This document shows positions 1-52,671 of a stretch of 52,671 nucleotides of DNA, piece after piece. Made by a program: the position numbers and the translations under genes. The stretch comes from Gemmatimonadota bacterium (lineage in GTDB: Bacteria; Gemmatimonadota; Gemmatimonadetes; Gemmatimonadales; GWC2-71-9). Position 1 is the first letter of the stretch. Each line of letters starts with the position of its first letter. The stretch covers positions 1 through 52,671 of the forward strand of contig JBDHJO010000004.1 of NCBI GenBank assembly GCA_039586875.1, written 5' to 3'. A model generated the notes under the pieces. The model saw nothing but the letters and a program-made list of their open reading frames with translations. It was not told the origin of the DNA and did not search any database.

Positions 1-1101
1 TCCGGCAGCGCTCCGGTCCATCGGCGCTTCAGGCGCCATGCCGAACCCGAAATCCTCCGCGCGGCTGCCACGGTGCGGGCGAAGTTCCCCAAGACACGAA
101 AGAACACCGCCGGATACGCGCTCGATCACTTCCTCGACACTCGGCAGCTCCTCGATCTGTTCATCGGTTCGGAGGGCACGCTCGGCATCGTGACCGAGGT
201 CGATCTCACGCTCGACCCGCGACCCGCGTGCGTATCCAGCATCCTCGTGGCCCTACCGACCCTCGACGCGCTCCAACCTGCGGTGGAGGCCGTACGCACC
301 TTCGACCCCGCGGCAATTGAATTCCTCGACAGTTCGTATCTACGGATTGCCGAATACGACGCCTTCGCGACCGAGCAATGGGCCGGCGCCTTGTTGATCG
401 ACTTCGAGGGCGATGGCGAACAGGTCGGTGCCACGGCACAGGACGCGGCGGGGGCCGCCGGCGGCTTCGGCATCACCACCCGTGTTGCGAACACCCCGGA
501 CGAGCGGGAGCAGTTGTGGGCGCTGCGTCATGCAGCCAGTCCCGTCCTGTCCCGACTGCCGGATACGAGACGATCGCTCCAGATCATCGAAGACGGCTGC
601 GTGCCGCCGGCCCAACTCGGCACCTACATCACGGCCGTGCACGCGATCGCCGACGACCTGCATGTGCCAATCGTGGCGTTCGGCCACGCGGGTGACGGTC
701 ACCTGCACGTCAACGCCCTGGCGGACATCACCGACCCGCGCTGCGTAGCCACGCTTGGCGAGCTCCTCCACCAGGGTACGCGGCTCGCCATCGAGCTCGG
801 CGGTACACCCAGTGGCGAGCATGGGGACGGTCGTCTTCGCACGGGTGGTGTCGCGGACCTCTACGGCCCGGAAATCCTGCGCCTCTTTCACCACACCAAG
901 ACCGCGTTCGATCCGGCCGGGATTCTCAATCCTGGCGTGATCATCACAGAGGACGCCGACCCGGTACTCGCCGACCTCAAGGTCGGCACCGAGGCGACGG
1001 TGATTCCCGACGACGTGGCCGGCGCACTGCGCGCAGTCGAGCGCTCCGGTAACTGGGGCGTATCCCGCTTGGAGTTGCCTGACGCCAGCCCTCCCCCCTA
1101 A
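1..1101 (+). CDS. FAD-linked oxidase, C-terminal part (GlcD / D-lactate dehydrogenase-like); the 5' end lies outside the window
   Basis: Frame 1 is open from nt 1, with no stop before the listed start at 73. It contains GTLGIVTE, FGHAGDGHLHVN and GEHGDG...FDPAGILNPG blocks typical of the FAD_oxidase_C family. Confidence 0.8.
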   Translation, partial: SGSAPVHRRFRRHAEPEILRAAATVRAKFPKTRKNTAGYALDHFLDTRQLLDLFIGSEGTLGIVTEVDLTLDPRPACVSSILVALPTLDALQPAVEAVRTFDPAAIEFLDSSYLRIAEYDAFATEQWAGALLIDFEGDGEQVGATAQDAAGAAGGFGITTRVANTPDEREQLWALRHAASPVLSRLPDTRRSLQIIEDGCVPPAQLGTYITAVHAIADDLHVPIVAFGHAGDGHLHVNALADITDPRCVATLGELLHQGTRLAIELGGTPSGEHGDGRLRTGGVADLYGPEILRLFHHTKTAFDPAGILNPGVIITEDADPVLADLKVGTEATVIPDDVAGALRAVERSGNWGVSRLELPDASPPP

Positions 1102-1164
1102 TTCCTTATATACGCTCGGCAGCAACCCCTCGACATGGCGCCCTTCATCCCCGCCTGACCACCT

Positions 1165-1959
1165 ATGCGACCGTATCTCGACCTCCTGCAGCTCATACTC
1201 GACACCGGCGCCGTCAAGGAAGACCGAACCGGGACCGGCACCACCAGCATCTTCGGCCATCAGATGCGCTTCGACCTCCAGACGGGGTTCCCGCTGGTGA
1301 CGACCAAAAAGGTCCACCTGAAGTCCATCATCCACGAATTGCTCTGGTTCATCCGCGGGGAAACCAACGTGCAGTACCTCCGGGACCATGGCGTCACCAT
1401 CTGGGACGAGTGGGCGGACCCGGAAGGCAATCTCGGACCCATCTATGGCGCACAGTGGCGATCGTGGCCGGCGTCCGACGGGACGACGATCGATCAACTT
1501 GGTCGCGTCATCGATCACATCCGGTCGAATCCGGACTCGCGACGCCATGTCGTGAGCGCCTGGAACCCCGCCGACCTGCCGCGGATGGCGTTGCCGCCGT
1601 GCCACATCCTCTTCCAGTTCTACGTGGCCGACGGGCGCCTGTCGTGTCAGCTCTACCAGCGAAGCGCCGATGTCTTCCTCGGCGTGCCGTTCAACATCGC
1701 GTCCTATGCCCTTCTGACCCTCATGGTGGCGCAGAGCACCGGGCTAGCACCCGGCGAGTTCATCCACACCTTCGGCGACGTCCACCTCTACCGCAATCAC
1801 GTCGAGCAGGCGAGGGAGCAGCTCAGTCGGACACCGCGCCCGCTGCCAACGATGTCATTGAACCCATCCGTCACCTCCGTCTTCGACTTCACCTACGACG
1901 ACTTCCGACTGGACGGCTACGATCCCCATCCACGGATCGCCGCGCCGGTGGCCGTGTGA
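1165..1959 (+). CDS. thyA: thymidylate synthase
   Basis: 264 aa. It has the MRPYLDLL N-terminus, the catalytic ALPPCH block and [16 protein letters not shown]. The stop overlaps the folA start (GTGA). Confidence 0.95.
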
Positions 1960-2462
1960 TCCTCTCGCTAATCGCCGCCATGTCCGAAAACCGGGTGATC
2001 GGACAGGACGGTGCGCTCCCCTGGCGGCTGCCCCTGGACATGCGCCACTTCAAGGACCTCACGACCGGACACACCGTGATCATGGGACGCAAGACGTTCG
2101 AGACGCTGCCGGCGGCATTGCCGAACCGTCGCAACATCGTCATGACACGCGACGCGTCGTACCACCCGGACGGTGCGGAGGTTGCTCGTTCCCTCGACGA
2201 CGCGCTGCAGCGTGCTGCCGGGGACGACGAGGTGTTCGTCGCCGGCGGCGGTGAAGTGTATCGTCTCGCCCTCCCCCGAGCCGACCGGCTTTATCTCACG
2301 TTCGTGCACGTTTCGGTGGACGGCGACACACACTTTCCTCCGTTCGATGATCGGCAGTGGCGCCTCGTACGAGACGAGCGACACGAGCCCGACGATCGGC
2401 ACGCGCATGCGTTCAGTTTTCGCACGTACGAGCGCGACACACCTCTCAACGACGACGTGTAG
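1956..2462 (+). CDS. folA: dihydrofolate reductase
   Basis: An in-frame GTG at 1956 overlaps the thyA stop. [27 protein letters not shown] and [10 protein letters not shown] blocks are present. The listed ORF start at 1410 is an in-frame extension inside thyA. Confidence 0.9.
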
Positions 2463-2541
2463 GCCACGACGACATCGGTCGTCGAGCGTTGTGACGACCA
2501 CCATCGACCATCATCACGTCATCCGAAGTTCAAAAAAACTA

Positions 2542-2609
2542 TTGCGCATCGGCACATCATTTCGTATCGTGTTGCGCAACACACACTTCCAATGGCATTG
2601 CTTTGCGCA
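2542..2609. promoter_or_regulatory. three copies of the heptamer TTGCGCA (2542-2548, 2572-2578, 2603-2609) in the lower-GC region upstream of the ATP-grasp operon
   Basis: Read directly from the sequence. Spacing is 30 and 31 bp. The core TGCGCA is palindromic, and the third copy contains the TTG start codon. Function is not established. Confidence 0.3.
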
Positions 2610-3682
2610 TAGGGCTCGCATACAACCAGCGACCGGACGACGTTGTGGCAGACCACGACGGCGAGCGTCGCACTACCTTCGAGCCTCTCTCCGATGCGTA
2701 CGTCGAGTGGGATGACGACGAGACGATCAGTGCGGTTGCGAACGCGTTGTCCGTCTTCGGTGAGGTCGTGCGCCTCGAAGCGATCGGTGATTTCCCCTCG
2801 CGTCTCCGCGACGCGGAGATCGACTTCCTGTTCAACATGGCGGAGGGCACGCACGGTCCGAACCGCGAAGCCCACGTCCCGGCGATTGCAGAGTTCTTCG
2901 ACATTCCCTACCTGGGCAGCGATCCGCTGACCCTCGGACTCTCCCTGCACAAGGTCCGCGCCAAGGAGGTCTTCCAGCAGCGCGGGATCCCCACGCCGGC
3001 ATATACGTGGCTCGCGAGTGTGGACGACTTGCCGATACTGGCGAACGGCCAGCGGTATCCCGTGTTCCTGAAACCCGCGTGGGAGGGATCGTCGAAGGGC
3101 ATTGCGGAAGCCAACTATGTGGAAGACGCCGAGCGTGCGCAGGCGCAAGCTCGCCACTTGCTGACGACCTACCAGCAGCCAGTGCTGGCCGAAGCGTATC
3201 TCCCCGGCGACGAGTTCACGGTCGCCATCCTCGGCAACGGCCGCGACGCACGTGCCTTGCCGATCATCCGCTATCGATTCGAAGGGTTGCCGGCCGAGGC
3301 ACTTCCGATCATGGGCTACGAGGCCAAGTGGAAGTGGGACGTCCCGGACAACCCGCTCGAGATCCTCGAGTGTCCGGCCCAGGTCGACGGCTTGACCGCT
3401 GACGGCATCGTCGAGACCGCCATTGCCGCGTACCACGCGCTGGGGTGCCGCGACTGGGCGCGCGTCGACATCCGACTCGACGGTGCGGGCACACCGCACG
3501 TCTTGGAAATCAACCCGCTGCCGGGGATCATTCCGGATCCCATCGCCAACAGCTGCTTCCCCTGTGCAGCCCTGGCGGCGGGCATGACATACGACGAGTT
3601 GATCCAGCGTGCCGTGCAGATCGCGTGGCGGCGAACGACGGGGCAGGACCTGACCGCTCTTCCACAAGGAGTTACATCCTGA
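2603..3682 (+). CDS. D-alanine--D-alanine ligase-like ATP-grasp enzyme (paralog 1)
   Basis: TTG start, 359 aa. It has FLKPAWEGSSKGI and the C-terminal ARVDIRLDGAGTPHVLEINPLPG block typical of Ddl-type ATP-grasp folds. Confidence 0.8.
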   Translation: MRIGLAYNQRPDDVVADHDGERRTTFEPLSDAYVEWDDDETISAVANALSVFGEVVRLEAIGDFPSRLRDAEIDFLFNMAEGTHGPNREAHVPAIAEFFDIPYLGSDPLTLGLSLHKVRAKEVFQQRGIPTPAYTWLASVDDLPILANGQRYPVFLKPAWEGSSKGIAEANYVEDAERAQAQARHLLTTYQQPVLAEAYLPGDEFTVAILGNGRDARALPIIRYRFEGLPAEALPIMGYEAKWKWDVPDNPLEILECPAQVDGLTADGIVETAIAAYHALGCRDWARVDIRLDGAGTPHVLEINPLPGIIPDPIANSCFPCAALAAGMTYDELIQRAVQIAWRRTTGQDLTALPQGVTS

Positions 3683-4671
3683 GAATCGCGGTCATCTACG
3701 ACAGCGGGGCCGACACCTGGACGCCTGAAGACATTCAGGCGGTGTTGGTGTCGGTACAGGGTATCTCTGCCGTACTCGCGGAGCGCAGCCACGAGGTCGT
3801 GCGGATTCCGGTGGACGGCGATCTCGCGTGGTTCGATGAGGTCCGGCGTGCGGATCTCGTTTTCAACCTGTGCGAGGGGATGGGCGGCGTGAGCAGGCTC
3901 GAGTACCCGGTGGCGGCCGCGATCGAGCTCGCGGGCATTCCGATGACGGGGACGTCGTCGTGGACGATGACGATTTGCCATCGCAAGCCGGTACTGAATG
4001 CACTGCTTGCCGGTTACGGGCTGCCCGTGCCCCGTTGGACGGTCCCGGGGCGGGGCGGGGATGCCGCGGACTTCCTCTTGCCGGCCATCGTCAAGCCGGC
4101 AGCGGAGGACGCCAGCATCGGCATCGAGCAGAGTTCCGTGGTCGCCACGCCGGAGGCACTCCAGCGTCGTGTCGCGCGGATGCAGGAGCGTCACGGCGAC
4201 GTCGTCGTTCAGGAATACGTGCCGGGGCGGGAGTTCAATGTCGGGTTTGTCGGCAACACGATTCTCCCGATCTCGGAGATCGACTTCTCCGATATGCCGA
4301 GCGGTGCGTGGCCGATCGTCTCCTTTGCCGGCAAGTGGCATGAAGACAGTGACGAGTTCGCAGGCACGCAGCCCGTGTGTCCGGCGGAGGTCACCCCGGG
4401 TGTCGCGCGCACGTTGCGCGACGTGGCGGCGGCGGCGTGGTCCGCGGTGGAGGGCAAGGGATACGGGCGCGTCGACCTGCGGCTCGATGCCGACGGGCAA
4501 CCGTGGATCCTCGAAGTCAATCCGAACCCAGATCTGTCGGACGATGCGGGGCTCGCCAATATGGCGCGGGCGGGCGGCTGGTCGTATGACGAGCTGGTGG
4601 CCAAGATCGTCGACGCGGCTGGTACCGCGCAGGATCAGCGCGATGCCCTGGCCGGAGTATCTGCGGCATGA
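3679..4671 (+). CDS. D-alanine--D-alanine ligase-like ATP-grasp enzyme (paralog 2)
   Basis: IVKPAAEDASIGI and GRVDLRLDADGQPWILEVNPNPD blocks are present. The N-terminus LRIAVIYD aligns with MRIGLAYN of paralog 1. AAGGAG lies at 3666-3671, followed by CTG at 3679, which overlaps the upstream stop (CTGA). An alternative GTG start is at 3625. Confidence 0.75.
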   Translation: MRIAVIYDSGADTWTPEDIQAVLVSVQGISAVLAERSHEVVRIPVDGDLAWFDEVRRADLVFNLCEGMGGVSRLEYPVAAAIELAGIPMTGTSSWTMTICHRKPVLNALLAGYGLPVPRWTVPGRGGDAADFLLPAIVKPAAEDASIGIEQSSVVATPEALQRRVARMQERHGDVVVQEYVPGREFNVGFVGNTILPISEIDFSDMPSGAWPIVSFAGKWHEDSDEFAGTQPVCPAEVTPGVARTLRDVAAAAWSAVEGKGYGRVDLRLDADGQPWILEVNPNPDLSDDAGLANMARAGGWSYDELVAKIVDAAGTAQDQRDALAGVSAA

Positions 4672-5189
4672 GTGCGACCGAGCTGGTGACGACGCTGGGC
4701 CCGCTCCGAGCGGCAGACCGGCAGCGCATTCCGGCCATGGTCGATGCCACCGGCGTCTTCCGGCCGGACGAGGTCGACGTGGCCGTCGAAGTGTTCGACG
4801 GTGCCGTGACACAACCTGGGGTCGATTACCACGGGATCGGGGCGTACGAGGATGATCGGCTCGTCGGTTTCGCCCTGTTCGGCCAGACGCCGTGCACCGT
4901 GGCCACGTGGGATCTCTACTGGATCGTCGTCGATCCGTCTGCGCAACGCGGCGGGGTCGGGCGACGCCTGATGAGTGCCGCCGAGCACGCGATCGCGGGA
5001 CACAACGGGACACTCGTCGTTGTCGAAACGTCGTCTCGCGATGACTACGAGCCGACGCGACGGTTTTACGAGTCCATCGGTTACGACCGAGCTGCGCGCA
5101 TTGCGCACTACTACGCGCCCAACGACGATCTCGTCGTATACACCAAGCTCCTCGATCCTCCCGAACAATCTGTGGGGCACTATGGCTGA
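4668..5189 (+). CDS. GNAT family N-acetyltransferase (173 aa)
   Basis: The ATG overlaps the upstream stop (ATGA). WIVVDPSAQRGGVGRRLM matches GNAT motif A (acetyl-CoA site). Confidence 0.8.
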   Translation: MSATELVTTLGPLRAADRQRIPAMVDATGVFRPDEVDVAVEVFDGAVTQPGVDYHGIGAYEDDRLVGFALFGQTPCTVATWDLYWIVVDPSAQRGGVGRRLMSAAEHAIAGHNGTLVVVETSSRDDYEPTRRFYESIGYDRAARIAHYYAPNDDLVVYTKLLDPPEQSVGHYG

Positions 5190-6351
5190 TTGGCAGAAAC
5201 TTCTGCACGAGCGCGGTATTCGGACGCTCCAACAACTCGTGGAGAAGTTTGGGGAAGAGCACTTCCCCGACCTTCCCCGGTTGCAGGCAGCGGTCGACAA
5301 CTTCGAGTTTCGCATCTCACCCCCGATGGTCGATCTGATCACGGAACCGGGCGATCCCATCTGGCGACAGTATGTGCCGGATCTGGACGAGCTCGACGTC
5401 GTCGACGGTGTCCTCGACAGCCTGGACGAGGAGGGTGACAGCCCGGTGCCGAACATTACGCACCGCTATCCGGACCGCGCGCTCTTCCTCGTGAGCCCGG
5501 TCTGTGCCGCATACTGCAGATTCTGTACTCGACGGCGGAAGGTCGGGGACCCCGAGAAGATCCCTCTGGCGCAGCTCGAGAGCGGATTTCAGTACCTGGA
5601 GGAGCACACCGAGATCCGGGATGTGATCTTGTCGGGTGGCGATCCGCTGTTGTTGTCGGATCGGCGGTTGGACCTCATTCTCGGACGGCTGCGGAAGATC
5701 CCGCACCTCGAGGTGATCCGCATCGGCTCGCGAGTGCCCTGCCACCTGCCGGAGCGCATTACGCCCGAGCTGTGTGACGTGCTGCGGAAGTACCACCCGC
5801 TGTACATCAACACACACTTCAATCACCCGGTCGAGCTCACCCCGGCGGCCGTCAAGGGGCTGGGCATGCTTGCCGATGCCGGCGTGCCTTTGGGGTGCCA
5901 GACGGTGCTTCTCACCGGCGTGAACGACGACGTCGAAGTGATGAAGGAGTTGGTCCACCGGTTGCTCGCGGCTCGCGTCCGTCCGTACTACATCTTCATG
6001 TGCGACAACGTCGCAGGGGTCGAGCACTTCAAGTCGACCGTCGAGAAGGGCCTGGAAATCATCCGCGGCCTTCGGGGCTGGACCAGTGGCCTGGCCGTAC
6101 CGCATTTCGTGATCGACGCACCTGGTGGCGGCGGCAAGATCCCGCTCCTCCCCGAGTACGTCGAGGAAATCACCGAAGCTGAGGTCGTCATGCGGAACTA
6201 CCAGGGCGATCGGTTCCGGTATCCGCAGCCTCGTCAGGAAGCGCTCATCGCCGCCGGCTTGGCCGAACCGGAATACGGAATGCTCCGCATGGTCGAGCAA
6301 TCGGTCGGCCCCGGTAACGGGAACGGCAAACACAATGCGGGCCTGGGGTGA
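5182..6351 (+). CDS. KamA-family radical-SAM/PLP aminomutase (lysine 2,3-aminomutase-like)
   Basis: CAAYCRFCTRR carries the CxxxCxxC motif (5503-5526). VIDAPGGGGK is the PLP-lysine block, and there is a YYIFMCDNVAG block. The ATG at 5182 overlaps the GNAT stop by 8 nt. Confidence 0.9.
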   Translation: MADWQKLLHERGIRTLQQLVEKFGEEHFPDLPRLQAAVDNFEFRISPPMVDLITEPGDPIWRQYVPDLDELDVVDGVLDSLDEEGDSPVPNITHRYPDRALFLVSPVCAAYCRFCTRRRKVGDPEKIPLAQLESGFQYLEEHTEIRDVILSGGDPLLLSDRRLDLILGRLRKIPHLEVIRIGSRVPCHLPERITPELCDVLRKYHPLYINTHFNHPVELTPAAVKGLGMLADAGVPLGCQTVLLTGVNDDVEVMKELVHRLLAARVRPYYIFMCDNVAGVEHFKSTVEKGLEIIRGLRGWTSGLAVPHFVIDAPGGGGKIPLLPEYVEEITEAEVVMRNYQGDRFRYPQPRQEALIAAGLAEPEYGMLRMVEQSVGPGNGNGKHNAGLG

Positions 6352-6363
6352 TACCCCAGGCCC
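6339..6363. terminator. 10-bp perfect hairpin between the convergent kamA-like and EF-G-like genes
   Basis: GGGCCTGGGG-tgata-CCCCAGGCCC. The kamA-like stop codon sits in the loop. There is no strong U-tract on either strand. Confidence 0.5.
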
Positions 6364-6387
6364 GCGTCGTATTTCGCGATGTGCCAA

Positions 6388-8484
6388 CTACGCGCGCTCT
6401 TCCTCCAACTCCTTCTCGCGCTCGGCGCGGATCTTGTCGGCCGCTTCCGCCGGCACTTCCTGGTACGTGGAAAACGACCAATGGAAGGTACCGCGCCCGT
6501 GCGTCATCGAATGAAGCTGCGTCGCATAGCGGTACATCTCGGCTTCGGGAACGAACGCATTGACCTTGGTCAGACGACCATCTGCCTCGCTCCCGAGGAT
6601 CTGGCCGCGACGTGAGGAGAGATCGCCCATCACCTCCCCGAGGTTCTCGTCCGGCGTCCACACCTCGACCTCGAGGATCGGCTCCAAGAGCACCGGCTTG
6701 GCCTTGGCTGCCACGTTCTTGAACGCGAGGATGCCCGCCATCTTGAATGACTGCTCCGAGCTGTCCACGTCGTGATAGGACCCGTCGTAGCACTCGACCT
6801 TGAAGTCGACCATCGGATAACTCGCGATCACGCCGCGGACCGCCGCCTCTTGAATCCCCTTGTCGACCGCGGGGATGTATTTGTTGGGGATCACGCCGCC
6901 TTTGATCTGATCCTCGAACTCGTAGCCGCTTCCACGAGGCAACGGTGCGAGCCGGATCCAACAGTCGCCGAACTGGCCACGTCCTCCGGTTTGCTTCTTG
7001 TGACGGCCTTGCCCCTCCGCCTTCCCTTTCAGGGTCTCGCGATAGGCGACCTTCGGTTTGCCGAGCTCCGCGTGCACCCCGAACTTGCGCTCCAGGCGAC
7101 CGATGACGATCTCGAGGTGCCGCTCGCCACGACCACCAACGAGGGTCTGGCGTAGTTCCGGATTGAACTTGTGCGTGAACGTCGGGTCTTCCTCGTGCAG
7201 CTTATGGAGCCCGGTCGACAGCTTCTCTTCCTCCCCGCGCTGCTTGACCTCCACGGACAGGACCGTGAGCGGTTCCGGGAACGGAATCTTGGGAAGCACG
7301 ACCGGGTGCCCCTCGGTCGAGAGCGTGTCGTTCGTGTGCGTGTCCTTGAGCTTGGCCACCACCCCGATGTCGCCGACATGGAGCTCCGGCACCTCTGTTC
7401 GCTCTTTCCCCTGCGCAACTGATAGGTGATTGAGCTTCTCGTGCAGGCTCCGGGGCGCATTGTACACGCTCGCGCCGTTCGCAAGCTTGCCGGCGTAGAT
7501 GCGAAACAGGGTCACGTCGCCGACATGTGGCTCGGACACGGTCTTGAACACCTGCGCAACGAACGGTGCGTCGTCACTCGCCTCGACTTCGACGGCTTCA
7601 GCACTACCCCACTTTTCCGCAGTGACCGCGGGTCGGTCGGACGGTGCCGGCGCCAGTTCCGTGAGCTTGGACAGCAGCGCGCGCATGCCGTACGTCGCGG
7701 TCGCCGATCCACAGAGCAGCGGGCAGATCTCACCGGCAGCGACCGCCTTCTTCATGGCTGCGATCGCCTCGTCCCGAGTGATCTCCTCGCCGCCCAAATA
7801 CCGCTCGAGCAGATCGTCGTTCGTCGTGGCGATCGTCTCCATCAGTTCCTGTGAGTACTGCTCCAACCGCTCGCGGTATTCCTCGGGCACGTCGATCTCG
7901 TCGTATTCCCCGGTGCTCGTGCCCGACTTGTACATGTGGCATTTCTTCGAGAAGAGGTTGATGATGCCACGGAAGTCGGGACCCTCGCCGACCGGAATCT
8001 CGATCGGGACAACGGCGCTCGTGAGGTGGTCCTTGATGTCCGCGTAGACCTTCTCGAAATCCGCGTTTTCCTTGTCGAGCAGCGACAGGAAGAAGAACCG
8101 CGGAATCCCGCGATCGGTTGCGTACTCCCACACCTTCTCGGTTCCGACCTCCACGCCGGCCGTGGCGCTCACGACTACCAGAGCGGAGTCGGCGGCGGCG
8201 ATGCCGGCGAGGGCATCGCCGATGAAGTCGAGGTATCCCGGGGTGTCGATGAGGTTGATCTTGACGCCGTTCCACTCGGCGTGAGCCAGGGCAAGGCTGA
8301 TGGAATACTGGCGTTCGATCTCGTCTGGAGTGTAGTCCGTAAGCGCGGTGCCCTGCTGTACCGATCCATGTCTGGAGCTGCTTCCGGCCACGAACGCGAG
8401 CGCATCGACCAGTGTCGTCTTGCCGCTTGCGCCGTGGCCGACGACCGCTACGTTGCGGATCTTATCTCCTGTGTAGACCTTCAC
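6388..8484 (-). CDS. elongation factor G paralog (EFG-II-like, divergent GTPase motifs)
   Basis: P-loop VGHGASGKTT and DTPG are present, with full five-domain EF-G collinearity. The start is taken at the GTG at 8484, 7 nt after GGAGG. The listed start at 8541 lacks an RBS. Confidence 0.9.
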   Translation of the reverse strand: MKVYTGDKIRNVAVVGHGASGKTTLVDALAFVAGSSSRHGSVQQGTALTDYTPDEIERQYSISLALAHAEWNGVKINLIDTPGYLDFIGDALAGIAAADSALVVVSATAGVEVGTEKVWEYATDRGIPRFFFLSLLDKENADFEKVYADIKDHLTSAVVPIEIPVGEGPDFRGIINLFSKKCHMYKSGTSTGEYDEIDVPEEYRERLEQYSQELMETIATTNDDLLERYLGGEEITRDEAIAAMKKAVAAGEICPLLCGSATATYGMRALLSKLTELAPAPSDRPAVTAEKWGSAEAVEVEASDDAPFVAQVFKTVSEPHVGDVTLFRIYAGKLANGASVYNAPRSLHEKLNHLSVAQGKERTEVPELHVGDIGVVAKLKDTHTNDTLSTEGHPVVLPKIPFPEPLTVLSVEVKQRGEEEKLSTGLHKLHEEDPTFTHKFNPELRQTLVGGRGERHLEIVIGRLERKFGVHAELGKPKVAYRETLKGKAEGQGRHKKQTGGRGQFGDCWIRLAPLPRGSGYEFEDQIKGGVIPNKYIPAVDKGIQEAAVRGVIASYPMVDFKVECYDGSYHDVDSSEQSFKMAGILAFKNVAAKAKPVLLEPILEVEVWTPDENLGEVMGDLSSRRGQILGSEADGRLTKVNAFVPEAEMYRYATQLHSMTHGRGTFHWSFSTYQEVPAEAADKIRAEREKELEEERA

Positions 8485-8585
8485 GGTCACACCTCCTTCA
8501 ATTGGGACCCGGAACATGGACCCGGGCACAGTAGGTCGCAAGGGCGCTCCGGCCCGGCCATACGCCCCACCATCTGGAGGCTGAA

Positions 8586-9299
8586 ATGAGGCTGCAAGAC
8601 GTCGTCTGCGTAGTGACCGGCGCCACCGAGGGGATCGGGCGTGCCACGGCGTTTGCCCTGGGTGAACGCGGGGCCCGCCTGGCTGTGTGCGCTCGCACGG
8701 GCCCCCGGATCGATGCGCTGTTGACCGACCTGCGGGCTGCTGGGTGCGAAGCGGTGGGGACGAGCTGCGACGTGAGCGATGAGACAGCGGTGCAGGCCTT
8801 CACCGCGTTCGTTCATGAGGAACTTGGCCCGGCACGGATTCTCGTCAACAACGCGGGCCTCGCACACTTCGGGCCGACCCTCGAGATGTCGACGGCGGCA
8901 TTCGACGAGATTATGGCGGTCAACGTTCGCGGCACGTTCCTCATGAGCCGTGCGTTTCTGCCGGACATGCTGGATCACTCCGGCGGCCATATCGTGAACA
9001 TCGCCAGCCTGGCCGGGCGCAATCCCGTGCCACAGGGAGCGGTCTATGCAGCGGCGAAGCACGCCGTCTTGGGCTTTTCGAAATCCCTGTTTGCAGAGGT
9101 GCGGACCAAAGGAGTCCGGGTCACCGCAATCTGCCCGGGGTCCGTGGTGACACCGTTCTTCGAGAAGTCCGGCGGCACCATCGAGCGGCCGGAGGCCAAA
9201 CTGCAGCCCGAAGACATCGCCGACACCGTGATCGGCGTGCTCGAGTTGCCGGACCGCGCGCTCATCTCCGAACTGGACATCCGCCCGGCCAACCCGTAG
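8586..9299 (+). CDS. SDR family oxidoreductase
   Basis: TGATEGIGRA is the Rossmann motif and YAAAKHAV is the YxxxK catalytic motif. GGAGG lies upstream of the ATG. Confidence 0.9.
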   Translation: MRLQDVVCVVTGATEGIGRATAFALGERGARLAVCARTGPRIDALLTDLRAAGCEAVGTSCDVSDETAVQAFTAFVHEELGPARILVNNAGLAHFGPTLEMSTAAFDEIMAVNVRGTFLMSRAFLPDMLDHSGGHIVNIASLAGRNPVPQGAVYAAAKHAVLGFSKSLFAEVRTKGVRVTAICPGSVVTPFFEKSGGTIERPEAKLQPEDIADTVIGVLELPDRALISELDIRPANP

Positions 9300-9301
9300 C
9301 A

Positions 9302-10669
9302 CTAGGCCACGTACACCGCCTTGATATTCACGAATTCGCGGATGCCCTCGGCCGCCAGCTCCCGACCATAACCCGATTCTCGCACGCCCCCGAAGGGCAG
9401 GCGCGGATCCGATCGCACGAAGGCGTTCACGAAGCAGGCACCGGCGTCCAGTTCGTCCTTGGCGATCCGCGTGCCGCGCTGGACGTCCCCCGTGAACACC
9501 GCGGCCCCGAGCCCGAACGGTGAATCGTTGGCGATCCGGATCGCGTCGGCTTCATCACGGGCACCGATGACGGCTGCCACCGGTCCGAACAGTTCGTCGT
9601 CGTACGCCGGCATGCCGGGTTGGACACCGGTCAGGACGCTCGGTGGATAGAATGCCCCGGCCCCTTCCGGGACTTCGCAGCCGAGCAGCACCCTCGCGCC
9701 AGCGTGAATCGAACGCCGCACCTGCTCGTGCAATTCGTCCCGAAGGTCCTCGCGAGCCTGCGGACCCACGTCAGTGTCGTCGTCGAGCGGGTCACCCATT
9801 CGATGGGCGCGCATGGCATCGACGAAGAGGCGTTCGAATGCGTCTCGCACCGCGTCGACGACGACAAAGCGCTTGGCGGCGATGCAGCTCTGACCGCTGT
9901 TGATGAGACGGGAGGTCGCGCACGCCGACGCAGCCGACTCGAGATCTGCATCGTCGAGAATGATGTATGGGTCACTGCCGCCGAGCTCCAGCACACTCTT
10001 CTTCAACATGCGGCCTGCCGTTCCTGCAACGGCACGGCCCGCCGGACCGCTACCGGTCAGCGTGACGGCGCGAACCACCGGATGTTCGATGACGGCCTCG
10101 ACCCCGGCGGATCCGACAATGAGGGACCGGAAGACATCGTTCGGGAATCCCGCCTCGCGGAAGACCGACTCGATGGCCACCGCCGAACCCATCACGTTGG
10201 ATGCGTGTTTGAGCACGCCGGCGTTTCCCGCCATCAACCCGGGGGCCGCGAACCGAAAGACCTGCCACAACGGAAAATTCCACGGCATGACGGCGAGCAC
10301 GACACCGAGCGGCCGATAGGCGATACCGCTCCAGCTCGCGTCGGTCCCTACCGGCACATCGGCGAGGAACGCCTCGGCATGCTCTGCGTAGTAATCGCAC
10401 ACCCAGGCACACTTCTCGACCTCCGCACGACCCTGCACCACCGGCTTGCCCATCTCCAGGGCCATGAGTCGGGCCAACTCGTCGGTGCGTGCCCGGAGGA
10501 CTGCGGCAGCGGCGCTCATCAACCGCGATCGGACGACGAAAGGGGTGCGCCGCCACTCCTCATACGCCGCGGCCACCTTCACCAGCGTGGCGGACACATC
10601 TTCAGGTGACATCTCCCGGTACCGATCGAGAACCGATCCGTCCGCGGGATTGACGGTGATGATCGCCAT
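9302..10669 (-). CDS. NAD(P)-dependent aldehyde dehydrogenase, succinate-semialdehyde dehydrogenase-like
   Basis: ELGGSDP and the catalytic NSGQSCIAAKRF block are present. The second ATG (MAIITVNP) follows a G/A-rich RBS. An alternative start is at 10699. Confidence 0.85.
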   Translation of the reverse strand: MAIITVNPADGSVLDRYREMSPEDVSATLVKVAAAYEEWRRTPFVVRSRLMSAAAAVLRARTDELARLMALEMGKPVVQGRAEVEKCAWVCDYYAEHAEAFLADVPVGTDASWSGIAYRPLGVVLAVMPWNFPLWQVFRFAAPGLMAGNAGVLKHASNVMGSAVAIESVFREAGFPNDVFRSLIVGSAGVEAVIEHPVVRAVTLTGSGPAGRAVAGTAGRMLKKSVLELGGSDPYIILDDADLESAASACATSRLINSGQSCIAAKRFVVVDAVRDAFERLFVDAMRAHRMGDPLDDDTDVGPQAREDLRDELHEQVRRSIHAGARVLLGCEVPEGAGAFYPPSVLTGVQPGMPAYDDELFGPVAAVIGARDEADAIRIANDSPFGLGAAVFTGDVQRGTRIAKDELDAGACFVNAFVRSDPRLPFGGVRESGYGRELAAEGIREFVNIKAVYVA

Positions 10670-10715
10670 CCGCTGATCCCCCTCCCCCAACTCCTCCACG
10701 GATACGCCAGGCGCG

Positions 10716-10922
10716 TCAGTCTGCCTTGTTGGTACGAATTCCCAGAATAGAGTACAACGCGCACCATCCGCTGAGTCCGGTGATCAACGGCAGGAAGCCC
10801 AAGTACTTGAAGACCGTACCGAGCGTGCCGGTGACGATCCCGCCCCATCCGAGGATGAGCAAGACGATGCCGACGACGACGCGCAGTGCGCGTTCCCAAT
10901 TCGCTTCGTTCACGAATGCCAT
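10716..10922 (-). CDS. DUF2892 (YgaP-like) small membrane protein
   Basis: This 68-aa C-terminal part of the listed 221-aa ORF has two hydrophobic helices and a GWCALYSILGIRT motif. The remainder of the listed ORF is antisense to the permease gene. Confidence 0.7.
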   Translation of the reverse strand: MAFVNEANWERALRVVVGIVLLILGWGGIVTGTLGTVFKYLGFLPLITGLSGWCALYSILGIRTNKAD

Positions 10923-11066
10923 GTGCGATACCTCACATCGGGAGGACGACAAATGCGACTGGCCGTTGCGGCCACCCCGCCTTCTCACAAACAGTAGCGT
11001 CCCGACCGTACACGAGCCAGCGCCCTCGCTTGCTTCGAACGACAGGCGGCGCAATACTCGGCAACC

Positions 11067-12446
11067 ATGAACACCGCACCGCAACCCACCGTTCCCGCTC
11101 GCCACGGATACCGCCGGTCCTTGGGGCTCTTCGACGCCTCGATGCTCGTTATTGGGGGCATCATCGGCGCGGGGATCTTCTTGAACCCGGCAGTCGTAGC
11201 ACAACGGGTGCCGTCGGCAGGGGTCGCGTTCCTCGCCTGGGCCATCGGAGGCGGGATCGCCCTCATCGGCGCGCTCTGCTTTGCCGAGCTCGGTGCTCGT
11301 CGGCCGCTGGCCGGGGGTGGTTACGTCTACTTGCGCGATGCGTTCGGCAGCCTGCCGGCCTTCTTGTACGGATGGACACAACTCCTCGTGATCAACAGCG
11401 GCGGCATCGCCGCCGTCGCCTATACGTTCGCGACCTACGCCGTGGCACTCGGCGGTGGCGGCAGCGACGAACTCACCACAGGCCTCGCGATTACGACGAT
11501 CGTCTTGCTCTCAGTCATCAACTACTTCGGGGTGCGACCCGGCGCGATCGTGCAAAACGTGTTCACCATCCTCAAACTGGCGGCGTTGGGCGGCCTCATC
11601 GCGGCCGGCCTCATACTCGCTCCTGGGGCTGAGACCCAAGCCGTCCCGACCGGAACACCCGCACGCACCGGACTCGTTACCGCCATTGGGGCTGCATTGA
11701 TTCCGGTCCTCTTTGCCTATGGCGGGTGGCAGAGCACGAACTTCGTCGCCGAAGAACTGCGCGATGCCGAGCGCACACTGCCTCGCGCACTCATCCTTGG
11801 AGTCACGACGGTCGTCACCGTCTACCTCCTGGTGAACGTGGTCTACCTCGGTACCCTGGGTTTGAATGGCCTTGCCGGTAGCAGTGCGCCCGCGTCCGAT
11901 GTCATGGCAACGCTGCTCGGGAAGAGCGGATCGGTAGCCATCACCGTGGGGATCGTGATCTCGACGTTCGGCTTCCTCAACCTCGCCGTACTGGCATCGC
12001 CCCGGATGTACCAGGCGATGGCAGCGGATGGTGTGTTCTTCGGCGCGGCGGCGCGGCTTCACCCCAAACACCGCGTCCCTGCCGTCGCACTTGGCATCCA
12101 GGCGGGCTGGGCCATTCTCCTGCTGTCATCGAAGACGTACGGCCAACTCCTCGACTACGTGGTCTTCGGCGATTGGATCTTTTTCGGCCTCGTCGTCGCG
12201 ACGCTGTTCGTCTATCGCCGCCGGGAGCCCGATCGAGCAGTGCAGTTCCGCTCACCGGGATATCCCGTTCTGCCGCTCCTCTTCGTCAGTGCAGCCGCCT
12301 TTACGGTCCTGAGCACAGTTGTCGCCGATCTTCGGAACGCCATCTTGGGCGGTGGTCTCATTCTCATGGGAATTCCGGTATTCTTCGCATGGCGCTGGCG
12401 CCGGCGCACCACCGCTGCTCGACCCCGATCCCCTACTCATTCCTGA
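11067..12446 (+). CDS. APC family amino acid permease
   Basis: 459 aa with about 12 hydrophobic segments and an N-terminal GGIIGAGIF signature. Confidence 0.9.
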   Translation: MNTAPQPTVPARHGYRRSLGLFDASMLVIGGIIGAGIFLNPAVVAQRVPSAGVAFLAWAIGGGIALIGALCFAELGARRPLAGGGYVYLRDAFGSLPAFLYGWTQLLVINSGGIAAVAYTFATYAVALGGGGSDELTTGLAITTIVLLSVINYFGVRPGAIVQNVFTILKLAALGGLIAAGLILAPGAETQAVPTGTPARTGLVTAIGAALIPVLFAYGGWQSTNFVAEELRDAERTLPRALILGVTTVVTVYLLVNVVYLGTLGLNGLAGSSAPASDVMATLLGKSGSVAITVGIVISTFGFLNLAVLASPRMYQAMAADGVFFGAAARLHPKHRVPAVALGIQAGWAILLLSSKTYGQLLDYVVFGDWIFFGLVVATLFVYRRREPDRAVQFRSPGYPVLPLLFVSAAAFTVLSTVVADLRNAILGGGLILMGIPVFFAWRWRRRTTAARPRSPTHS

Positions 12447-12458
12447 AGCGGTCCACCG

Positions 12459-12920
12459 ATGGCAGCGATCCCGTCGAAGCTCACACCTGAGGAGATGCGG
12501 ACCTTTGAGGCCGAGTGGAACGAGCATCCGGGTATGCGGCACATGGGTGCGCGCCTGGACCTCTCATCGCCTGGGGTGGTACGAGCCGTCGTCGACCCCA
12601 TCGAGCCGCAACACCGCGGAGGTCTCGGGACCGAAGCGGTGAACGGTGCGGTGATCGCAGGGATCTTCGACCTGGTCATCGGCCTGTGCGGATACCTGCA
12701 GACCGCGGGCCGCCGGGCAGGAGTCGCCCAGTTGAGTATCCAGTTCCTGCGCCCCGTCCTCGGCGAACGCTTTGAGGTGAAGGGCCATGCAACGCGGGCC
12801 GGAAAGACGCTGGTCTTTTCGTTCGCCGAGCTCGTCGACGAGCGTGGTGTGGTGTGCGCTCGCTGCGACGGGATCGTCGCCGTGGCGGGCGGCGAGGCAG
12901 TTGGCGGGCCGGCGTTCTGA
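12459..12920 (+). CDS. PaaI-family hotdog thioesterase
   Basis: 153 aa with the NxxGxxHGG-like block HRGGLGTEAVNGAVIAGIFD typical of PaaI/YbdB thioesterases. Confidence 0.75.
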   Translation: MAAIPSKLTPEEMRTFEAEWNEHPGMRHMGARLDLSSPGVVRAVVDPIEPQHRGGLGTEAVNGAVIAGIFDLVIGLCGYLQTAGRRAGVAQLSIQFLRPVLGERFEVKGHATRAGKTLVFSFAELVDERGVVCARCDGIVAVAGGEAVGGPAF

Positions 12921-12967
12921 GGTGCCCATGACCGTCACAGCCGCCATCCCTACGAGCCACCGCTGAC

Positions 12968-14767
12968 ATGGAACACACTCTCGTCGGATTGGCATCCATC
13001 GTCATTCTCGGCATCGCCGCGCAGTGGCTTTCGTGGCGCCTGCGTATGCCGGCAATCCTCCTGCTGTTGGCCGTGGGATTCATCGCCGGGCCAGTCACCG
13101 GCTTCCTCGATCCGGGGGCGCTGCTCGGGGACCTCCTCTTCCCGATCGTGTCGCTATCCGTTGCCGTGATCCTCTTCGAGGGGGGGTTGAGCCTGGATGT
13201 CGCCGAGCTTCGCGATATTGGCCGGGTCATCGGACGGTTGATGACCGTAGGGGTGGTCGTGACATGGGCACTGACGACCGCCTTCGCGGTCATGCTGCTC
13301 GACCTCGACATCGGGCTCGCTCTGCTGTTCGGTGCCATCCTGGTCGTGACCGGGCCGACGGTGATCATCCCACTGCTGCGACACATCCGGCCGACTGCGC
13401 GCGTCGGTTCCGCCGTCAAATGGGAGGGCATCGTCAACGACCCGGTCGGTGCCATTCTCGCGGTGCTCGTATTCGAGGCCATCATCGTCGGTGGTATGGA
13501 GGCGGGCCTCAGTGTCGTGGTCCCGGGCATTCTGCGGGCGACCGTGCTGGGCACCGGGCTCGGGTTGGCGGGCGCTGGTCTGGTCGTCCTCCTGCTGGAC
13601 CGGCACTGGATTCCGGACTACCTCGAGAGCCCGGTAGCGCTCGGTTTGGTGTTCCTGGCCTTTGCGCTCGCGAATCGCATGCAGCAGGAATCGGGCTTGC
13701 TGGCTGTGACGATCATGGGATCCGCACTCGCCAGCCAGCAGCGCGTGAGCATGCACCGGATCGTCGCGTTCAAGGAGAATCTCAGGGTCTTGTTGATCGC
13801 GACCCTGTTCATCATTCTCGCCGCGCGCTTACCGCTCCGCGACCCGGATTATTACAGCGCCGGCAGCCTGCTCTTCTTGGCGTCCCTGATCCTCGTGGTG
13901 CGACCGGCAGCCGTGGCCGCAGCGACGTGGGGCTCGAGATTCACGTGGCGCGAGCGCGTGTTCATCGCCGCGATGGCACCGCGAGGGATCGTCGCGGCAG
14001 CGGTCGTCTCGGTGTTCGCCATCGAGTTGACGGAGGTCGGGCGCACGGAGGCTGCACGCCTTGTCCCGCTGATCTTCCTGGTGATCGTCGGTACGGTCGG
14101 CGTCTACGGCCTTGTCACCCCGCTTCTCGCGCGAGCGCTCGCCGTCGCGCAGCCGAATGCCACGGGCATCCTCTTCGTCGGTGCGAGCGCCTGGGTTCGG
14201 GATGTAGCACAACTCCTCGTACACGCCGATGTCCAGGTCCTGCTGGCCGATTCCAACTGGAACAACGTCGCTGCCGCGCGGCGTGCCGGCTTGCCGGCCT
14301 TTTACGGCAACATGCTGACCGAAGCGGCGATCGAAGACATCGAATTCAAGCTCGACGGAATAGGTCACTTCCTGGCGCTCACACCCAACGACGAGGTGAA
14401 CGCCCTCGCGACGCTGCACTTCCAGGAGCTCTTCGATCGCTCCCGAATGTTCCAGTTGCCCCCAGTGGAAAGTGAACGGGATCGACGCCGCCGTGGGATT
14501 CCGCAGCACCTCCACGGCCGTTTTCTCTTTCATCGCGACGCAACCCACGCACGCATTGCCGAGCGGATCGAGCAGGGAGCCATCATCAAACGCACGCGGT
14601 TGACCAAGGAATTCGATTGGGCGGCGTTTCACGACTATTACGGGGAGCGCGCTCTGCCGTTGTTCGTCATCAAGGAGTCGGGCGACGTTCTGGTGCTCAC
14701 GGCGGCGACCGCCGTCGAACCGAAGCCGGGACAGGCCGTCATCAGTCTCGTTGACGACAGGAACTGA
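12968..14767 (+). CDS. cation:proton antiporter (CPA1/NhaP type) with a C-terminal cytoplasmic regulatory domain
   Basis: The N-terminal ~400 aa are polytopic with typical Na_H_Exchanger blocks (ILFEGGLSL, VTGPTVIIPLL). A soluble TrkA-like tail follows. Confidence 0.9.
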   Translation: MEHTLVGLASIVILGIAAQWLSWRLRMPAILLLLAVGFIAGPVTGFLDPGALLGDLLFPIVSLSVAVILFEGGLSLDVAELRDIGRVIGRLMTVGVVVTWALTTAFAVMLLDLDIGLALLFGAILVVTGPTVIIPLLRHIRPTARVGSAVKWEGIVNDPVGAILAVLVFEAIIVGGMEAGLSVVVPGILRATVLGTGLGLAGAGLVVLLLDRHWIPDYLESPVALGLVFLAFALANRMQQESGLLAVTIMGSALASQQRVSMHRIVAFKENLRVLLIATLFIILAARLPLRDPDYYSAGSLLFLASLILVVRPAAVAAATWGSRFTWRERVFIAAMAPRGIVAAAVVSVFAIELTEVGRTEAARLVPLIFLVIVGTVGVYGLVTPLLARALAVAQPNATGILFVGASAWVRDVAQLLVHADVQVLLADSNWNNVAAARRAGLPAFYGNMLTEAAIEDIEFKLDGIGHFLALTPNDEVNALATLHFQELFDRSRMFQLPPVESERDRRRRGIPQHLHGRFLFHRDATHARIAERIEQGAIIKRTRLTKEFDWAAFHDYYGERALPLFVIKESGDVLVLTAATAVEPKPGQAVISLVDDRN

Positions 14768-14877
14768 GCCGCGCGAGGAACCTCCCACCCGGATGCAACC
14801 GTTCTCCTGAAGAACGCCGGACGGAGCGGTGGAGCCGGGCGTGTACCGAGACCACGAGACCGGCAGCCGCGGTTCGT

Positions 14878-16374
14878 TTACTCGTAATCGGCAGGCATAG
14901 CACCGTTCCGGTCATCAGTTCCGTCGTCGCCCTGCTCGTCGGTGCGACGTTCCCGATCCAACTCGGCGCGGATGACTGAGCGGACACCTTCGAGTTGCTC
15001 GTCCCCTGCAAACCCGGTCCATCGGTACACAATGTTCCCGCCCCGATCGAGCACCACCGTGAAGGGTAGGCCGAGGTAGTGGTACTGTTGGCGCAACTTG
15101 CCCTTTCCGAGAGCGACCGGATACTCGAATCCCAGTGCGCTCGCGAAGCGCGCCGCATCACTTACGTCGACGTCTTCGTTCATCGTCGCGAAGGCGAAGC
15201 TCGAATCGTCAATCGACTCGGCGAGGTGGACCAGCGCCGGCATCTCGACCCGGCAGGGCCCGCACCAACTCGCCCAGAAGTTCAACACCGTGAGCACACG
15301 GAACGGATCCAGAGCGTAGAGCCTGCCGGTGGCATCGACGGCTACCGTCGGGAACGGCGTATCCATGCGCGCGGTGCGGAGCAGTTGCCCTGACGAGCCG
15401 TCATAAACGTCAATGCGGCTCCCGGCCGTGGTCAAACCGGGTACGCTCAACACGTAGAGCAGAGAGTCCGAGCCAATCGCGATCCCGAGGTTCACCGGCA
15501 CGTAGTCGATCACCGGCCCGTCGTCGCCGACTGCGAAACGCGGATTCGGGCTCTCCTGCAGCAGCCCTCGGCGCGCCACCCAGAGCGTGTCGCCGGTTGG
15601 CGTGAGTGCCAGCACCTCGTCTCGGATGAAAGGCGCCAGGAAGATCATGTCGCCGGTGACGAGCACATGACCAGCGTTGGCGAGCTCCGTCACGCGTCCG
15701 TGTTCCGAGAGCCGGACGCCGGGCACCGTATCCACCCAGGCTCCCGTGCTGTCCAACCGCGCAAGCAACGGATCGGTTGCTGTGGCCGGGCGATGGGAGA
15801 AGAACTCGGTCGAACGGACGAGCCAGACACCGCCAGCCGGATCGCCGCTGAGAGCGGCGTAGTCGAACGGCACCGACTCCAGCCGAGCCGACCACCCTCC
15901 CGGATGCAGACGAAAGAGCGTGCCGTCGGTAGCCGTGACCCACACGCTGCCGCGCGTGCCGGCCGCGATGCTCATCGGCGTGCGCGTGCCGAATCGCAGG
16001 GGCACACGATGCGCCATCAAACCCGGATCGACACGGATGGCACCGCCCCACCCATCGAGGGTGAGCACGCTCCCGTCGTCGAACGCTGACGTTGCCCGCC
16101 CCTGGAACCACAGCAGGCGAACGTCGCTGGTTGGGAAGACCGAGTCCACGAGCAGCCGCTGGCCTGCTTCCTCTTGCGTAATGAACCGCACCGAGCCAAC
16201 AACTGTATCCGTCGCCGGAGCGGCATCCGGATTGGCCTCCCACGCTGGCCCCCGCACCGCGACCTCGCCAACGCACGCGAGCAGGGTGCTCGCCGCGAGG
16301 GCGAGGGCCGGCGCCAGGGCGATGCGCCGGGCGCGAGTCCGGTTCGTGTGTTGGAGAATGTGGATTCGGATCAC
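14878..16374 (-). CDS. lipoprotein fusion: beta-propeller-like domain plus TlpA/redoxin thiol-disulfide oxidoreductase
   Basis: The lipobox is STLLAC. A ~330-aa repeat-like domain is followed by NFWASWCGPC and a thioredoxin fold. The GTG start overlaps the upstream stop (GTGA). Confidence 0.8.
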   Translation of the reverse strand: MIRIHILQHTNRTRARRIALAPALALAASTLLACVGEVAVRGPAWEANPDAAPATDTVVGSVRFITQEEAGQRLLVDSVFPTSDVRLLWFQGRATSAFDDGSVLTLDGWGGAIRVDPGLMAHRVPLRFGTRTPMSIAAGTRGSVWVTATDGTLFRLHPGGWSARLESVPFDYAALSGDPAGGVWLVRSTEFFSHRPATATDPLLARLDSTGAWVDTVPGVRLSEHGRVTELANAGHVLVTGDMIFLAPFIRDEVLALTPTGDTLWVARRGLLQESPNPRFAVGDDGPVIDYVPVNLGIAIGSDSLLYVLSVPGLTTAGSRIDVYDGSSGQLLRTARMDTPFPTVAVDATGRLYALDPFRVLTVLNFWASWCGPCRVEMPALVHLAESIDDSSFAFATMNEDVDVSDAARFASALGFEYPVALGKGKLRQQYHYLGLPFTVVLDRGGNIVYRWTGFAGDEQLEGVRSVIRAELDRERRTDEQGDDGTDDRNGAMPADYE

Positions 16375-16589
16375 GTGCGCTCGATGCTCTCGAATTGGAT
16401 GGCCATCGCCCCGCCGGCCTCGAACAGCAAACCGTCAACCCTCGCGGCCTGCTCGACGTACACCTTCGGGTGATCGCTATCCGTGTTGGCCGGCATGCCG
16501 GCACTCACCGGTACACACAACTTGCCATCATCGGAGAGGATCGCCAACGGACCACCCTCGTAGCGCGCCACTTCGTCGCTCGACGGCAT
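16371..16589 (-). CDS. small hypothetical protein (72 aa), translationally coupled to the TlpA fusion
   Basis: Codon usage is GC3-rich like neighbouring genes. The stop overlaps the downstream GTG. I recognise no family. Confidence 0.45.
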   Translation of the reverse strand: MPSSDEVARYEGGPLAILSDDGKLCVPVSAGMPANTDSDHPKVYVEQAARVDGLLFEAGGAMAIQFESIERT

Positions 16590-16850
16590 GCTGCGAGGTG
16601 CCTGCCGCGATCACAGGATGCCGGTGCGTCCGCGAACCACCGGGGACACCACCACCCGGACGCTCGCAGGGTTCCCACCGTCCCCGCCGGGACCGCGGCG
16701 TCCGAACACAACCCGAAACGCCTTCCCGGATGCGTGCGGGGCCTCGCTCCCCGCCGTCACGGCGCACAGATTGGGATCGCGACCGAGGTTCACCGGCGTC
16801 TCATTGACGGCTCGTCGAGAGCGAGTGATGTCGAGAGGACAGGAGAGCTC

Positions 16851-18257
16851 ATGACACGCAGCGCACCGACCGTCCAGTTCTTCGGCGCAGCCGGCACCGT
16901 GACGGGATCGAAGCATCTCGTGACGGCGAACGGGCGGAAGATCCTACTCGATTGCGGCCTGTTCCAGGGATTCAAGGCGCTGCGCGAACGCAACTGGCAG
17001 CCGCCTCCATTCGCACCTGCCGAACTTGATGCCGTCGTGCTCAGCCATGCGCACATCGACCACTCGGGGTACCTGCCTCTGCTCGTGCGCCGCGGCTTCA
17101 ATGGTCCGGTCCACTGCACGCGCGCGACCGCCGACCTCCTGCAATCGCTCCTTCCCGATTCGGCATACCTGCAGGAGAAGCAGGCGAGCCACGCGAATTA
17201 CCACGGATACTCGAAGCATGCCCCCGCCCTTCCGCTCTATACGATGGCCGATGCAGAGGCGGCGCTGAAGCTGCTGGAGCCACAACCGTTCGGCGAGACG
17301 ATCGCGGTGACGGATGGGATTGGCGCCACGTTCCGTACCGCCGGTCACATTCTCGGGTCGGCCACCGTCGACCTCTTGCTCGACGGTCGACCGGGATGCA
17401 CGCCGCTGCATCTCGTCTACTCCGGTGACCTCGGCCGATGGGGCAGACCCATTCTGCACGATCCGCAACCGGTACCGCACGCGGACTACCTCGTGATGGA
17501 GTCCACCTACGGCAACCGCCGACACTCAGTGACGGTGGCCGACGATCTGGCACAATGCGTGCGCGCTTCGGCCGAACGCGGAGGCGCGCTACTAGTCCCG
17601 GCGTTCGCCGTCGGGCGTACCCAGGAACTCCTCTGGTGGCTGCGCCAACTCGAAGACGATGGCCGGATTCCGGAGCTCCCGGTGTACGTCGACAGCCCCA
17701 TGGCCATCGATGTGACCGGGGTATACCTCGAGCATACGGCCGAGCACGACTTGGACATGCGGATGGTGCGGGATGCCGGACACCACCCGTTGTACCCGGA
17801 GCAGTTCCACTTTGCGAAGTCGCAGGAGGAGTCGAAAGCGCTGAACCAACTCCGTGGCCCGGTCATCATCATCTCGGCGAGCGGCATGGCGACCGGCGGC
17901 CGCATCCTGCACCACATGAAGCTGCGGTTGCCCGATCGCCGGACGACGGTCCTCCTCGCTGGATTCCAAGCTGCCGGCACCCGCGGCCGCTTGCTCCAGG
18001 AACAGGCGCGAGAGATCCGCATTCACGGGCAGGAGATCAAGGTGCGCGCGACGGTCGATACCCTCGACGGGCTCTCCGCGCATGCCGATCACGGTGAGCT
18101 TCTGCAGTGGTTGTCAGGTTTCGACGAACCGCCGAGGCAGACGCGCCTCGTCCACGGGGAACCCGATGGCGCAGCGGCGCTGGCAGACGCGATCAAGGAG
18201 CGGTACGAGTGGCAGGTGGCGGTCGCGGACCACGAGGAGACGCTGACACTGGCGTAG
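16851..18257 (+). CDS. MBL-fold metallo-hydrolase of the beta-CASP (RNA-metabolising) type
   Basis: The ATG lies 5 nt after AGGAG (16841-16845). The N-terminus is FFGAAGTVTGSKHLV, HAHIDHSGYLP is the HxHxDH motif, and a beta-CASP region follows. The listed start at 16395 is an upstream in-frame extension. Confidence 0.85.
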   Translation: MTRSAPTVQFFGAAGTVTGSKHLVTANGRKILLDCGLFQGFKALRERNWQPPPFAPAELDAVVLSHAHIDHSGYLPLLVRRGFNGPVHCTRATADLLQSLLPDSAYLQEKQASHANYHGYSKHAPALPLYTMADAEAALKLLEPQPFGETIAVTDGIGATFRTAGHILGSATVDLLLDGRPGCTPLHLVYSGDLGRWGRPILHDPQPVPHADYLVMESTYGNRRHSVTVADDLAQCVRASAERGGALLVPAFAVGRTQELLWWLRQLEDDGRIPELPVYVDSPMAIDVTGVYLEHTAEHDLDMRMVRDAGHHPLYPEQFHFAKSQEESKALNQLRGPVIIISASGMATGGRILHHMKLRLPDRRTTVLLAGFQAAGTRGRLLQEQAREIRIHGQEIKVRATVDTLDGLSAHADHGELLQWLSGFDEPPRQTRLVHGEPDGAAALADAIKERYEWQVAVADHEETLTLA

Positions 18258-18326
18258 CGGCGCTCGCACCGGATCATCCCGCGTGTGCGTGAGCGGCACC
18301 GAGCACAGGGTCCCATATACGGGAAA

Positions 18327-18354
18327 CCCCCGGTGCCCTCCCGTGCACCGGGGG
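18327..18354. terminator. 10-bp perfect GC hairpin downstream of the beta-CASP gene
   Basis: CCCCCGGTGC-cctcccgt-GCACCGGGGG. It is flanked by GGGAAA on the 5' side, with TTTCCC (18362-18367) 7 nt beyond its 3' end. The TTT run follows the hairpin only when read on the minus strand. Confidence 0.4.
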
Positions 18355-18642
18355 TAAGGGATTTCCCTCCGAAACCTGGTTCTATGTGCCATAACAGGAC
18401 TGGCACAGGACTTCACCTGTTTCGCATCGGATTACATGCTTGACGATCCCGATCGTCTTGCCTGCGGCCGATGCTGGAAGCCCCTCAGATCTCGGCGGCG
18501 CCGCGAGCGCCGGCCCTTCCCTCAAAGAGCATTCCCGCAGTAGCCACCCATCAAGGTGACAACCAAGGCTACCCATGATCCTGTGAATATCACGTGAAAT
18601 ACACCTGAACTCAGCTTCACGCCCCGTCGGGGTCGGACGTGC

Positions 18643-18672
18643 TTGACGCAATGCCGGTTCGGACCGTACACT
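18643..18672 (+). promoter_or_regulatory. sigma70-like promoter candidate for the usp gene
   Basis: TTGACG (18643-18648), an 18-nt spacer, then TACACT (18667-18672), about 64 nt upstream of the ATG at 18736. Confidence 0.3.
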
Positions 18673-18735
18673 CGCCTCTCAGAGTGCGAATCCACTGGTG
18701 GTTCCCAGGATCGCCGATGGGCGATTAGGAGGCAA

Positions 18736-19614
18736 ATGAGGAGACATCCGGTCGTCGTAGGCGTCGATCTGACGCCGGCAGGCATCCGTGCGGCCACGAC
18801 CGGCTGGACGATTGCGCACGCTGGGGATGTTCCGTGCCATATGGTTCATGCGATGGCTGAGCCTCCCTCGCTCACGCGGGGCGCCCCGGAGGGTACCGAA
18901 TCAGTCGACGTCCTGGAGCGGCTCATGGAGAGCCTCCACGTCGAGATCTCCGAACAACTCCGGGAGACGGTACCCCCTGAAGCACTCGCCGAACTGGAGG
19001 TCCACGTCGGTGAGCCGACCTGGGTGCTCGGCAGGACGATCGATGAGACGTCTGCGCACCTCCTCGTGCTTGGCGGCAAGCACCATCCGGCGCCGGTCCG
19101 GTGGTTCGGCGGAAGCACTGCGCACAACGCCGTTCGATCGCTGGAGGTCCCCGTATTGGTGGCCGCCGCGCCCGCGACGGCGTTCAAGCGCATCCTCGTG
19201 GCGCTCGACCTCTCCGAGGCTGCCGTGCCGACGCTCGACGCTGCCATGACCTTCGCCGAGTTGTTCGATGCGGAGATCCGTGTGCTCTCCGTCGTCGAAC
19301 CGCTGCCCTCAATCCCGGACGTCGACGTCCAGGTCGATGAGGGCGAGCATTTCCGATCGATCGAGCGGGAGATTCGGGCGCTGCTCGCAAACGTAGAGCA
19401 AGGACTCTCCGTGGACACCGTCGTCCAGTCGGGGTCCGCCGCGCGCATGATCGCTGATCAAGCGGCGTCGTGGAATGCCGATCTCGTGGTCGTCGGGTCG
19501 CACGGGAAGGGCGTGGTCGATCGCGTGCTGCTCGGCAGCACGACCGAGCGGCTGCTCAACAAGCTCCCCTGCTCGATCCTCGTCATCCCGGTACACGAAC
19601 CAAAGGCGACCTGA
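18736..19614 (+). CDS. universal stress protein with tandem UspA domains
   Basis: The ATG follows TAGGAGG. The VVGSHGKGVVDRVLLGSTTERLL ATP-binding-type block is in the C-terminal domain, and a second Usp-like domain lies N-terminal. Confidence 0.85.
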   Translation: MRRHPVVVGVDLTPAGIRAATTGWTIAHAGDVPCHMVHAMAEPPSLTRGAPEGTESVDVLERLMESLHVEISEQLRETVPPEALAELEVHVGEPTWVLGRTIDETSAHLLVLGGKHHPAPVRWFGGSTAHNAVRSLEVPVLVAAAPATAFKRILVALDLSEAAVPTLDAAMTFAELFDAEIRVLSVVEPLPSIPDVDVQVDEGEHFRSIEREIRALLANVEQGLSVDTVVQSGSAARMIADQAASWNADLVVVGSHGKGVVDRVLLGSTTERLLNKLPCSILVIPVHEPKAT

Positions 19615-19626
19615 AGAGATCGAGCC

Positions 19627-20361
19627 CTACAGGTACTGCTGAAAGACGAGCATCGCCACGAGCGTGATCGTCACCGTCACCGCGACGCCCGCACGTTGCT
19701 CCTGGCCGTACGCCTCGGGCAAGAGCTCCTCGAACACCATGAACACCATCGCCCCGGCTGCGAAGCCGATGCCGTACGGCAGTATCCGCCGGAACGCGTC
19801 GACGAGCAGAAAGGCCGGCACGGCCATGATGGGCTGCGGGAGCGAAGACACCACGCTCCACCACGCACACTGTGCCACGCTCATGCCCTGCGGCCGAAGC
19901 ACTGCGCTGATGGCAAGGCCCTCGGGGATGTTGTGCACCGCGATGGCGACCACGATCGCCAGCGCCAGCGCCATACCGCCGCCGAACGACACACCAACCG
20001 CAACACCTTCGGCGAAGGAATGCACCGTCATCACGACCATGAGGAGGAGCATCCGGCGAGCGCCGATCCCTCGCACATGACCGAAGCCAATATCATGACT
20101 CCGCAAGATGCGCGCGGTCACGAGGATGAAGCCGACGCCGACCACGCCACCGACCAGCGTCTGCCACGCTCCGAAACCGGTGCCCTCGGCAACCAGACCG
20201 AAGCTGGCACCGAGCATCAGGCCCGACGCCACCGCATTCGCTTGAGCGACGGCGCGCGCCGAGAGCCCGCGCACGAAGAAGAACGGCAGGGCGCCGAGGC
20301 CCGTGGCGAGGGCCGTCACGAGCCCGTAGGTGAAGACGACGACGACGGGTGAGGCGGTCAT
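19627..20361 (-). CDS. ZIP family metal cation transporter (copy A)
   Basis: 244 aa, polytopic. The HNIPEGLA and HSFAEGVAVG blocks are typical of ZupT/ZIP. The ATG overlaps the upstream stop (ATGA). Confidence 0.85.
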   Translation of the reverse strand: MTASPVVVVFTYGLVTALATGLGALPFFFVRGLSARAVAQANAVASGLMLGASFGLVAEGTGFGAWQTLVGGVVGVGFILVTARILRSHDIGFGHVRGIGARRMLLLMVVMTVHSFAEGVAVGVSFGGGMALALAIVVAIAVHNIPEGLAISAVLRPQGMSVAQCAWWSVVSSLPQPIMAVPAFLLVDAFRRILPYGIGFAAGAMVFMVFEELLPEAYGQEQRAGVAVTVTITLVAMLVFQQYL

Positions 20362-21089
20362 GTCCCCACGCCCGCGAGTAGGATGACGATCCCCATGGCG
20401 ACGATGGTCACCAGTGCAATGCTGGTCGGTCCCGCCTGCCGATAGCATTGGGGCAAGAGTTCCGCCAGAACGAGATACACCAAGGATCCGACCGCAAACC
20501 CAAGGGCCCACGGCAGCAGCCCCGGCGCTGCCATCACCAACGCGTAGACCACGATCGCCATCAGTACCTGGCTCACGTTGGTGGCAACGACGAGTCCCGC
20601 CGCCGCGCCGAGTCGAACGTCCCGCCCACGGAGTATCGCCGTGAGTACCATGCCTTCGGGGATGTTGTGCACGGCGATCGCCAGCGCCATGAACACGCCA
20701 AAGGGTAGGCTCACGCTCATCGCCGCGCCTATCGCTACCCCTTCCGATCCAGCGTGAAACGTGTTGATGAGGAGCACCTGATACCCGTACTCCGGACTGG
20801 TCTGCTCGAGTCGATTGAGATCGATTTCGCTCGTACCCGCGGCCGCGTGTAACCGATTGATAAAGACCAGGCCAATCAACACACCGATGACGCCTGACGG
20901 CGGGATGCGCGGCACGCCCGTGACCATCAGCGCGTACGCAGCCCCCAGCATCAGGCCGGCGGCAACCGCATTTGACCATCCGACCCACTCGGACCGCAGT
21001 TGGGCGCGCCAGAGAAACGGCGCCGCCCCGACGGCGGCGACCGCCGCCGCCACGGAGGAGTACAGGAGGACGAGCAGGATAGGATCCAT
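20358..21089 (-). CDS. ZIP family metal cation transporter (copy B)
   Basis: 243 aa from MDPILLVLL, with HNIPEGMV and FHAGSEGVAIG blocks. The listed start at 21191 adds a non-hydrophobic leader with no support. Confidence 0.85.
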   Translation of the reverse strand: MDPILLVLLYSSVAAAVAAVGAAPFLWRAQLRSEWVGWSNAVAAGLMLGAAYALMVTGVPRIPPSGVIGVLIGLVFINRLHAAAGTSEIDLNRLEQTSPEYGYQVLLINTFHAGSEGVAIGAAMSVSLPFGVFMALAIAVHNIPEGMVLTAILRGRDVRLGAAAGLVVATNVSQVLMAIVVYALVMAAPGLLPWALGFAVGSLVYLVLAELLPQCYRQAGPTSIALVTIVAMGIVILLAGVGT

Positions 21090-21205
21090 CGATTCCTGAC
21101 TGTGATGTCTCTCAGATCTATCCCAACAGCGAGGCGCTCGAAAGGCCGACCTAATACCGACCCCGAGACTGGCAAAAGCTGTCGAAGGCAAATTAGGTTG
21201 TTCCT

Positions 21206-22453
21206 ATGAGTGCTGACGGACAGAACAGGCGCGACATCTGGGTCCGCGTGCAGGAGCTCAGTCAGGCGGCGATTCGCATCGCATCCAACCACGATCTCGA
21301 CGAGGTCCTGCAGGAGATCGTCGACTCGGCGAGGGCCGTCATTGGGGCGAAGTATGCCGCCCTTGGCGTCATGGGCCCCGAGCCTAACGAGCACGAACTC
21401 AGCCGCTTCGTGCACAGCGGCATCTCCCCCGAAGAACGCGCGACCATGGGCAAACTCCCCGTTGGCAGGGGCATTCTCGGATTGCTCATCAGCGAGCCGC
21501 AAGCCATTCGCCTGAAGGACCTCTCCAAGCATCCGCGGTCTACGGGTTTTCCCGATAACCACCCGCCCATGCGATCCTTTCTCGGTGTGCCGATCATTGG
21601 AGCGCTCGGCCCCATCGGCAATCTCTACCTGACCGAGAAGATCGGCGATGACGAGTTCGACGAGGACGACGAGATGATTGCAGTCATGCTCGGCGCCCAC
21701 GCCGCCGTGGCAGTCGAGAATGCGCGTCATCACTCGGAGCGCGAAGAGCTCTTCGCACGCCTGCGGGGCATGCAGTCATCGCGGGAGCGGTTCTTCGCCA
21801 TGACGAACCACGAACTGCGCAATGCGCTCACTGCCGTGCACGGGTGGACGGAACTGTGGATCCGGAAGACCGCGCCCGACACCCCCAGGGCGGCCATCGA
21901 GGTGCGGGAGTCGGCAGACCGGTCGCTCAACCTGCTCGAAGACCTGCTCGATCTGAGCCGGATCGACGCCGACAAGCTCGACCCGATCCTCGCCGACATC
22001 GACGCGTGGGAGATCGTCCGCGAAGCCGTGGCGACGGTCGAACCCTCCGCAGAACGTCGCGGACTCCGCATCGATGTCGACGGCCCGGAGGAGGCGGTAC
22101 CCGCACACACCGATCGGCAACGGATCCGGCAGATCCTCATCAACCTCCTCACGAACGCAGTCCGGCACAGCCCGGCCGACGGTATCATCCGGGTCGAGCT
22201 CACCTATGACGAGGGCGCACTCCAGTTCGACGTCGTCGACCACGGTGAGGGAATCGCCCCGGAGCAGCAGGCCATCATCTTCGAGGCGTTCGAGCGGGCC
22301 GGCAAGGAAACGCAGCGCGGGACGGGCCTCGGGCTCGCTCTTTCCCGGAAACTCGCCCGTTTGCTGGGAGGGGATCTGCGGGTCGAAAGCCAGCCTGGAC
22401 GGGGGGCGCGGTTCTTCCTGAAGTTGCCCCGGCACGTCGTCCCATCTTCATAA
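21206..22453 (+). CDS. soluble GAF-domain sensor histidine kinase
   Basis: An N-terminal GAF domain (GFPDNHPPMRSFLGVPI), the H-box FFAMTNHELRNAL and a HATPase region (GTGLGLALSRKLA) are present. No hydrophobic segments are seen. Confidence 0.85.
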   Translation: MSADGQNRRDIWVRVQELSQAAIRIASNHDLDEVLQEIVDSARAVIGAKYAALGVMGPEPNEHELSRFVHSGISPEERATMGKLPVGRGILGLLISEPQAIRLKDLSKHPRSTGFPDNHPPMRSFLGVPIIGALGPIGNLYLTEKIGDDEFDEDDEMIAVMLGAHAAVAVENARHHSEREELFARLRGMQSSRERFFAMTNHELRNALTAVHGWTELWIRKTAPDTPRAAIEVRESADRSLNLLEDLLDLSRIDADKLDPILADIDAWEIVREAVATVEPSAERRGLRIDVDGPEEAVPAHTDRQRIRQILINLLTNAVRHSPADGIIRVELTYDEGALQFDVVDHGEGIAPEQQAIIFEAFERAGKETQRGTGLGLALSRKLARLLGGDLRVESQPGRGARFFLKLPRHVVPSS

Positions 22454-22511
22454 AGACCAGTTCACAGTCGCTTCAGCGCTGAATTACCTGGTACTCAGTA
22501 GGGTTTTCCAC

Positions 22512-23195
22512 ATGCGTATTCTAGTCGTCGAGGACGACCGCAAGGTCGCCGGGTTCATCGAGATGGGCCTCCGTGAGGAAGGCTATGCTGTGGATGTGGC
22601 CAAAGACGGTGAGGAGGCTACGGTCTTCGCACACATCAATGACTACGATGCCATCCTCCTCGACCTGATGCTGCCCAAGAAGAACGGGTTGCAGGTCGCG
22701 AGCGAACTGCGCCGAGAGGGACGGAGTACGCCGATCCTCATGCTGACGGCGCGGGATGCCACCGAAGATGTCGTGCGCGGGCTCGACGCCGGTGCGGACG
22801 ACTACCTCACCAAGCCGTTCAAGTTCGACGAGTTGCTGGCCCGACTGCGGGCGTTGGTCCGCCGCGGGGGCGCTGCGCGCCTCGACCGCCTCTCCTACGG
22901 GCCGCTCGAACTGGATCGCCTCAAGCACAAGGCATGGGCGGGCGAGGCTGCACTTGATCTCACGCCACGTGAGTTCCAGTTGCTCGAGCACTTCATGCTG
23001 CACCCGGAGGACGTGGTGCGCCGGACCGAGTTGTTGGAGAAGGTCTGGGACATGCACTTCGACCCGGAGAGCAACGTTGTCGATGTCCACGTCGGCAATC
23101 TGCGCCGCAAGCTTCGTGAAGTGGGTTACGAGACGCTGATCCAGACCGTGCGTGGCGTCGGGTTCTGCTTGAAAAAGAACAACTCAGGCGGCTGA
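22512..23195 (+). CDS. OmpR-family response regulator
   Basis: The receiver has DAILLDLMLP, LMLTA and YLTKPF, followed by a winged-helix output domain. Confidence 0.95.
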   Translation: MRILVVEDDRKVAGFIEMGLREEGYAVDVAKDGEEATVFAHINDYDAILLDLMLPKKNGLQVASELRREGRSTPILMLTARDATEDVVRGLDAGADDYLTKPFKFDELLARLRALVRRGGAARLDRLSYGPLELDRLKHKAWAGEAALDLTPREFQLLEHFMLHPEDVVRRTELLEKVWDMHFDPESNVVDVHVGNLRRKLREVGYETLIQTVRGVGFCLKKNNSGG

Positions 23196-24583
23196 TGCAC
23201 TCGCTTCGCCGCACGGTTTCCGTGCGGTTCTCCCTCACCATACTGGGTGCGCTCCTCATCATTGCGCTCTGGGCATATCTCGGAACCCGACGGGTGCTCC
23301 GCGAGTCGCTCGACCGCAACCTCGCAGCCGCTGCACAGCTCGAGCAAGCCGTGCTCGCCGCACGGCTGCCGATTGCCATCCAGCCGGGACCGGAGGACTG
23401 GGACTCGTTCGTCCACGACGTCAATCGGTTCGTGGTGATTCGATCCGCGGAGGGACGGGTCGTCGAAACCAACACCGGTCTCGCCGCCGACATGCCGGTC
23501 GATTCTACCGCGTTCCAGCGCGCCGTCCGCGGCGATACCGCATGGGTCACGCAGCAGTGGGCCACGGACGTCGTGCGGTCGTACTACGGACCCGCGCCGG
23601 CGGGGAGCCGGCCGGGCCACGACGTCGTGCAGATCGCCGCCTCCATGCATCCGCTGCAGGAGGCCATCCGCGAGGTGCTCTTCCTGATGCTCGGCACCGT
23701 CTTTCTCGGCGCGGTGGCGACCGCCATTGGCGCCGGGTGGTTGGCCCAAACCTCCGTGCTACCGGTGCTCGAGATCACGGCGCAGGCGCGCTCCGTCCAG
23801 CCGGGCGTCCCCCGCCGCATCACTGCACACGCCGACACGCAGGAGTTCGCCGGACTCGTGGATGTCTTGAATGATGCGTTCGAGCGCTTGGAGCACGCGT
23901 TCGACGCCCAGCGGCGGATGATCACCGATGCTGCCCACGACTTGCGGACCCCGCTCACGGCCATGCGAGGCGAGGCGGAGATCGCCTTGCGCGGGCAGCG
24001 GGCACCGGAGGAATACCGCAAGACGCTGCAGAGCATGCTCGAGGATGTCGACCAGCTGACGGCGATCTCGGAATCGTTGATTCTGCTTGCCCGCCTCGAG
24101 GCCGGCGAGTTGGTGGTGGACCACCACGAGCAGGACGTAGCACACATCGCGCAGGAAGCGACCGACAAGGCGGACGCACGCGATTCAGCACACATCTTCA
24201 CCTTTCACGGTACCGAGGCAGAGGTGTATGCGCCGGTCGACCGGCGTCTGGTATCCATCGGGATCGGCCAACTTCTGGACAACGTGACCAAGCACACGCC
24301 GACCGGAACGCGCACCGTTGTCTCGGTCGAGGCGACCGACACGCACGTTGGCGTCCGGATCGACGATTCGGGCCCCGGGCTCCCCGACGAGATTCTCCCC
24401 CATCTCTTCGAGCACTTCTACCGCAGCGATGCGGCTCGGACCAGAACCGGGTCAGTGGGGCTTGGCCTCACGATCACGGAGGCCATCGTGCGCGCACACG
24501 GGGGTGACATCACGGCGAGCCGAAGCCCGATGGGAGGGCTCCAAATCGCATTGCGGCTGCCGAAGACTGCCGCAACGGCTTGA
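23195..24583 (+). CDS. membrane sensor histidine kinase (2 TM, HAMP, HisKA, HATPase)
   Basis: The ATG overlaps the regulator stop by 1 nt (TGATG). The H-box is AAHDLRTPLTAM and the G-box is SVGLGLTITEAIV. Confidence 0.9.
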   Translation: MHSLRRTVSVRFSLTILGALLIIALWAYLGTRRVLRESLDRNLAAAAQLEQAVLAARLPIAIQPGPEDWDSFVHDVNRFVVIRSAEGRVVETNTGLAADMPVDSTAFQRAVRGDTAWVTQQWATDVVRSYYGPAPAGSRPGHDVVQIAASMHPLQEAIREVLFLMLGTVFLGAVATAIGAGWLAQTSVLPVLEITAQARSVQPGVPRRITAHADTQEFAGLVDVLNDAFERLEHAFDAQRRMITDAAHDLRTPLTAMRGEAEIALRGQRAPEEYRKTLQSMLEDVDQLTAISESLILLARLEAGELVVDHHEQDVAHIAQEATDKADARDSAHIFTFHGTEAEVYAPVDRRLVSIGIGQLLDNVTKHTPTGTRTVVSVEATDTHVGVRIDDSGPGLPDEILPHLFEHFYRSDAARTRTGSVGLGLTITEAIVRAHGGDITASRSPMGGLQIALRLPKTAATA

Positions 24584-24588
24584 GGCGA

Positions 24589-24606
24589 GAGGGCCGGTAG
24601 GCCCTC
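24589..24606 (+). terminator. short GC hairpin just after the kinase stop
   Basis: GAGGGCC-ggta-GGCCCTC, 5 nt after the TGA. There is no U-tract. Confidence 0.3.
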
Positions 24607-24689
24607 CCTCAGCGCCCCTTCACATTTCGTTGTCCTTCGCTTCATCCGCCACCGCCCATGTTCTATTGGGCGGAAAGGGCAGATGCGTA

Positions 24690-24905
24690 ATGATACAAGG
24701 CAACGTCGGTAGGACAGACGCCTGGATCCGGGCAGGGATGGCCGTGGTGTTCTTCGTCACGGCGGCGTTGTTCAATCACATCCTGGTGCTGTCGCTCGTC
24801 GCAGCCCTCTTGGCAATCCTCTGCGGCGGGACCGCCCTGACGCACACGTGTCCGCTGTACACCCTGTTCGGCATCGATACGCGGGTACATCGGTCGCACA
24901 CCTGA
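24690..24905 (+). CDS. DUF2892 (YgaP-like) small membrane protein, second copy
   Basis: 71 aa with two hydrophobic helices and a THTCPLYTLFGIDT motif matching the copy at 10716-10922. Confidence 0.65.
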   Translation: MIQGNVGRTDAWIRAGMAVVFFVTAALFNHILVLSLVAALLAILCGGTALTHTCPLYTLFGIDTRVHRSHT

Positions 24906-24985
24906 CGCCGCCCGCGTGCACGTCCGCTCCTCCCGACATCCTCCCCACCACTCTCGACGACGCGAAGTGCGCCGGAGGTGTTGAG

Positions 24986-26179
24986 ATGCGACGATTTGCA
25001 CTCCTAGGTGCGGCAACGGTGGCTCTCACCGTGAGCGCACAGGCCGAAGAGATCCCGGCCTTCGCCAGGCGATATCGCGCAAGTTGCTCCCTCTGTCACA
25101 GTGTGGCACCCCGGCTGTCGGCCTTCGGTGAGATCTTCGCCGGCAACGGGTTCCGGATGGCTCCCAACGAACCCCCGCGCGACACGATCGACACCGGAGA
25201 CGCACTGCTGGACTTGTACCGGGATTTGCCGTTGGCAATCAGGTTGGACGGGTACATCACCGGTTACCTGAACGGCGAGAACCGCACGGACCTGCAGACG
25301 CCCTACAACGCGAAGATCCTTGCCGGCGGCGCGATCTCCCGCAAGCTCTCGTACTACCTCTATTTCTTCCTGTTCGAGCGCGGCGAGGTCGGCGGCATCG
25401 AGGATGCTTTCGTCTATGTGAACGACATCGCCGGGAAGCCGATCGATATGGCAGCCGGGCAGTTCCAGGTCTCGGACCCGATGTTCAAGCGGGAGTTACG
25501 CCTCGAGTATGAGGATTACGCTATCTATCGGGCGCGCATCGGCCTCCAGCCAACGGACCTCACCTACGACCGGGGATTGATGGGCATCGTCGACGCTGCC
25601 GGCTTCACGATCACGGCCGAGGTGTTGAATGGCAACGGCAAGGTGGAAGCGGGCTCGGACCGACAGTTCGACAACGATCTCTTCAAGAATGTCTTCGCGC
25701 ATGTCTCGCGAGACCTGACGGACGGGGTCCGACTCGGCGGCATGGGGTATTTCGGGAAGCAGCGATCCGCTGAGGGGACCGGACCGTTCGTGGAGAACAC
25801 CGTCTGGATGGCCGGGGCGGACGCGACCCTGACGGTGGGCGATGTGGAGATCAACCTTCAATACATCCACCGGCAGGACGACACGCCGAACTTCGTCGAG
25901 GGCGAGCAAGAGGCCGTGACGAACGGCGCTCTTGCGGAGCTGATCGTGCACCCACGGGGGGCGCGGTGGTACGGCCTCGGGCTCTACAATCTGGTCGATA
26001 CGGACCGGCCCCTGCTCAACGTTCGCCTCGGCGGCCCGGCCAACGTCGAGCGTTATCACACGATCACCGGTGGCGGTGGGTATCTGATCCGGCGTAACTT
26101 CCGTCTCCACGCCGAGGGGACCTACGACTTCGAGGAGGAGGAAGTCCGGCTCTCCGTCGGCGTCACGACAGCGTTCTAG
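24986..26179 (+). CDS. outer-membrane beta-barrel protein with an N-terminal CxxCH heme motif (Cyc2/Cyt572-like fused cytochrome-porin architecture)
   Basis: The ATG lies 7 nt after GGAGG. The signal peptide ends in SAQA. CSLCH is at residues 34-38 (nt 25085-25099). About 360 aa of Gly/Tyr/Asp-rich alternating sequence follow, ending in VGVTTAF. Confidence 0.7.
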   Translation: MRRFALLGAATVALTVSAQAEEIPAFARRYRASCSLCHSVAPRLSAFGEIFAGNGFRMAPNEPPRDTIDTGDALLDLYRDLPLAIRLDGYITGYLNGENRTDLQTPYNAKILAGGAISRKLSYYLYFFLFERGEVGGIEDAFVYVNDIAGKPIDMAAGQFQVSDPMFKRELRLEYEDYAIYRARIGLQPTDLTYDRGLMGIVDAAGFTITAEVLNGNGKVEAGSDRQFDNDLFKNVFAHVSRDLTDGVRLGGMGYFGKQRSAEGTGPFVENTVWMAGADATLTVGDVEINLQYIHRQDDTPNFVEGEQEAVTNGALAELIVHPRGARWYGLGLYNLVDTDRPLLNVRLGGPANVERYHTITGGGGYLIRRNFRLHAEGTYDFEEEEVRLSVGVTTAF

Positions 26180-26204
26180 CGTCGGACTCCCTGGAGGTCG
26201 TACC

Positions 26205-26591
26205 ATGCCGAAGTGGACACGAGCAGCCTTCCTGATCGCGCCGATCGCCCTGGTGGCAGCACCAGTTGTCGCCCAGGACATGCCGGAAGGCGTCACGACG
26301 CAGATGATCGAGGAAGGTGGGAAGCTGTACCGTGGTGATGGGATTTGCTACGCCTGCCACGGGCAAGACGGGAAGGGAATGCAAGGGCTCGGAGCCAACC
26401 TCGCCGATGACGAGTGGCTGCACAGCGACGGGTCCGTCGAGGGGATCCTGAAGACCATCATCAACGGCGTCTCGGGAGACAAGTCGTCCGTCGGCGTTTC
26501 CATGCCGGCCGGGGGCGGCAGCGCCCTCAGTGACGAGAAGCTCAGCGCGGTGGCGGCGTACGTTTGGAGCCTCAGAACCACGGACAAGTAG
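26205..26591 (+). CDS. periplasmic monoheme c-type cytochrome (class I)
   Basis: A signal peptide, the CYACH heme site and the distal Met block VSMPAGGG are present. Confidence 0.85.
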   Translation: MPKWTRAAFLIAPIALVAAPVVAQDMPEGVTTQMIEEGGKLYRGDGICYACHGQDGKGMQGLGANLADDEWLHSDGSVEGILKTIINGVSGDKSSVGVSMPAGGGSALSDEKLSAVAAYVWSLRTTDK

Positions 26592-26601
26592 TGCTCGTAG
26601 C

Positions 26602-26624
26602 GGGGGCGCCCGACCGGCGCCCCC
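26602..26624 (+). terminator. 9-bp GC hairpin after the cytochrome c gene
   Basis: GGGGGCGCC-cgacc-GGCGCCCCC, 10 nt after the stop. There is no U-tract. A second hairpin, CCCGGATT-cccttcga-AATCCGGG, lies at 26672-26695. Confidence 0.35.
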
Positions 26625-26743
26625 GGCGCGGCTTCACATCCGTCGTCCCCCTATGCATCTTTGACGCTCGCCCCGGATTCCCTTCGAAATCCGGGCGTGA
26701 TCGTGTGATTTCACTATCCAGTTTTCAGGAGTAGAGCTTCATC

Positions 26744-27190
26744 ATGAAGATCCGACACTGCGCCACGTTGTTCGCTTTTGCCGCTCTGACGGCGTGCGGC
26801 GGGGGCGAGACGGCTGAAGAAGCCACAAGCGAAGCCCCCGAGGCTGCTCCGGCTGCCGAGGCGGCAGCACCGGCAGCGGCAATGGACGCCCCAAGCGGGC
26901 CGATCGATGAGGCCCTGGCAAGTCAGGGAGAGCAGTTGTTCACCACCCGTGGGTGCATGGGCTGCCATCAGATGGAGGCGAGGCTGATCGGCCCCGCACT
27001 CGGCGATGTCACGACGCGCCGTAGTTACGAGTGGATCACGGCCATGATCATCAAGCCCGACTCCATGCTCGCGAATGACGAGGATGCGAAGGCCCTGCTG
27101 GCCGAGTACGGCACTCCGATGGTCAGCATGGGCGCCACCGCCGAGGATGCGCGGGCGATCTACGAGTACCTGCGCGCACAGACCGAGTAG
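26744..27190 (+). CDS. c-type cytochrome lipoprotein
   Basis: The lipobox is LTACGGG. An Ala/Glu/Pro-rich linker and the CMGCH heme site follow. Confidence 0.8.
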   Translation: MKIRHCATLFAFAALTACGGGETAEEATSEAPEAAPAAEAAAPAAAMDAPSGPIDEALASQGEQLFTTRGCMGCHQMEARLIGPALGDVTTRRSYEWITAMIIKPDSMLANDEDAKALLAEYGTPMVSMGATAEDARAIYEYLRAQTE

Positions 27191-27224
27191 CAACCGGCGG
27201 GACATCCGCTTGCGGTACTTGGGT

Positions 27225-27249
27225 GGGCGCCGGCGTACGGTCGGCGCCC
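27225..27249 (+). terminator. intrinsic-terminator-like hairpin after the cytochrome lipoprotein gene
   Basis: GGGCGCCG-gcgtacggt-CGGCGCCC, followed by ATTCGTGTTCT. Confidence 0.5.
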
Positions 27250-27318
27250 ATTCGTGTTCTGGGGCAGTTCGGCGGCACCGGCATCCTTCCGCCTCTTCGT
27301 CTGGGAACAGGTGACATC

Positions 27319-28662
27319 GTGGAGCCATTCAAGATCAAGTCCGTCGAGTCGATCCCGTTCACCACGAGAGAACAACGTACGGCCGCACTCGCGAACGCGG
27401 GGTACAACCTGTTCGGTGTTCCGGCGGAGCTCATCACCATCGACCTGCTCACCGACTCCGGCACGTCGGCGATGTCGGATCGGCAATGGGCCGCCATCAT
27501 GCTCGGGGATGAATCGTACGCCGGCAGCCGTAACTACTTCCAATTCGAGGAGACGGTCCGACGCATCACCGGCTACCGTCACGTCATCCCGACGCACCAA
27601 GGCCGCATGGCCGAGAACCTGTTGTTCACCAAGCTCGTCAAGCCCGGCGACCACATCCCTAACAACATCCACTTCGACACGACGCGGGCGAATATCGAGC
27701 ACAACGGCGGTGTGGCGGTCAACTGCGTCATCGACGAGGCGTACGACCCGACACTGGAAGTGGATTACAAGGGCAACATGGACATCGCGAAGCTCGACCG
27801 CGTGTTCGCCGAGGTCGGGAAAGAGCGGATGCCCCTCGTGCTTCTCACGATTACCAACAACTCCGGTGGTGGCCAGCCGGTCAGCCTGGAAAACGCCGAA
27901 CAGGTGTCGCGGTGGTGCCGCGATCACGGCGTCCCATTCTTCTTCGACGCTTGCCGTTTCGCGGAGAACGCCTACTTCAACAAGGTGCGCAGTGATATGG
28001 CGCCCGGCGTCGCGGAGATCGCCCGACGGTTCTTCGAGCTCGGGGATGGATGCACGATGTCCGCCAAGAAGGACGGGCTCGTGAACATTGGAGGGTTCGT
28101 CGCTCTGAATGAGGACGAGCTTGCCACCGGCTTGACGAACATGCTGATCCTGATCGAGGGATTCCCGACGTATGGCGGTCTGGCCGGTCGCGACCTCGCC
28201 GCGATTGCACAGGGTCTCGAGGACGTGCTCGACGAGCGATACCTCGAACACCGGCTCCGTCAGGTCCGGGAATTCGGCGACGGACTCCACGACGCGGGTA
28301 TTCCCATCGTGCTCCCGGTTGGCGGCCATGCCGTGTACCTCGATGCTCGTCGGTTCCTCCCACACATCCCGCAGGACGCCTTCCCTGCGCAGGCGCTCAC
28401 CTGCGAGCTGTACCTCGAAGGCGGGATTCGCGGCGTCGAGATCGGCGGGCTCATGTTCGGGGCCGACGGATCGTGGCCGGAACTCGAGCTCGTGCGGTTG
28501 GCAGTGCCGCGCCGGGTGTATACCAAAAGCCACCTCGACTATGTGGTCGAGGTGTGCCGGCGCATTCACGAGTACCGCGATCGCCTCTCCGGACTTCGGG
28601 TTACCTACGAAGCATCGGCACTGCGGCACTTCACTGCTCGCCTCGAACCCCTCACCACGTAA
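27319..28662 (+). CDS. tnaA: tryptophanase (tryptophan indole-lyase; beta-eliminating lyase family)
   Basis: It is collinear with TnaA and tyrosine phenol-lyase (EPFKIKSVE, DLLTDSGTSAMS, PTHQGR, PLP-lysine MSAKKDGLVNIGG). HFDTTR and LRHFTARL match the Trp-specific Asp and His positions. The GTG at 27319 was chosen because the terminator hairpin at 27225-27249 would otherwise fall inside the ORF listed from 27223. Confidence 0.8.
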   Translation: MEPFKIKSVESIPFTTREQRTAALANAGYNLFGVPAELITIDLLTDSGTSAMSDRQWAAIMLGDESYAGSRNYFQFEETVRRITGYRHVIPTHQGRMAENLLFTKLVKPGDHIPNNIHFDTTRANIEHNGGVAVNCVIDEAYDPTLEVDYKGNMDIAKLDRVFAEVGKERMPLVLLTITNNSGGGQPVSLENAEQVSRWCRDHGVPFFFDACRFAENAYFNKVRSDMAPGVAEIARRFFELGDGCTMSAKKDGLVNIGGFVALNEDELATGLTNMLILIEGFPTYGGLAGRDLAAIAQGLEDVLDERYLEHRLRQVREFGDGLHDAGIPIVLPVGGHAVYLDARRFLPHIPQDAFPAQALTCELYLEGGIRGVEIGGLMFGADGSWPELELVRLAVPRRVYTKSHLDYVVEVCRRIHEYRDRLSGLRVTYEASALRHFTARLEPLTT

Positions 28663-28790
28663 CCGTACGCGCGGTGCCGACCTCCGACCCCGGACCGTTC
28701 CACTCGCCGAAGAAGCGGCAGTACGTCGAACGAGCAGCGCCTTCCGGCAGAGACGCGGATGCCGCGGCGCGAATCTACAAGCTCAAGGCA

Positions 28791-29363
28791 ATGTGGTGGT
28801 CCGTGTGGGTCGGCCTCTTTGCGGTGCCGCTTGGCCTCCTGCTCGGGGGTTTTCCCGTGGGCCTGCTTGGCGGCCTCCTTGCACCGGTCCTCGTCTACTA
28901 CGTCACCATGTCGCTCACCGAGGGGTCGGCGCGCGCGGCAAGCTCGATCCACAACCCGCAGGGCGAGATCGCGCCGATCAAGGAGGACTACTCCTTCGCG
29001 CAATCGCTGTCGGCGCGGGGCGACTTTGCAGGGGCCATACGCGAGTACGAGCACGCCACGCTGGCGTGTCCCGAGGATCCAGAACCGTACATTCGCGTCG
29101 CCCGCATCTACCGCCGCGACCTGCACAACCCAGCGACGGCACTCGAGTGGTTCAAGCGCGCGCGCCGAGATGCTGTCTTGGGACGCGGCCAGGAGCTCCT
29201 GATCACACAGGAGATCATCGAGCTGTATCGCAACGAGCTCGCTGCTCCGACGAGCGCGATCCCTGAGTTGGCTCGGCTGATCGATCGCTTCCCAGACGAT
29301 CCCGGTGCCGACGCCGCACGCACGGAGCTCGCCGAGCTCCGTGACATGCTTGCCTCGGAGTGA
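28791..29363 (+). CDS. membrane-anchored TPR-like hypothetical protein
   Basis: Starting at MWWSVWVGLF there are two N-terminal hydrophobic helices followed by helical TPR-like repeats. The upstream part of the listed ORF overlaps tnaA. Confidence 0.55.
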   Translation: MWWSVWVGLFAVPLGLLLGGFPVGLLGGLLAPVLVYYVTMSLTEGSARAASSIHNPQGEIAPIKEDYSFAQSLSARGDFAGAIREYEHATLACPEDPEPYIRVARIYRRDLHNPATALEWFKRARRDAVLGRGQELLITQEIIELYRNELAAPTSAIPELARLIDRFPDDPGADAARTELAELRDMLASE

Positions 29364-29398
29364 TGTCTCTGACGTTCAGCTGAGACGCTTACGGCCTT

Positions 29399-30805
29399 TC
29401 AGGCCTGAGGTTGTGCGCGGCGTCTCGTCCTGAGCACGAGCACACCGGCGAACAGGACCCCGGAGGCGAGGAGACCAAGACTCGTTGCCGCCGCCACTCC
29501 CGTCCCGCCGTATCCCATCAACCGCAATCCCGCCGTCACGCTCACTCCGGCGACAATCGCGGCGAGCGCTTCGGGCACACCGGGACGCCGGAGGTAGAGG
29601 CCCGCGATGACCGGCACGAACAAGCTCACGCCCAGCAATGCGTAGAACACACTGAGCGACCCGATGACCGATGGAAGGACGATGGCGAGCCCGACGCCGA
29701 GGCCACCGCCAACAACCGCGGCGATCCGCGCGACCCGCAGGATCTCGTGATCCCCGGCCTCGGGCCGGAGAAACCGCCGGTAGAGATCCCTGGACAGTGA
29801 TGTCGCAAGCATGAACAGAATGGCATCGGCTGAGCTGATCTCTGCCGAGAAGACCGCGGCCAGTGCGAGGACGCCGAGTGCAGGGGGGAGCGCGTCGGTC
29901 AGCAGCGTCGGGAGTGCCAGCTCGTGGTGCGATAGTTCCGGCGCATAGACCCGTGCCACCATTCCCATCAGAGGAGGAACCGCCGCGAACACGAGCAGCA
30001 CGAATCCGGACATGCCTACGCCAATCCGCACACTGCGGACATCGCGTGCCCCGTACACCTTTTGGACGAGCCCCGGGGAGACAATGAACGCCGGCGCGAG
30101 CAGGATGAGGTAGTTCCATCCCGAGGCGCCACTCGAGAAGAACGAGACGTACTCGGCGTGGCCGGCCGGCGCCTGGGCGGCAACGGCTGACCATCCGCCC
30201 GCGTCCGCCAATGCCCACGGCAGCGCCAGCCCAAGCCCCACCAGCAAGACCACGAGCTCCACGACATTGACCCAGGCTGACGTGAGTAGGCCACCCGCCG
30301 CGAAGTAGACCGTCATCACCAGTCCACCGATCAGGCACCCGATCGTCTTCGGGACGCCGGCGACGACATCCAGCACCCACGCGACCGCGATGAGTTGACC
30401 GGCCAGAATGGCCAGTGTGCCAAGCCACAGCAGCACGGCGATGATCGCGCGAACGGAACGGCCATAGCGATGCTCCAGGTAATCGCCTACCGTGTACAGT
30501 CCGTGATCGCGGGCAATCTTCCAGAGTCGAGGACCCACCCACAACGCCAGCACGATCGTGCCGATGCCGGCGGACCCGACCCACCACCATGCCGCGAGAC
30601 CGTCACGGTATCCCAGGCCGGCTGCCCCGACCGTCGATCCCGCCCCGATATTGGCGGCGAGAACCGTGGCGAAGATGAGCCCCGGCCCAAGGCGGCGACC
30701 CGCAACGAAGAAGGCGCCGCTCGACTGCACGCGGCGCCCGATCCATACCCCGAGCAGGCTGAGACTGGCCGAATAAACGATCAGGAGCGTCAGCGAGTGA
30801 TTCAT
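29399..30805 (-). CDS. sodium:solute symporter (SSS family)
   Basis: 468 aa, polytopic, with FFVAGRRLG and ANIGAGSTVGAAG N-terminal signatures. The ATG overlaps the upstream stop (ATGA). Confidence 0.9.
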   Translation of the reverse strand: MNHSLTLLIVYSASLSLLGVWIGRRVQSSGAFFVAGRRLGPGLIFATVLAANIGAGSTVGAAGLGYRDGLAAWWWVGSAGIGTIVLALWVGPRLWKIARDHGLYTVGDYLEHRYGRSVRAIIAVLLWLGTLAILAGQLIAVAWVLDVVAGVPKTIGCLIGGLVMTVYFAAGGLLTSAWVNVVELVVLLVGLGLALPWALADAGGWSAVAAQAPAGHAEYVSFFSSGASGWNYLILLAPAFIVSPGLVQKVYGARDVRSVRIGVGMSGFVLLVFAAVPPLMGMVARVYAPELSHHELALPTLLTDALPPALGVLALAAVFSAEISSADAILFMLATSLSRDLYRRFLRPEAGDHEILRVARIAAVVGGGLGVGLAIVLPSVIGSLSVFYALLGVSLFVPVIAGLYLRRPGVPEALAAIVAGVSVTAGLRLMGYGGTGVAAATSLGLLASGVLFAGVLVLRTRRRAQPQA

Positions 30806-31896
30806 CGCCCCCCGGAGGCGAGGTCGGCGGCGGTCGGCAGTCCCGGCAGCGCCGTCGCTTGCCGCACCGCGCGCAGGATGGCTTCGGCCGTCACGTCGGC
30901 GGCGAGCGCGCCGACCAGGGAGACATCGACCTCGTCATTCAGATCGCCCGTTGCCAGGCTGAACATCGTGTCACCGTCCCACGGCGTGTGCGCAGGGTAG
31001 ATGGCCCGCGCCACCCCATCCTGGGCCATCTGCGCCACTTTCGTGGCCTGCGCTTTCGTCAGGCGCGCGTTCGTGACCACGACGCCGATCGTCGTATTCT
31101 GGCCCGCCGGGGGAGCCGGCAGCACATTCGCACGCAACAACACCCTGGCGTCGGCAAGGCTCGCTCCGTCTTCGGTGCGCACACCGGCCACAACCGCACC
31201 GGTTGCCGGATCGACCACATCGCCATAGGCATTGACCGCAACCAAGGCGGCGACGACGAGTCCGCTCTGTAACCTGACGGACGCCGTGCCTAACCCTCCT
31301 CGCATCGCATGTGCCTGGCCGCGTAGTTTGCCGACCGTCGCCCCCGCGCCCGCCCCGACACTTCCTTCGGCAGTCGGCCCCGTATTTGCCCGCTGGGCTG
31401 CTTCATACCCGCACGCGGCGTCCGGCCGGATGCGGGAGTCGTCGCCGACTCGCAGATCGAACAACGAAGCCTGTACGACGATCGGCACGTAGGAGCCACC
31501 GAACGCGAACCCGACCTGGCGCTCTTCCAGGTACCGCATCACTCCACCCGACACGTTCAATCCGAACGCACTACCGCCGGACAGCACAACAGCGTGCACA
31601 ACCTCCACGGTGTTTACCGGATCCAAGAGTCCTGTCTCACGCGTCGCCGGTGCTCCCCGTACATCGACTCCGCCGACGGCACCGGCCTCCACGAGTACCA
31701 CCGTACATCCCGTCGGTCGCTCAGGGCGGACATGATGGCCAGCACGTATCCCCGGTACCGCGGTGACGCCCCACGCGGCACTGCCGCCTTCTCCCTGCGC
31801 GCCCGCCGTTGGTGCGTGCAATGCAAGACTCATGACGAGGAAAGTGATGCGGTTGGCGCCGGGGCGCCACACGGGATGACGATTGCGGACCGGCAC
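30802..31896 (-). CDS. P1/S58 (DmpA-type) aminopeptidase, secreted
   Basis: GCTVV, VDVRGAPATRET, LSGGSAFGL and the GQNTTIGVVVTNA autoprocessing site are present. The start is taken at the GTG at 31896, 6 nt after GAGGAGG. The listed start is 31932. Confidence 0.85.
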   Translation of the reverse strand: MPVRNRHPVWRPGANRITFLVMSLALHAPTAGAQGEGGSAAWGVTAVPGIRAGHHVRPERPTGCTVVLVEAGAVGGVDVRGAPATRETGLLDPVNTVEVVHAVVLSGGSAFGLNVSGGVMRYLEERQVGFAFGGSYVPIVVQASLFDLRVGDDSRIRPDAACGYEAAQRANTGPTAEGSVGAGAGATVGKLRGQAHAMRGGLGTASVRLQSGLVVAALVAVNAYGDVVDPATGAVVAGVRTEDGASLADARVLLRANVLPAPPAGQNTTIGVVVTNARLTKAQATKVAQMAQDGVARAIYPAHTPWDGDTMFSLATGDLNDEVDVSLVGALAADVTAEAILRAVRQATALPGLPTAADLASGGR

Positions 31897-32126
31897 GACA
31901 GGCCTCCTCGATACAAGGACCTTCCCCGACACCGATAAAGTACACCCGGAGGACTCACCCGATACATACCGAACCGACGGTCAGCGGTCGTTGACGGTTG
32001 CAAAACTGCCCCTGATTCCCAACCTTGCTTCCCAGCAAGGCGCCCTGGTCGAAACCCGGGCGGCATCGTCCAACATCGAGGGGGGACGTCCCACCAGATA
32101 TGCGGACCCGAGCAATCGTCAGTCAC

Positions 32127-34694
32127 ATGACGCGCGGCACCGATCGCATCGTCGTAATGCTGCTCGGCTCGTTGCTCGGATCGCCGCTCGGTGCACAGGA
32201 TGCATGTCCGCGCGTCGTGAACCCGATGGTGCAGGAGGGTTGGGACCTCTATCAGCAGGGGAACGTAGACAGTGCTCACGTCCGCTTTCGCACCGCGCTC
32301 CGGCAGTGCCCGCAGCATCCGGACGCGCTGACCGGCACGGGCTACACCTTGCTGCGGTTCGATCGGATCGACGAAGCAGCCACGCTGTTCCGCGCCGCGA
32401 TCGATGCCTCGGCCAGCGCAGCCGATGCATGGTTCGGCCTGGCACTCGTCGCGCGCCGACGCGCGAATCCAAACGCGGTGCGGGAAGCGGTGCAGGAGGT
32501 CCTCCGAATCGATCCCACGCGGCGGGACGCGCGAGAGATGTTGGCCACCGTCACACCGCCGGAACGGCCTGCACTGGTGTTGCCGGACACGATGGAGATG
32601 CGCTCCCGCACGCGGGACTCCCACTTCCAGGTACTCGTCGACGGCGTTTGGCAGACGTTCTACATCAAGGGCGTCAACCTCGGTGCTGCGTTGCCCGGGC
32701 GGTTCCCGAGCGAGTTTCCCGACTCCGTTACCTACGCCGATTGGATCGAGGGCATCGCCGAGATGGGGGCCAACACCATCCGGGTCTACACCATTCACCC
32801 CCCGCACTTCTACGAGGCGTTGGCAGCATTCAATCGGTCACATCCCGAAGCACCGCTGTGGCTGATCCACGGCGTGTGGACCGGGCTCCCGCCAGATCAC
32901 GACTTCGCCGACTCGACCTGGAATGCGGAGTTCGCAGCGGAGATGTACCGGGTGGTCGACCTCCTGCACGGCCGTGCAGACATCGCCCCCCGACCGGGAC
33001 ACGCTGCCGGATTTTACACGGCTGACGTATCCCAGTGGACGCTGGGATACATCATCGGTCGCGAGTGGGAGCCGTTCGCGGTCTTCGCCTTCGACAAGGC
33101 CCACCCGGGGCTGCATTCGTGGGAGGGTACGTATCTCCACATCACCAATGGCACCGCCACCGACGTATGGTTGACGCAGACCTGCGATCGCCTGATCGCG
33201 TACGAGACCAACACGTACAACGTGCAGCGACCTGTCGCCTACACGAGCTGGCCGACCCTCGACCCGCTGTATCACGTGACGGAGGCATCCATTGCCGAGG
33301 ATATGGCGATGCGTGGGCAGTTGGCACCGGACGAGGACGAGGAGCAACACGACGAAGACACCGCAGCGATCGATCCGTCGAAGATATCGGCCACCGCGGC
33401 GTTCCCGGCCGGGTTCTTCGCGGCGTACCACGCGTATCCGTACTACCCTGACTTCATCGTCCATGAGGGCGGGTATGCCGCATATCTTCACCGGCTGAAG
33501 GCGCACCACGCCGACATGCCGGTGGTTATCGCCGAGTACGGCGTGCCGACGAGTCTGGCCGTAGCGCACATGGCACCCGAGGGATGGCACCACGGCGGAC
33601 ATTCCGAGGCGCGGATGGCCGCCATCAACGCCGAACTCACTGAGCTCCTGGCGGCAGGCGGCATGGCCGGGGGCATTCTGTTCGCCTGGATCGACGAGTG
33701 GTTCAAACGCAACTGGCTCGTCATGAATCTCGAGCGCCCACAGGAGCGCGCGCGTCTCTGGCTCAATCGCATGAACCCGGAGCAGCAATACGGCGTGATT
33801 GCCATGGAGGCAGCGCCCCGCCTTTCCGGCAGTACCCTTGGCGATCGGCTCGTGTCATGGAAAGCGGTTCCGGCGCTGTACGCCGGGCGACTGCGGGCGC
33901 TTGCGGACGAGGCCTATCTCCGACTCCTGGTCACACCGGAGCCATCGGGAGCCGACACGATCTTCATCGGTATCGATGTCGGCGACCCCGACGCCGGTTC
34001 GTTCCGATGGCCAGCCCGGCGCGGCGGACAGCTCCCCGTAGGAGTCGAGTTCGTGATTCAGGTCACGGCCACCGAGGCGCGCATGCTCGCCGATCCCCGC
34101 GCAAAGCCGTTCCGCGTGCGACGACAGCCGACGTTCCGCGGGGAACTCGAGTACATGGACGTTGCCACTCCGCCGCCGGGCATGTTTCAGGGACCCTTCG
34201 ATCAGGTACCGAACTACCCGCTCGGTGCGGCCCGCCACACAGCGGGTCGCTACGACTCGCTTCCCATTGTCACCAACCGGGTGCGCCTGGGACGTGACAG
34301 CCTCGAGCGCGCTGCATCCGGATACGACTGGGGCATCCTCCGTCAGGGGGGTGAGCCCGACGGATTGTGGGAGCGCGATCCGGAAACGGGAACCGTGGAA
34401 GTCCGCCTGCCGTGGACGCTCATCAATGTCACCGATCCCAGCAGTCGCCGCGTGCTCGCGACCCCGCCCGACGTACGGGGGTTTCAGGGCGTGCCGATCG
34501 AAGCGATCCATCTCGCGCTGGCCATGAAGACTGCCTGGGGTGAGTGGAGCGAGTACCCGCAGGGAGGGGATGCTGTCGCCCAATTCTCCTGGGCGCCATG
34601 GGAATTCCCCTCATGGCGCGCCCGACGACGGCCGGTGTTCGAAGCAATGCGGTCCGCCTTCGAGCGGCTCCCGAGTGAGCCCAAGCAACCATGA
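32127..34694 (+). CDS. periplasmic TPR plus clan GH-A-like TIM-barrel glycoside hydrolase-like protein
   Basis: The signal peptide is ...LGSPLGAQDA. N-terminal TPR repeats are followed by FYIKGVNLG...ANTIRVYT and VVIAEYGVP (putative nucleophile Glu at 33534-33536). An alternative ATG is at 32100. Confidence 0.7.
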   Translation: MTRGTDRIVVMLLGSLLGSPLGAQDACPRVVNPMVQEGWDLYQQGNVDSAHVRFRTALRQCPQHPDALTGTGYTLLRFDRIDEAATLFRAAIDASASAADAWFGLALVARRRANPNAVREAVQEVLRIDPTRRDAREMLATVTPPERPALVLPDTMEMRSRTRDSHFQVLVDGVWQTFYIKGVNLGAALPGRFPSEFPDSVTYADWIEGIAEMGANTIRVYTIHPPHFYEALAAFNRSHPEAPLWLIHGVWTGLPPDHDFADSTWNAEFAAEMYRVVDLLHGRADIAPRPGHAAGFYTADVSQWTLGYIIGREWEPFAVFAFDKAHPGLHSWEGTYLHITNGTATDVWLTQTCDRLIAYETNTYNVQRPVAYTSWPTLDPLYHVTEASIAEDMAMRGQLAPDEDEEQHDEDTAAIDPSKISATAAFPAGFFAAYHAYPYYPDFIVHEGGYAAYLHRLKAHHADMPVVIAEYGVPTSLAVAHMAPEGWHHGGHSEARMAAINAELTELLAAGGMAGGILFAWIDEWFKRNWLVMNLERPQERARLWLNRMNPEQQYGVIAMEAAPRLSGSTLGDRLVSWKAVPALYAGRLRALADEAYLRLLVTPEPSGADTIFIGIDVGDPDAGSFRWPARRGGQLPVGVEFVIQVTATEARMLADPRAKPFRVRRQPTFRGELEYMDVATPPPGMFQGPFDQVPNYPLGAARHTAGRYDSLPIVTNRVRLGRDSLERAASGYDWGILRQGGEPDGLWERDPETGTVEVRLPWTLINVTDPSSRRVLATPPDVRGFQGVPIEAIHLALAMKTAWGEWSEYPQGGDAVAQFSWAPWEFPSWRARRRPVFEAMRSAFERLPSEPKQP

Positions 34695-36337
34695 CACCGA
34701 TTCGGGTACTCGTCATGCTGGTCGTCACGCTCTCTCTGGCTGCGTCAGGGTTGCACGCACAGGACCCGGCAGACGACGCGTGGAACCGGGGCGACCATGA
34801 GACCGCCCGAGCGTTGTACGCAGAGCGCGTCGCGGTCGACTCGTCGGACGTTCGGGCGCTACATCGGCTCGCCTTGCTCTTCGCCTGGAATCGTGAGTTC
34901 ACGCCGAGCCTTGCCCTCTTCGATCGCTTGTTGGACGTCGTGCCGGACAACGTCGAGGCGCAGGTGGATCGCGCGCGCGTGCTGTCGTGGGCAAGCCGCT
35001 TCGACGAGTCGGTGGCGGCATACGCTGACGTCCTGCGGCAACGACCCACCGAGCGACAGGCACGGCTCGGATTGGCACAAGTACTCTCATGGTCGGGGCG
35101 GCTGGACTCGGCTACCGTCGTGTACGAGGATCTCCTCGCGGACGACCCCCGTGATCTCGATGCGCTCCGCGGGATTGCGCGCGCCACGGCGTGGAGCGGC
35201 GATCTCAAGCACGCGGAAATGCACTGGCGAGAGGCACTCGAGGCCGGCGGGGATGACGGGGCGACGCTGATCGGTCTGTCCCAAACGCTGCGGTGGCAGG
35301 GACGGGCTGGCGAGGCCCGCGACGCGCTTGAACGGGTACCGCTGGACCAACGGAGCATGCCTGAGTACGTCGATGAATCGCGCTGGGTGGACGTTGCCTT
35401 GTCGCCGACCGTCGCTCCGTCGGTGACCTACGAGTGGGACTCCGACGGCAACGAGATGATGACCGTGGCCCTCCGCGGGAGCCACCCCGTCACGACCCGT
35501 GCCCGGATCGAGCTTGCCGGGTACCTCAGGACGACGTGGGACGACCCCCCCGCGAACGATCCACAGTACGACGAGCGGCTCCTGTCGTGGGGCGTCACAC
35601 TCGGCGGACGCTATGTGTTCGCACCCGGCTGGGCCGTCGGTGCCGGTGCGGGCCTGTCGAGCACGAATGCCACCGACGCCTGGACCGAGCCCCTCTTCTT
35701 TGCCAATGTCTCGAGCCCGAGTCGCAACCGCGTCGCCGGGAGACTGAGCTTCACCCGTAGCGCCTTCGACCCAACGAGGGATCTGGTCGAGCGCGGAGTC
35801 ACGTTCACCGAGACCTCAGCCAGTATCACACTCCGCCCAGCTGATCGTTGGGGTGTCGATGCCGGCGTGGCGTACGGCATCTTCGACGGCAGCGAATCGA
35901 ACGGTCGTCTCCTGGGACACGCAACGGGCAACTACCGCGTCACCCCATCATGGGCAGCCCTCGCGCGGATCAGGAGCTTCGGCTTCGAGAAGAGCCGTGG
36001 GACACCTGGCACCGCGGGCTACTTCAACGACAGTTACTTCAATCCGGCGTTTTACTTCCTTGGCGAAGTGTTTCCTCGATGGCAGCCACTCCGCGGCCCG
36101 TGGCACCTGTCGGCCGAGTTCGGACTCGGGATCGAGCACATCGACATAGGTCCCGGACAGACGCCAACGACGCGCTGGCCCACGTATCGCGGTTCCGTGC
36201 GCGCGGCGTATGATCTCGCGCCCGGTCGCCAGATCAGCCTTGCAGGCATGTACACCGACAATGCCGGGCCCTTTGCCGGGAATACCCCAGGGTACAGGTA
36301 CGTCGCGGCCACCCTTGCCGGATCGTGGGCGTTTTGA
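34691..36337 (+). CDS. outer-membrane TPR plus beta-barrel exopolysaccharide export protein (PgaA/BcsC-like architecture)
   Basis: The ATG overlaps the upstream stop (ATGA). A signal peptide and about 200 aa of TPR repeats are followed by a Gly/Tyr/Ser-rich barrel ending in LAGSWAF. Confidence 0.7.
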   Translation: MTPIRVLVMLVVTLSLAASGLHAQDPADDAWNRGDHETARALYAERVAVDSSDVRALHRLALLFAWNREFTPSLALFDRLLDVVPDNVEAQVDRARVLSWASRFDESVAAYADVLRQRPTERQARLGLAQVLSWSGRLDSATVVYEDLLADDPRDLDALRGIARATAWSGDLKHAEMHWREALEAGGDDGATLIGLSQTLRWQGRAGEARDALERVPLDQRSMPEYVDESRWVDVALSPTVAPSVTYEWDSDGNEMMTVALRGSHPVTTRARIELAGYLRTTWDDPPANDPQYDERLLSWGVTLGGRYVFAPGWAVGAGAGLSSTNATDAWTEPLFFANVSSPSRNRVAGRLSFTRSAFDPTRDLVERGVTFTETSASITLRPADRWGVDAGVAYGIFDGSESNGRLLGHATGNYRVTPSWAALARIRSFGFEKSRGTPGTAGYFNDSYFNPAFYFLGEVFPRWQPLRGPWHLSAEFGLGIEHIDIGPGQTPTTRWPTYRGSVRAAYDLAPGRQISLAGMYTDNAGPFAGNTPGYRYVAATLAGSWAF

Positions 36338-36472
36338 CGGTCAGTCGGACCGTGCCGATGTGGTCGACTTTTCCATCAGTGGTTCGTATCATGTTGATTG
36401 ACATTCGGTTGCGACAATCCGACGACGGGTCGGGCGAGCGCGTTGCGCCGATCACTCCGAATCGGGACCAGC

Positions 36473-37774
36473 ATGCCGAACACTGCTGACCACGCAGTTG
36501 TCCGCATTCTCATCGTCGACGACGACCAGCACACGCTCGACGTTGCCCGACAGGCGCTGCGCGCGCCTGACCTCGAAGTCCTCGCCGCTCATTCCGCCGC
36601 CGAGGCGGAGGCCCTGCTCGAAGGTCAAACCGTCAACCTCATTCTCCTCGGTCTCGTGCTCCCCGATGCGGACGGCCGGTCGGTCCTGCAGCGCTTGGGG
36701 GAGAAAGCGCCGACGGCGACGGTGCCGGTGATGATGCTGGCTGAAGAGATCGGCCCGAACCCGAAGGAAGAGTGTATTGGCCTCGGAGTCGCGGACTTCA
36801 TTGCAAAACCTGTCGACCCCGAATCGCTCGCCAATGCCATCGCGGCCACGCTGGAGCGCGCGTCCAGCGAACACCCGAGTCCGCTGCATGACCCGGTAAC
36901 CGGGCTCGCGAATCGCGCCGCGTTCCTCGACCGTTTCATGGCAAACGTCACCGAGAGCTCGCGATCCGGCCATTACTCAGCGATGGCACTCTTGGACTTG
37001 GACGGTCTGGCGCAGATCAACTCGGCGTGGGGCAACGCCATGGGTGACCAGGTACTGACCCACACCGGACATGCGATCGCCGAGTTGATCCGTGATCACG
37101 ACATGATCGCACGATGGCGGGAAGACGAGTTTGCCGTCCTGTTGCCAGGCATGGATCTCGACACGGCCGCACGTCTCTTCGCCAAGGCGCAGGCGGTGCT
37201 CACGACGTCGCCGCTGGCAGTCTCGGACAACGTGGAGCTGACGGCGACGTTCTGTGCCGGGATCACGACCGCGGTTTCGGGGGCAAAGGTGCAGGAGGTG
37301 ATCTCGCAGGCCGAGCGCGCACTCGTGCATGCGAAGCGTCGGGGCGTGTCACACGTGGTCACCTCCGAGGAGGAGTTCCCGGACGAGCCGGCGACTGTGC
37401 TCATTGCAGAAGACGACCGCGTCTCGGCGGCGCTCGTACGTCATCGGATCGAGCGTGCCGGTCTCACGGTCATCCACCGCGAGAACGGGACCGAGGCATT
37501 GGAGGCGGCGAAGCAGCACGCTGTCGACCTGTTCATTTTGGATATTCGCATGCCACGCATGGATGGCTTCGAGCTCCTCCGGTCACTCCGTGCCCTGCCA
37601 CAGTACGCCGACACGCCGATCCTCATGCTGACGAGCTTGGGCCGCGAAGAAGACATCGTACGGGCCTTTCACCTCGGCGCGAGCGATTATGTGACGAAGC
37701 CCTTCTCACCCGTCGAGTTGCTGGCGCGCGTACAACGACTGCTGCGGTCGCACGCCTCAACCCGCCGCCTCTAA
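36473..37774 (+). CDS. pseudo-receiver / degenerate GGDEF (REDEF, I-site RDHD intact) / receiver protein
   Basis: REC1 has Gly in place of the acceptor Asp (LILLGLVLP, codon 36650-36652). In the GGDEF domain, RDHD lies at 37091-37102 and REDEF at 37118-37132. REC2 is canonical (FILDIRMP, LMLTS, YVTKPF). Confidence 0.85.
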   Translation: MPNTADHAVVRILIVDDDQHTLDVARQALRAPDLEVLAAHSAAEAEALLEGQTVNLILLGLVLPDADGRSVLQRLGEKAPTATVPVMMLAEEIGPNPKEECIGLGVADFIAKPVDPESLANAIAATLERASSEHPSPLHDPVTGLANRAAFLDRFMANVTESSRSGHYSAMALLDLDGLAQINSAWGNAMGDQVLTHTGHAIAELIRDHDMIARWREDEFAVLLPGMDLDTAARLFAKAQAVLTTSPLAVSDNVELTATFCAGITTAVSGAKVQEVISQAERALVHAKRRGVSHVVTSEEEFPDEPATVLIAEDDRVSAALVRHRIERAGLTVIHRENGTEALEAAKQHAVDLFILDIRMPRMDGFELLRSLRALPQYADTPILMLTSLGREEDIVRAFHLGASDYVTKPFSPVELLARVQRLLRSHASTRRL

Positions 37775-37780
37775 CAGAGG

Positions 37781-38848
37781 GTGTCCGTGACACCCGAGGT
37801 GCAGGAATTCGGCAGCCGAGTCCTCCTGCTCCTGATCATCGGCATCGCGCTCTTGGTCCTGCTGGCGATCGGGTTCGCCATCTCCGTCGTCATGCTCCGC
37901 AGGAAAAACGATCGCACCCGCGTTCACTGGCAGCGTCTCGAGAGCAAGTGGGACGAGGTTCTGCTGGACGTGCTCGCCGGCGCCCGGCCAAAAGACGCAT
38001 TTTGGGAGATCGTCGCACCTGGAGAGCAGCTGTACGCGGTCAACTATGTGTTGCGGTACATCAAGCGTGTCGAGGGGGAGGAGCGGGTCCGTCTGCAGGA
38101 GCTCGGGCGCCCGTATCTCGAGCCCGTCATTCCTCGCATGCAGCGTGGCGATCCGGAGCGCCGGGCGCGCGCGGTGCAAACCGTCGGTGAGATCGGCTTG
38201 CCCGAACATGCCGAGTTGGTGATCCGAGCGCTCGACGATCCGTCTCCGCTGGTCGCGATGGTCGCTGCCCGGTCGCTGGCGCGGAAGGAGCACCCAGAGT
38301 TCATCCGCGAGGTTCTCAAGCGGCTTCACCGCTTTTCGACGTGGAGCCGCAACTTCCTCTCGTCGATGCTGGCGGCGGTGGGTGCCGATGCCATGCCCAT
38401 TCTGCGAGAGGTGTACGGAGATCCGCACCACCCAACGCAAGTGCGTGCCATCGTCGCACAGGCGCTGGGCTACCTCCACGACTTCGGGGCTGCCGATGTG
38501 GCGGCCCGAGTCCTGGAGACGGAGGAGGATCGTGAGATACTCGCGGCATCACTCCGGTTGATCAGCGGTGTCGGTCAACCCGAGCACCTGCCCGCAGTGC
38601 GCCGGTTGGTGACATCTTCGGACTTCGTGGTCCGGGCCGCGGCCGTCAGCGCCATCGGAAACATTGGCCGGCCGGACGACATGCCGCTCTTGCACACGGC
38701 CTGTGAGGATGATTCGCGCTGGGTCGCAATCCATGCCGCGCGGGCGCTCCGCGACGCGGGCCATGTCGACAGCCTCCAGAAGCTCGCCGCTTCGGGACGC
38801 GCGCGGGCCACCCTCGCGATGCAGGTCCTCTCCGAGGTGGACCTGTGA
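37781..38848 (+). CDS. membrane-anchored HEAT-repeat protein
   Basis: One N-terminal TM helix (LLLLIIGIALLVLLAIGFAISVV) is followed by repeated HEAT/PBS-lyase-like units (RARAVQTVGEIG, VRAAAVSAIGNIG, IHAARALRDAG). Possible starts are GTG 37781 or GTG 37787. The stop overlaps the GT2 start. Confidence 0.7.
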   Translation: MSVTPEVQEFGSRVLLLLIIGIALLVLLAIGFAISVVMLRRKNDRTRVHWQRLESKWDEVLLDVLAGARPKDAFWEIVAPGEQLYAVNYVLRYIKRVEGEERVRLQELGRPYLEPVIPRMQRGDPERRARAVQTVGEIGLPEHAELVIRALDDPSPLVAMVAARSLARKEHPEFIREVLKRLHRFSTWSRNFLSSMLAAVGADAMPILREVYGDPHHPTQVRAIVAQALGYLHDFGAADVAARVLETEEDREILAASLRLISGVGQPEHLPAVRRLVTSSDFVVRAAAVSAIGNIGRPDDMPLLHTACEDDSRWVAIHAARALRDAGHVDSLQKLAASGRARATLAMQVLSEVDL

Positions 38849-40296
38849 CCGGCTTCGCCATCCTCCTCACCGGCCTCACGCTCTTCAACGCCGTCGTGCT
38901 CGTGTATTTCGTCGTGCTGAACACGGTGTACCTGACCACCAGCATCATCGCGTTCCGCGACATCCGGCGGTACGTCCGGCGGCTCAAGTCCCTGGATTTC
39001 GGGGACCTTCTGTCGTCCGAGGGCATGCCACCGGTCACCGTGATCGCGCCGGCGTTCAACGAGGAGCTCACCTGTGTCGAGTCGGTCAGCTCTCTCCTCA
39101 TGCTCGAATACCCGCAGTACGAGGTCGTGGTCGTGAACGACGGCTCGACCGACGGGACGCTCACACAGCTGCAAAAGGCGTTCGATCTCGTTCCCGCAGC
39201 ACGCCTTCCGACGGCAGAGCTCGCAACGGCACCGGTGCGGCGAGCATACCAGAGCCAGCGGCGTCCGAACCTGTGGGTGATCGACAAGGAAAACGGTGGG
39301 AAATCCGATGCGCTCAACGCCGGTATCAACCTGTGCGTGACGCCGCTCTTCTGCGCCATGGACGCCGACAGCATCCTCGAGCGCGACGCACTCATGCGCA
39401 TCGTCCGTCCGTTTCTCGAAGATGCCAACACGATTGCGGCCGGTGGCGTGGTCCGTATCGCGAACGGCTGTACAATCAAAGACGGCAACGTGACGGGTGT
39501 GCGGTTTCCCCGTAATCTGTGGGCGCGCTTTCAGGTGTTGGAATACCTCCGCTCGTTTCTTGCCGGTCGCATGGGATGGGCCGTGCTGGATGCAACGCTG
39601 ATCATCTCCGGGGCGTTCGGCGTCTTTCGACGGAACACCGTCGTCGCGGCCGGCGGCTACGCGTCGGAGTACACGAGCGGCAGCACCGTGGGCGAGGACA
39701 TGGAGCTGGTTGTCCGACTGCACCGGCACTGCCGCGAGCGGAAGATCCCATATCACATCCGGTTCGTCCCCGACCCCGTGGCCTGGACGGAATGCCCCGA
39801 GTCGCTGCGCACGCTCGCACGGCAACGCGACCGCTGGCAGCGCGGCATGGCCGAGAGCCTGCTCCGCCACCGCACGATGCTGTTCAACCGCCGGTATGGT
39901 CGCATTGGCTTCCTCGCCTACCCGTACTTCCTGTTTCTCGAAACGCTTGGTTTGCCGATCGAGATCTTGGGGTACTTCGCGTTTGCCGTGACGGTGGTGT
40001 TGGGTTTGGCCGAACCCGTATACGTCGTGGGCTTCTTCATGGCGGCCTTTGCCTTCGGCATGGTCCTGTCGATCGCGGCAGTCGGCTTGGAGGAGTTGGG
40101 GTTCCGCCGGTACCCGAAGGTCGGGGATCTCGTCCGCTTGTTCGTGTTGGGTGCAGCCGAGAACTTCGGCTATCGGCAGCTTATTGCGTTCTGGCGGCTT
40201 CACGGTCTGATTTCTGCTGTACGAGGCAAGAAACACTGGGGCACAATGGAGCGACAGGGGTTTCGGGACGATCGCATCAAGAAGGACGCGGCATGA
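38845..40296 (+). CDS. processive family-2 glycosyltransferase (PgaC/cellulose-synthase-like polysaccharide synthase)
   Basis: The GTG overlaps the upstream stop (GTGA). The protein has an N-terminal TM helix, VVVNDGSTD, GGKSDALNAG, MDADS, GEDMEL, QRDRW (39823-39837) and several C-terminal TM helices. Confidence 0.9.
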   Translation: MTGFAILLTGLTLFNAVVLVYFVVLNTVYLTTSIIAFRDIRRYVRRLKSLDFGDLLSSEGMPPVTVIAPAFNEELTCVESVSSLLMLEYPQYEVVVVNDGSTDGTLTQLQKAFDLVPAARLPTAELATAPVRRAYQSQRRPNLWVIDKENGGKSDALNAGINLCVTPLFCAMDADSILERDALMRIVRPFLEDANTIAAGGVVRIANGCTIKDGNVTGVRFPRNLWARFQVLEYLRSFLAGRMGWAVLDATLIISGAFGVFRRNTVVAAGGYASEYTSGSTVGEDMELVVRLHRHCRERKIPYHIRFVPDPVAWTECPESLRTLARQRDRWQRGMAESLLRHRTMLFNRRYGRIGFLAYPYFLFLETLGLPIEILGYFAFAVTVVLGLAEPVYVVGFFMAAFAFGMVLSIAAVGLEELGFRRYPKVGDLVRLFVLGAAENFGYRQLIAFWRLHGLISAVRGKKHWGTMERQGFRDDRIKKDAA

Positions 40297-42227
40297 CCGA
40301 TCCGTCGATGCGACCGGTCGATTGGGACGTTCTTGCACGGATCAGCCACGATCTGCGCACGCCGATGAACGGCATCATCGGCCTCGTCGAGCTCCTCCAT
40401 CACACCGAATTGGATCCGGAGCAGCGTCGCTCCGTCGAGCTCATCAAGATCTCGGCCGAATCGTTGATGGGGCTCGTGAACGACATTCTCGACCTGTCGA
40501 GATTGCGAAGCGATCGTGTGGAGCTCGAAGACATCGTCTTCGACGTCGGTACGTTGGTCGATTCTACCGTCCGGCTCTTACGCGTCCGGGCCTTTGAGCA
40601 GAACATCGATTTGACGTACGAGATCGACGCCGACGTTCCGCGGATGGTTCGTGGTGACCCCAGTCGCCTGCGCCAGATTCTCACGAATCTCATCGGCAAC
40701 GCCATCAAGTTCACCCGCCAGGGCAGCGTCGATCTGTCCGTCTCCTGCCGGAGCGACAGCCGTTGTGCAGGCGGGATTCACTTCGTGGTTCGCGACACCG
40801 GGATCGGGATTCCGGCCGACCGGTTGGACGCAATCTTCGAGGAGTACTCTCAAGCGTCGATCAGTACGGCGCGCGAGTACGGCGGCACCGGGCTTGGCCT
40901 TGCGATTGCACGCCACCTTGCCCACCTGATGGGGGGCGCTATCTCGGTGAGGAGCACCCTCGGTGTCGGCAGCGCGTTCGCTGTGGACGTCCAACTCACG
41001 CCGGTCGCGGCGGACGAGCCTCTGGAAGTTGGAGGTGACCATACGACCCTGGAGACCGCGCGGGTGCTCGTTATCGACGATCACGCGGAGTCTCGAGGGG
41101 CATCGGTCGCGGTTCTCCAGAATGTCGGCGTCGACGTGCGGGGGATGAGGCGAGGCGACGACGGTGTGGACGAGTTACGCCGTGGGTTCGCCGACAGCAG
41201 CCCGTACCAGCTCGTGATCCTCGACGCATGGGTGGGAGGCGAGGACGGCTTTGACCTCGCAGCGACGATTCTTTCGGACGATCACCTGCGCGACACCCGC
41301 GTCATACTGTTGACGAACTCCGGGCGCAGGGGTGACGGCCAACGATGCCGTGATATCGGGATTCATGGCTACCTCACCAGGCCCGTGGAACCTGACGATC
41401 TCGTGACTGCCACGGCACGCGTGCTTGCGGGCCGCGACGACGACCTGGTCACGCGCCACTTCCTCGAGGAGCGACGGCGGCGGCTTCGCATCCTCCTGGC
41501 GGATGACAACGAGGTCAATCGACAGGTCGCCGTGGCAATCCTCGAGAAGCGTGGTCATACGGTCGACAGTGTCGTGGACGGTACGGAGGCGGTCGACGCG
41601 GCCGCGTCGGCGGTTTACGACGTGGCGTTGCTCGACGTCGAAATGCCGGAGATGGACGGACCGTCCGCTGCGGGCAAGCTACGCACGTTACCCAGCGCAG
41701 CCCGGACACAGATCGTGGGAATGACGGCCCACGCGAACTTCGCCAACGAAGCCACGTTCCGCGCTGCTGGCATGGACGCGTGTATCACCAAACCTTTCAA
41801 GCCACGGGACCTCGTGCGCGTCGTCGAATCGATCGCTGCCCCCGCGTCGCCGGGCCGGACGAGCGGTCACGTCGACCGCGTCGTCGATCCCGTCAATCTC
41901 ACCGAATTCCGCCGGATGATGCGCGAGGCCGGCATCGAGGGTACGGCAAACAAGATCATCACCGTGTTCTTGGAAGATGCGCCGCAGCGCATGGCGGCCC
42001 TGCATGAGGCCACGAACGCGCGGAATGGGCAGGACATTCGTATGGCCGCCCACGCCTTCAAGTCCGCCGCCGCGACCATTCGCGCAGAGAGTCTCGCGGA
42101 GTTGTTGAACCACGTGGAAAAGGCGGGCGAGCTCGACGACATCGACAAGGCCGCCGAGCTCCTCCCGCAGGTGCATGCCGAAGCGGACAGCGTGCAGGCG
42201 TTTCTCGAGCCCCTGCGCACCGACTGA
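40293..42227 (+). CDS. cytoplasmic hybrid histidine kinase: HisKA-HATPase-REC-REC-HPt, with no sensor domain
   Basis: The ATG overlaps the GT2 stop (ATGA). The H-box SHDLRTPMNGI begins at residue 18. The G-box is GTGLGLAIARHLA. There are two receivers and an HPt (AHAFKSAAA). Confidence 0.9.
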   Translation: MTDPSMRPVDWDVLARISHDLRTPMNGIIGLVELLHHTELDPEQRRSVELIKISAESLMGLVNDILDLSRLRSDRVELEDIVFDVGTLVDSTVRLLRVRAFEQNIDLTYEIDADVPRMVRGDPSRLRQILTNLIGNAIKFTRQGSVDLSVSCRSDSRCAGGIHFVVRDTGIGIPADRLDAIFEEYSQASISTAREYGGTGLGLAIARHLAHLMGGAISVRSTLGVGSAFAVDVQLTPVAADEPLEVGGDHTTLETARVLVIDDHAESRGASVAVLQNVGVDVRGMRRGDDGVDELRRGFADSSPYQLVILDAWVGGEDGFDLAATILSDDHLRDTRVILLTNSGRRGDGQRCRDIGIHGYLTRPVEPDDLVTATARVLAGRDDDLVTRHFLEERRRRLRILLADDNEVNRQVAVAILEKRGHTVDSVVDGTEAVDAAASAVYDVALLDVEMPEMDGPSAAGKLRTLPSAARTQIVGMTAHANFANEATFRAAGMDACITKPFKPRDLVRVVESIAAPASPGRTSGHVDRVVDPVNLTEFRRMMREAGIEGTANKIITVFLEDAPQRMAALHEATNARNGQDIRMAAHAFKSAAATIRAESLAELLNHVEKAGELDDIDKAAELLPQVHAEADSVQAFLEPLRTD

Positions 42228-42252
42228 CCTGCCGTCGACGCGCGGCTTCCCG

Positions 42253-43092
42253 TCAGGCCGCCGTCCCCACCTCCTGGACGTGCACATCCCGCTGCGGGAA
42301 CGGGATGCTGCAGCCCGCACGCTCGAGTTCTTCCTTCATGGTCCGCATCAGGTGAAATCGCAGGTCCCAGTAGTCGGCAGCACGGCACCATGGACGGACC
42401 ACCAGGTTCACGGACGAATCACCCAGTTCACTCACCGCAATCGTCGGCGCAGGATCCTTGAGCACGCGCTGGTCGGCATCCAGGATTGCCTGCAATGTTC
42501 GCATGGCGACAGCGATGTCGTCGTCATAGGAGATCCCGGCGACGAGATCGATCCGCCTGGTATCGTTGGCGGCGTAGTTCTTGATCGTGGTCCCCCAGAC
42601 GGCGCTGTTCGGGATGACGATGCCGACGTTGTCCGGCGTGTTGAGGCGCGTGGTGAAGATGTTGATCTCCTGCACCGCGCCCGCGGTGCCCGCGGCCTCG
42701 ATGAAGTCACCGACCCGGAACGGCCGGAACACGAGCAGCATTACCCCGGACGCGAAGTTGCCGAGCGTCCCCTGTAGCGCCAGTCCCACCGCGAGCCCCG
42801 CAGCACCCAACACCGCAATGACCGACGTTGTCTGTACACCCACCATCCCGAGAGCGGCGATGATGACGAACGCCATCAGTGCGTAGTACAGCAGGCCGGT
42901 CATGAACGGCACGAGCGTGGCATCGAGCTCGCTCCGATCGAGCGCGCGCCGGAGCGCGCGACGCGCCCACCCGGCAACGATGCGGCCGATCAGGAAGACG
43001 GCGAGTGCCCCGAGGAGCTTGAGGCCCCACTGAGCAACGAGCGTCTGCACCGTCGCAACGAATCCGTTGATGTCGAAGTTCACTGAACGCAC
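42253..43092 (-). CDS. small-conductance mechanosensitive channel (MscS family)
   Basis: Three TM helices are followed by an MscS beta domain (FRVGDFIE...G.V..I....T.L). An alternative GTG at 43083 lies 8 nt after AGGAG. Confidence 0.9.
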   Translation of the reverse strand: MRSVNFDINGFVATVQTLVAQWGLKLLGALAVFLIGRIVAGWARRALRRALDRSELDATLVPFMTGLLYYALMAFVIIAALGMVGVQTTSVIAVLGAAGLAVGLALQGTLGNFASGVMLLVFRPFRVGDFIEAAGTAGAVQEINIFTTRLNTPDNVGIVIPNSAVWGTTIKNYAANDTRRIDLVAGISYDDDIAVAMRTLQAILDADQRVLKDPAPTIAVSELGDSSVNLVVRPWCRAADYWDLRFHLMRTMKEELERAGCSIPFPQRDVHVQEVGTAA

Positions 43093-43562
43093 TCCTGAGG
43101 AATGAGACGCGGTATGTGGTAGATCCGGACGAGCCTGTCGACGGGCAGGACGTCTCGCGCGTCCCGTCCGTCAACTTGGCACGAGGTACGGAATTGCAGC
43201 TCGAATGCGTATACGCAGCACTCCGGGAGTTGTAGCCCGCCGCACCGGAATCAGGGGCTAGCAGTCCGGTGCTGCCGTGCCCTCGGAGAGAGCGTCAATC
43301 GACCAGTCGCCCGTGGCGTGATCTGGACGTTCGGGAACCCGATTCCGATTCCGCTCGGGCGTCCCGTCGGAGGTGAGTAATCGTGGATCGAGGATTTGTC
43401 TGAGCTTCGCTGTCCGCACACCTACGCTCCCATACTCGGTGTCGAAAGGTCAATGGCAGCGAACAATGTAATCACGCTCGGTCACAAGTGTGTAACACCG
43501 TCGGTGCGGATTCATCACTGCGTCACGTCCGAGTGTCCGCGTGGCCCGACCACGGCCACCGC

Positions 43563-44819
43563 CTACTCGGGCACGCGCGCAACCACGGCCGATGTGTCCG
43601 CCGGACCCCGCCGAAGCGTGACAGCGACGCGGTCGCCGCGGGTCAGTGTCCACGTTGCAGGATCGAGCGTGGATGGAGTCACGAGATGCAGATAGTGACC
43701 GGTGGCATCGAGGGTATCGAGCGCCCTCACGTCTTGAAGATCTCCGATTTCATCCAGGACGAGGCCGGATCGCGCCACCGGATCTTCGTAGCGAAGTGCT
43801 ACATCAAGGTCCATCGGTGCTCCCCCTGGCACGACGACAACTCCCCCCCGGACCAGGAGATCCGCCGGCACCGACTCGTTGAACGGCAGCGTCTCGTACG
43901 GCTCGATGTCGATATCTCCGAACCGCTCGGCTGCAATCGCCTCGAGTGCGGTGAGAATGAGACGGGCGTTGAGTCGCCGCAGCTTCTGCTTCTCGGGATC
44001 GCCCGGCAGGGCCCCGCTCTCGATGAGGATGGTACTGGTACCCCACTGCTGGATGAGATCCCCGAACGCCCGCGGATTGAAGGTGTCATCGTACTTCGCC
44101 ACCCGACCCGGGATTGCGTCGGCGAGCCCGCGCGCCAAGATCGACGCCAGGGCGCGTGCGCGACTGCGCACCGGGCCGTAGGACCGTGCAGAGTCGGCTG
44201 CTGGGGCCAACAACGCAATTGCAACCTGTGCACCGTCAGCTCCTGCCGTGTTGCGAGCGCTCTGATCGTGGAGGTTGAACCCGAACGCCGGTTGTAGGCT
44301 ATCCCGCAACGCCTTGAGAACCCGTCCCTCGGGAGTGGCCAACCGCCTGGCGTCGCGATTGATATCCACCCCCACGGCATTGTGGCGACGGAAGACTTCC
44401 GCCCCGTCGGGGTTCAGCATTGGCAGCATGACGACTGTGAGTCGATCACGGATCGTCACCCGGAGCCCGTCGTCGGACTGCGCGAAGAAGCGCACGATGT
44501 CGGCGAGCGCCATCGTCGCCGTGGACTCGTCCCCGTGCATCTGCGACCACAGTAAGACGTGCGTCGGGCCGGTGCCGAAGGTCACTGCATGGATGGCGCG
44601 GCCCTGTACAGAGTGGCCGACGCTCGTGACCGTGACATCACCGACGCCATCGAACGGCAGCAACGCATTCCACAGGTGCGTGTGGGTGAAACGGCGCTCC
44701 GTGAACGACGCGAGGCGGTATGCGTCTACAACGCTGTCAGGTACGAGGGCACAACACGACGGTGCGTGGGGACTCGTCGCAACGATTGCCGGCAGGAGGA
44801 GAGACGCAATGGTAAGCAT
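43563..44819 (-). CDS. M14 family zinc carboxypeptidase
   Basis: Starting from MLTIASLLL. It has the zinc motif WSQMHGDEST, NPDG and DINRD. The listed 730-aa ORF extends antisense into the mutarotase gene. Confidence 0.85.
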   Translation of the reverse strand: MLTIASLLLPAIVATSPHAPSCCALVPDSVVDAYRLASFTERRFTHTHLWNALLPFDGVGDVTVTSVGHSVQGRAIHAVTFGTGPTHVLLWSQMHGDESTATMALADIVRFFAQSDDGLRVTIRDRLTVVMLPMLNPDGAEVFRRHNAVGVDINRDARRLATPEGRVLKALRDSLQPAFGFNLHDQSARNTAGADGAQVAIALLAPAADSARSYGPVRSRARALASILARGLADAIPGRVAKYDDTFNPRAFGDLIQQWGTSTILIESGALPGDPEKQKLRRLNARLILTALEAIAAERFGDIDIEPYETLPFNESVPADLLVRGGVVVVPGGAPMDLDVALRYEDPVARSGLVLDEIGDLQDVRALDTLDATGHYLHLVTPSTLDPATWTLTRGDRVAVTLRRGPADTSAVVARVPE

Positions 44820-44996
44820 CGGCGCTTCGAACACGTGGAGGGTTGCAGGCTGTCGGTGACGTGCACAGCCTGCAACGTGAGGTCCCGGCCCCGGACGAGC
44901 AAGCCCACCACACGGACCGCCTATGGTCTCTTGGTGGCCAATCGTCCACGTTGCAGGGTACAGAGGCCTCCCGACGGGGAGAAAGGAGTGTCCCAC

Positions 44997-46058
44997 ATGG
45001 ACGTCAGACAGTTCGGGTACGGGGCGTTGCTCGATGGAACGCCCGTCGATGCCTTCACGGTTCGCAATACAAACGGGATGGCATTCACCGCCATAACGTA
45101 CGGAGGGATCGTCGTCTCGATCGAGACCCCCGATCGTCGAGGAGCGACGGCCGATGTCGTACTCGGGTTCGGCGATCTGGCCGGATACCTGGGCGACCAT
45201 CCGTACGTCGGAGCCATCGTCGGTCGCTACGCCAACCGGATCGCCAAGGGGATGTTCACACTCGACGGCACCGCCTACACGCTCGCAACGAACAATCCCC
45301 CGAACCACCTGCACGGCGGGAACCAGGGCTTCGATGCCGTCATATGGAATGCCGAACCGATCCGCGGGGTGGACAGCTCGGGTGTGACCCTGCGCTACAC
45401 AAGCCCAGACGGGGACGAGGGATACCCGGGCAATCTCGCGGTGACCGTGGCCTACACGCTCACGAACGACAATGCGCTGACCATGGACTATCATGCGCAC
45501 ACCGACGCACCGACGCCGGTGAACCTCACCCAACACACGTACTTCAACCTGTCCGGTGACCCGACCCGCGATGTCTTGGATCACGTCGTTTGCATCGATG
45601 CCGATCGATTCACGCCCGTGGACAGCACACTCGTTCCGACCGGCGCCCTGGCGTCGGTTGCCGGCACCCCGTTCGATTTCACGACACCACATTCGATCGG
45701 AGCGCGGATCGCGGACGACCACGAACAGCTGCAATACGGCAGCGGTTACGACCACAACTTCGTGCTGGGGATAGGCAAGACACCACTCGAGCGTGCGGCG
45801 TTCATCGAGGAACCGTCATCCGGTCGCACCCTAGAGGTCTCCACCACCGAGCCTGGTGTGCAGTTCTACACCGGCAACTTCCTGGATGGGAGCCTCATCG
45901 GTAAGGGTGGTCGGCCCTACCCACGACGCTCCGGCTTCTGCCTCGAAACGCAACACTTCCCGGACTCCCCGAACCACCCGGCCTTCCCGAGTACTATCCT
46001 CCGGCCCGGTGAAGAATACCGCTCTCGCACGGTGTGGCGCTTCGGGATCACCCCATAA
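44997..46058 (+). CDS. aldose 1-epimerase (galactose mutarotase)
   Basis: The ATG lies 8 nt after AAAGGAG. GRYANRIA, NHLHGG, YDHNF and FCLETQHFPDSPN blocks are present. Confidence 0.9.
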   Translation: MDVRQFGYGALLDGTPVDAFTVRNTNGMAFTAITYGGIVVSIETPDRRGATADVVLGFGDLAGYLGDHPYVGAIVGRYANRIAKGMFTLDGTAYTLATNNPPNHLHGGNQGFDAVIWNAEPIRGVDSSGVTLRYTSPDGDEGYPGNLAVTVAYTLTNDNALTMDYHAHTDAPTPVNLTQHTYFNLSGDPTRDVLDHVVCIDADRFTPVDSTLVPTGALASVAGTPFDFTTPHSIGARIADDHEQLQYGSGYDHNFVLGIGKTPLERAAFIEEPSSGRTLEVSTTEPGVQFYTGNFLDGSLIGKGGRPYPRRSGFCLETQHFPDSPNHPAFPSTILRPGEEYRSRTVWRFGITP

Positions 46059-46211
46059 ACCCGCGGGATTGCTGACGTTCTCGACCTGGACGGAACACCC
46101 ACGATCTCGCGGGGTCGGAAAACACGAGGCGCGTATTCGGGATCGGCACATATCGTGCAACGCCAGATATCACGAGGTCTTGCGTCACCACCTTTGCCAG
46201 AAGGAGGGACC

Positions 46212-46925
46212 ATGATCGCTCCAACCGTGCACCGCCAGCTGCGTCGCGCCGATGTCCAGGAACTCATCTCGGCGATTGGGCGCACGGACCAGAGAGCGGC
46301 CGGCGAGGCAGCCGCGGCCCTCGAGCGCGGCGATGTGGACACCGTCCTCGACACGCCCGCCGCGGCCGAAGCCGTGCGCGGCCACGGTGGCGCCCCCGCT
46401 CCGGTGTCGCTTCTGCTGCTCTGGTACGTGCCCGTACGGGCGGAATTGCTCGCCCGTCACGAATCGAACATCCCGGTAGCCGACTTTACGGCATCGGTCC
46501 CGCTTTTCTTCACCCGGGCGCGAAGGCGAAGCGCGCAGTTTACGAACACCTACCTGACCGATTGGGTTCGCACCGTCGAGTCACTGCCGCGCGGCACCAC
46601 GGGGCGAGCCGAGGCGGCGTCGCGGTGTGCGGCGCGGGCGCTGTGGTGGGCAGGCTGCTTCCCGACACACCTGGAGGAGCGCTACGGCGCGGGCGCACGC
46701 AAAGCGTTTCTAACGCTCGCAGCATCGATGCTCCGGGAAGCATCGCGTATTATCGGCAGCAAGGCACCCGACCTCGCCGAGTTGTACGCGCGCGTCGCGG
46801 GCGAGGTTGATTTGCTCGGTGACGCGCTGCACACCGTCGCTGTGGGCTATCTGGGCAAGGACGCACACTCGGCACGTGGCCGGCTCGATCGGTATCTCGC
46901 GCGTCTCCGGGAAACGGCGGCGTAG
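46212..46925 (+). CDS. hypothetical protein (Ala/Arg-rich, all-helical look)
   Basis: The ATG follows AAGGAGG (46201-46207). Codon usage is GC3-rich. I recognise no family. Confidence 0.5.
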   Translation: MIAPTVHRQLRRADVQELISAIGRTDQRAAGEAAAALERGDVDTVLDTPAAAEAVRGHGGAPAPVSLLLLWYVPVRAELLARHESNIPVADFTASVPLFFTRARRRSAQFTNTYLTDWVRTVESLPRGTTGRAEAASRCAARALWWAGCFPTHLEERYGAGARKAFLTLAASMLREASRIIGSKAPDLAELYARVAGEVDLLGDALHTVAVGYLGKDAHSARGRLDRYLARLRETAA

Positions 46926-46998
46926 CGGGCTGTCGGGACGCCACGGCAATCCCCGTGGGGCGTAGAGTGCGCTGGCGCGCTGTGCGCCCCACACCACA

Positions 46999-47529
46999 TC
47001 ACTCCCTCGGCTCGTACCGGCCGTCGAACCACACCTGCCACGCTCCGGTGGCAGGATCCTGCTGTTCAAAGAACTGCCGTACCGTTCCGTCAGCGTTGGG
47101 CGTCCAGGTGCCACGAAAGGGAAGCGACTGTTTGCGCGCGTAGGTGTGTATCTCGCCGACCAGCACCATCGACCCGCTCTCGTCCACCCCCCCTTCGATG
47201 TCGATGGAATACCCGTTCGCGATCCATACCTGCCGCCACTGTTCGGTCACCGCGTCGTAGTAATTGACCGACATGCCCGTGCCACCGCTGGCCGACGTCC
47301 ACCGCTCCACCAGCACACAGCCCGACTCCTGCGCTTCGATGCGATTCCGGCCAGCGAGGTTGCCGTTGGCGTTGTTGTACACGTCCCATTCACCAATCCA
47401 GAAATCGAAGGCGCGAAATGCCGGGTCGTCTTGGCAGATCGCGGACGACTCTTGGACCTGACCTACCAGGCTACAAGGCGTCAACGCGAGCAGGGCCAGC
47501 GCCGGCGTCACCAACCGTAGTTGCAGCAT
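46999..47529 (-). CDS. secreted hypothetical protein
   Basis: Starting from MLQLRLVTPALALLALTPCSLVG (signal peptide). The mature part has an FDFWIGEWDV motif. No confident family. Confidence 0.6.
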   Translation of the reverse strand: MLQLRLVTPALALLALTPCSLVGQVQESSAICQDDPAFRAFDFWIGEWDVYNNANGNLAGRNRIEAQESGCVLVERWTSASGGTGMSVNYYDAVTEQWRQVWIANGYSIDIEGGVDESGSMVLVGEIHTYARKQSLPFRGTWTPNADGTVRQFFEQQDPATGAWQVWFDGRYEPRE

Positions 47530-47793
47530 ACATGTTCCCTTCGGTGTGCCTGACGGGGTGCGTACAGTTGCCGAGGCGTCGGCAACAAGGGGTTGCGGGC
47601 GTGTTACCCCAACTTCTCGTGCAGCCGAGGGGAAGGCAAATCTCGAGCGTCCCTGGCGTCTTTTGGTTCCTCGCGTTGGCACGTGGACTGAGGGGTGCGC
47701 CCGGCAGTGCACGTTTCCCTGGCTCCCGGCGTCGCGTTACCCCATCTTTCGGGCAAGAGTCTGCCTTCCGGGCGAGATGCACCCGGAGGCATC

Positions 47794-48531
47794 ATGACCG
47801 TTGGAGTCACAATGACCACACCACAGGGTGCTATTCCCGACCTCACGATCGAGACGCTGTCCCGCAGCTTCTTCAAGGAATCCGTCAACTACGGATTCAC
47901 GCAGATGGACTACGTGCGTTTCGTGAACCGCCTTCTCGATCTGTCCATGAATCAGACCGGCGATGGAACGTCAGGCCAGGAAGATTCCGCCGCCGTCGAC
48001 GTGGCTGCGCCGCGCGAGCCAGCCACACTGCCGCTCATGGGTCCCAACATCCGCGTTCGAGCATTTGCCGAGGCCGACGATCTCATGCGTCTCGAGCAGT
48101 GGATCGCCGAGGCGGGCGGGCGGTACTTCTTGCTCTCCCGCACCACTTCGCGCGCGATGAGCGTTGCCGACCTGGTGCACAGCGACGGCAGCGTTCTCGG
48201 GGTGATCACGCTGCCGGACGGCACGCCCATCGGGTGCGTGGCGTTTCTCGATTACGACGCTGACCAGCGAAAGGCCGAACTTCGCAAGCTCGTCGGCGAT
48301 CCGGCGCAGCGTGGCAAAGGGTACGGGAAAGAAGCGTCAGCACTGTGGATCCGGTATGGACTCACGACGCTTGGCCTCAAGAAGATCTATCTCAACACCC
48401 TTGAAACCAACATCCACAACGTTCACCTGAACGAAGAGCTCGGCTTCCGCGTCGAGGGCATCCTGCGCAACGAATTGTTGATCGACGGGGAGTACCGCGA
48501 TGTCCTGCGTATGGGGTTGTGGAGCGAATGA
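47794..48531 (+). CDS. GNAT (RimJ/RimL-like) N-acetyltransferase with an N-terminal ~90-aa extension
   Basis: The ATG follows GGAGG. KLVGDPAQRGKGYGKEA is motif A, and a typical C-terminal ...DVLRMGLW is present. Confidence 0.75.
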   Translation: MTVGVTMTTPQGAIPDLTIETLSRSFFKESVNYGFTQMDYVRFVNRLLDLSMNQTGDGTSGQEDSAAVDVAAPREPATLPLMGPNIRVRAFAEADDLMRLEQWIAEAGGRYFLLSRTTSRAMSVADLVHSDGSVLGVITLPDGTPIGCVAFLDYDADQRKAELRKLVGDPAQRGKGYGKEASALWIRYGLTTLGLKKIYLNTLETNIHNVHLNEELGFRVEGILRNELLIDGEYRDVLRMGLWSE

Positions 48532-48559
48532 GGTGTCGTGATCGGGTCCTACGTCCCGG

Positions 48560-50959
48560 TCATCGTACGGCGTCCACGCTCGTTTTGACATCTCCGGCGA
48601 GCGGTGCCGTGGTCATCGGAAGCGCCGTCGGGAACTGATCCCCGAGTTCCCTCCGCAGGTTCATCTTGCGCATCACGGCCTCGAACTCGGGATCGCCATG
48701 AAATGCGTCGTAGCCCTCGCGCGCGACGACCCACGCCATCCACGCATGCGCCGGCTCGTAGTCCATCCAACGTAGCGCCTGTTCACGGTTGCCAAGCGCT
48801 GTGTGGATCCGTGCGAGTGCGTGGGCATTCCACGCACTGGGTGGTTGTGCTTCAAACTGCGCCAGAATAGGTCGCGCTTCGTCAGACCGCCCAGCGCGTA
48901 CATAGGTGATTGCGAGCGCGGACGACCATCGCGGGAAGACGTCGGCCAACTTCTGATGCACCTCAATGGCTTCTTCGTGCTGCCCCAGATGCGACAACGT
49001 TTCGCCCAGGACGTAGTGCGCGATCACGCCCGGGCTGTACCGCTCCACATTCTCCCGCGCCAGCGGGAGCGCACGCTCGTACTGCCCTGAACCAAAGTGC
49101 ACGGCGGGCAACCACGTCGTGTGGAGCGGGGTCAGTGGATCCAGTTCCTGTGCGCGGCGATGTTCAGCGAGCGCCTCCTCGATGCGACCGAACACCACCA
49201 GGTACCAGGCGTAGTGGTAGTGGTTCATCGCCAGGCTGGGATTGAGCTCGTTGGCTCGCCGGAACGCCCGCTCCGCCCCGGCCCAGTCACGCTCGGCGTA
49301 GGTCTTATAGTCGGCCAGCGCCGCCCACGCCTCGGCGAGTGTTGAGTCGAGGCGGAGCGCGCGCTCCGCCGCAGCCCGAGTTCTCGGCCACGCGTCGTCC
49401 GGCGGGTCGAACCCGTGACCGAGTGTCGCGTAGGCGAGAGCCAAGCCGGCGTACGCGAGGGGATCGGCGGGGTTGCGCTCGACGGCTTCGGCGAAGTACT
49501 CGATGGCGGTGTCGGCTGCCGCGCGTGTGGTGCGGTTGTTCAGCACGTGCATCCCGCGGAGATAGGCCTCGTACACATCGGGATTCACGGGCCGACTCTC
49601 ACTGAGGGCCGCCTCGTCCTCAGCAGTAAGCTGCCATTCGATCTTCTCGGCAATGGCACGCGCAAACCCTCGGTAAAGCGCCACGACATTCGACAGCACG
49701 CCGTCGAACGAAGCCGCCCACAGTTGCTCCCCTCCGTCGTCGTAGAGCCGTGCGGTGATCTCGAGACTATCGCCATCCCTGAAGACGGAGCCTTCGAGGA
49801 CACCGTCCACCCGCAGCTGGCTGGCGATGTCCGGGAGCGGCTGATCAGTGTCTCGGAACTGTGCCATCGTTGCCCGAGCCGTAACCGACAACCCGAGTTG
49901 GCCGAGCTCGGCGATCAGGGCCTCGTGCACCCCCTCCACCAGGTATGCCTGCTCGGGATCGTTCGTGAGATCGACGAGCGGCAGCACGGCAAGGCGTTCG
50001 ACCGTCGCATGGGTGGCGAGCGTGGCGAGACTCCATACGCCCAGCGCAACGACCGCGGTCACTGCCGCGCCGGCCGCCGCCCAGCGCCGGCGTCCACGAT
50101 GTCGTACCCGGGCCACGACGGTCCCGGTCGTCAAGGCTGCCGAAAACTCGTTCACTGTCGCGAAGCGGTCGTTCGGGTCCTTCGCCAGTGCCCGCTCCAC
50201 CGCCCGCTCCACGAACAAGGGGATCGCCGGGTCGCTCGTCCGGAGATGGGGAACCGGGTCCGTCGAGTGCTTCGCCAGCAGTTCCTGAGGCGTTGTCCCC
50301 TCGAAAGGCGGATGGCCACCGACCATCTCGTACACCACGCAGCCCAGGGCATACACATCTGTGCGCGAGTCGACCGCTGCGGCACCGCTCCATTGCTCGG
50401 GACTCATGTACGCAGGCGTGCCCACGGCGAGCCCCGTGCCCGTCAGGCGCTCGCCGCCCGCCGCCTCCACGGCCCGTGCGATCCCGAAGTCGGCTACAAT
50501 CGCCTGATCGCCGGCCAGCATGATGTTCTCGGGTTTTATGTCCCGGTGAACGACGCCACGCTCGTGCGCATAGGCCAAGGCCGACGACACCTGGTCGGTC
50601 AGCTTGACCGTCTCCGCAACGGTGAGCTTCCCGGCCCGCACCAACCGATCGCGAAGGGATTCGCCCTCGACGTAGGGCATCATGTAGTAGAGGAGCCCGT
50701 CGGCTTCCCCGGAATCGAAGAGCGGCAGGATATGGGGATGGGAAAGCTGCGCCGCAATCTCGATCTCGCGCACAAACCGGTCGGCGCCGAGGCTCGCAGC
50801 AAGCGCCGGACGCAGTACCTTGATCGCGACGCGCCGCCGATGTTTCACATCCTGGGCCAGGTACACGGTGGCCATACCCCCGCTGCCCAGTTCCCGCTCG
50901 ACGGTGTACCGGTCTCCGAGGGCTTCAGCCAATGCTCGCTGTTGGGGCACCGCGGTCAT
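48560..50959 (-). CDS. Ser/Thr protein kinase with one TM helix, a periplasmic-type domain and TPR repeats
   Basis: GSGGMATVY, HRDIKPENIM, DFGIA and SPEQ are present. The TM helix is AAAGAAVTAVVALGVWSLA. C-terminal TPR repeats follow. The ATG at 50959 is preferred (AGGGGA RBS). An alternative start is at 50998. Confidence 0.9.
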   Translation of the reverse strand: MTAVPQQRALAEALGDRYTVERELGSGGMATVYLAQDVKHRRRVAIKVLRPALAASLGADRFVREIEIAAQLSHPHILPLFDSGEADGLLYYMMPYVEGESLRDRLVRAGKLTVAETVKLTDQVSSALAYAHERGVVHRDIKPENIMLAGDQAIVADFGIARAVEAAGGERLTGTGLAVGTPAYMSPEQWSGAAAVDSRTDVYALGCVVYEMVGGHPPFEGTTPQELLAKHSTDPVPHLRTSDPAIPLFVERAVERALAKDPNDRFATVNEFSAALTTGTVVARVRHRGRRRWAAAGAAVTAVVALGVWSLATLATHATVERLAVLPLVDLTNDPEQAYLVEGVHEALIAELGQLGLSVTARATMAQFRDTDQPLPDIASQLRVDGVLEGSVFRDGDSLEITARLYDDGGEQLWAASFDGVLSNVVALYRGFARAIAEKIEWQLTAEDEAALSESRPVNPDVYEAYLRGMHVLNNRTTRAAADTAIEYFAEAVERNPADPLAYAGLALAYATLGHGFDPPDDAWPRTRAAAERALRLDSTLAEAWAALADYKTYAERDWAGAERAFRRANELNPSLAMNHYHYAWYLVVFGRIEEALAEHRRAQELDPLTPLHTTWLPAVHFGSGQYERALPLARENVERYSPGVIAHYVLGETLSHLGQHEEAIEVHQKLADVFPRWSSALAITYVRAGRSDEARPILAQFEAQPPSAWNAHALARIHTALGNREQALRWMDYEPAHAWMAWVVAREGYDAFHGDPEFEAVMRKMNLRRELGDQFPTALPMTTAPLAGDVKTSVDAVR

Positions 50960-51019
50960 GGTCGTTCCCCTACCCACCCTTTCGGCATGTCGATCCACGC
51001 TCGCTGTTGCGCCGCACCT

Positions 51020-51487
51020 CTACATGTCGCCGTACGGCATTGCCGGCGTGTGACCGCGCAGACGCGCGTACACCGTCAAGGCACCGCGATGGTGTGCCGT
51101 GTGATCCTGGTAGATCGCGAGGCGCGGGGCACCACCCATCACCGGGCCGTCCGGCAGTGCGGTGACGAGTTCCATCGGACTCAGGCCCTGGGTCCTTTCA
51201 ATGGCCGAACCGAACGCTCGGTCCACCCACGCACGAGCATCGGTCAGCGAATCGACCGCCGCCACTTCGGCACCCATCCGCTCGAAGTCGAGGTCGAACC
51301 CCTCCGGCCGGGACGCACCCTCCATGAACCAGTCCACGGTCTGTGCAACGTGTGCGACCACTTGGGCCGTCGTCATGGCACCGTCGAACGGTGCGAAGGT
51401 GGAGTCGTCCTCCACCAGGCAGCGCGTCGACCGGTCGAACCATTCCTTCGTATCCCGCAGCATCTGCACAAACGAGTTGGAATCCAT
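51020..51487 (-). CDS. DinB-family protein
   Basis: The ATG lies 6 nt after GGGAGGAG. It looks like a four-helix protein with His residues placed as in DinB/YfiT (HVAQTVDW ... DHTAHHRG). Confidence 0.8.
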   Translation of the reverse strand: MDSNSFVQMLRDTKEWFDRSTRCLVEDDSTFAPFDGAMTTAQVVAHVAQTVDWFMEGASRPEGFDLDFERMGAEVAAVDSLTDARAWVDRAFGSAIERTQGLSPMELVTALPDGPVMGGAPRLAIYQDHTAHHRGALTVYARLRGHTPAMPYGDM

Positions 51488-51686
51488 CGTTGGCTCCTCC
51501 CGTACAGCAACACCCCACTTGTCGACCATCCGCATCGGCAGGTTCTGCAACCTCTGCGAATGTGCCGAACTCAGGGCACTCTCGCAAAGGGATGTACGAG
51601 AGTCGGAAATCGAGGTCGCGCTATTGTGCCGAGAACTCGGCGAGCCCTCCGTGGCGGCGTCCTGTCAGCAGCGCGCTCGGCGGAGG

Positions 51687-51872
51687 TTAGCCCTGGTGGG
51701 ACGATGCCGACGCTGCAGGGTCTGCCTGCGGGTCGGAGGATTCTTCGGACTCCGACGGTGTGTGGGGATAGCGCACCGATACCACCTTGGGGTCCCGCTT
51801 CTTCCCCTTGCCGATCTTTGCTTCAGCCACGAGCGTCTGCCCGAGGATATGCCGCAGCTTGTCCGTTCGCAC
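51687..51872 (-). CDS. small hypothetical protein (61 aa), weakly supported
   Basis: The GTG lies 5 nt after AGGAG. It has a Lys-rich core and an acidic Ser/Pro tail. No family is recognised, and it lies in a lower-GC intergenic stretch. Confidence 0.3.
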   Translation of the reverse strand: MRTDKLRHILGQTLVAEAKIGKGKKRDPKVVSVRYPHTPSESEESSDPQADPAASASSHQG

Positions 51873-52007
51873 ACGATCTCCTGTTTCGGTCACCAAGCCC
51901 TACGGAATCTGACCGCTCACCGTCAGTTGACCGTTAGACAGGACCCCGCAAGTGCGCTTCGTGTGACATTTTGTCCCACTCACGGTGGCTCACAAGGCTG
52001 CGGCGTA

Positions 52008-52040
52008 CCCCGAACTCGTGGTTACTGAACGAGTTCGGGG
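52008..52040. terminator. 11-bp perfect hairpin
   Basis: CCCCGAACTCG-tggttactgaa-CGAGTTCGGGG. It is followed by TTT on the plus strand and preceded by AAA when read on the minus strand. It lies about 150 nt downstream of the minus-strand gene ending at 52194. Confidence 0.45.
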
Positions 52041-52193
52041 TTTGGGGATGTGCGGAAGTGTGCCGGAGTGGGCAGCACCGTTCGAGAACGTGCGAAACCC
52101 GATTGCCACCGCACCGTTGTCACCCATGCGGCCCTGATATCACGGGTGCCGCCGAAAACATCATGCCGACGACACCCTCACCTGGTGGCTGCG

Positions 52194-52671
52194 CTACTCG
52201 GCCGGCAGACGGGAGACGACCTCACCATTGGCATCGAGGAACTCGAGCACCGGATCCCCGTCAGGTGCCACGGACATGCGGATCCGTGACCTCCCCTGTA
52301 CGTCGCGCATGTCCAGGATCATGGCGTCGTTCCGGCCCTTGCCGAAGAACAGGCGGCGCGTGGTCAACTCGCCCCGCTCCCGCATCGCTTCGATGGCAGC
52401 ATCGCGTGCTTCAGGGTCGCTCAATGCGTTGGCGCTGTCGTATCTGGCCATCATGACATCGGAGGGGATGTTCGGCTGCTGCCACATCTCGAGTGCCGTG
52501 GAGTAGGCGCCGTTATCACCTTCGAGGTGCCGGAATCCGATGGTCTGATCGTTCCGCACCTTGTCCCACGTAAAGGACCCGAAGTGGCCATTCTCGCCGT
52601 TCGCACCGAAGACCAACCCGCCCATCTCGTCGCCGAGATGATTGAAGAAGATCATGCCCGGAGGGCGCGGG
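52194..52671 (-). CDS. hypothetical protein, C-terminal part; probably continues beyond the window
   Basis: The frame stays open upstream of the listed ATG at 52655 through to the window edge. Codon usage is GC3-rich. I recognise no family. Confidence 0.5.
   Translation of the reverse strand, partial: PRPPGMIFFNHLGDEMGGLVFGANGENGHFGSFTWDKVRNDQTIGFRHLEGDNGAYSTALEMWQQPNIPSDVMMARYDSANALSDPEARDAAIEAMRERGELTTRRLFFGKGRNDAMILDMRDVQGRSRIRMSVAPDGDPVLEFLDANGEVVSRLPAE

Follow-up and report, generated by a model that had tools for sequence, protein, structure and literature searches.

The closest described systems to the operon analysed here are AblA/AblB of methanogens and KamA/YodP of Bacillus subtilis, both of which make N-epsilon-acetyl-beta-lysine. 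KamA also opens clostridial lysine fermentation, and its relative EpmB supplies the beta-lysylation of EF-P, while deoxyhypusine synthase represents the other known EF-P/IF5A chemistry. In the NAGGN pathway of Sinorhizobium and Pseudomonas, which consists of Ngg (a GNAT and ATP-grasp fusion) and AsnO, an N-acetyltransferase and an ATP-grasp ligase produce a small, N-acetylated amide solute independently of ribosome and NRPS. Glutathionylspermidine and trypanothione synthetases and carnosine synthase are ATP-grasp enzymes that acylate polyamine amines or ligate beta-amino acids. The initial annotation knew of no characterised pathway that combines two such ligases with a GNAT and KamA, and our search of the full-text literature likewise found no published one.

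The window, i.e. the whole stretch of 52,671 nucleotides of Gemmatimonadota DNA that was analysed, contains four + strand genes at 2603-6351 (gene calls and sequence reads), arranged as follows:

2463-2602, + strand: leader, the 140-bp intergenic region from folA to lig1, with the promoter presumed inside
2603-3682, + strand: lig1, Ddl-like ATP-grasp ligase, 359 aa, TTG start
3667-3672, + strand: AAGGAG Shine-Dalgarno sequence of lig2, within the 3' end of lig1 (sequence read)
3679-4671, + strand: lig2, Ddl-like ATP-grasp ligase, paralogue of lig1, 330 aa, CTG start
4668-5189, + strand: GNAT, small N-acetyltransferase, 173 aa
5182-6351, + strand: KamA, KamA-family radical-SAM/PLP aminomutase, 389 aa, predicted lysine 2,3-aminomutase
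6337-6365, no strand assigned: hairpin with a 13-bp stem, GCGGGCCTGGGGT-ATC-ACCCCAGGCCCGC (terminator scan and sequence read)

The four genes form a real, tightly coupled operon, and the three overlapping junctions claimed for it were verified exactly by sequence read: CTGA at 3679-3682, where the start of lig2 overlaps the stop codon of lig1, ATGA at 4668-4671 between lig2 and GNAT, and ATGGCTGA at 5182-5189, an 8-nt overlap between GNAT and KamA. The non-canonical CTG start of lig2 has AAGGAG 6 nt upstream; an independent assembly with 85% identity (L094) keeps both CTGA and AAGGAG, the CTG is homologous to ATG in a 67% identical relative (L006), and L001 and L004 repeat the ATGA and the 8-nt overlap. 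The hairpin overlaps the KamA stop codon and is likely a bidirectional terminator common to KamA and the convergent EF-G gene. In the leader, a consensus scan found no sigma-70 promoter site, no Rfam family reached threshold, and an ORF check of the + strand showed neither a plausible small ORF nor a precursor peptide, the latter as the initial annotation had it. No conserved small acceptor ORF was found at the operon, which also has no defence-system match. Kef-type Na+/H+ exchanger genes lie near the operon in the window and likewise in L091.

The flanks in Gemmatimonadota, thyA-folA upstream and an EF-G paralogue downstream, belong to a long syntenic stretch, and since the block is embedded in it, conservation within this phylum alone is weak evidence. 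At least 593 genomes at species level and no fewer than 563 metagenome contigs encode a relative of lig1. Hundreds of bacterial species, spread over six phyla or more, have the four-gene block in conserved or fused form; it is present in Gemmatimonadota, Ignavibacteria, Bacteroidota, Kryptonia, Planctomycetota, Auribacterota and Desulfovibrio. The conservation on which the initial proposal depended therefore exists: the block spans phyla, persists under permuted orders and occurs as fusions. The identical order lig1-lig2-GNAT-KamA is found, beyond what chance would give, in 46 of the 63 informative loci (those in genomes of other species whose downstream sequence is long enough), and Planctomycetota, Auribacterota and Desulfovibrio have the genes in permuted order. 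Neither KamA nor GNAT is strictly needed beside the ligases, as an adjacent KamA is missing in 7/63 loci and GNAT in 5/63; some loci have the ligases and KamA without GNAT, and some carry KamA and lig1 only. Many proteins of 600-720 aa are lig1-lig2 fusions, KamA is fused to lig1 in P0131, P0219, P0222 and P0177, and the layouts [KamA-lig1][lig2-GNAT] and [KamA-lig1]-lig2-GNAT are found in L091 and L093, respectively. A GNAT-HDAC fusion gene adjoins three KamA-type loci and sits inside the operon in L088.

The aminomutase has Radical_SAM and LAM_C domains (Pfam), 51% identity (E 7e-109) to lysine 2,3-aminomutase (LAM) from Clostridium subterminale (PDB 2A5H) and the only NCBIfam model passed among the operon proteins, the generic KamA-family TIGR00238. 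Its Cys108/112/115 correspond to the Fe-S cysteines C125/C129/C132 of LAM, Arg117, Asp275 and Asp312 to the lysine-binding R134, D293 and D330, and Lys319 to the PLP lysine K337; these Fe-S, PLP and lysine-binding residues are kept in 67/67 operon-linked KamA homologues, bar one K-to-R change. The KamA identification stands; the closest subfamily model, AblA, gives 430.7 against a cut-off of 525.4 and EpmB 219 against 369. Since KamA falls under the AblA equivalog cut-off, its substrate may be another basic amino acid.

Both ligases match PF07478 (Pfam; lig1 E 2e-30, lig2 E 8e-28) and are 32% identical to each other, with Ddl/VanA-type enzymes as the nearest solved structures (~30% identity) and an additional short TTL-family match in lig2 (Pfam). 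Mapping of the site residues onto DdlB numbering revealed that K97, K144, E187, K215, R255, D257, E270 and N272 are all kept in lig1 and lig2, in line with their description as Ddl-like ATP-grasp enzymes. Judged by sequence they are nevertheless not Ddl, because they score far under all Ddl cut-offs (155.6 bits for lig1 and 126.4 for lig2 with the best NCBIfam Ddl model, cut-off 243) and residues of the D-Ala site are altered. His63 is replaced by Glu and Tyr216 by Trp in both (Glu81 and Trp243 in lig1, where Leu282 becomes Cys318), and lig2 has the specific changes Ser150Ala, Gly276Asp, Ser281Ala and Leu282Gly. The acyl donor of DdlB is bound at its amino group by Glu15, whose equivalent is kept as Glu35 of lig1. 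The second-substrate site of lig2 is unlike those of lig1 and Ddl and carries an invariant Asp. A housekeeping Ddl with an intact D-Ala site, the identity that would have undermined the first reading, is therefore rejected for both proteins; the window contains no separate ddl gene. The putative ligase substrates discussed below are read only from this residue mapping and from gene context.

The small GNAT of 173 aa matches PF13508/PF00583 (Pfam), as originally described. Its best NCBIfam match is RimI (E 4e-11, under cut-off), while the AblB model TIGR03827 gives no match even at E<=1, so by sequence it is not AblB-like. An orthologue-level relative, with 41% identity (E 1e-30), is PDB 2R7H, a GNAT from Desulfovibrio that is uncharacterised and whose family is located in a KamA-lig-lig-GNAT operon of Desulfovibrio and Oleidesulfovibrio. 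The entry was deposited by structural genomics as a 'putative D-alanine N-acetyltransferase', a structure for which we found no paper or assay in the literature, and the name appears to have been guessed from the adjoining Ddl-like genes.

What are the ligases acting on then? A sister (type B) operon, found at 24 loci, reads DHS-like, agmatinase, PvlArgDC, lig1, lig2, with arginine decarboxylase, agmatinase and a deoxyhypusine-synthase-like enzyme in place of KamA; these polyamine genes are predicted to form a homospermidine route. Its ligases differ from those of the KamA-type (type A) operons at a single group-conserved position. Across 177 loci, KamA and the polyamine genes never occur in one locus (0/115 and 0/28), which fits alternatives better than partners. 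GT4 glycosyltransferase genes are found downstream of type-B operons. Near-identical ligases in arginine-to-homospermidine operons point to a diamine or polyamine-like scaffold, and beta-lysine, instead of acting as an ordinary peptide residue, may provide a 1,4-diamine scaffold or become attached to a polyamine. If type-B genomes hold KamA elsewhere, the argument for alternative scaffolds fails and a beta-lysyl-polyamine product becomes likelier.

We propose that the four genes make up a biosynthetic module complete in itself and that its product is most likely an acetylated amide compound built on beta-lysine. To the full scheme, production of beta-lysine by KamA, two ATP-dependent amide ligations and N-acetylation to a small, probably cytoplasmic conjugate, we would give a probability of about one half. 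KamA would isomerise L-lysine to beta-lysine (3,6-diaminohexanoate), as suggested by the conserved residues. Lig1 would then generate an acyl-phosphate at the expense of ATP and make the first amide bond in which beta-lysine takes part, a step to which KamA-lig1 fusions and KamA+lig1-only loci point, and lig2 would form a second, chemically different amide bond, after which GNAT would acetylate a leftover free amine with acetyl-CoA, consistent with lig1-lig2 and lig2-GNAT fusions. In some lineages the GNAT-HDAC fusion protein probably takes the acetyl group off again. The simplest reading of the initial annotation, ligation of a beta-amino acid with N-acetylation, gains from the KamA-lig1 and lig2-GNAT fusions, which tie the aminomutase product to both reactions, and from the intact lysine-binding residues. 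We favour a version in which beta-lysine acts as a 1,4-diamine, in effect carboxymethyl-putrescine, with its amino groups acylated, because same-residue ligases occur in sister operons where polyamine genes replace KamA. The product would then be an acetylated aminoacyl-diamine, resembling a modified polyamine or solute in function more than an ordinary peptide.

It is possible, though we hold it rather improbable, that the two operon types instead furnish two halves of one product, lig1 joining the beta-lysine carboxylate to a polyamine (putrescine, agmatine or homospermidine), lig2 adding a second unit and GNAT capping an amine. The residues common to type A and type B ligases, the retained Glu35, the KamA-lig1 fusions and KamA+lig1-only loci would all agree with this, and the accessory gene of HDAC/acetylpolyamine-amidohydrolase type would suit a polyamine-like product, but KamA would be needed elsewhere in type-B genomes and the two gene sets are together in 0/177 loci. 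Protein modification, in which the ligases would attach beta-lysine or another residue in a RimK/TTL-like manner or by EpmA-independent EF-P beta-lysylation and the RimI-like GNAT would acetylate the protein, is unlikely. RimI as the top GNAT match, the TTL-family match in lig2, the part that the KamA relative EpmB plays in EF-P beta-lysylation, the deoxyhypusine-synthase-like gene of the sister operon and the adjoining EF-G paralogue could be cited for it. However, no efp gene is found in 1.3 Mb of related loci (0/177 linked), a conserved small acceptor ORF is absent, the EpmB cut-off is missed, the EF-G adjacency is Gemmatimonadota synteny, absent in Ignavibacteria and Desulfovibrio, and the DHS-like gene accompanies ArgDC and agmatinase, a grouping found in homospermidine synthesis.

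More doubtful still is synthesis by Ddl-like enzymes of a beta-lysine dipeptide or side-chain for peptidoglycan or another envelope polymer. Apart from the Ddl/VanA-type structures, it would draw on an L,D-transpeptidase (YkuD) downstream of KamA-lig1 in L120 and L137, the GT4 genes of type-B operons and Wzz and NusG-like genes upstream in Kryptonia; these neighbours are lineage-specific, mur/dcw, flippase and transporter genes are not consistently linked, none of the four proteins has envelope-related domains, and the D-Ala-site residues are altered. An ordinary N-epsilon-acetyl-beta-lysine osmolyte locus that has two Ddl genes, unrelated or housekeeping, beside it by chance is largely refuted and very improbable: the ablAB-like make-up, AblA as the nearest model and the nearby Kef-type exchangers speak for it, but fusions join the ligases to KamA and to GNAT, the ligases fail all Ddl cut-offs and the site-residue test and accompany KamA without GNAT at some loci, and the 173-aa GNAT gives no AblB match. 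Least probable of all is lysine fermentation, which we regard as unsupported, for although KamA is the established entry enzyme of the clostridial pathway, beta-lysine 5,6-aminomutase, 3,5-diaminohexanoate dehydrogenase and any downstream gene are absent from the operon and its conserved neighbourhood, and ATP-consuming ligases are anabolic.

Among the known systems, AblA/AblB and KamA/YodP resemble the operon in that a GNAT accompanies a lysine 2,3-aminomutase whose lysine-binding residues are the same, beta-lysine being the committed intermediate, but here two ATP-grasp ligases are integrated, sometimes fused to KamA and GNAT, and in contrast to AblA/AblB the GNAT is of RimI/2R7H type and KamA is under the AblA cut-off. 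With Ddl/VanA the ligases share the fold and the ATP, Mg and acyl-phosphate catalytic residues, while scoring ~100 bits under family cut-offs, differing at His63 and Tyr216 (lig2 also lacks Ser150, Gly276, Ser281 and Leu282), having a variable insert and AE(W/F)D instead of the N-terminal GGxSxE of Ddl, and lying outside the cell-wall (dcw) cluster. In EpmA/EpmB/EpmC a KamA-family aminomutase also makes beta-lysine for amide-bond joining, there to EF-P, but the ligase is a LysRS paralogue rather than an ATP-grasp enzyme, and the operon KamA is not EpmB by the model cut-off. Glutathionylspermidine/trypanothione synthetases and carnosine synthase provide precedent for the proposed ligase chemistry, although they belong to other ATP-grasp subfamilies, with no homology to the operon ligases detected beyond the superfamily, and have no known link to an aminomutase or GNAT. 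The NAGGN pathway has no sequence relationship to the operon (TIGR03103 E = 0.16), which differs in having no amidotransferase, two ligases and a building block from a radical-SAM aminomutase; the two nevertheless share the logic of pairing an N-acetyltransferase with an ATP-grasp ligase, either as a fusion or side by side.

The lig1, lig2, GNAT and KamA-family genes form a translationally coupled operon, and its reality, including the start/stop overlaps described in the initial annotation, is borne out by the ORF listing, by direct reading of the sequence (G+C of the window ~65%) and by the junctions, which all agree.

Features of the operon and its 3′ end (the four genes from the ORF listing and direct reading)
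2603–3682, plus strand: lig1, Ddl-like ATP-grasp ligase, TTG start, 359 aa
3679–4671, plus strand: lig2, Ddl-like ATP-grasp ligase, CTG start, 330 aa
4668–5189, plus strand: GNAT acetyltransferase, 173 aa
5182–6351, plus strand: KamA-family aminomutase gene, 389 aa
6337–6365: hairpin with a 13-bp stem, overlapping the KamA stop codon and facing the convergent EF-G gene
6388–8541, minus strand: elongation factor G gene (NF009381, 870 bits), convergent, directly 3′ of the operon

The overlaps read CTGA at 3679–3682, ATGA at 4668–4671 and ATGGCTGA at 5182–5189. The CTG at 3679–3681 is the sole possible start codon of lig2 and has a strong AAGGAG Shine-Dalgarno sequence 6 nt to its 5′ side. Since an independent metagenome assembly (L094, 85% identical) keeps the identical CTGA and AAGGAG, with the CTG at 3330–3332, and ATG occupies the homologous codon in more distant relatives (L006), this non-canonical start is real. 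The JGI/ENA gene calls set the lig2 start far upstream and so produce a spurious long overlap. On the 5′ side lie thyA, folA and then a 140-bp gap before lig1, in which we found no consensus promoter, no small ORF and no plausible precursor peptide. A search for riboswitches or leader RNAs gave no Rfam match at gathering thresholds in this gap or anywhere in the window, and a riboswitch upstream of lig1 was rejected, as E-value mode returned a chance snoRNA match only. The EF-G gene on the 3′ side is probably a second copy; its placement is shared by other Gemmatimonadota loci (L001 and L004) and not by other phyla. Beyond it, positions 8586–12446 carry an SDR, an aldehyde dehydrogenase (minus strand), a small ORF and an APC-family amino-acid permease; the SDR and aldehyde dehydrogenase are syntenic in L001 and L004 too. 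At 12968–14767, 6.6 kb downstream of the operon, is a gene for a Kef-type Na+/H+ exchanger that contains a TrkA_N domain, and a similar gene (4684–6306) adjoins the fused module genes of another locus, L091; this neighbour may be there by chance or may point to an ion or osmotic setting.

Database relatives of the lig1 protein number more than 6000 at E ≤ 1e-10, many of them named 'D-alanine-D-alanine ligase', and ~830 clusters at 50% identity have E < 1e-30. A scan that took a single genome for each species, with a profile built from 9 sequences, returned at least 593 relatives, and we mapped the four proteins onto the best 80 of these loci, 63 of which had enough downstream sequence to be informative.

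Gene arrangement at the best 80 of at least 593 loci (63 informative)
lig1-lig2-GNAT-KamA, same order: 46 loci
KamA not adjacent: 7 loci
GNAT missing: 5 loci
Permuted order: 3 loci

Loci with the unchanged order come from Gemmatimonadota, Ignavibacteria (Stygiobacter, Melioribacter), Bacteroidota and Kryptonia, and those with the permuted order from Planctomycetota and Auribacterota. Desulfovibrio mangrovi (CP104208.1), Oleidesulfovibrio and further contigs came up in a search with the sequence of PDB 2R7H, a solved relative of the GNAT, and in these the order is KamA-lig-lig-GNAT. CP070716.1 is another genome that carries the module. Outside Gemmatimonadota the flanks consist of unrelated housekeeping genes, and therefore the four genes themselves are the conserved functional unit. 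Candidate additional module genes in Ignavibacteria (RecG, PlsY, GpsA, IspD, NAD kinase and thioredoxin) were dismissed as housekeeping synteny. In Gemmatimonadota, a soil phylum that is abundant yet little studied, the module appears to be near-core. In Desulfovibrio and Oleidesulfovibrio a sigma-54-dependent activator of the response-regulator type lies directly 5′ of the module (L085 2857–4293, L086 2874–4310), which suggests that expression there is regulated rather than constitutive.

Gene fusions tie the components together further. Many proteins of 600–720 aa are lig1-lig2 fusions, three are KamA-lig1 fusions (P0131, P0219, P0222) and one has the reverse order, lig1-KamA (P0177). L091 encodes only two proteins, [KamA-lig1] and [lig2-GNAT], another locus reads [KamA-lig1]-lig2-GNAT (L093), and minimal loci with KamA and lig1 are also present. 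These fusions place lig1 beside the aminomutase product and lig2 beside the acetyltransferase. Together, the same-order loci, the fusions and the permuted orders give the four-gene block the conservation that the initial annotation had wished to see surveyed. Among the variants, L120 and L137 (5533–10534) have KamA and lig1 without lig2 or GNAT, followed on the 3′ side by two ~100-aa ORFs, an unassigned 214-aa ORF and a YkuD L,D-transpeptidase, and one metagenome version of the operon (L088) carries a 174-aa CxxCxxCC-motif (YkgJ-like) protein between KamA and the ligases (2671–3195).

The KamA-family protein contains the Pfam domains Radical_SAM and LAM_C and is 51% identical to the Clostridium subterminale lysine 2,3-aminomutase LAM (PDB 2A5H, E 7e-109). 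Its C108/C112/C115, R117, D275, D312 and K319 correspond to the CxxxCxxC motif, to LAM Arg134, Asp293 and Asp330, and to the PLP-binding lysine, and these Fe-S, PLP and lysine-binding residues are kept in each of the 67 operon-linked homologues, drawn from several phyla, save for one K-to-R change. In the published LAM structure Arg134, Asp293 and Asp330 hold the carboxylate and the epsilon-ammonium of lysine. Since they are kept, the substrate is likely to be basic, most simply lysine, and the product β-lysine. Both positions at which glutamate 2,3-aminomutase reportedly has a Lys/Asn pair (the 2007 work of Ruzicka and Frey) are Asp here. The generic KamA model TIGR00238 is the only NCBIfam model passed (279 vs a cut-off of 199); the protein stays short of the AblA equivalog TIGR03820 (430.7 vs 525.4) and of the models for glutamate 2,3-aminomutase (383.2 vs 650), arginine 2,3-aminomutase (319.5 vs 600) and EpmB (219.2 vs 369.3). 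A 462-aa paralogue, only 28% identical, replaces the usual KamA 3′ of the GNAT in one Gemmatimonadales locus (L043 10700–12088); in it the Fe-S cysteines, Arg134, Asp293 and Asp330 are preserved, the PLP lysine is replaced by Arg, and Pfam gives no match at E ≤ 1e-3.

The two ligases are paralogues (32% identical), each ~30% identical to solved Ddl structures and far above the cut-off of PF07478, the Ddl C-terminal ATP-grasp family of Pfam. We mapped their residues by aligning E. coli DdlB, residues 57–305 of which were confirmed, with 88 lig1 and 83 lig2 sequences. Equivalents of DdlB K97, K144, E187, K215, R255, D257, E270 and N272 are kept in all 88 lig1 and at least 79 of the 83 lig2 sequences, so that both proteins have the hallmarks of the ATP-grasp superfamily (ATP-binding Lys/Glu, Mg-binding Asp/Glu/Asn, catalytic Arg). 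With the ATP, Mg and acyl-phosphate machinery intact, both should be active ligases. The D-Ala site is another matter: in both ligases His63 is replaced by an invariant Glu and Tyr216 by Trp, with Leu282Cys in addition in lig1 and Ser150Ala, Gly276Asp, Ser281Ala and Leu282Gly in lig2 (DdlB numbering), so the intact binding set (His63, Ser150, Tyr216, Gly276, Ser281, Leu282) is absent from both. All NCBIfam Ddl, Van and related models score far below cut-off, the best Ddl-type scores being 155.6 (lig1) and 126.4 (lig2) against 243 for NF002378, with 132.8 and 115.2 against 245.65 for TIGR01205; the RimK model reaches only E 1e-6, also far below its cut-off. These scores and the replaced site residues rule out a housekeeping Ddl (EC 6.3.2.4), a possibility that the initial annotation had singled out for checking. 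The context is thyA-folA and EF-G, not mur/fts genes, and the 52.7-kb window holds no Ddl-like gene besides these two. Rhizobial symbiosis plasmids carry distant (32–36%) single-copy lig1 relatives annotated as 'ATP-grasp domain-containing protein', next to a CapA-family gene in NGR234 (L175, pNGR234a 207279–208289) and to an MFS transporter in S. medicae; as distant, single ATP-grasp genes in another context they were discarded as a guide to the module.

The acetyltransferase belongs to the GNAT superfamily, with PF13508, PF00583 and PF13673 all above cut-off, and is 41% identical (E 1e-30) to 2R7H, the Desulfovibrio structural-genomics entry, whose deposited name, 'putative D-alanine N-acetyltransferase', appears to be a guess. 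Sequence similarity to solved structures of Ddl, LAM and GNAT proteins already fixes the folds of ligases, aminomutase and GNAT. The AblB model TIGR03827 gave no match to the GNAT even at E ≤ 1; the closest models of characterised families, RimI (43 bits vs a cut-off of 86) and AAC(6′), are all below cut-off. In three unrelated loci (L085 8629–10386, L088 5211–7004, L127 4813–6702) a KamA-type module is accompanied by a ~590-aa protein with a GNAT-like N-terminus fused to a histone-deacetylase/acetylpolyamine-amidohydrolase domain, in L088 inside the operon itself, which hints at a cycle of acetylation and deacetylation.

We propose that KamA would convert lysine to β-lysine, that lig1 would form a first amide bond involving β-lysine and lig2 a second, different one, and that the GNAT would acetylate a free amine, reversibly where the deacetylase fusion is present. 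The new invariant acids would fit the binding of a second ammonium group: both ligases have Glu where DdlB has His63, and lig2 has Asp at the position of Gly276. We put the probability of this general mechanism at about one half, and our confidence in any specific product is low. The cautious reading of the initial annotation, ligation of an aminomutase-made β-amino acid with N-acetylation, gains support from the fusions and the lysine-aminomutase residues.

A second kind of operon widens the range of possible scaffolds. In two Thermodesulfobacteriota-type genomes (L063, L071) lig1 and lig2 are 50% and 39% identical to the window proteins, lig1 being closer to that of the window than its Ignavibacteria counterparts are, and the ligases end an overlapping operon of deoxyhypusine-synthase-like (DHS), agmatinase and pyruvoyl arginine decarboxylase (ArgDC) genes. 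The DHS-like protein lies at the deoxyhypusine synthase cut-off and near the 'homospermidine biosynthesis' and '1,9-bis(guanidino)-5-aza-nonane synthase' models of NCBIfam. At least 563 relatives were found in a metagenome scan with the lig1 of this sister operon, and three locus types recur.

Recurrent locus types (counts among the matches listed)
Type A, lig1-lig2-GNAT-KamA: about 45 loci
Type B, (DHS)-agmatinase-ArgDC-lig1-lig2, often then a methyltransferase: 22 loci
Hybrid, DHS-ArgDC-(weak third ATP-grasp)-lig1-lig2-GNAT-methyltransferase-GNAT: 4 loci

Type B has the look of a homospermidine pathway joined to this ligase pair. Its loci (L063 2837–7449, L071, L095–L116) have overlapping stops and starts, and a SAM methyltransferase and GT4 glycosyltransferases frequently come next; the hybrid loci (L118, L121 at 4439–10671, L132, L133) are without KamA, and their third ATP-grasp is a 306-aa protein with a sub-threshold match. 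KamA and polyamine genes never occurred in one locus (0 of 115 and 0 of 28). A search for residues separating KamA-type from polyamine-type ligases yielded essentially none, with one group-conserved position differing between types A and B. In β-lysine (3,6-diaminohexanoate) the amino groups sit on a four-carbon spacer, the 1,4-diaminobutane skeleton also found in putrescine and the ends of homospermidine. Given this shared skeleton, the mutually exclusive KamA and ArgDC/agmatinase/DHS sets would most simply be alternative suppliers of a 1,4-diamine scaffold to the same ligases. The scope now extends well past the initial annotation, to hundreds of species in at least six phyla, with fusions, a solved component structure and a polyamine-type sister operon. 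A bolder generalisation, which we consider rather unlikely, is that the lig1-lig2 pair marks a widespread and so far undescribed class of bacterial metabolites, aminoacylated and often N-acetylated or methylated 1,4-diamines built on lysine (KamA to β-lysine) or on arginine (agmatine to putrescine/homospermidine). Their core function in Gemmatimonadota, Ignavibacteria/Bacteroidota, Planctomycetota and sulfate reducers would resemble that of polyamines or lie in protection against stress, and lysine 2,3-aminomutase would then serve to turn a 1,5-diamine into a 1,4-diamine skeleton.

The main alternative to β-lysine as a diamine scaffold is a β-lysyl-polyamine, with β-lysine as the acyl donor and a polyamine as the acceptor. 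Modification of a protein, in the manner of RimK/RimI or EpmA, is a weak candidate: family resemblances, themselves weak, speak for it, but an acceptor ORF is conserved in no case, the neighbouring EF-G gene reflects phylum-specific synteny, and a tblastn search with an E. coli EF-P query found no efp in the 1.3 Mb of 93 related loci or in the window. As the operon also lacks an EpmA-like gene, EF-P β-lysylation (EpmABC) was rejected. A role in the cell envelope would draw on the YkuD, GT4 and Wzz neighbours, which are lineage-specific.

A plain osmolyte pathway of the ablAB type, which the aminomutase and acetyltransferase bring to mind, is contradicted by the fusions and by a GNAT that is not AblB, and lysine fermentation is unsupported, all of its downstream genes being missing. 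A microviridin/graspetide RiPP cluster was rejected, since the ligases are of the Ddl type, not RimK-like macrocyclases, and the precursor gene is missing; no conserved small ORF adjoins the four genes, whether in the window or in loci of other phyla, as the initial annotation had held for the precursor. Anti-phage defence was set aside when PADLOC gave no match for any of the four proteins.

To our knowledge β-lysine has few fates in cells: the osmolyte N-acetyl-β-lysine, EF-P modification, a few antibiotics and lysine fermentation. The module would add a further, taxonomically broad one, and it is also present in cultivable, partly genetically tractable bacteria (Desulfovibrio/Oleidesulfovibrio, Melioribacter, Stygiobacter). 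Identifying its product would correct the names of thousands of proteins called 'D-alanine--D-alanine ligase', show what governs substrate choice across a large ATP-grasp clade (about 830 clusters) and, provided that the tie to the homospermidine-type sister operons holds, connect β-amino-acid with polyamine metabolism.

The view of the initial annotation that no characterised pathway has this composition stands, as we found no description of one in the full-text literature or in curated HMM libraries. An earlier in-silico mention is possible, for instance in the 2009 amidoligase survey of Iyer and colleagues; the Pelobacter genome paper mentions ablAB only. The module has in common with AblAB/YodP-KamA the idea of an aminomutase with an acetyltransferase, with the NAGGN pathway the logic of GNAT plus ATP-grasp, and with Ddl the fold and chemistry of its ligases, while ATP-grasp enzymes acting on polyamines or β-amino acids provide precedents. 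It departs from AblAB, NAGGN, Ddl and these precedent families in the defining features tested, and brings known enzyme families together in a combination that is widespread but uncharacterised.

Follow-up and report, generated by a model that had tools for sequence, protein, structure and literature searches.

A HEAT-repeat protein paired with a putative processive glycosyltransferase in a probable phosphorelay-switched exopolysaccharide locus of Gemmatimonadota

Several described systems come close to the locus reported here. The PgaABCD/IcaADBC systems, which make poly-beta-1,6-GlcNAc in E. coli and staphylococci, combine a family 2 glycosyltransferase (GT2) and its adjacent small membrane partner with a periplasmic (beta/alpha)8 hydrolase and a TPR+barrel porin. 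In the Bcs system (BcsA-BcsB-BcsC-BcsZ) and in class I hyaluronan synthases the enzyme itself builds the membrane channel. PelD of Pseudomonas, YdaK of B. subtilis and PssE of Listeria, GGDEF proteins with a dead A-site and a retained RxxD motif that are encoded next to an exopolysaccharide synthase and act as its I-site receptors, are membrane-anchored and are not known to carry receiver domains. Receiver domains are coupled to GGDEF in PleD and PopA of Caulobacter and in WspR-type proteins, and PopA sets the example of a degenerate GGDEF serving as an adaptor that depends on its I-site. The NfrB-NfrA-YbcH system, responsible for the N4 receptor glycan of E. coli, was recently recognised as a minimal synthase-dependent system under local c-di-GMP control, and comprises a GT2, a TPR+barrel protein and a periplasmic accessory.

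The window analysed in this study is a whole stretch of 52,671 nucleotides from a Gemmatimonadota bacterium (contig JBDHJO010000004.1). An earlier sequence-only reading described six tightly packed same-strand genes at 32127-42227, and the open reading frames (ORFs), overlaps and domain contents found here agree with that description:

32127-34694, + strand: G1, ORF of 855 aa
34691-36337, + strand: G2, ORF of 548 aa
36338-36472: intergenic gap between G2 and G3, the sole real gap of the cluster
36473-37774, + strand: G3, ORF of 433 aa
37781-38848, + strand: G4, ORF of 355 aa, true start probably at 37787
38845-40296, + strand: G5, ORF of 483 aa with a GTG start
40293-42227, + strand: G6, ORF of 644 aa

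The overlaps can be read directly in the sequence as ATGA at 34691 (G1/G2), GTGA at 38845 (G4/G5) and ATGA at 40293 (G5/G6). The 6-nt gap previously given between G3 and G4 needs correction: since GAGG at 37777-37780 lies ahead of GTG 37787, and the identical protein in the database has 353 aa, GTG 37787 is the more likely start and the gap is therefore more likely 12 nt. The open frame seen upstream of G6 (39519-40292) is G5 read out of frame. The cluster is flanked by unrelated genes on the other strand, for an S58 peptidase and an SSF symporter upstream and MscS downstream. In the G2-G3 gap Rfam gave no match, be it to a c-di-GMP riboswitch or to anything else. The gap holds the only sigma-70-like site that the region has (36364-36392, TCGACT-17-TATCAT), which by itself is no evidence of function, one site being seen against 1.7 expected. 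Domain contents were assigned with Pfam, named families were tested against NCBIfam equivalog cut-offs, and transmembrane (TM) segments were called from hydropathy: G4 has a single one and G5 an N-terminal and a C-terminal cluster; G3 and G6 lack them.

G5 matches the Pfam families Glyco_tranf_2_3, Glycos_transf_2 and Glyco_trans_2_3 and carries the processive-synthase motifs D99, D173xD175, E284-D285 and Q327RDRW (aa 327-331; 39823-39837), the same D, DxD, ED, QxxRW core as in Bcs and hyaluronan synthases; together with its two TM clusters this bears out its description as a multi-TM GT2 with QRDRW. These motifs are invariant in the G5 family, as is a cytoplasmic C-terminal tail, WG..ME..GF (40234-40263), and cross-phylum homologues are 63-79% identical to G5. 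The best E. coli match, and the closest relative by sequence, is PgaC (26.6% identity over 323 aa, E 4e-27), YaiP, BcsA and NfrB (E 0.14 for the last) matching far more weakly. An AF2 model of only moderate confidence (pLDDT 68.8) had the Chlorella-virus and Xenopus hyaluronan synthases and BcsA as top Foldseek matches (TM about 0.5); these enzymes are also the best full-length structural matches, at 14-18% identity in structural alignments, and the G5 family profile aligns to BcsA at positions 254-406. The model is consistent with the earlier expectation of a membrane-embedded rather than soluble enzyme, and most likely G5 is a processive membrane-integrated synthase.

Instead of a secreted exopolysaccharide (EPS), the product might be a glycan that stays in the periplasm or bound to the envelope, or G5 might glycosylate a lipid or a protein; these alternatives are very unlikely. 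They would suit the fact that the polymer is unseen and that some loci, L084 for instance, lack a neighbouring gene for an outer-membrane component, whereas the QxxRW motif set, the multiple TM segments, the resemblance to polymer-translocating synthases and the linkage of a TPR-barrel gene in about half of the loci (39/80) argue for export.

The protein encoded immediately upstream, G4, was correctly recognised as a TM-anchored HEAT-repeat protein: it matches HEAT_2 (8.6e-29) and has one TM segment (aa 15-39), which is followed by RRKNDRTR, so that the HEAT solenoid is predicted to be cytoplasmic. The motifs ERRARAVQT and LDDPSPLVAMVAAR are invariant in the family. A profile search retrieved 962 clusters at 50% identity (E<=1e-30), and in any source the protein bears only generic names (HEAT repeat or hypothetical protein). 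The HEAT partner protein of the synthase is previously undescribed.

Of the 74 loci with enough upstream DNA, 73 have a gene for a single-pass HEAT-repeat protein immediately before the GT2 gene and in the same orientation, a recurrence that places the adjacency beyond chance. Synteny in related genomes, on which the sequence-only reading depended, extends to distant ones as well. Scanning a one-genome-per-species collection gave at least 575 matching places, and hundreds of uncultured bacterial species from soil and ocean share the HEAT-GT2 core, their phyla including Gemmatimonadota, Marinimicrobia/Fidelibacterota, Omnitrophota, Nitrospirae and Rhodothermales. The HEAT gene is normally preceded by a receiver-domain gene, usually of the form REC-GGDEF-REC (38/69 loci). 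Histidine kinase (HK) and HPt genes are often nearby, with HK cores inside the locus in 34/80 cases, while G1 and G2 occur in 16/80 and are variable accessories outside the invariant core. No study of the HEAT-GT2 core locus was found in the literature. In line with the claim that the locus matches no characterised EPS operon, no syntenic one of high identity was found, and none of the six proteins reaches the NCBIfam curated cut-off of Pga, Bcs or another named EPS family (PgaC_IcaA 126 vs 422 bits, CelA 42 vs 699, PgaA 25 vs 367). The locus is best read as a member of an uncharacterised family of synthase-dependent EPS machines that spans several phyla.

On the export side, G1 is a secreted protein with TPRs (aa 28-142), a clan GH-A-like (beta/alpha)8 glycosidase domain (about aa 160-560) and, at the C-terminus, beta-sandwich domains. 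Pfam detects the TPRs alone; for residues 186-855 neither Pfam, with the threshold relaxed to E<=10, nor the PDB sequences gave a match. The AF2 model (pLDDT 84.9, pTM 0.82) nevertheless supports the GH-A-like TIM barrel proposed earlier, as its best non-TPR Foldseek matches are the GH157 endo-beta-1,3-glucanase 9g4n/9fz9 (E 1e-10), followed by GH2 and GH35. Candidate catalytic glutamates, E313/E315 (GREWEP, 33057-33074) and E470 (IAEYGVP, 33528-33548), follow strands 4 and 7 and are invariant in 35 homologues; the family counts 2042 database proteins, all unnamed. G2 has a signal peptide and TPRs (aa 26-225), its only Pfam match. This bears out the TPR half of its description as a TPR plus beta-barrel outer-membrane protein; the barrel (aa 236-548) is probable, judging from the signal peptide, a Gly/Ser/Thr/aromatic-rich composition with no TM helix, weak sub-threshold OMP_b-brl/Autotransporter matches and the ending ...LAGSWAF. 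The TPRs of G2 are homologous to those of the TPR+YaiO-barrel genes of other phyla (hhalign 99.3%, columns 27-233), which immediately follow GT2 in 22/76 loci, and no homology of G2 to E. coli PgaA, NfrA or YaiO was detectable.

This layout parallels PgaA and PgaB as well as BcsC (G2) and BcsZ (G1). A divergent Pga/Ica system making poly-beta-1,6-GlcNAc, with G4 for PgaD, G1 for the hydrolase half of PgaB and G2 for PgaA, would also account for PgaC_IcaA and PgaC being the best NCBIfam and E. coli matches of G5. It is nonetheless quite improbable. Apart from the PgaC_IcaA score lying far under its cut-off, a CE4 deacetylase could not be detected in any of the six genes, and G1 has no sequence similarity to PgaB, nor does PgaB/GH153 appear among the 50 structural matches listed for it. 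G4, a 355-aa protein with a cytoplasmic HEAT solenoid, shows no similarity to PgaD, which has 137 aa and two TM segments, and in the window the control genes inside the locus are a phosphorelay and a REC-GGDEF-REC protein. Among the inspected loci the glycosidase differs, GH157-like in the window and a GH5 cellulase-family gene in the Omnitrophota locus L002, so that the glycosidases do not point to one polymer. Compared with Bcs, the locus has neither a PilZ domain nor BcsB, and the activity switch is not built into G5; compared with Nfr, it has no MshEN domain.

The 135-nt gap with its promoter-like site also separates G2 from G3, and G1-G2 might form a module for degrading or taking up glycans, driven by a promoter of its own and lying beside a separate signalling and glycosylation module, G3-G6. 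Most HEAT-GT2 loci are without G1 and G2, and among the fusions of the two (proteins of roughly 1480 aa) one is encoded away from any GT2. There is nevertheless little chance that the two units are unrelated: G1/G2 recur beside HEAT-GT2 in varied arrangements (L003-L006, eight REC-HEAT-GT2 loci, L083, L085 and L092), they directly follow a GT2 gene in L083 and L092, the order HEAT-GT2-G1-G2 is contiguous in Longimicrobium and L083, and other phyla place a gene with homologous TPRs after GT2.

The regulator G3 comprises two Response_reg domains and a GGDEF domain, and its motifs were read in alignments with 43 syntenic homologues. As proposed, its first receiver is a pseudo-receiver with Gly60 replacing the acceptor Asp (36638-36676), its GGDEF motif is degenerate (REDEF, aa 216-220; 37118-37132) and its second receiver is canonical, with the acceptor Asp357 in FILDIRMPRMDG (37532-37567). 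The best NCBIfam match is the PleD family (225 bits vs a cut-off of 474). G3 differs from PleD, PopA and WspR in its order, REC-GGDEF-REC instead of REC-REC-GGDEF, and in being embedded in a synthase operon; from PelD, YdaK and PssE it differs in being soluble, flanked by receivers and co-encoded with its own kinase/HPt. G6, a cytoplasmic protein, contains HisKA (His19), HATPase_c, receiver a (Asp311, with Lys replaced by Arg), receiver b (Asp448) and Hpt (His587; 42051-42080) in this order, with neither a sensor domain nor a TM segment, as expected of the sensor-less hybrid kinase with HPt that had been read from the sequence. HMMs of BarA/TorS/ArcB type all scored below cut-off, and the G6 ortholog in L083 has an identical architecture.

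Whether c-di-GMP is the primary switch, G3 acting as a PelD/PopA-style I-site receptor that activates the synthase while phosphorylation merely tunes it, can be judged from the variation of the family. In G3 the A-site appears dead, the substrate-binding residues FK, ND and GH being lost along with GGDEF, and RDHD (37091-37102) is kept exactly five residues upstream of REDEF; R[DE]DEF is stable in the window's subclade, with RxxD in 3/4 of its members. The Marinimicrobia homologues have intact cyclase sequences (GGEEF + RxxD), which ties the system ancestrally to c-di-GMP, and a REC-HD-GYP gene adjoins the cluster in L083. The family, however, ranges from such canonical cyclases to loss of both sites: RxxD is also gone in 21/26 degenerate homologues and is HAAD in the closest GTDB relative (L003/L083), which makes c-di-GMP sensing by G3 uncertain. 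Moreover, in some Gemmatimonadota loci the HEAT gene is preceded by nothing more than a lone receiver, closest to the second receiver of G3 (112-131 bits), and neither Pfam nor NCBIfam revealed PilZ, MshEN or any other known module for c-di-GMP in G4 or G5. The proposed c-di-GMP-receptor role of G3 is a prediction from its degenerate A-site and retained RxxD, and c-di-GMP as the primary switch is unlikely. While the first receiver and GGDEF decay, the DD, D and K residues of the second receiver are kept in almost all homologues; on these alignments, the constant feature of the regulator is the receiver domain and not c-di-GMP binding.

The best reading is that the conserved switch is a phosphorylated receiver acting via the HEAT subunit, with c-di-GMP an ancestral and partly lost input. 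Most likely the cluster makes and exports a sugar polymer, and the locus is probably a phosphorelay-switched, synthase-dependent EPS machine in which the HEAT subunit is paired with GT2. The inner-membrane engine would consist of G5 and single-pass G4, its solenoid beside the catalytic domain. We infer that G6 autophosphorylates and that the phosphoryl group would pass from its own receiver to its HPt and on to Asp357 of G3, which would then act on the G4-G5 complex and turn polymerisation and translocation on or off. The retained RxxD of the catalytically dead GGDEF may add a c-di-GMP input in the window's lineage, while in other phyla the intact cyclase would supply c-di-GMP locally. The polymer is most likely a homoglycan with beta linkages for which a housekeeping UDP-sugar is the donor. 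It would pass through the periplasm along the TPRs of G1 and G2 and exit by the G2 barrel, and the G1 glycosidase domain would trim or clear it.

Gene fusions occur among the homologues of the signalling proteins and of the synthase. In L002 and L092 the REC-GGDEF-REC protein carries a fused HPt; in P0016 and P0017 HPt is joined to the C-terminus of GT2 and has the G6 motif HA[FWY][KR]..AAT.RA.

The cluster comprises six genes on the forward strand at window positions 32127-42227, which were defined by ORF listing and translation as follows.

32127-34694, + strand: G1, 855 aa, TPR protein with a predicted GH-A-type glycosidase domain
34691-36337, + strand: G2, 548 aa, TPR protein with a probable beta-barrel
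36473-37774, + strand: G3, 433 aa, receiver-GGDEF-receiver regulator (REC-GGDEF-REC)
37781-38848, + strand: G4, 355 aa, HEAT-repeat protein
38845-40296, + strand: G5, 483 aa, family 2 glycosyltransferase (GT2)
40293-42227, + strand: G6, 644 aa, hybrid histidine kinase with an HPt domain

The tight packing reported by the sequence-only reading was confirmed directly in the sequence, with start/stop overlaps ATGA at 34691, GTGA at 38845 and ATGA at 40293, and an intergenic gap of 135 nt at 36338-36472. Two in-frame GTG starts for G4 lie within 37781-37789, at 37781 and 37787; the second is probably the one used, since GAGG is present at 37777-37780 and the identical database protein has 353 aa. 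The frame of G6 continues without a stop for 774 nt ahead of its start codon (39519-40292), inside G5, and its translation there is rich in Arg, Gly and Pro. A longer G6 starting at 39519 was rejected, the stretch being an out-of-frame reading of G5, a high-G+C artefact and not a sensor domain. The G+C content of the window is 64-67% throughout. The cluster is sharply bounded by genes on the opposite strand: those upstream code for an S58 peptidase and an SSF symporter, and the one downstream for an MscS channel. No riboswitch or other RNA was found with Rfam in the whole window, or at E<=1 in 31700-36700, and matches from a promoter and terminator scan were not above chance.

G5 belongs to GT2 families of Pfam and NCBIfam, and its motifs D99, D173xD175, E284-D285 and Q327RDRW are invariant in the family. 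Hydropathy analysis revealed an N-terminal transmembrane segment and a C-terminal cluster of them, with the C-terminus 24 residues past the last helix. The AF2 model of moderate confidence (pLDDT 68.8, pTM 0.67) had its best full-length PDB matches to Chlorella-virus hyaluronan synthase, Xenopus HAS1 and BcsA (E 2e-11 to 1e-9, TM about 0.5), and the family profile aligns with BcsA positions 254-406, a region that begins at the acceptor-binding motif and reaches into the helices of the membrane part. Motifs, hydropathy and the modelled fold agree in indicating a processive synthase embedded in the membrane, as had been proposed initially. In sequence comparisons, PDB entries matched only in generic GT2 N-terminal halves, direct BLASTP against E. 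coli K-12 gave YaiP (E 2e-7), BcsA (E 1.5e-6) and NfrB (E 0.14), and the scores against the XrtG-associated GT2 model (103 bits, cut-off 364) and the NodC model (53 bits, cut-off 550) were low. None of the six proteins reached a curated NCBIfam equivalog cut-off.

G4 was assigned to HEAT_2 in Pfam and has one transmembrane segment (aa 15-39, by hydropathy) followed by RRKNDRTR. According to the positive-inside rule, basic residues mark the cytoplasmic flank of such a segment, so the HEAT solenoid is predicted to be cytoplasmic. PDB sequences matched G4 only through designed HEAT repeats. The HEAT family forms 962 clusters of 50% identity at E<=1e-30 in 1.84 billion representatives; its members carry only generic names in the database sources, and the cluster members of ten representatives are environmental, with a generic name or none. 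Some long homologues, P0366 among them, contain an N-terminal SH3_3 domain ahead of the transmembrane segment or extra C-terminal HEAT repeats, and no other informative fusions were found among longer homologues with Pfam.

GT2 relatives are numerous: 7992 of the 8000 database candidates scored matched at E<=1e-20, and the best 120 are 63-93% identical and come from Gemmatimonadota, Longimicrobiales, Omnitrophota, Fidelibacterota and Neomarinimicrobiota. Across phyla the identity of the synthase is 60-79%. Scanning a single genome for each GTDB species gave at least 600 matching stretches, at least 575 of them encoding a GT2 relative, and the 80 best loci include metagenome-assembled genomes of Nitrospirae, Sericytochromatia and Rhodothermales. 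The relatives listed and all genomes of the 80 loci kept are metagenome- or single-cell-derived. Members of the family are frequent in Gemmatimonadota and Marinimicrobia.

Gene linkage was counted by tblastn with the window's domains on the best 80 loci. A G4-type HEAT gene lies directly upstream of the GT2 gene, on the same strand, in 73 of the 74 loci with enough upstream DNA. A GGDEF gene ahead of the HEAT gene was found in 38 of 69 loci, a G6-like kinase core in 34 of 80, a G1-type gene in 16 of 80, and a YaiO-type TPR-barrel gene directly after the GT2 gene in 22 of 76. Of the quartet of GT2, HEAT, GGDEF and kinase genes that had been singled out from sequence, the HEAT-GT2 pair is thus conserved as a unit, and the GGDEF and kinase genes accompany it only in part. 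The range of arrangements around the GT2 gene is illustrated by the following loci.

Gene order in loci of relatives
L001, Fidelibacterota: DUF5107-TPR, GGDEF-REC, HEAT, GT2, TPR-YaiO
L002, Omnitrophota: HPt-REC-GGDEF-REC, REC, NTP_transf_2 gene, HEAT, GT2, TPR-YaiO, GH5
L084, Longimicrobiales: HPt, REC, MASE3/PAS kinase, REC-GGDEF-REC, HEAT, GT2
L092, Longimicrobium: CHASE3/PAS kinase, REC, HPt-REC-GGDEF-REC, HPt-REC (opposite strand), HEAT, GT2, G1, G2
L085: G1, G2, REC-GGDEF-REC, HEAT, GT2 with a C-terminal HPt fusion at 10001-11830

The closest long relative, L083 (a JGI 3300041080 contig), encodes a GT2 79% identical to G5 and shares all six genes of the cluster in unchanged order. These six belong to a tandem (L083:408-13526) that reads REC, HEAT, GT2, G1, G2, REC-GGDEF-REC, HEAT, GT2, hybrid kinase; the extra REC-HEAT-GT2 set comes first, so that G1-G2 directly follow a GT2 gene. 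Next to the tandem come genes for an sCache/CHASE8 kinase, a REC-HD-GYP protein and additional kinases. The window holds only the second HEAT-GT2 pair of L083 plus G1 and G2, and a second pair was not found elsewhere in the window. In L001 the place ahead of the regulator that G1 takes in Gemmatimonadota is filled by a 1006-aa DUF5107 and TPR protein (L001:4709-7727), which may be an alternative periplasmic accessory. Another possible accessory, conserved among Marinimicrobia-type loci, is a protein of about 396 aa that has an N-terminal transmembrane segment and no Pfam family. Its gene follows either the TPR-YaiO or the GT2 gene in L022, L025, L029, L031 (at 12925-14115), L038, L059, L073 and L082.

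The regulators are built around receiver domains. In Pfam, G3 reads Response_reg, GGDEF, Response_reg, and hydropathy indicated no transmembrane segment. Its first receiver (REC1) has Gly60 at the acceptor position, its GGDEF catalytic site reads REDEF, with the FK, ND and GH substrate-binding residues also gone, and its second receiver (REC2) is canonical with acceptor Asp357, in agreement with its earlier description as a pseudoreceiver, degenerate GGDEF and receiver protein. RDHD is retained five residues upstream of REDEF, which is the canonical spacing of the I-site (RxxD). G6 contains HisKA, HATPase_c, two receivers and HPt; neither a transmembrane segment nor a sensor domain was detected, and the H-box His19, Asp448 and HPt His587 are canonical, so that its reading as a sensor-less hybrid kinase with HPt also holds. 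Arg replaces the conserved Lys in its first receiver. Elsewhere in the window, a kinase - response regulator - kinase cluster at 21206-24583 matches the kinase core of G6 and the receivers of G3 and G6 by tblastn.

Among 44 syntenic regulators, GG[DE]EF is present in 18, mainly from Marinimicrobia/Fidelibacterota, and 17 of these 18 have RxxD. The other 26 are degenerate and only five of them, G3 of the window included, keep RxxD; the subclade of the window shows a stable R[DE]DEF, REC1 without Asp, and RxxD in three of four members. Judged from these motifs, the cyclase or receptor function of the GGDEF domain appears to vary across the family. REC2 is canonical almost everywhere, and several Gemmatimonadota loci have a lone receiver ahead of the HEAT gene that is most like REC2 (112-131 bits, versus 28-37 bits for REC1). 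Therefore, the constant partner of the HEAT-GT2 pair is a phosphorylatable receiver. In the proteins P0016 and P0017 the C-terminus of the GT2 is fused to an HPt domain with a phospho-accepting His motif as in the HPt of G6. This fusion provides a Rosetta-stone link between the synthase and the phosphorelay, and also shows the invariant tail at the C-terminus of the synthase to be cytoplasmic.

On the export side, the only Pfam matches of G1, which carries a signal peptide, are its four to five TPRs; its C-terminal 670 aa matched no Pfam family at E<=10. Beyond the TPRs it had no PDB sequence match, and the search with G1 returned TPR proteins only. The AF2 model from a 35-sequence alignment (pLDDT 84.9, pTM 0.82) shows a (beta/alpha)8-type domain at about aa 160-560 followed by beta-sandwich domains. 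TPR proteins aside, the best Foldseek match was a Labilibaculum GH157 endo-beta-1,3-glucanase (E 1e-10), followed by GH2 and GH35, all of clan GH-A. In this clan the acid/base and nucleophile Glu residues follow strands 4 and 7. In the same alignment, the invariant Glu residues are E313/E315 in GREWE after strand 4 and E470 in AEYG after strand 7, which we take to be this arrangement. The TPR plus GH-A-like barrel architecture recognised earlier is thus borne out, and by its fold and residues G1 is a candidate periplasmic polymer-modifying hydrolase. Its family numbers 2042 database proteins, none named beyond 'TPR protein', and would represent a large glycosidase family of about 2000 proteins without Pfam or CAZy-style assignment.

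G2 also has a signal peptide and a TPR half, its only Pfam match. Gly, Ser, Thr and aromatic residues are abundant in its C-terminal 310 aa, which lack a hydrophobic helix, end in SWAF and match OMP_b-brl and Autotransporter only below threshold; from these features together with the signal peptide, an outer-membrane barrel is predicted. Of the TPR and barrel architecture originally suggested, the TPR part is therefore certain and the barrel is deduced from sequence features, with no match to known porins. Comparison of the G2 family with E. coli PgaA, NfrA and YaiO by hhalign gave no significant match (probability 7.6% for PgaA, 4% for NfrA), and direct BLASTP against these E. coli K-12 proteins gave nothing (NfrA E 6.5). 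With the TPR-YaiO family, hhalign homology was confined to the TPR halves, so the barrel is not demonstrable as YaiO-type. G1 and G2 are fused in the single proteins P0171, P0187, P0213 and P0238 of roughly 1480-1495 aa (hydrolase, TPR, barrel). The P0238 gene (L091:10001-14488) is not next to a GT2 gene, although a HEAT-GT2 pair is present elsewhere in that genome, on contig L067. A further apparent fusion, of GT2 with a YaiO barrel in P0091 (720 aa), was discarded: a segment resembling a signal peptide lies inside it, suggesting that the gene call joined two neighbouring genes.

The logic of the locus is that of synthase-dependent secretion, as in the Pga, Bcs, Pel, alginate and Nfr systems, and the initial claim that it corresponds to none of Pga, Bcs, Pel and Alg is upheld, since the defining components of these systems and of Nfr are missed throughout. 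Against the PgaC/IcaA model TIGR03937, G5 scored 125.8 bits (cut-off 422.3), and it is 26.6% identical to E. coli PgaC over 323 aa (BLASTP, E 4e-27). A PgaB/IcaB-type CE4 de-N-acetylase is lacking, with no CE4 or polysaccharide-deacetylase Pfam match in the six proteins. PgaB carries a GH153 domain in Gram-negatives, whereas the fold matches of G1 are GH157, GH2 and GH35, and its similarity to E. coli PgaB is negligible (E 5.2). There is likewise no PgaD/IcaD-type subunit, G4 being a 355-aa HEAT protein with one transmembrane segment and no similarity to PgaD. G2 is analogous to the PgaA porin in architecture and scored 25 bits, in the TPR part only, against TIGR03939 (cut-off 366.65).

Regarding cellulose synthesis, Pfam detected no PilZ domain in the six proteins, none of them resembles BcsB, and the scores of G5 against the BcsA models were 42.5 versus a cut-off of 699 bits (TIGR03030) and 22.7 versus 992 (PRK11498). 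G2 reached 17 bits against BcsC (cut-off 858), and BcsZ is a GH8 enzyme, whereas G1 is of GH-A type. The Pel system comprises the GT4 synthase PelF, PelD with GAF and degenerate GGDEF domains, PelE and PelG; here G5 is a GT2 and no GAF match occurs in the six proteins, and G3 shares with PelD only the idea of a degenerate GGDEF with an I-site. Alginate production involves Alg8, the PilZ protein Alg44, AlgK/AlgE and the lyase AlgL, and the Pfam and NCBIfam matches included no PilZ, AlgK, AlgE or lyase family. NfrB is a GT2 with a C-terminal MshEN c-di-GMP domain; the similarity of G5 to NfrB (E 0.14) and of G2 to NfrA (E 6.5, hhalign 4%) is insignificant.

The REDEF and canonically spaced RDHD of G3 resemble PelD/PopA-type receptors, whose A-site is non-catalytic and whose intact I-site binds c-di-GMP, a likeness at the level of motifs that extends to only 5 of the 26 degenerate homologues with respect to RxxD. 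The score of G3 against the PleD family NF007135 was 224.7 bits (cut-off 474), and PleD has the order REC-REC-GGDEF and an active GG[DE]EF instead of REC-GGDEF-REC and REDEF. In the c-di-GMP-dependent exopolysaccharide systems YdaJKLMN and PssA-E of Gram-positives, a degenerate-GGDEF receptor located in the membrane accompanies a GT2 and a partner resembling BcsB; compared by description, they differ in that G3 has no transmembrane segment and the cluster encodes no BcsB-like protein. The new elements are a HEAT protein as co-subunit, control by a phosphorelay that centres on receivers and includes fusions of HPt to the synthase, and the unassigned GH-A glycosidase family. No description of the system was found in the open-access literature searched, and an operon survey (PMC7112194) makes no mention of HEAT, Gemmatimon-, response regulators or histidine kinases.

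From the composition, motifs, folds, linkage and fusions described, the following contacts and phosphotransfer partners may be inferred. G5 and G4 would form the inner-membrane synthase. G6 would relay phosphate via its HPt to REC2 of G3, and phosphorylated G3 would act on the cytoplasmic face of G4-G5, gating synthesis; the GGDEF remnant may add c-di-GMP sensing. The polymer would be exported by G2 and trimmed, or cleared from the periplasm, by G1. GT2 enzymes such as G5 are inverting glycosyltransferases, and no nucleotide-sugar biosynthesis gene is present in the cluster or directly beside it; together with the partner glycosidases, this makes a beta-linked homoglycan the probable product. 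The GH157-like G1 and the GH5 of L002 are a weak hint at beta-glucan rather than PNAG.

To our knowledge, the present understanding of synthase-dependent secretion comes from four or five model systems, all belonging to Proteobacteria or Firmicutes; in nearly all of them, c-di-GMP gates the synthase complex by binding to it. The present locus differs in several respects: it represents a well-conserved family, its synthase has a new type of obligatory partner in the form of a HEAT solenoid anchored in the membrane, and its regulation lies with receiver-domain proteins apparently supplied by a phosphorelay, whose HPt is in some cases part of the synthase itself. A more far-reaching proposal, of low probability, is that HEAT-GT2 constitutes a new class of exopolysaccharide synthase, switched by direct docking of a phosphorylated receiver on the dedicated HEAT co-subunit, with c-di-GMP as an ancestral add-on dropped by several lineages. 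If so, a two-component phosphorelay would act post-translationally on a synthase, and Gemmatimonadota and Marinimicrobia would produce a matrix polymer in a way that has no counterpart in Pga, Bcs, Pel or alginate. Both groups are abundant in soils and oceans and have, as far as we know, few or no cultured and studied representatives. As the family is common in them, its product may be a widespread matrix- or aggregate-forming polymer. Members of the family moreover form a natural series in which gain and loss of c-di-GMP control can be studied, from active cyclase through degenerate GGDEF with and then without an I-site to a lone receiver.

Downstream of the cluster, the window additionally encodes an 812-aa Ser/Thr protein kinase with C-terminal TPRs on the reverse strand (48560-50998), with genes for an aldose 1-epimerase (44559-46058) and for a GNAT acetyltransferase (47695-48531) close by.

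Follow-up and report, generated by a model that had tools for sequence, protein, structure and literature searches.

A REC-GGDEF-REC response regulator with a degenerate cyclase domain in a putative exopolysaccharide synthase cassette of Gemmatimonadota

Organization of the regulator gene and the synthase cassette

An open reading frame encoding a receiver-GGDEF-receiver protein, hereafter the regulator, is located in the window (the whole stretch of 52,671 nucleotides that was analysed) among genes for a putative exopolysaccharide machine (Table 1). The ATG at 36473 was preferred over an upstream TTG at 36398 because the close homologues, which are 75-99% identical to the regulator, are also 433 residues long. 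Pfam analysis matched Response_reg twice (172.9 bits) and GGDEF (PF00990) at residues 139-291 with 110.5 bits, above the gathering cut-off of 23.8, and identified no DNA-binding domain in the regulator. The AlphaFold2 model of the regulator had a pLDDT of 89 and a pTM of 0.79, and its GGDEF part was superimposed by Foldseek on solved c-di-GMP-bound GGDEF domains at 1.6-2.1 Å rmsd.

Table 1. Genes, domains and diagnostic residues of the regulator locus
Feature	Coordinates	Strand	Description and basis
TPR protein	32025..34694	+	C-terminal region of ~700 aa; Pfam TPR only, no family for the C-terminal region
TPR protein, candidate export porin	34691..36337	+	Pfam TPR; weak PgaA/BcsC TPR matches
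Regulator gene	36473..37774	+	REC1 (pseudo)-GGDEF (degenerate)-REC2, 433 aa; ORF and translation, Pfam REC (two) and GGDEF
REC1 pseudo-receiver, residues 10-125	36500..36847	+	D16/D17/D18 acidic pocket and K112 retained; PleD D1/D2 alignment, clade tallies
Gly60 codon	36650..36652	+	REC1 phospho-acceptor position, opposite PleD Asp53 (phmmer against PDB)
Ala90 codon	36740..36742	+	REC1 conserved Thr/Ser position, opposite PleD Thr83 (phmmer against PDB)
Degenerate GGDEF domain, residues 139-296	36887..37360	+	PF00990; Foldseek matches to GGDEF domains
RDHD, residues 207-210	37091..37102	+	RxxD primary I-site register, opposite PleD R359-D362
REDEF, residues 216-220	37118..37132	+	Replaces GG[DE]EF, opposite PleD GGEEF 368-372
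REC2 canonical receiver, residues 307-425	37391..37747	+	Acceptor Asp357 at 37541-37543; best Pfam REC stretch 309-421; aligns to PleD D1
TM-HEAT protein	37781..38848	+	355 aa, one N-terminal hydrophobic helix and HEAT repeats; Pfam HEAT_2
Membrane GT2 synthase	38845..40296	+	483 aa, PgaC/IcaA-like; Pfam GT2 families
Hybrid histidine kinase	40293..42227	+	644 aa, HisKA-HATPase-REC-REC-HPt (Pfam); HPt at about nt 41892-42197

The HEAT gene always sits between the regulator and synthase genes. Its orthologues, of about 350 residues, occur in several phyla, and a search for fused c-di-GMP or signalling domains in this protein family found none. The GT2 synthase scored 125.8 bits against the model for the PNAG synthase PgaC/IcaA (TIGR03937), below the equivalog cut-off of 422.3, and its orthologues are 60-79% identical in metagenome-assembled genomes of Gemmatimonadota, Neomarinimicrobiota/Fidelibacterota, Omnitrophota and Planctomycetota.

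The gene for the candidate porin is kept in the clade loci, and the C-terminal part of its product has weak matches to outer-membrane beta-barrels (OMP_b-brl, Autotransporter). The true start of the other TPR gene is probably downstream of 32025; its orthologues are 824-865 residues long and adjoin the porin gene. A permissive Pfam scan of the 710-residue C-terminal part of this TPR protein returned just a non-significant GH72 match (E 0.28), and single-sequence AlphaFold2 prediction of the region had a pLDDT of 34; our impression is of a candidate clan GH-A hydrolase. Sequence searches of the PDB with the GT2, the 889-residue TPR protein and the HEAT protein returned only generic GT2 N-terminal, designed TPR and designed HEAT matches. 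Among the components of an exopolysaccharide system, the GT2, the TPR protein and the regulator are clear in the cassette and the barrel rests on the weak matches above; barrels of the YaiO type were found in the cassettes of other phyla. No deacetylase was detected in the cassette.

The H-box of the hybrid kinase begins at residue 19 of the translation, and no N-terminal sensor domain was detected by Pfam. Orthologues of the same size lie downstream of the GT2 gene in the clade loci, and nearly every cassette includes HPt and kinase genes. At one locus, L088, the GT2 encoded beside a clade member carries an HPt domain as a C-terminal fusion; this HPt is homologous to that of the hybrid kinase (41% identity).

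In a contig scan with the GT2 as query, 80 species-level GT2 loci were collected, and the gene order regulator-HEAT-GT2 was found in 59 of them, from several phyla, including relatives of the regulator with intact active sites. The HPt hybrid kinase and GT2 synthase noted as neighbours in the original prediction, and the TM-HEAT gene, are conserved beside the regulator. A literature search on the domain architecture and the cassette returned no specific match and no paper describing the cassette, which occurs in several phyla and is apparently uncharacterised.

Receiver domains

The residues and coordinates of the original prediction were all correct when compared with the translation, Pfam, phmmer searches of the PDB and PleD alignments. 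The substitutions recur across the clade, which comprises about 40 database proteins with G/N/S/A at the REC1 acceptor position and a [R/E][E/D/A]DE[F/Y] signature. A sequencing or assembly artefact as their source was ruled out, since the same changes are found in dozens of independent metagenome proteins.

Judged by PF00072, REC1 keeps the receiver fold, the acidic pair and Lys112, which aligns opposite Lys105 of PleD D1 (phmmer against PDB), and lacks the acceptor Asp and the Thr/Ser, as had been predicted from Gly60 and Ala90. Where clade members cover the acceptor position (36 proteins), it is always G/N/S/A, and it is Asp in 65 of 65 GG-intact and other relatives; the Thr/Ser position is A/L/S/F in the clade and S/T in 34 of 36 GG-intact relatives. 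The expectation that REC1 is not phosphorylatable holds for the canonical position in the PleD D1 alignment. D65 and D67 (LPDADG) were considered as substitute acceptors and rejected, because they are invariant even where relatives keep the canonical Asp and because they align with PleD M57 and D60, not D53.

REC2 is fully canonical by the same model, in agreement with the original prediction, with E313/D314/D315, D357, T387 and K409 all present. Asp357 is conserved in 42 of 42 clade members and in 60 of 60 proteins across the species-level cassettes. REC2 is also the most conserved part of the protein, with a mean pairwise identity of 0.72 compared with 0.46-0.47 for the other two domains.

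Pseudo-cyclase domain

When REC1 and the GGDEF domain were aligned to D2 and the DGC domain of PleD (residues 154-450), RDHD-MIARW-REDEF fell opposite RAID-LPCRY-GGEEF with an identical five-residue spacer, so that the proposed register of the I-site and the signature was reproduced; an RxxD motif five residues before a degenerate signature is the pattern of I-site receptors. In the clade, the signature consists of R/E/Q followed by E/D/A/G, D, E and F/Y/L. Active cyclases carry GG[DE]EF, or A/SGDEF; known active variants alter the first Gly only, to Ala or Ser, and the regulator has REDEF. The residues K332 and R446, reported as beta-/gamma-phosphate ligands of PleD, are A180 and V292 in the regulator and A/S/E and P/V in the clade. 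From these replacements, together with the change of GG to RE, c-di-GMP synthesis is not expected, as originally proposed.

The ligands for Mg2+ (D327/E370 in PleD) and for guanine (N335/D344) are kept in the regulator as D175, D218, N183 and D192. Across the clade, the equivalents of D327, D329, N335, D344, R366, E370 and E371 are 83-100% conserved, which is above RxxD. The description of the A-site as dead is therefore appropriate for catalysis and does not extend to the Mg2+ and guanine ligands, and judging from these residues guanine-nucleotide binding by the pocket may persist. The stronger conservation of the A-site remnants than of RxxD hints at a different or additional ligand.

At the I-site, R is found in 35 and D in 36 of 42 clade members (RxxD in about 85%), compared with 12 and 11, respectively, of 29 other degenerate relatives. 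By conservation, R207 and D210 rank in the top quartile of positions, and within the clade RxxD has disappeared on at least four or five occasions. The third I-site residue, R390 in PleD, is Lys238 in the regulator and K/R in 31 of 42 clade members, and Lys is likewise the commonest residue at this position in GG-intact relatives. The secondary I-site arginines of PleD, R178 and R313, are Leu and Glu in the regulator.

Distribution and evolution of the cassette regulators

The clade of the regulator is monophyletic, belongs to Gemmatimonadota and is nested among relatives with intact GG[DE]EF and REC1 Asp, which are also encoded directly upstream of a TM-HEAT gene and a highly conserved GT2 gene; TPR/porin genes and genes for a dedicated His-Asp phosphorelay accompany them. 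The combination of GG with a lost REC1 Asp was found in none of 36 proteins. The original prediction had set the domain order apart from that of PleD; the orders do differ, and degeneration of an ancestral local cyclase with the order (HPt-)REC-GGDEF-REC explains the architecture better than rearrangement of PleD.

The A-site is degenerate in 39 of the 59 species-level cassettes, and RxxD too has been lost in 29 of the 39, which still keep the REC2 Asp and the gene order; these and the other conservation counts come from related sequences and are not phylogenetically independent. Since the REC2 Asp is present in every cassette protein and RxxD is missing from most degenerate ones, I-site sensing is not required for the function of the family and phosphorylation of REC2 is its core input. 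The pseudo-cyclases of the clade have a pairwise identity of 0.46, compared with 0.42 for active cyclases and 0.28 for other degenerate relatives. In about a quarter of clade members, encoded in the same cassette, a MarR DNA-binding domain is fused at the N-terminus, which suggests a transcriptional output in some lineages.

Proposed role of the regulator

We give about an even chance to the interpretation that the regulator acts as the terminal response regulator, and probably as a regulatory subunit, in a conserved machine for exopolysaccharide made up of the TM-HEAT protein, the GT2 synthase, the TPR protein and the TPR-porin, and that it descended from a local diguanylate cyclase. The ancestor would have been an (HPt-)REC-GGDEF-REC diguanylate cyclase acting locally on the GT2 synthase. 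In the Gemmatimonadota clade, the cyclase would have become catalytically dead through the change of GG to RE and the loss of K332 and R446, REC1 would have lost its acceptor Asp and become an adaptor like PleD D2, and the HPt domain would have shifted to the sensor-less hybrid kinase encoded after the synthase.

In the proposed mechanism, the hybrid kinase would autophosphorylate and the phosphoryl group would pass from His to Asp in the kinase REC, to His in the HPt domain and then to Asp357 of REC2. Phosphorylated REC2 would repack onto the pseudo-REC1 and the pseudo-cyclase, and this change would reach the cytoplasmic HEAT scaffold and the GT2, switching polymerisation on or off; most likely, the phosphorylated regulator switches polysaccharide export on, and c-di-GMP binding may do so too. 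RxxD, with K238, probably still binds c-di-GMP from other cyclases and would tune or gate the same switch. The original prediction of a receptor that merges c-di-GMP binding with phosphotransfer from the HPt kinase is in line with the conserved kinase and GT2 neighbours, the HPt-GT2 fusion, the retention of RxxD in most of the clade and the experimentally tested precedent of PssE, a receptor of this kind from a GT2 operon; its c-di-GMP part does not extend to the family, where the I-site is dispensable, and c-di-GMP sensing by the regulator is, from the sequence comparison, a plausible lineage-specific addition.

A regulator that responds to phosphorylation only, in which the pseudo-cyclase is a docking or dimerisation module with no meaningful c-di-GMP binding and RxxD is kept by structural or historical constraint, is possible but doubtful. 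The 29 degenerate cassettes without RxxD, the far higher conservation of REC2, the several losses of RxxD within the clade, and the Lys at the R390 position together with the missing secondary I-site arginines are all consistent with it, whereas the pseudo-cyclase identity, on a par with that of active cyclases and far above that of other degenerate relatives, and the ranking of R207 and D210 argue against it. We know of no structural role for RxxD in GGDEF domains without feedback inhibition. Retained nucleotide binding is favoured because the pseudo-cyclase of the clade is as conserved as active cyclases and keeps RxxD and the ligands. In a quite unlikely variant, the remodelled A-site would bind GTP, GDP or (p)ppGpp, much as the GEDEF domain of Caulobacter PdeA binds GTP, and would inform the synthase of nucleotide or energy status, whether or not the I-site binds a ligand as well. 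This variant draws on the conservation of the seven A-site residues and on the reported contacts of (p)ppGpp and GTP with PleD at the same positions, D344/N335 (guanine) and D327/E370 (Mg2+), but the phosphate ligands K332 and R446 are replaced and the Gly-Gly turn is absent, and the two subclades differ at position 216 (R in one, E in the second), which gives no sign of a consistent new chemistry. Somewhat less improbable, though still unlikely, is a three-input gate of the multi-phylum TM-HEAT, GT2 and TPR/porin machine, with the relay acting at REC2, c-di-GMP at the I-site and GTP or (p)ppGpp at the A-site. If this were true, the orthologous cassettes would line up as a natural series for a single subunit, first a local cyclase, then a receptor and finally a bare scaffold.

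It is very improbable that the regulator is chiefly a transcriptional co-regulator of the cassette rather than a regulator of the synthase protein: the MarR-fused clade members would agree with such a role, but the regulator itself is without a DNA-binding domain, and the HPt-GT2 fusion and the strict adjacency of regulator, HEAT and GT2 genes across phyla indicate a protein-level complex. Residual diguanylate cyclase activity is barely conceivable. The retained metal and guanine ligands and R366 would allow it, and an excerpt of PMC3974145 describes active enzymes with the non-canonical signatures AGDEF and SGDEF; the regulator, however, has charged residues at both glycine positions and has lost K332 and R446.

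The cassettes offer a clean natural experiment in the conversion of a local second-messenger source into a receptor and then a scaffold. A single orthologous subunit is found in three lineage states, namely as an intact cyclase, cyclase-dead with an I-site, and with both sites degenerate, and the REC2 acceptor is constant throughout. The series bears on how two-component and c-di-GMP signalling merge at a synthase. Gemmatimonadota, Marinimicrobia-type lineages and Omnitrophota, in which the cassette is widespread, are abundant in soil and ocean and poorly cultured.

Comparison with known systems

The closest known proteins to the regulator are PssE, PelD and PopA. PelD of Pseudomonas and YdaK of Bacillus are degenerate-GGDEF I-site receptors in exopolysaccharide operons. 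PssE of Listeria monocytogenes, which was reported to bind c-di-GMP with a Kd of 0.79 uM and to be essential for polysaccharide, has a degenerate GGDEF domain with RxxD five residues upstream and is encoded in a GT2 operon. The regulator shares with all three the degenerate signature, RxxD five residues before it and a gene beside a GT2 synthase. However, PssE, PelD and YdaK are anchored in the membrane and lack both receiver domains and a phosphorelay, whereas the pseudo-cyclase of the regulator has a receiver on either side, one pseudo and one true, and is accompanied by a hybrid kinase. PssE has DKDDA in place of the signature; the regulator, for which c-di-GMP binding is predicted, retains the metal and guanine ligands.

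PleD of Caulobacter crescentus, a REC-pseudoREC-GGDEF cyclase, was the best PDB match, with REC1 and GGDEF resembling D2 and DGC, and REC2 resembling D1. The regulator differs in its permuted order with a C-terminal true receiver, its REDEF signature and the absence of the secondary I-site arginines of D2 and DGC, and it scored 224.7 bits against the PleD equivalog NF007135, whose cut-off is 474 and whose order is REC-REC-GGDEF, not REC-GGDEF-REC. PopA of Caulobacter and CbrR of Campylobacter are PleD-like REC-REC-GGDEF proteins that serve as regulators binding c-di-GMP. They are similar to the regulator in that a GGDEF domain on a response-regulator scaffold binds nucleotide rather than (mainly) making c-di-GMP, but they have other domain orders, their outputs are a proteolysis adaptor and flagellar regulation, and neither is encoded in a synthase cassette.

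With PgaABCD and IcaADBC, the cassette has in common a PgaC/IcaA-related GT2, a TPR candidate porin, a small membrane partner gene and a dedicated regulator; the partner, however, is TM-HEAT instead of PgaD/IcaD, the GT2 is far under the PgaC cut-off, and the deacetylase has no detected counterpart. SgmT of Myxococcus xanthus is a hybrid kinase that ends in a degenerate GGDEF domain acting as an I-site receptor. According to PMC3509222, it merges two-component signalling with I-site c-di-GMP binding in the control of the extracellular matrix; such a merger is also predicted for the regulator. In SgmT, the receptor domain is part of the kinase itself, and a DNA-binding regulator is the output. 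The switching on of a polysaccharide synthase by a degenerate GGDEF domain that reads c-di-GMP is established for PelD and PssE, and in none of these is that domain wired to a phosphorelay through its own receiver.

Domain structure and active site of the regulator

The start of the target protein at 36473 is supported by six close metagenomic homologues (75-99% identity), all of which are also 433 residues long. Pfam searches identified two receiver domains (REC1 and REC2) and, scoring 110.5 bits over residues 139-291, a GGDEF domain; a phmmer search of PDB sequences returned as top match PleD, the Caulobacter crescentus diguanylate cyclase. REC1 and the GGDEF domain aligned with the D2 adaptor and cyclase domain of PleD (154-450), and REC2 aligned with its phosphorylatable D1 receiver. 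RDHD (207-210) lies opposite R359-D362 and REDEF (216-220) opposite GGEEF 368-372; in both proteins five residues separate RxxD from the signature. When REC1 alone was aligned with D1, Gly60, Ala90 and Lys112 occupied the positions of Asp53, Thr83 and Lys105. In REC2 the acidic pair is complete, and Asp357, Thr387 and Lys409 are all present. The coordinates, the PleD register of the RxxD site, the loss of the REC1 acceptor and Thr/Ser, and the canonical REC2 in the original prediction were thus all correct. An AlphaFold2 model built with 68 homologues was confident (pLDDT 89, pTM 0.79), and its GGDEF part superposed on solved structures of GGDEF domains with bound c-di-GMP at an rmsd of 1.6-2.1 A.

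PleD numbering was mapped onto the family by alignment, with residue roles as described in the published structure of PleD with (p)ppGpp. Both signature glycines are gone, as are the beta-phosphate Lys (K332, A180 in the target) and the gamma-phosphate Arg (R446, V292). Present are the Mg2+ ligands D175 (D327) and D218 (E370), the guanine ligands N183 (N335) and D192 (D344), and R214 (R366), E219, F220 and K288 (K442). This pattern indicates a site that is cyclase-dead yet not decayed. As originally proposed from the replaced GG, c-di-GMP synthesis is unlikely: it is highly probable that the target is cyclase-dead and its REC1 non-phosphorylatable, and residual cyclase activity is very improbable. 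At the inhibitory site (I-site), Lys238 takes the position of R390, the third I-site residue, and the secondary arginines R178 and R313 are replaced by Leu and Glu.

Coordinates of the regulator, its gene neighbourhood and related loci (L numbers, loci of relatives; P numbers, homologous proteins from database searches)
Feature	Location	Strand	Description
Target regulator	36473-37774	+	433 aa
TPR protein	32025-34694		889-aa ORF; N-terminal TPRs and a ~700-aa region
TPR-porin candidate	34691-36337	+	
TM-HEAT	37781-38848	+	
GT2 synthase	38845-40296	+	
Hybrid kinase	40293-42227	+	HisKA-HATPase-REC-REC-HPt; H-box His at residue 19; Arg for conserved Lys in first receiver (YLTRP)
MscS-type mechanosensitive channel	42253-43092	-	Directly after cassette; same place in L081, L082
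GAF-histidine kinase, OmpR-type response regulator, second histidine kinase	21206-24583		In a row
Ser/Thr protein kinase fused to TPR repeats	48560-50998	-	812 aa
Antisense ORF	38575-40338	-	587 aa, across GT2
Extended kinase ORF	39519-42227	+	902 aa, extended upstream into GT2
Long ORF	43563-45755	-	730 aa; M14 peptidase orthologue in L081 just 407 aa
MarR-fused clade members	L083:10001-11953, L084:1081-3033		Also P0007-P0010, P0017, P0021, P0023, P0027, P0034, P0040, P0079
GT2 with C-terminal HPt	L088:10001-11830		P0136; also P0137
YaiO-type outer-membrane barrel	L085:15777-16574, L089:11407-12669, L090:11434-12765		After GT2, often with TPRs
Second GT2 paralogue	L082:619-2025		468 aa, just upstream of TPR genes in one clade locus
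Independent degenerate HPt-REC-GGDEF*-REC	L090:6541-8061		Omnitrophota; signature GEKEL, RKTD and REC1 Asp kept

Conservation among relatives

Database searches with the target found about 400 relatives, almost all from Gemmatimonadota, and the best 120 of these were divided into class A (37 full-length sequences plus fragments; signature not GG, REC1 acceptor not Asp), class B (36 sequences; GG[DE]EF and REC1 Asp) and class C (31 sequences; not GG, REC1 Asp present). GG combined with a lost REC1 Asp was not found in any of these 120. In a neighbour-joining tree class A, the target's clade, formed one clade nested beside GG-intact sequences, and GG was lost many times outside it. Class A also conserves the replacement signature (W-[R/E]-[E/D/A]-D-E-[F/Y]), together with D327 (42/42), D329 (41/42), N335 (35/42), D344 (39/42), R366 (41/42), E370 as Asp (40/42) and the Arg (35/42) and Asp (36/42) of RxxD; the same positions decay in class C (RxxD Arg 12/29 and Asp 11/29, D327 13/29). 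Mean pairwise identities of REC1, GGDEF and REC2 were 0.47, 0.46 and 0.72 in class A, 0.47, 0.42 and 0.53 in class B, and 0.43, 0.28 and 0.51 in class C, which suggests that purifying selection acts on the pseudo-cyclase in the target's clade about as strongly as on active cyclases, and that REC2 is unusually constrained there. In about one-quarter of this clade the same pseudoREC-GGDEF*-REC module, in the same cassette, is fused at its N-terminus to a MarR DNA-binding domain.

The synthase cassette

The window carries a co-directional run encoding a TPR protein, a second TPR protein whose C-terminus is weakly barrel-like, the target, TM-HEAT, the GT2 synthase and the hybrid kinase, with 4-nt overlaps between gene ends at three junctions. 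Clade members P0002, P0015 and MarR-fused P0008 lie in this full set of six genes; GG-intact relatives P0057 and P0038, but not P0073, are also encoded directly upstream of HEAT and GT2. GT2 is not a PgaC equivalog. It is strikingly conserved: proteins 60-79% identical to it occur in Gemmatimonadota, Neomarinimicrobiota/Fidelibacterota, Omnitrophota and one Planctomycetota MAG. At 59 of 80 species-representative GT2 loci, many of the remainder being truncated contigs, a full-length REC-GGDEF-REC homologue ends about 1.1 kb upstream of GT2 with a HEAT gene between. HPt and kinase genes are present in nearly all cassettes, either as an upstream HPt, a large kinase and an HPt-REC-GGDEF-REC protein, or, in the target's clade, as a hybrid kinase-HPt encoded after GT2. 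Locus L088 has no kinase gene; there an HPt fused to the C-terminus of GT2 is 41% identical to that of the window's hybrid kinase, as if the kinase core had been lost in frame. Through this fusion the phosphorelay is physically linked to the synthase.

No sensor or membrane segment was detected in the hybrid kinase. The YaiO-type barrel, in GG-intact and other-phylum cassettes, stands in for the TPR-porin pair that the target's clade has as separate genes. The real start of the 889-aa ORF is probably downstream, because its orthologues have only 824-865 residues; its ~700-aa region matched no Pfam family, and a likeness to clan GH-A hydrolases (motifs VIAEYG and FAWIDEW) was unconfirmed (GH72 E 0.28; single-sequence model pLDDT 34). 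The signalling genes at 21206-24583 appear unrelated to the cassette, and the three long ORFs (antisense, extended kinase and 730-aa) are most easily interpreted as spurious or extended too far, typical of 65% GC DNA.

Inputs and proposed mechanism

Among 59 cassette regulators, the cyclase active site (A-site) was intact in 20, 18 of them with RxxD, and degenerate in 39, of which 10 kept RxxD and 29 did not. REC1 Asp was lost in seven, all with a degenerate A-site, and REC2 Asp was present in 60/60 species-level cassettes. On these tallies a phosphorylatable REC2 would be the sole feature that the family cannot do without, and both c-di-GMP synthesis and I-site binding seem dispensable in many lineages. 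The original proposal that c-di-GMP binding is integrated with phosphotransfer consequently shifts in weight toward phosphorylation as the likely core input, and c-di-GMP sensing appears to be a lineage-specific property kept in the target's clade.

The same tallies would suit a target regulated by phosphorylation only, a possible but less favored explanation given how strongly the pseudo-cyclase is constrained in its clade. Another alternative, an unlikely one, is a guanine-nucleotide sensor at the remodelled A-site. It is suggested by the metal and guanine ligands, which surpass RxxD in conservation and are exactly the residues that bind GTP and (p)ppGpp in PleD (PleD-(p)ppGpp structure paper); tight triphosphate binding is made less likely by the absence of K332, R446 and the Gly turn. 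The MarR fusions, possibly phospho- or nucleotide-responsive transcription factors, point to a mainly transcriptional role, which is more doubtful still for the target.

From the sequence, conservation and synteny observed, we infer partners, binding and sign of regulation for the mechanism with the most support, one centered on phosphorelay control. It is likely that REC2 is the end point of a dedicated relay (kinase His to kinase REC Asp to HPt His to Asp357) and that the target controls the synthase. Pseudo-REC1 would take the adaptor role of PleD D2, and the output would be altered engagement of the cytoplasmic HEAT scaffold and GT2 by the pseudo-cyclase/REC module. c-di-GMP from other sources probably modulates the same switch by binding RxxD/K238, on the model of PssE, whose degenerate GGDEF likewise has RxxD five residues upstream. 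PssE binds c-di-GMP with a Kd of 0.79 uM, and the production of a polysaccharide made by a GT2 requires it. The chances of functional c-di-GMP binding by the target are about even, and the mechanism as a whole is held with similarly balanced confidence.

In the literature searched, coverage of which was incomplete, no paper naming the REC-GGDEF-REC architecture or the HEAT-GT2 cassette was found, and the cassette, present in several phyla, is apparently uncharacterised. The target does not belong to the PleD family (224.7 bits versus a cut-off of 474), and its domain order is permuted, as the original prediction had noted. It works most like PssE, PelD and YdaK, which are I-site pseudo-cyclases attached to synthases, and also resembles PopA and CbrR, which are PleD-like regulators that bind nucleotide.
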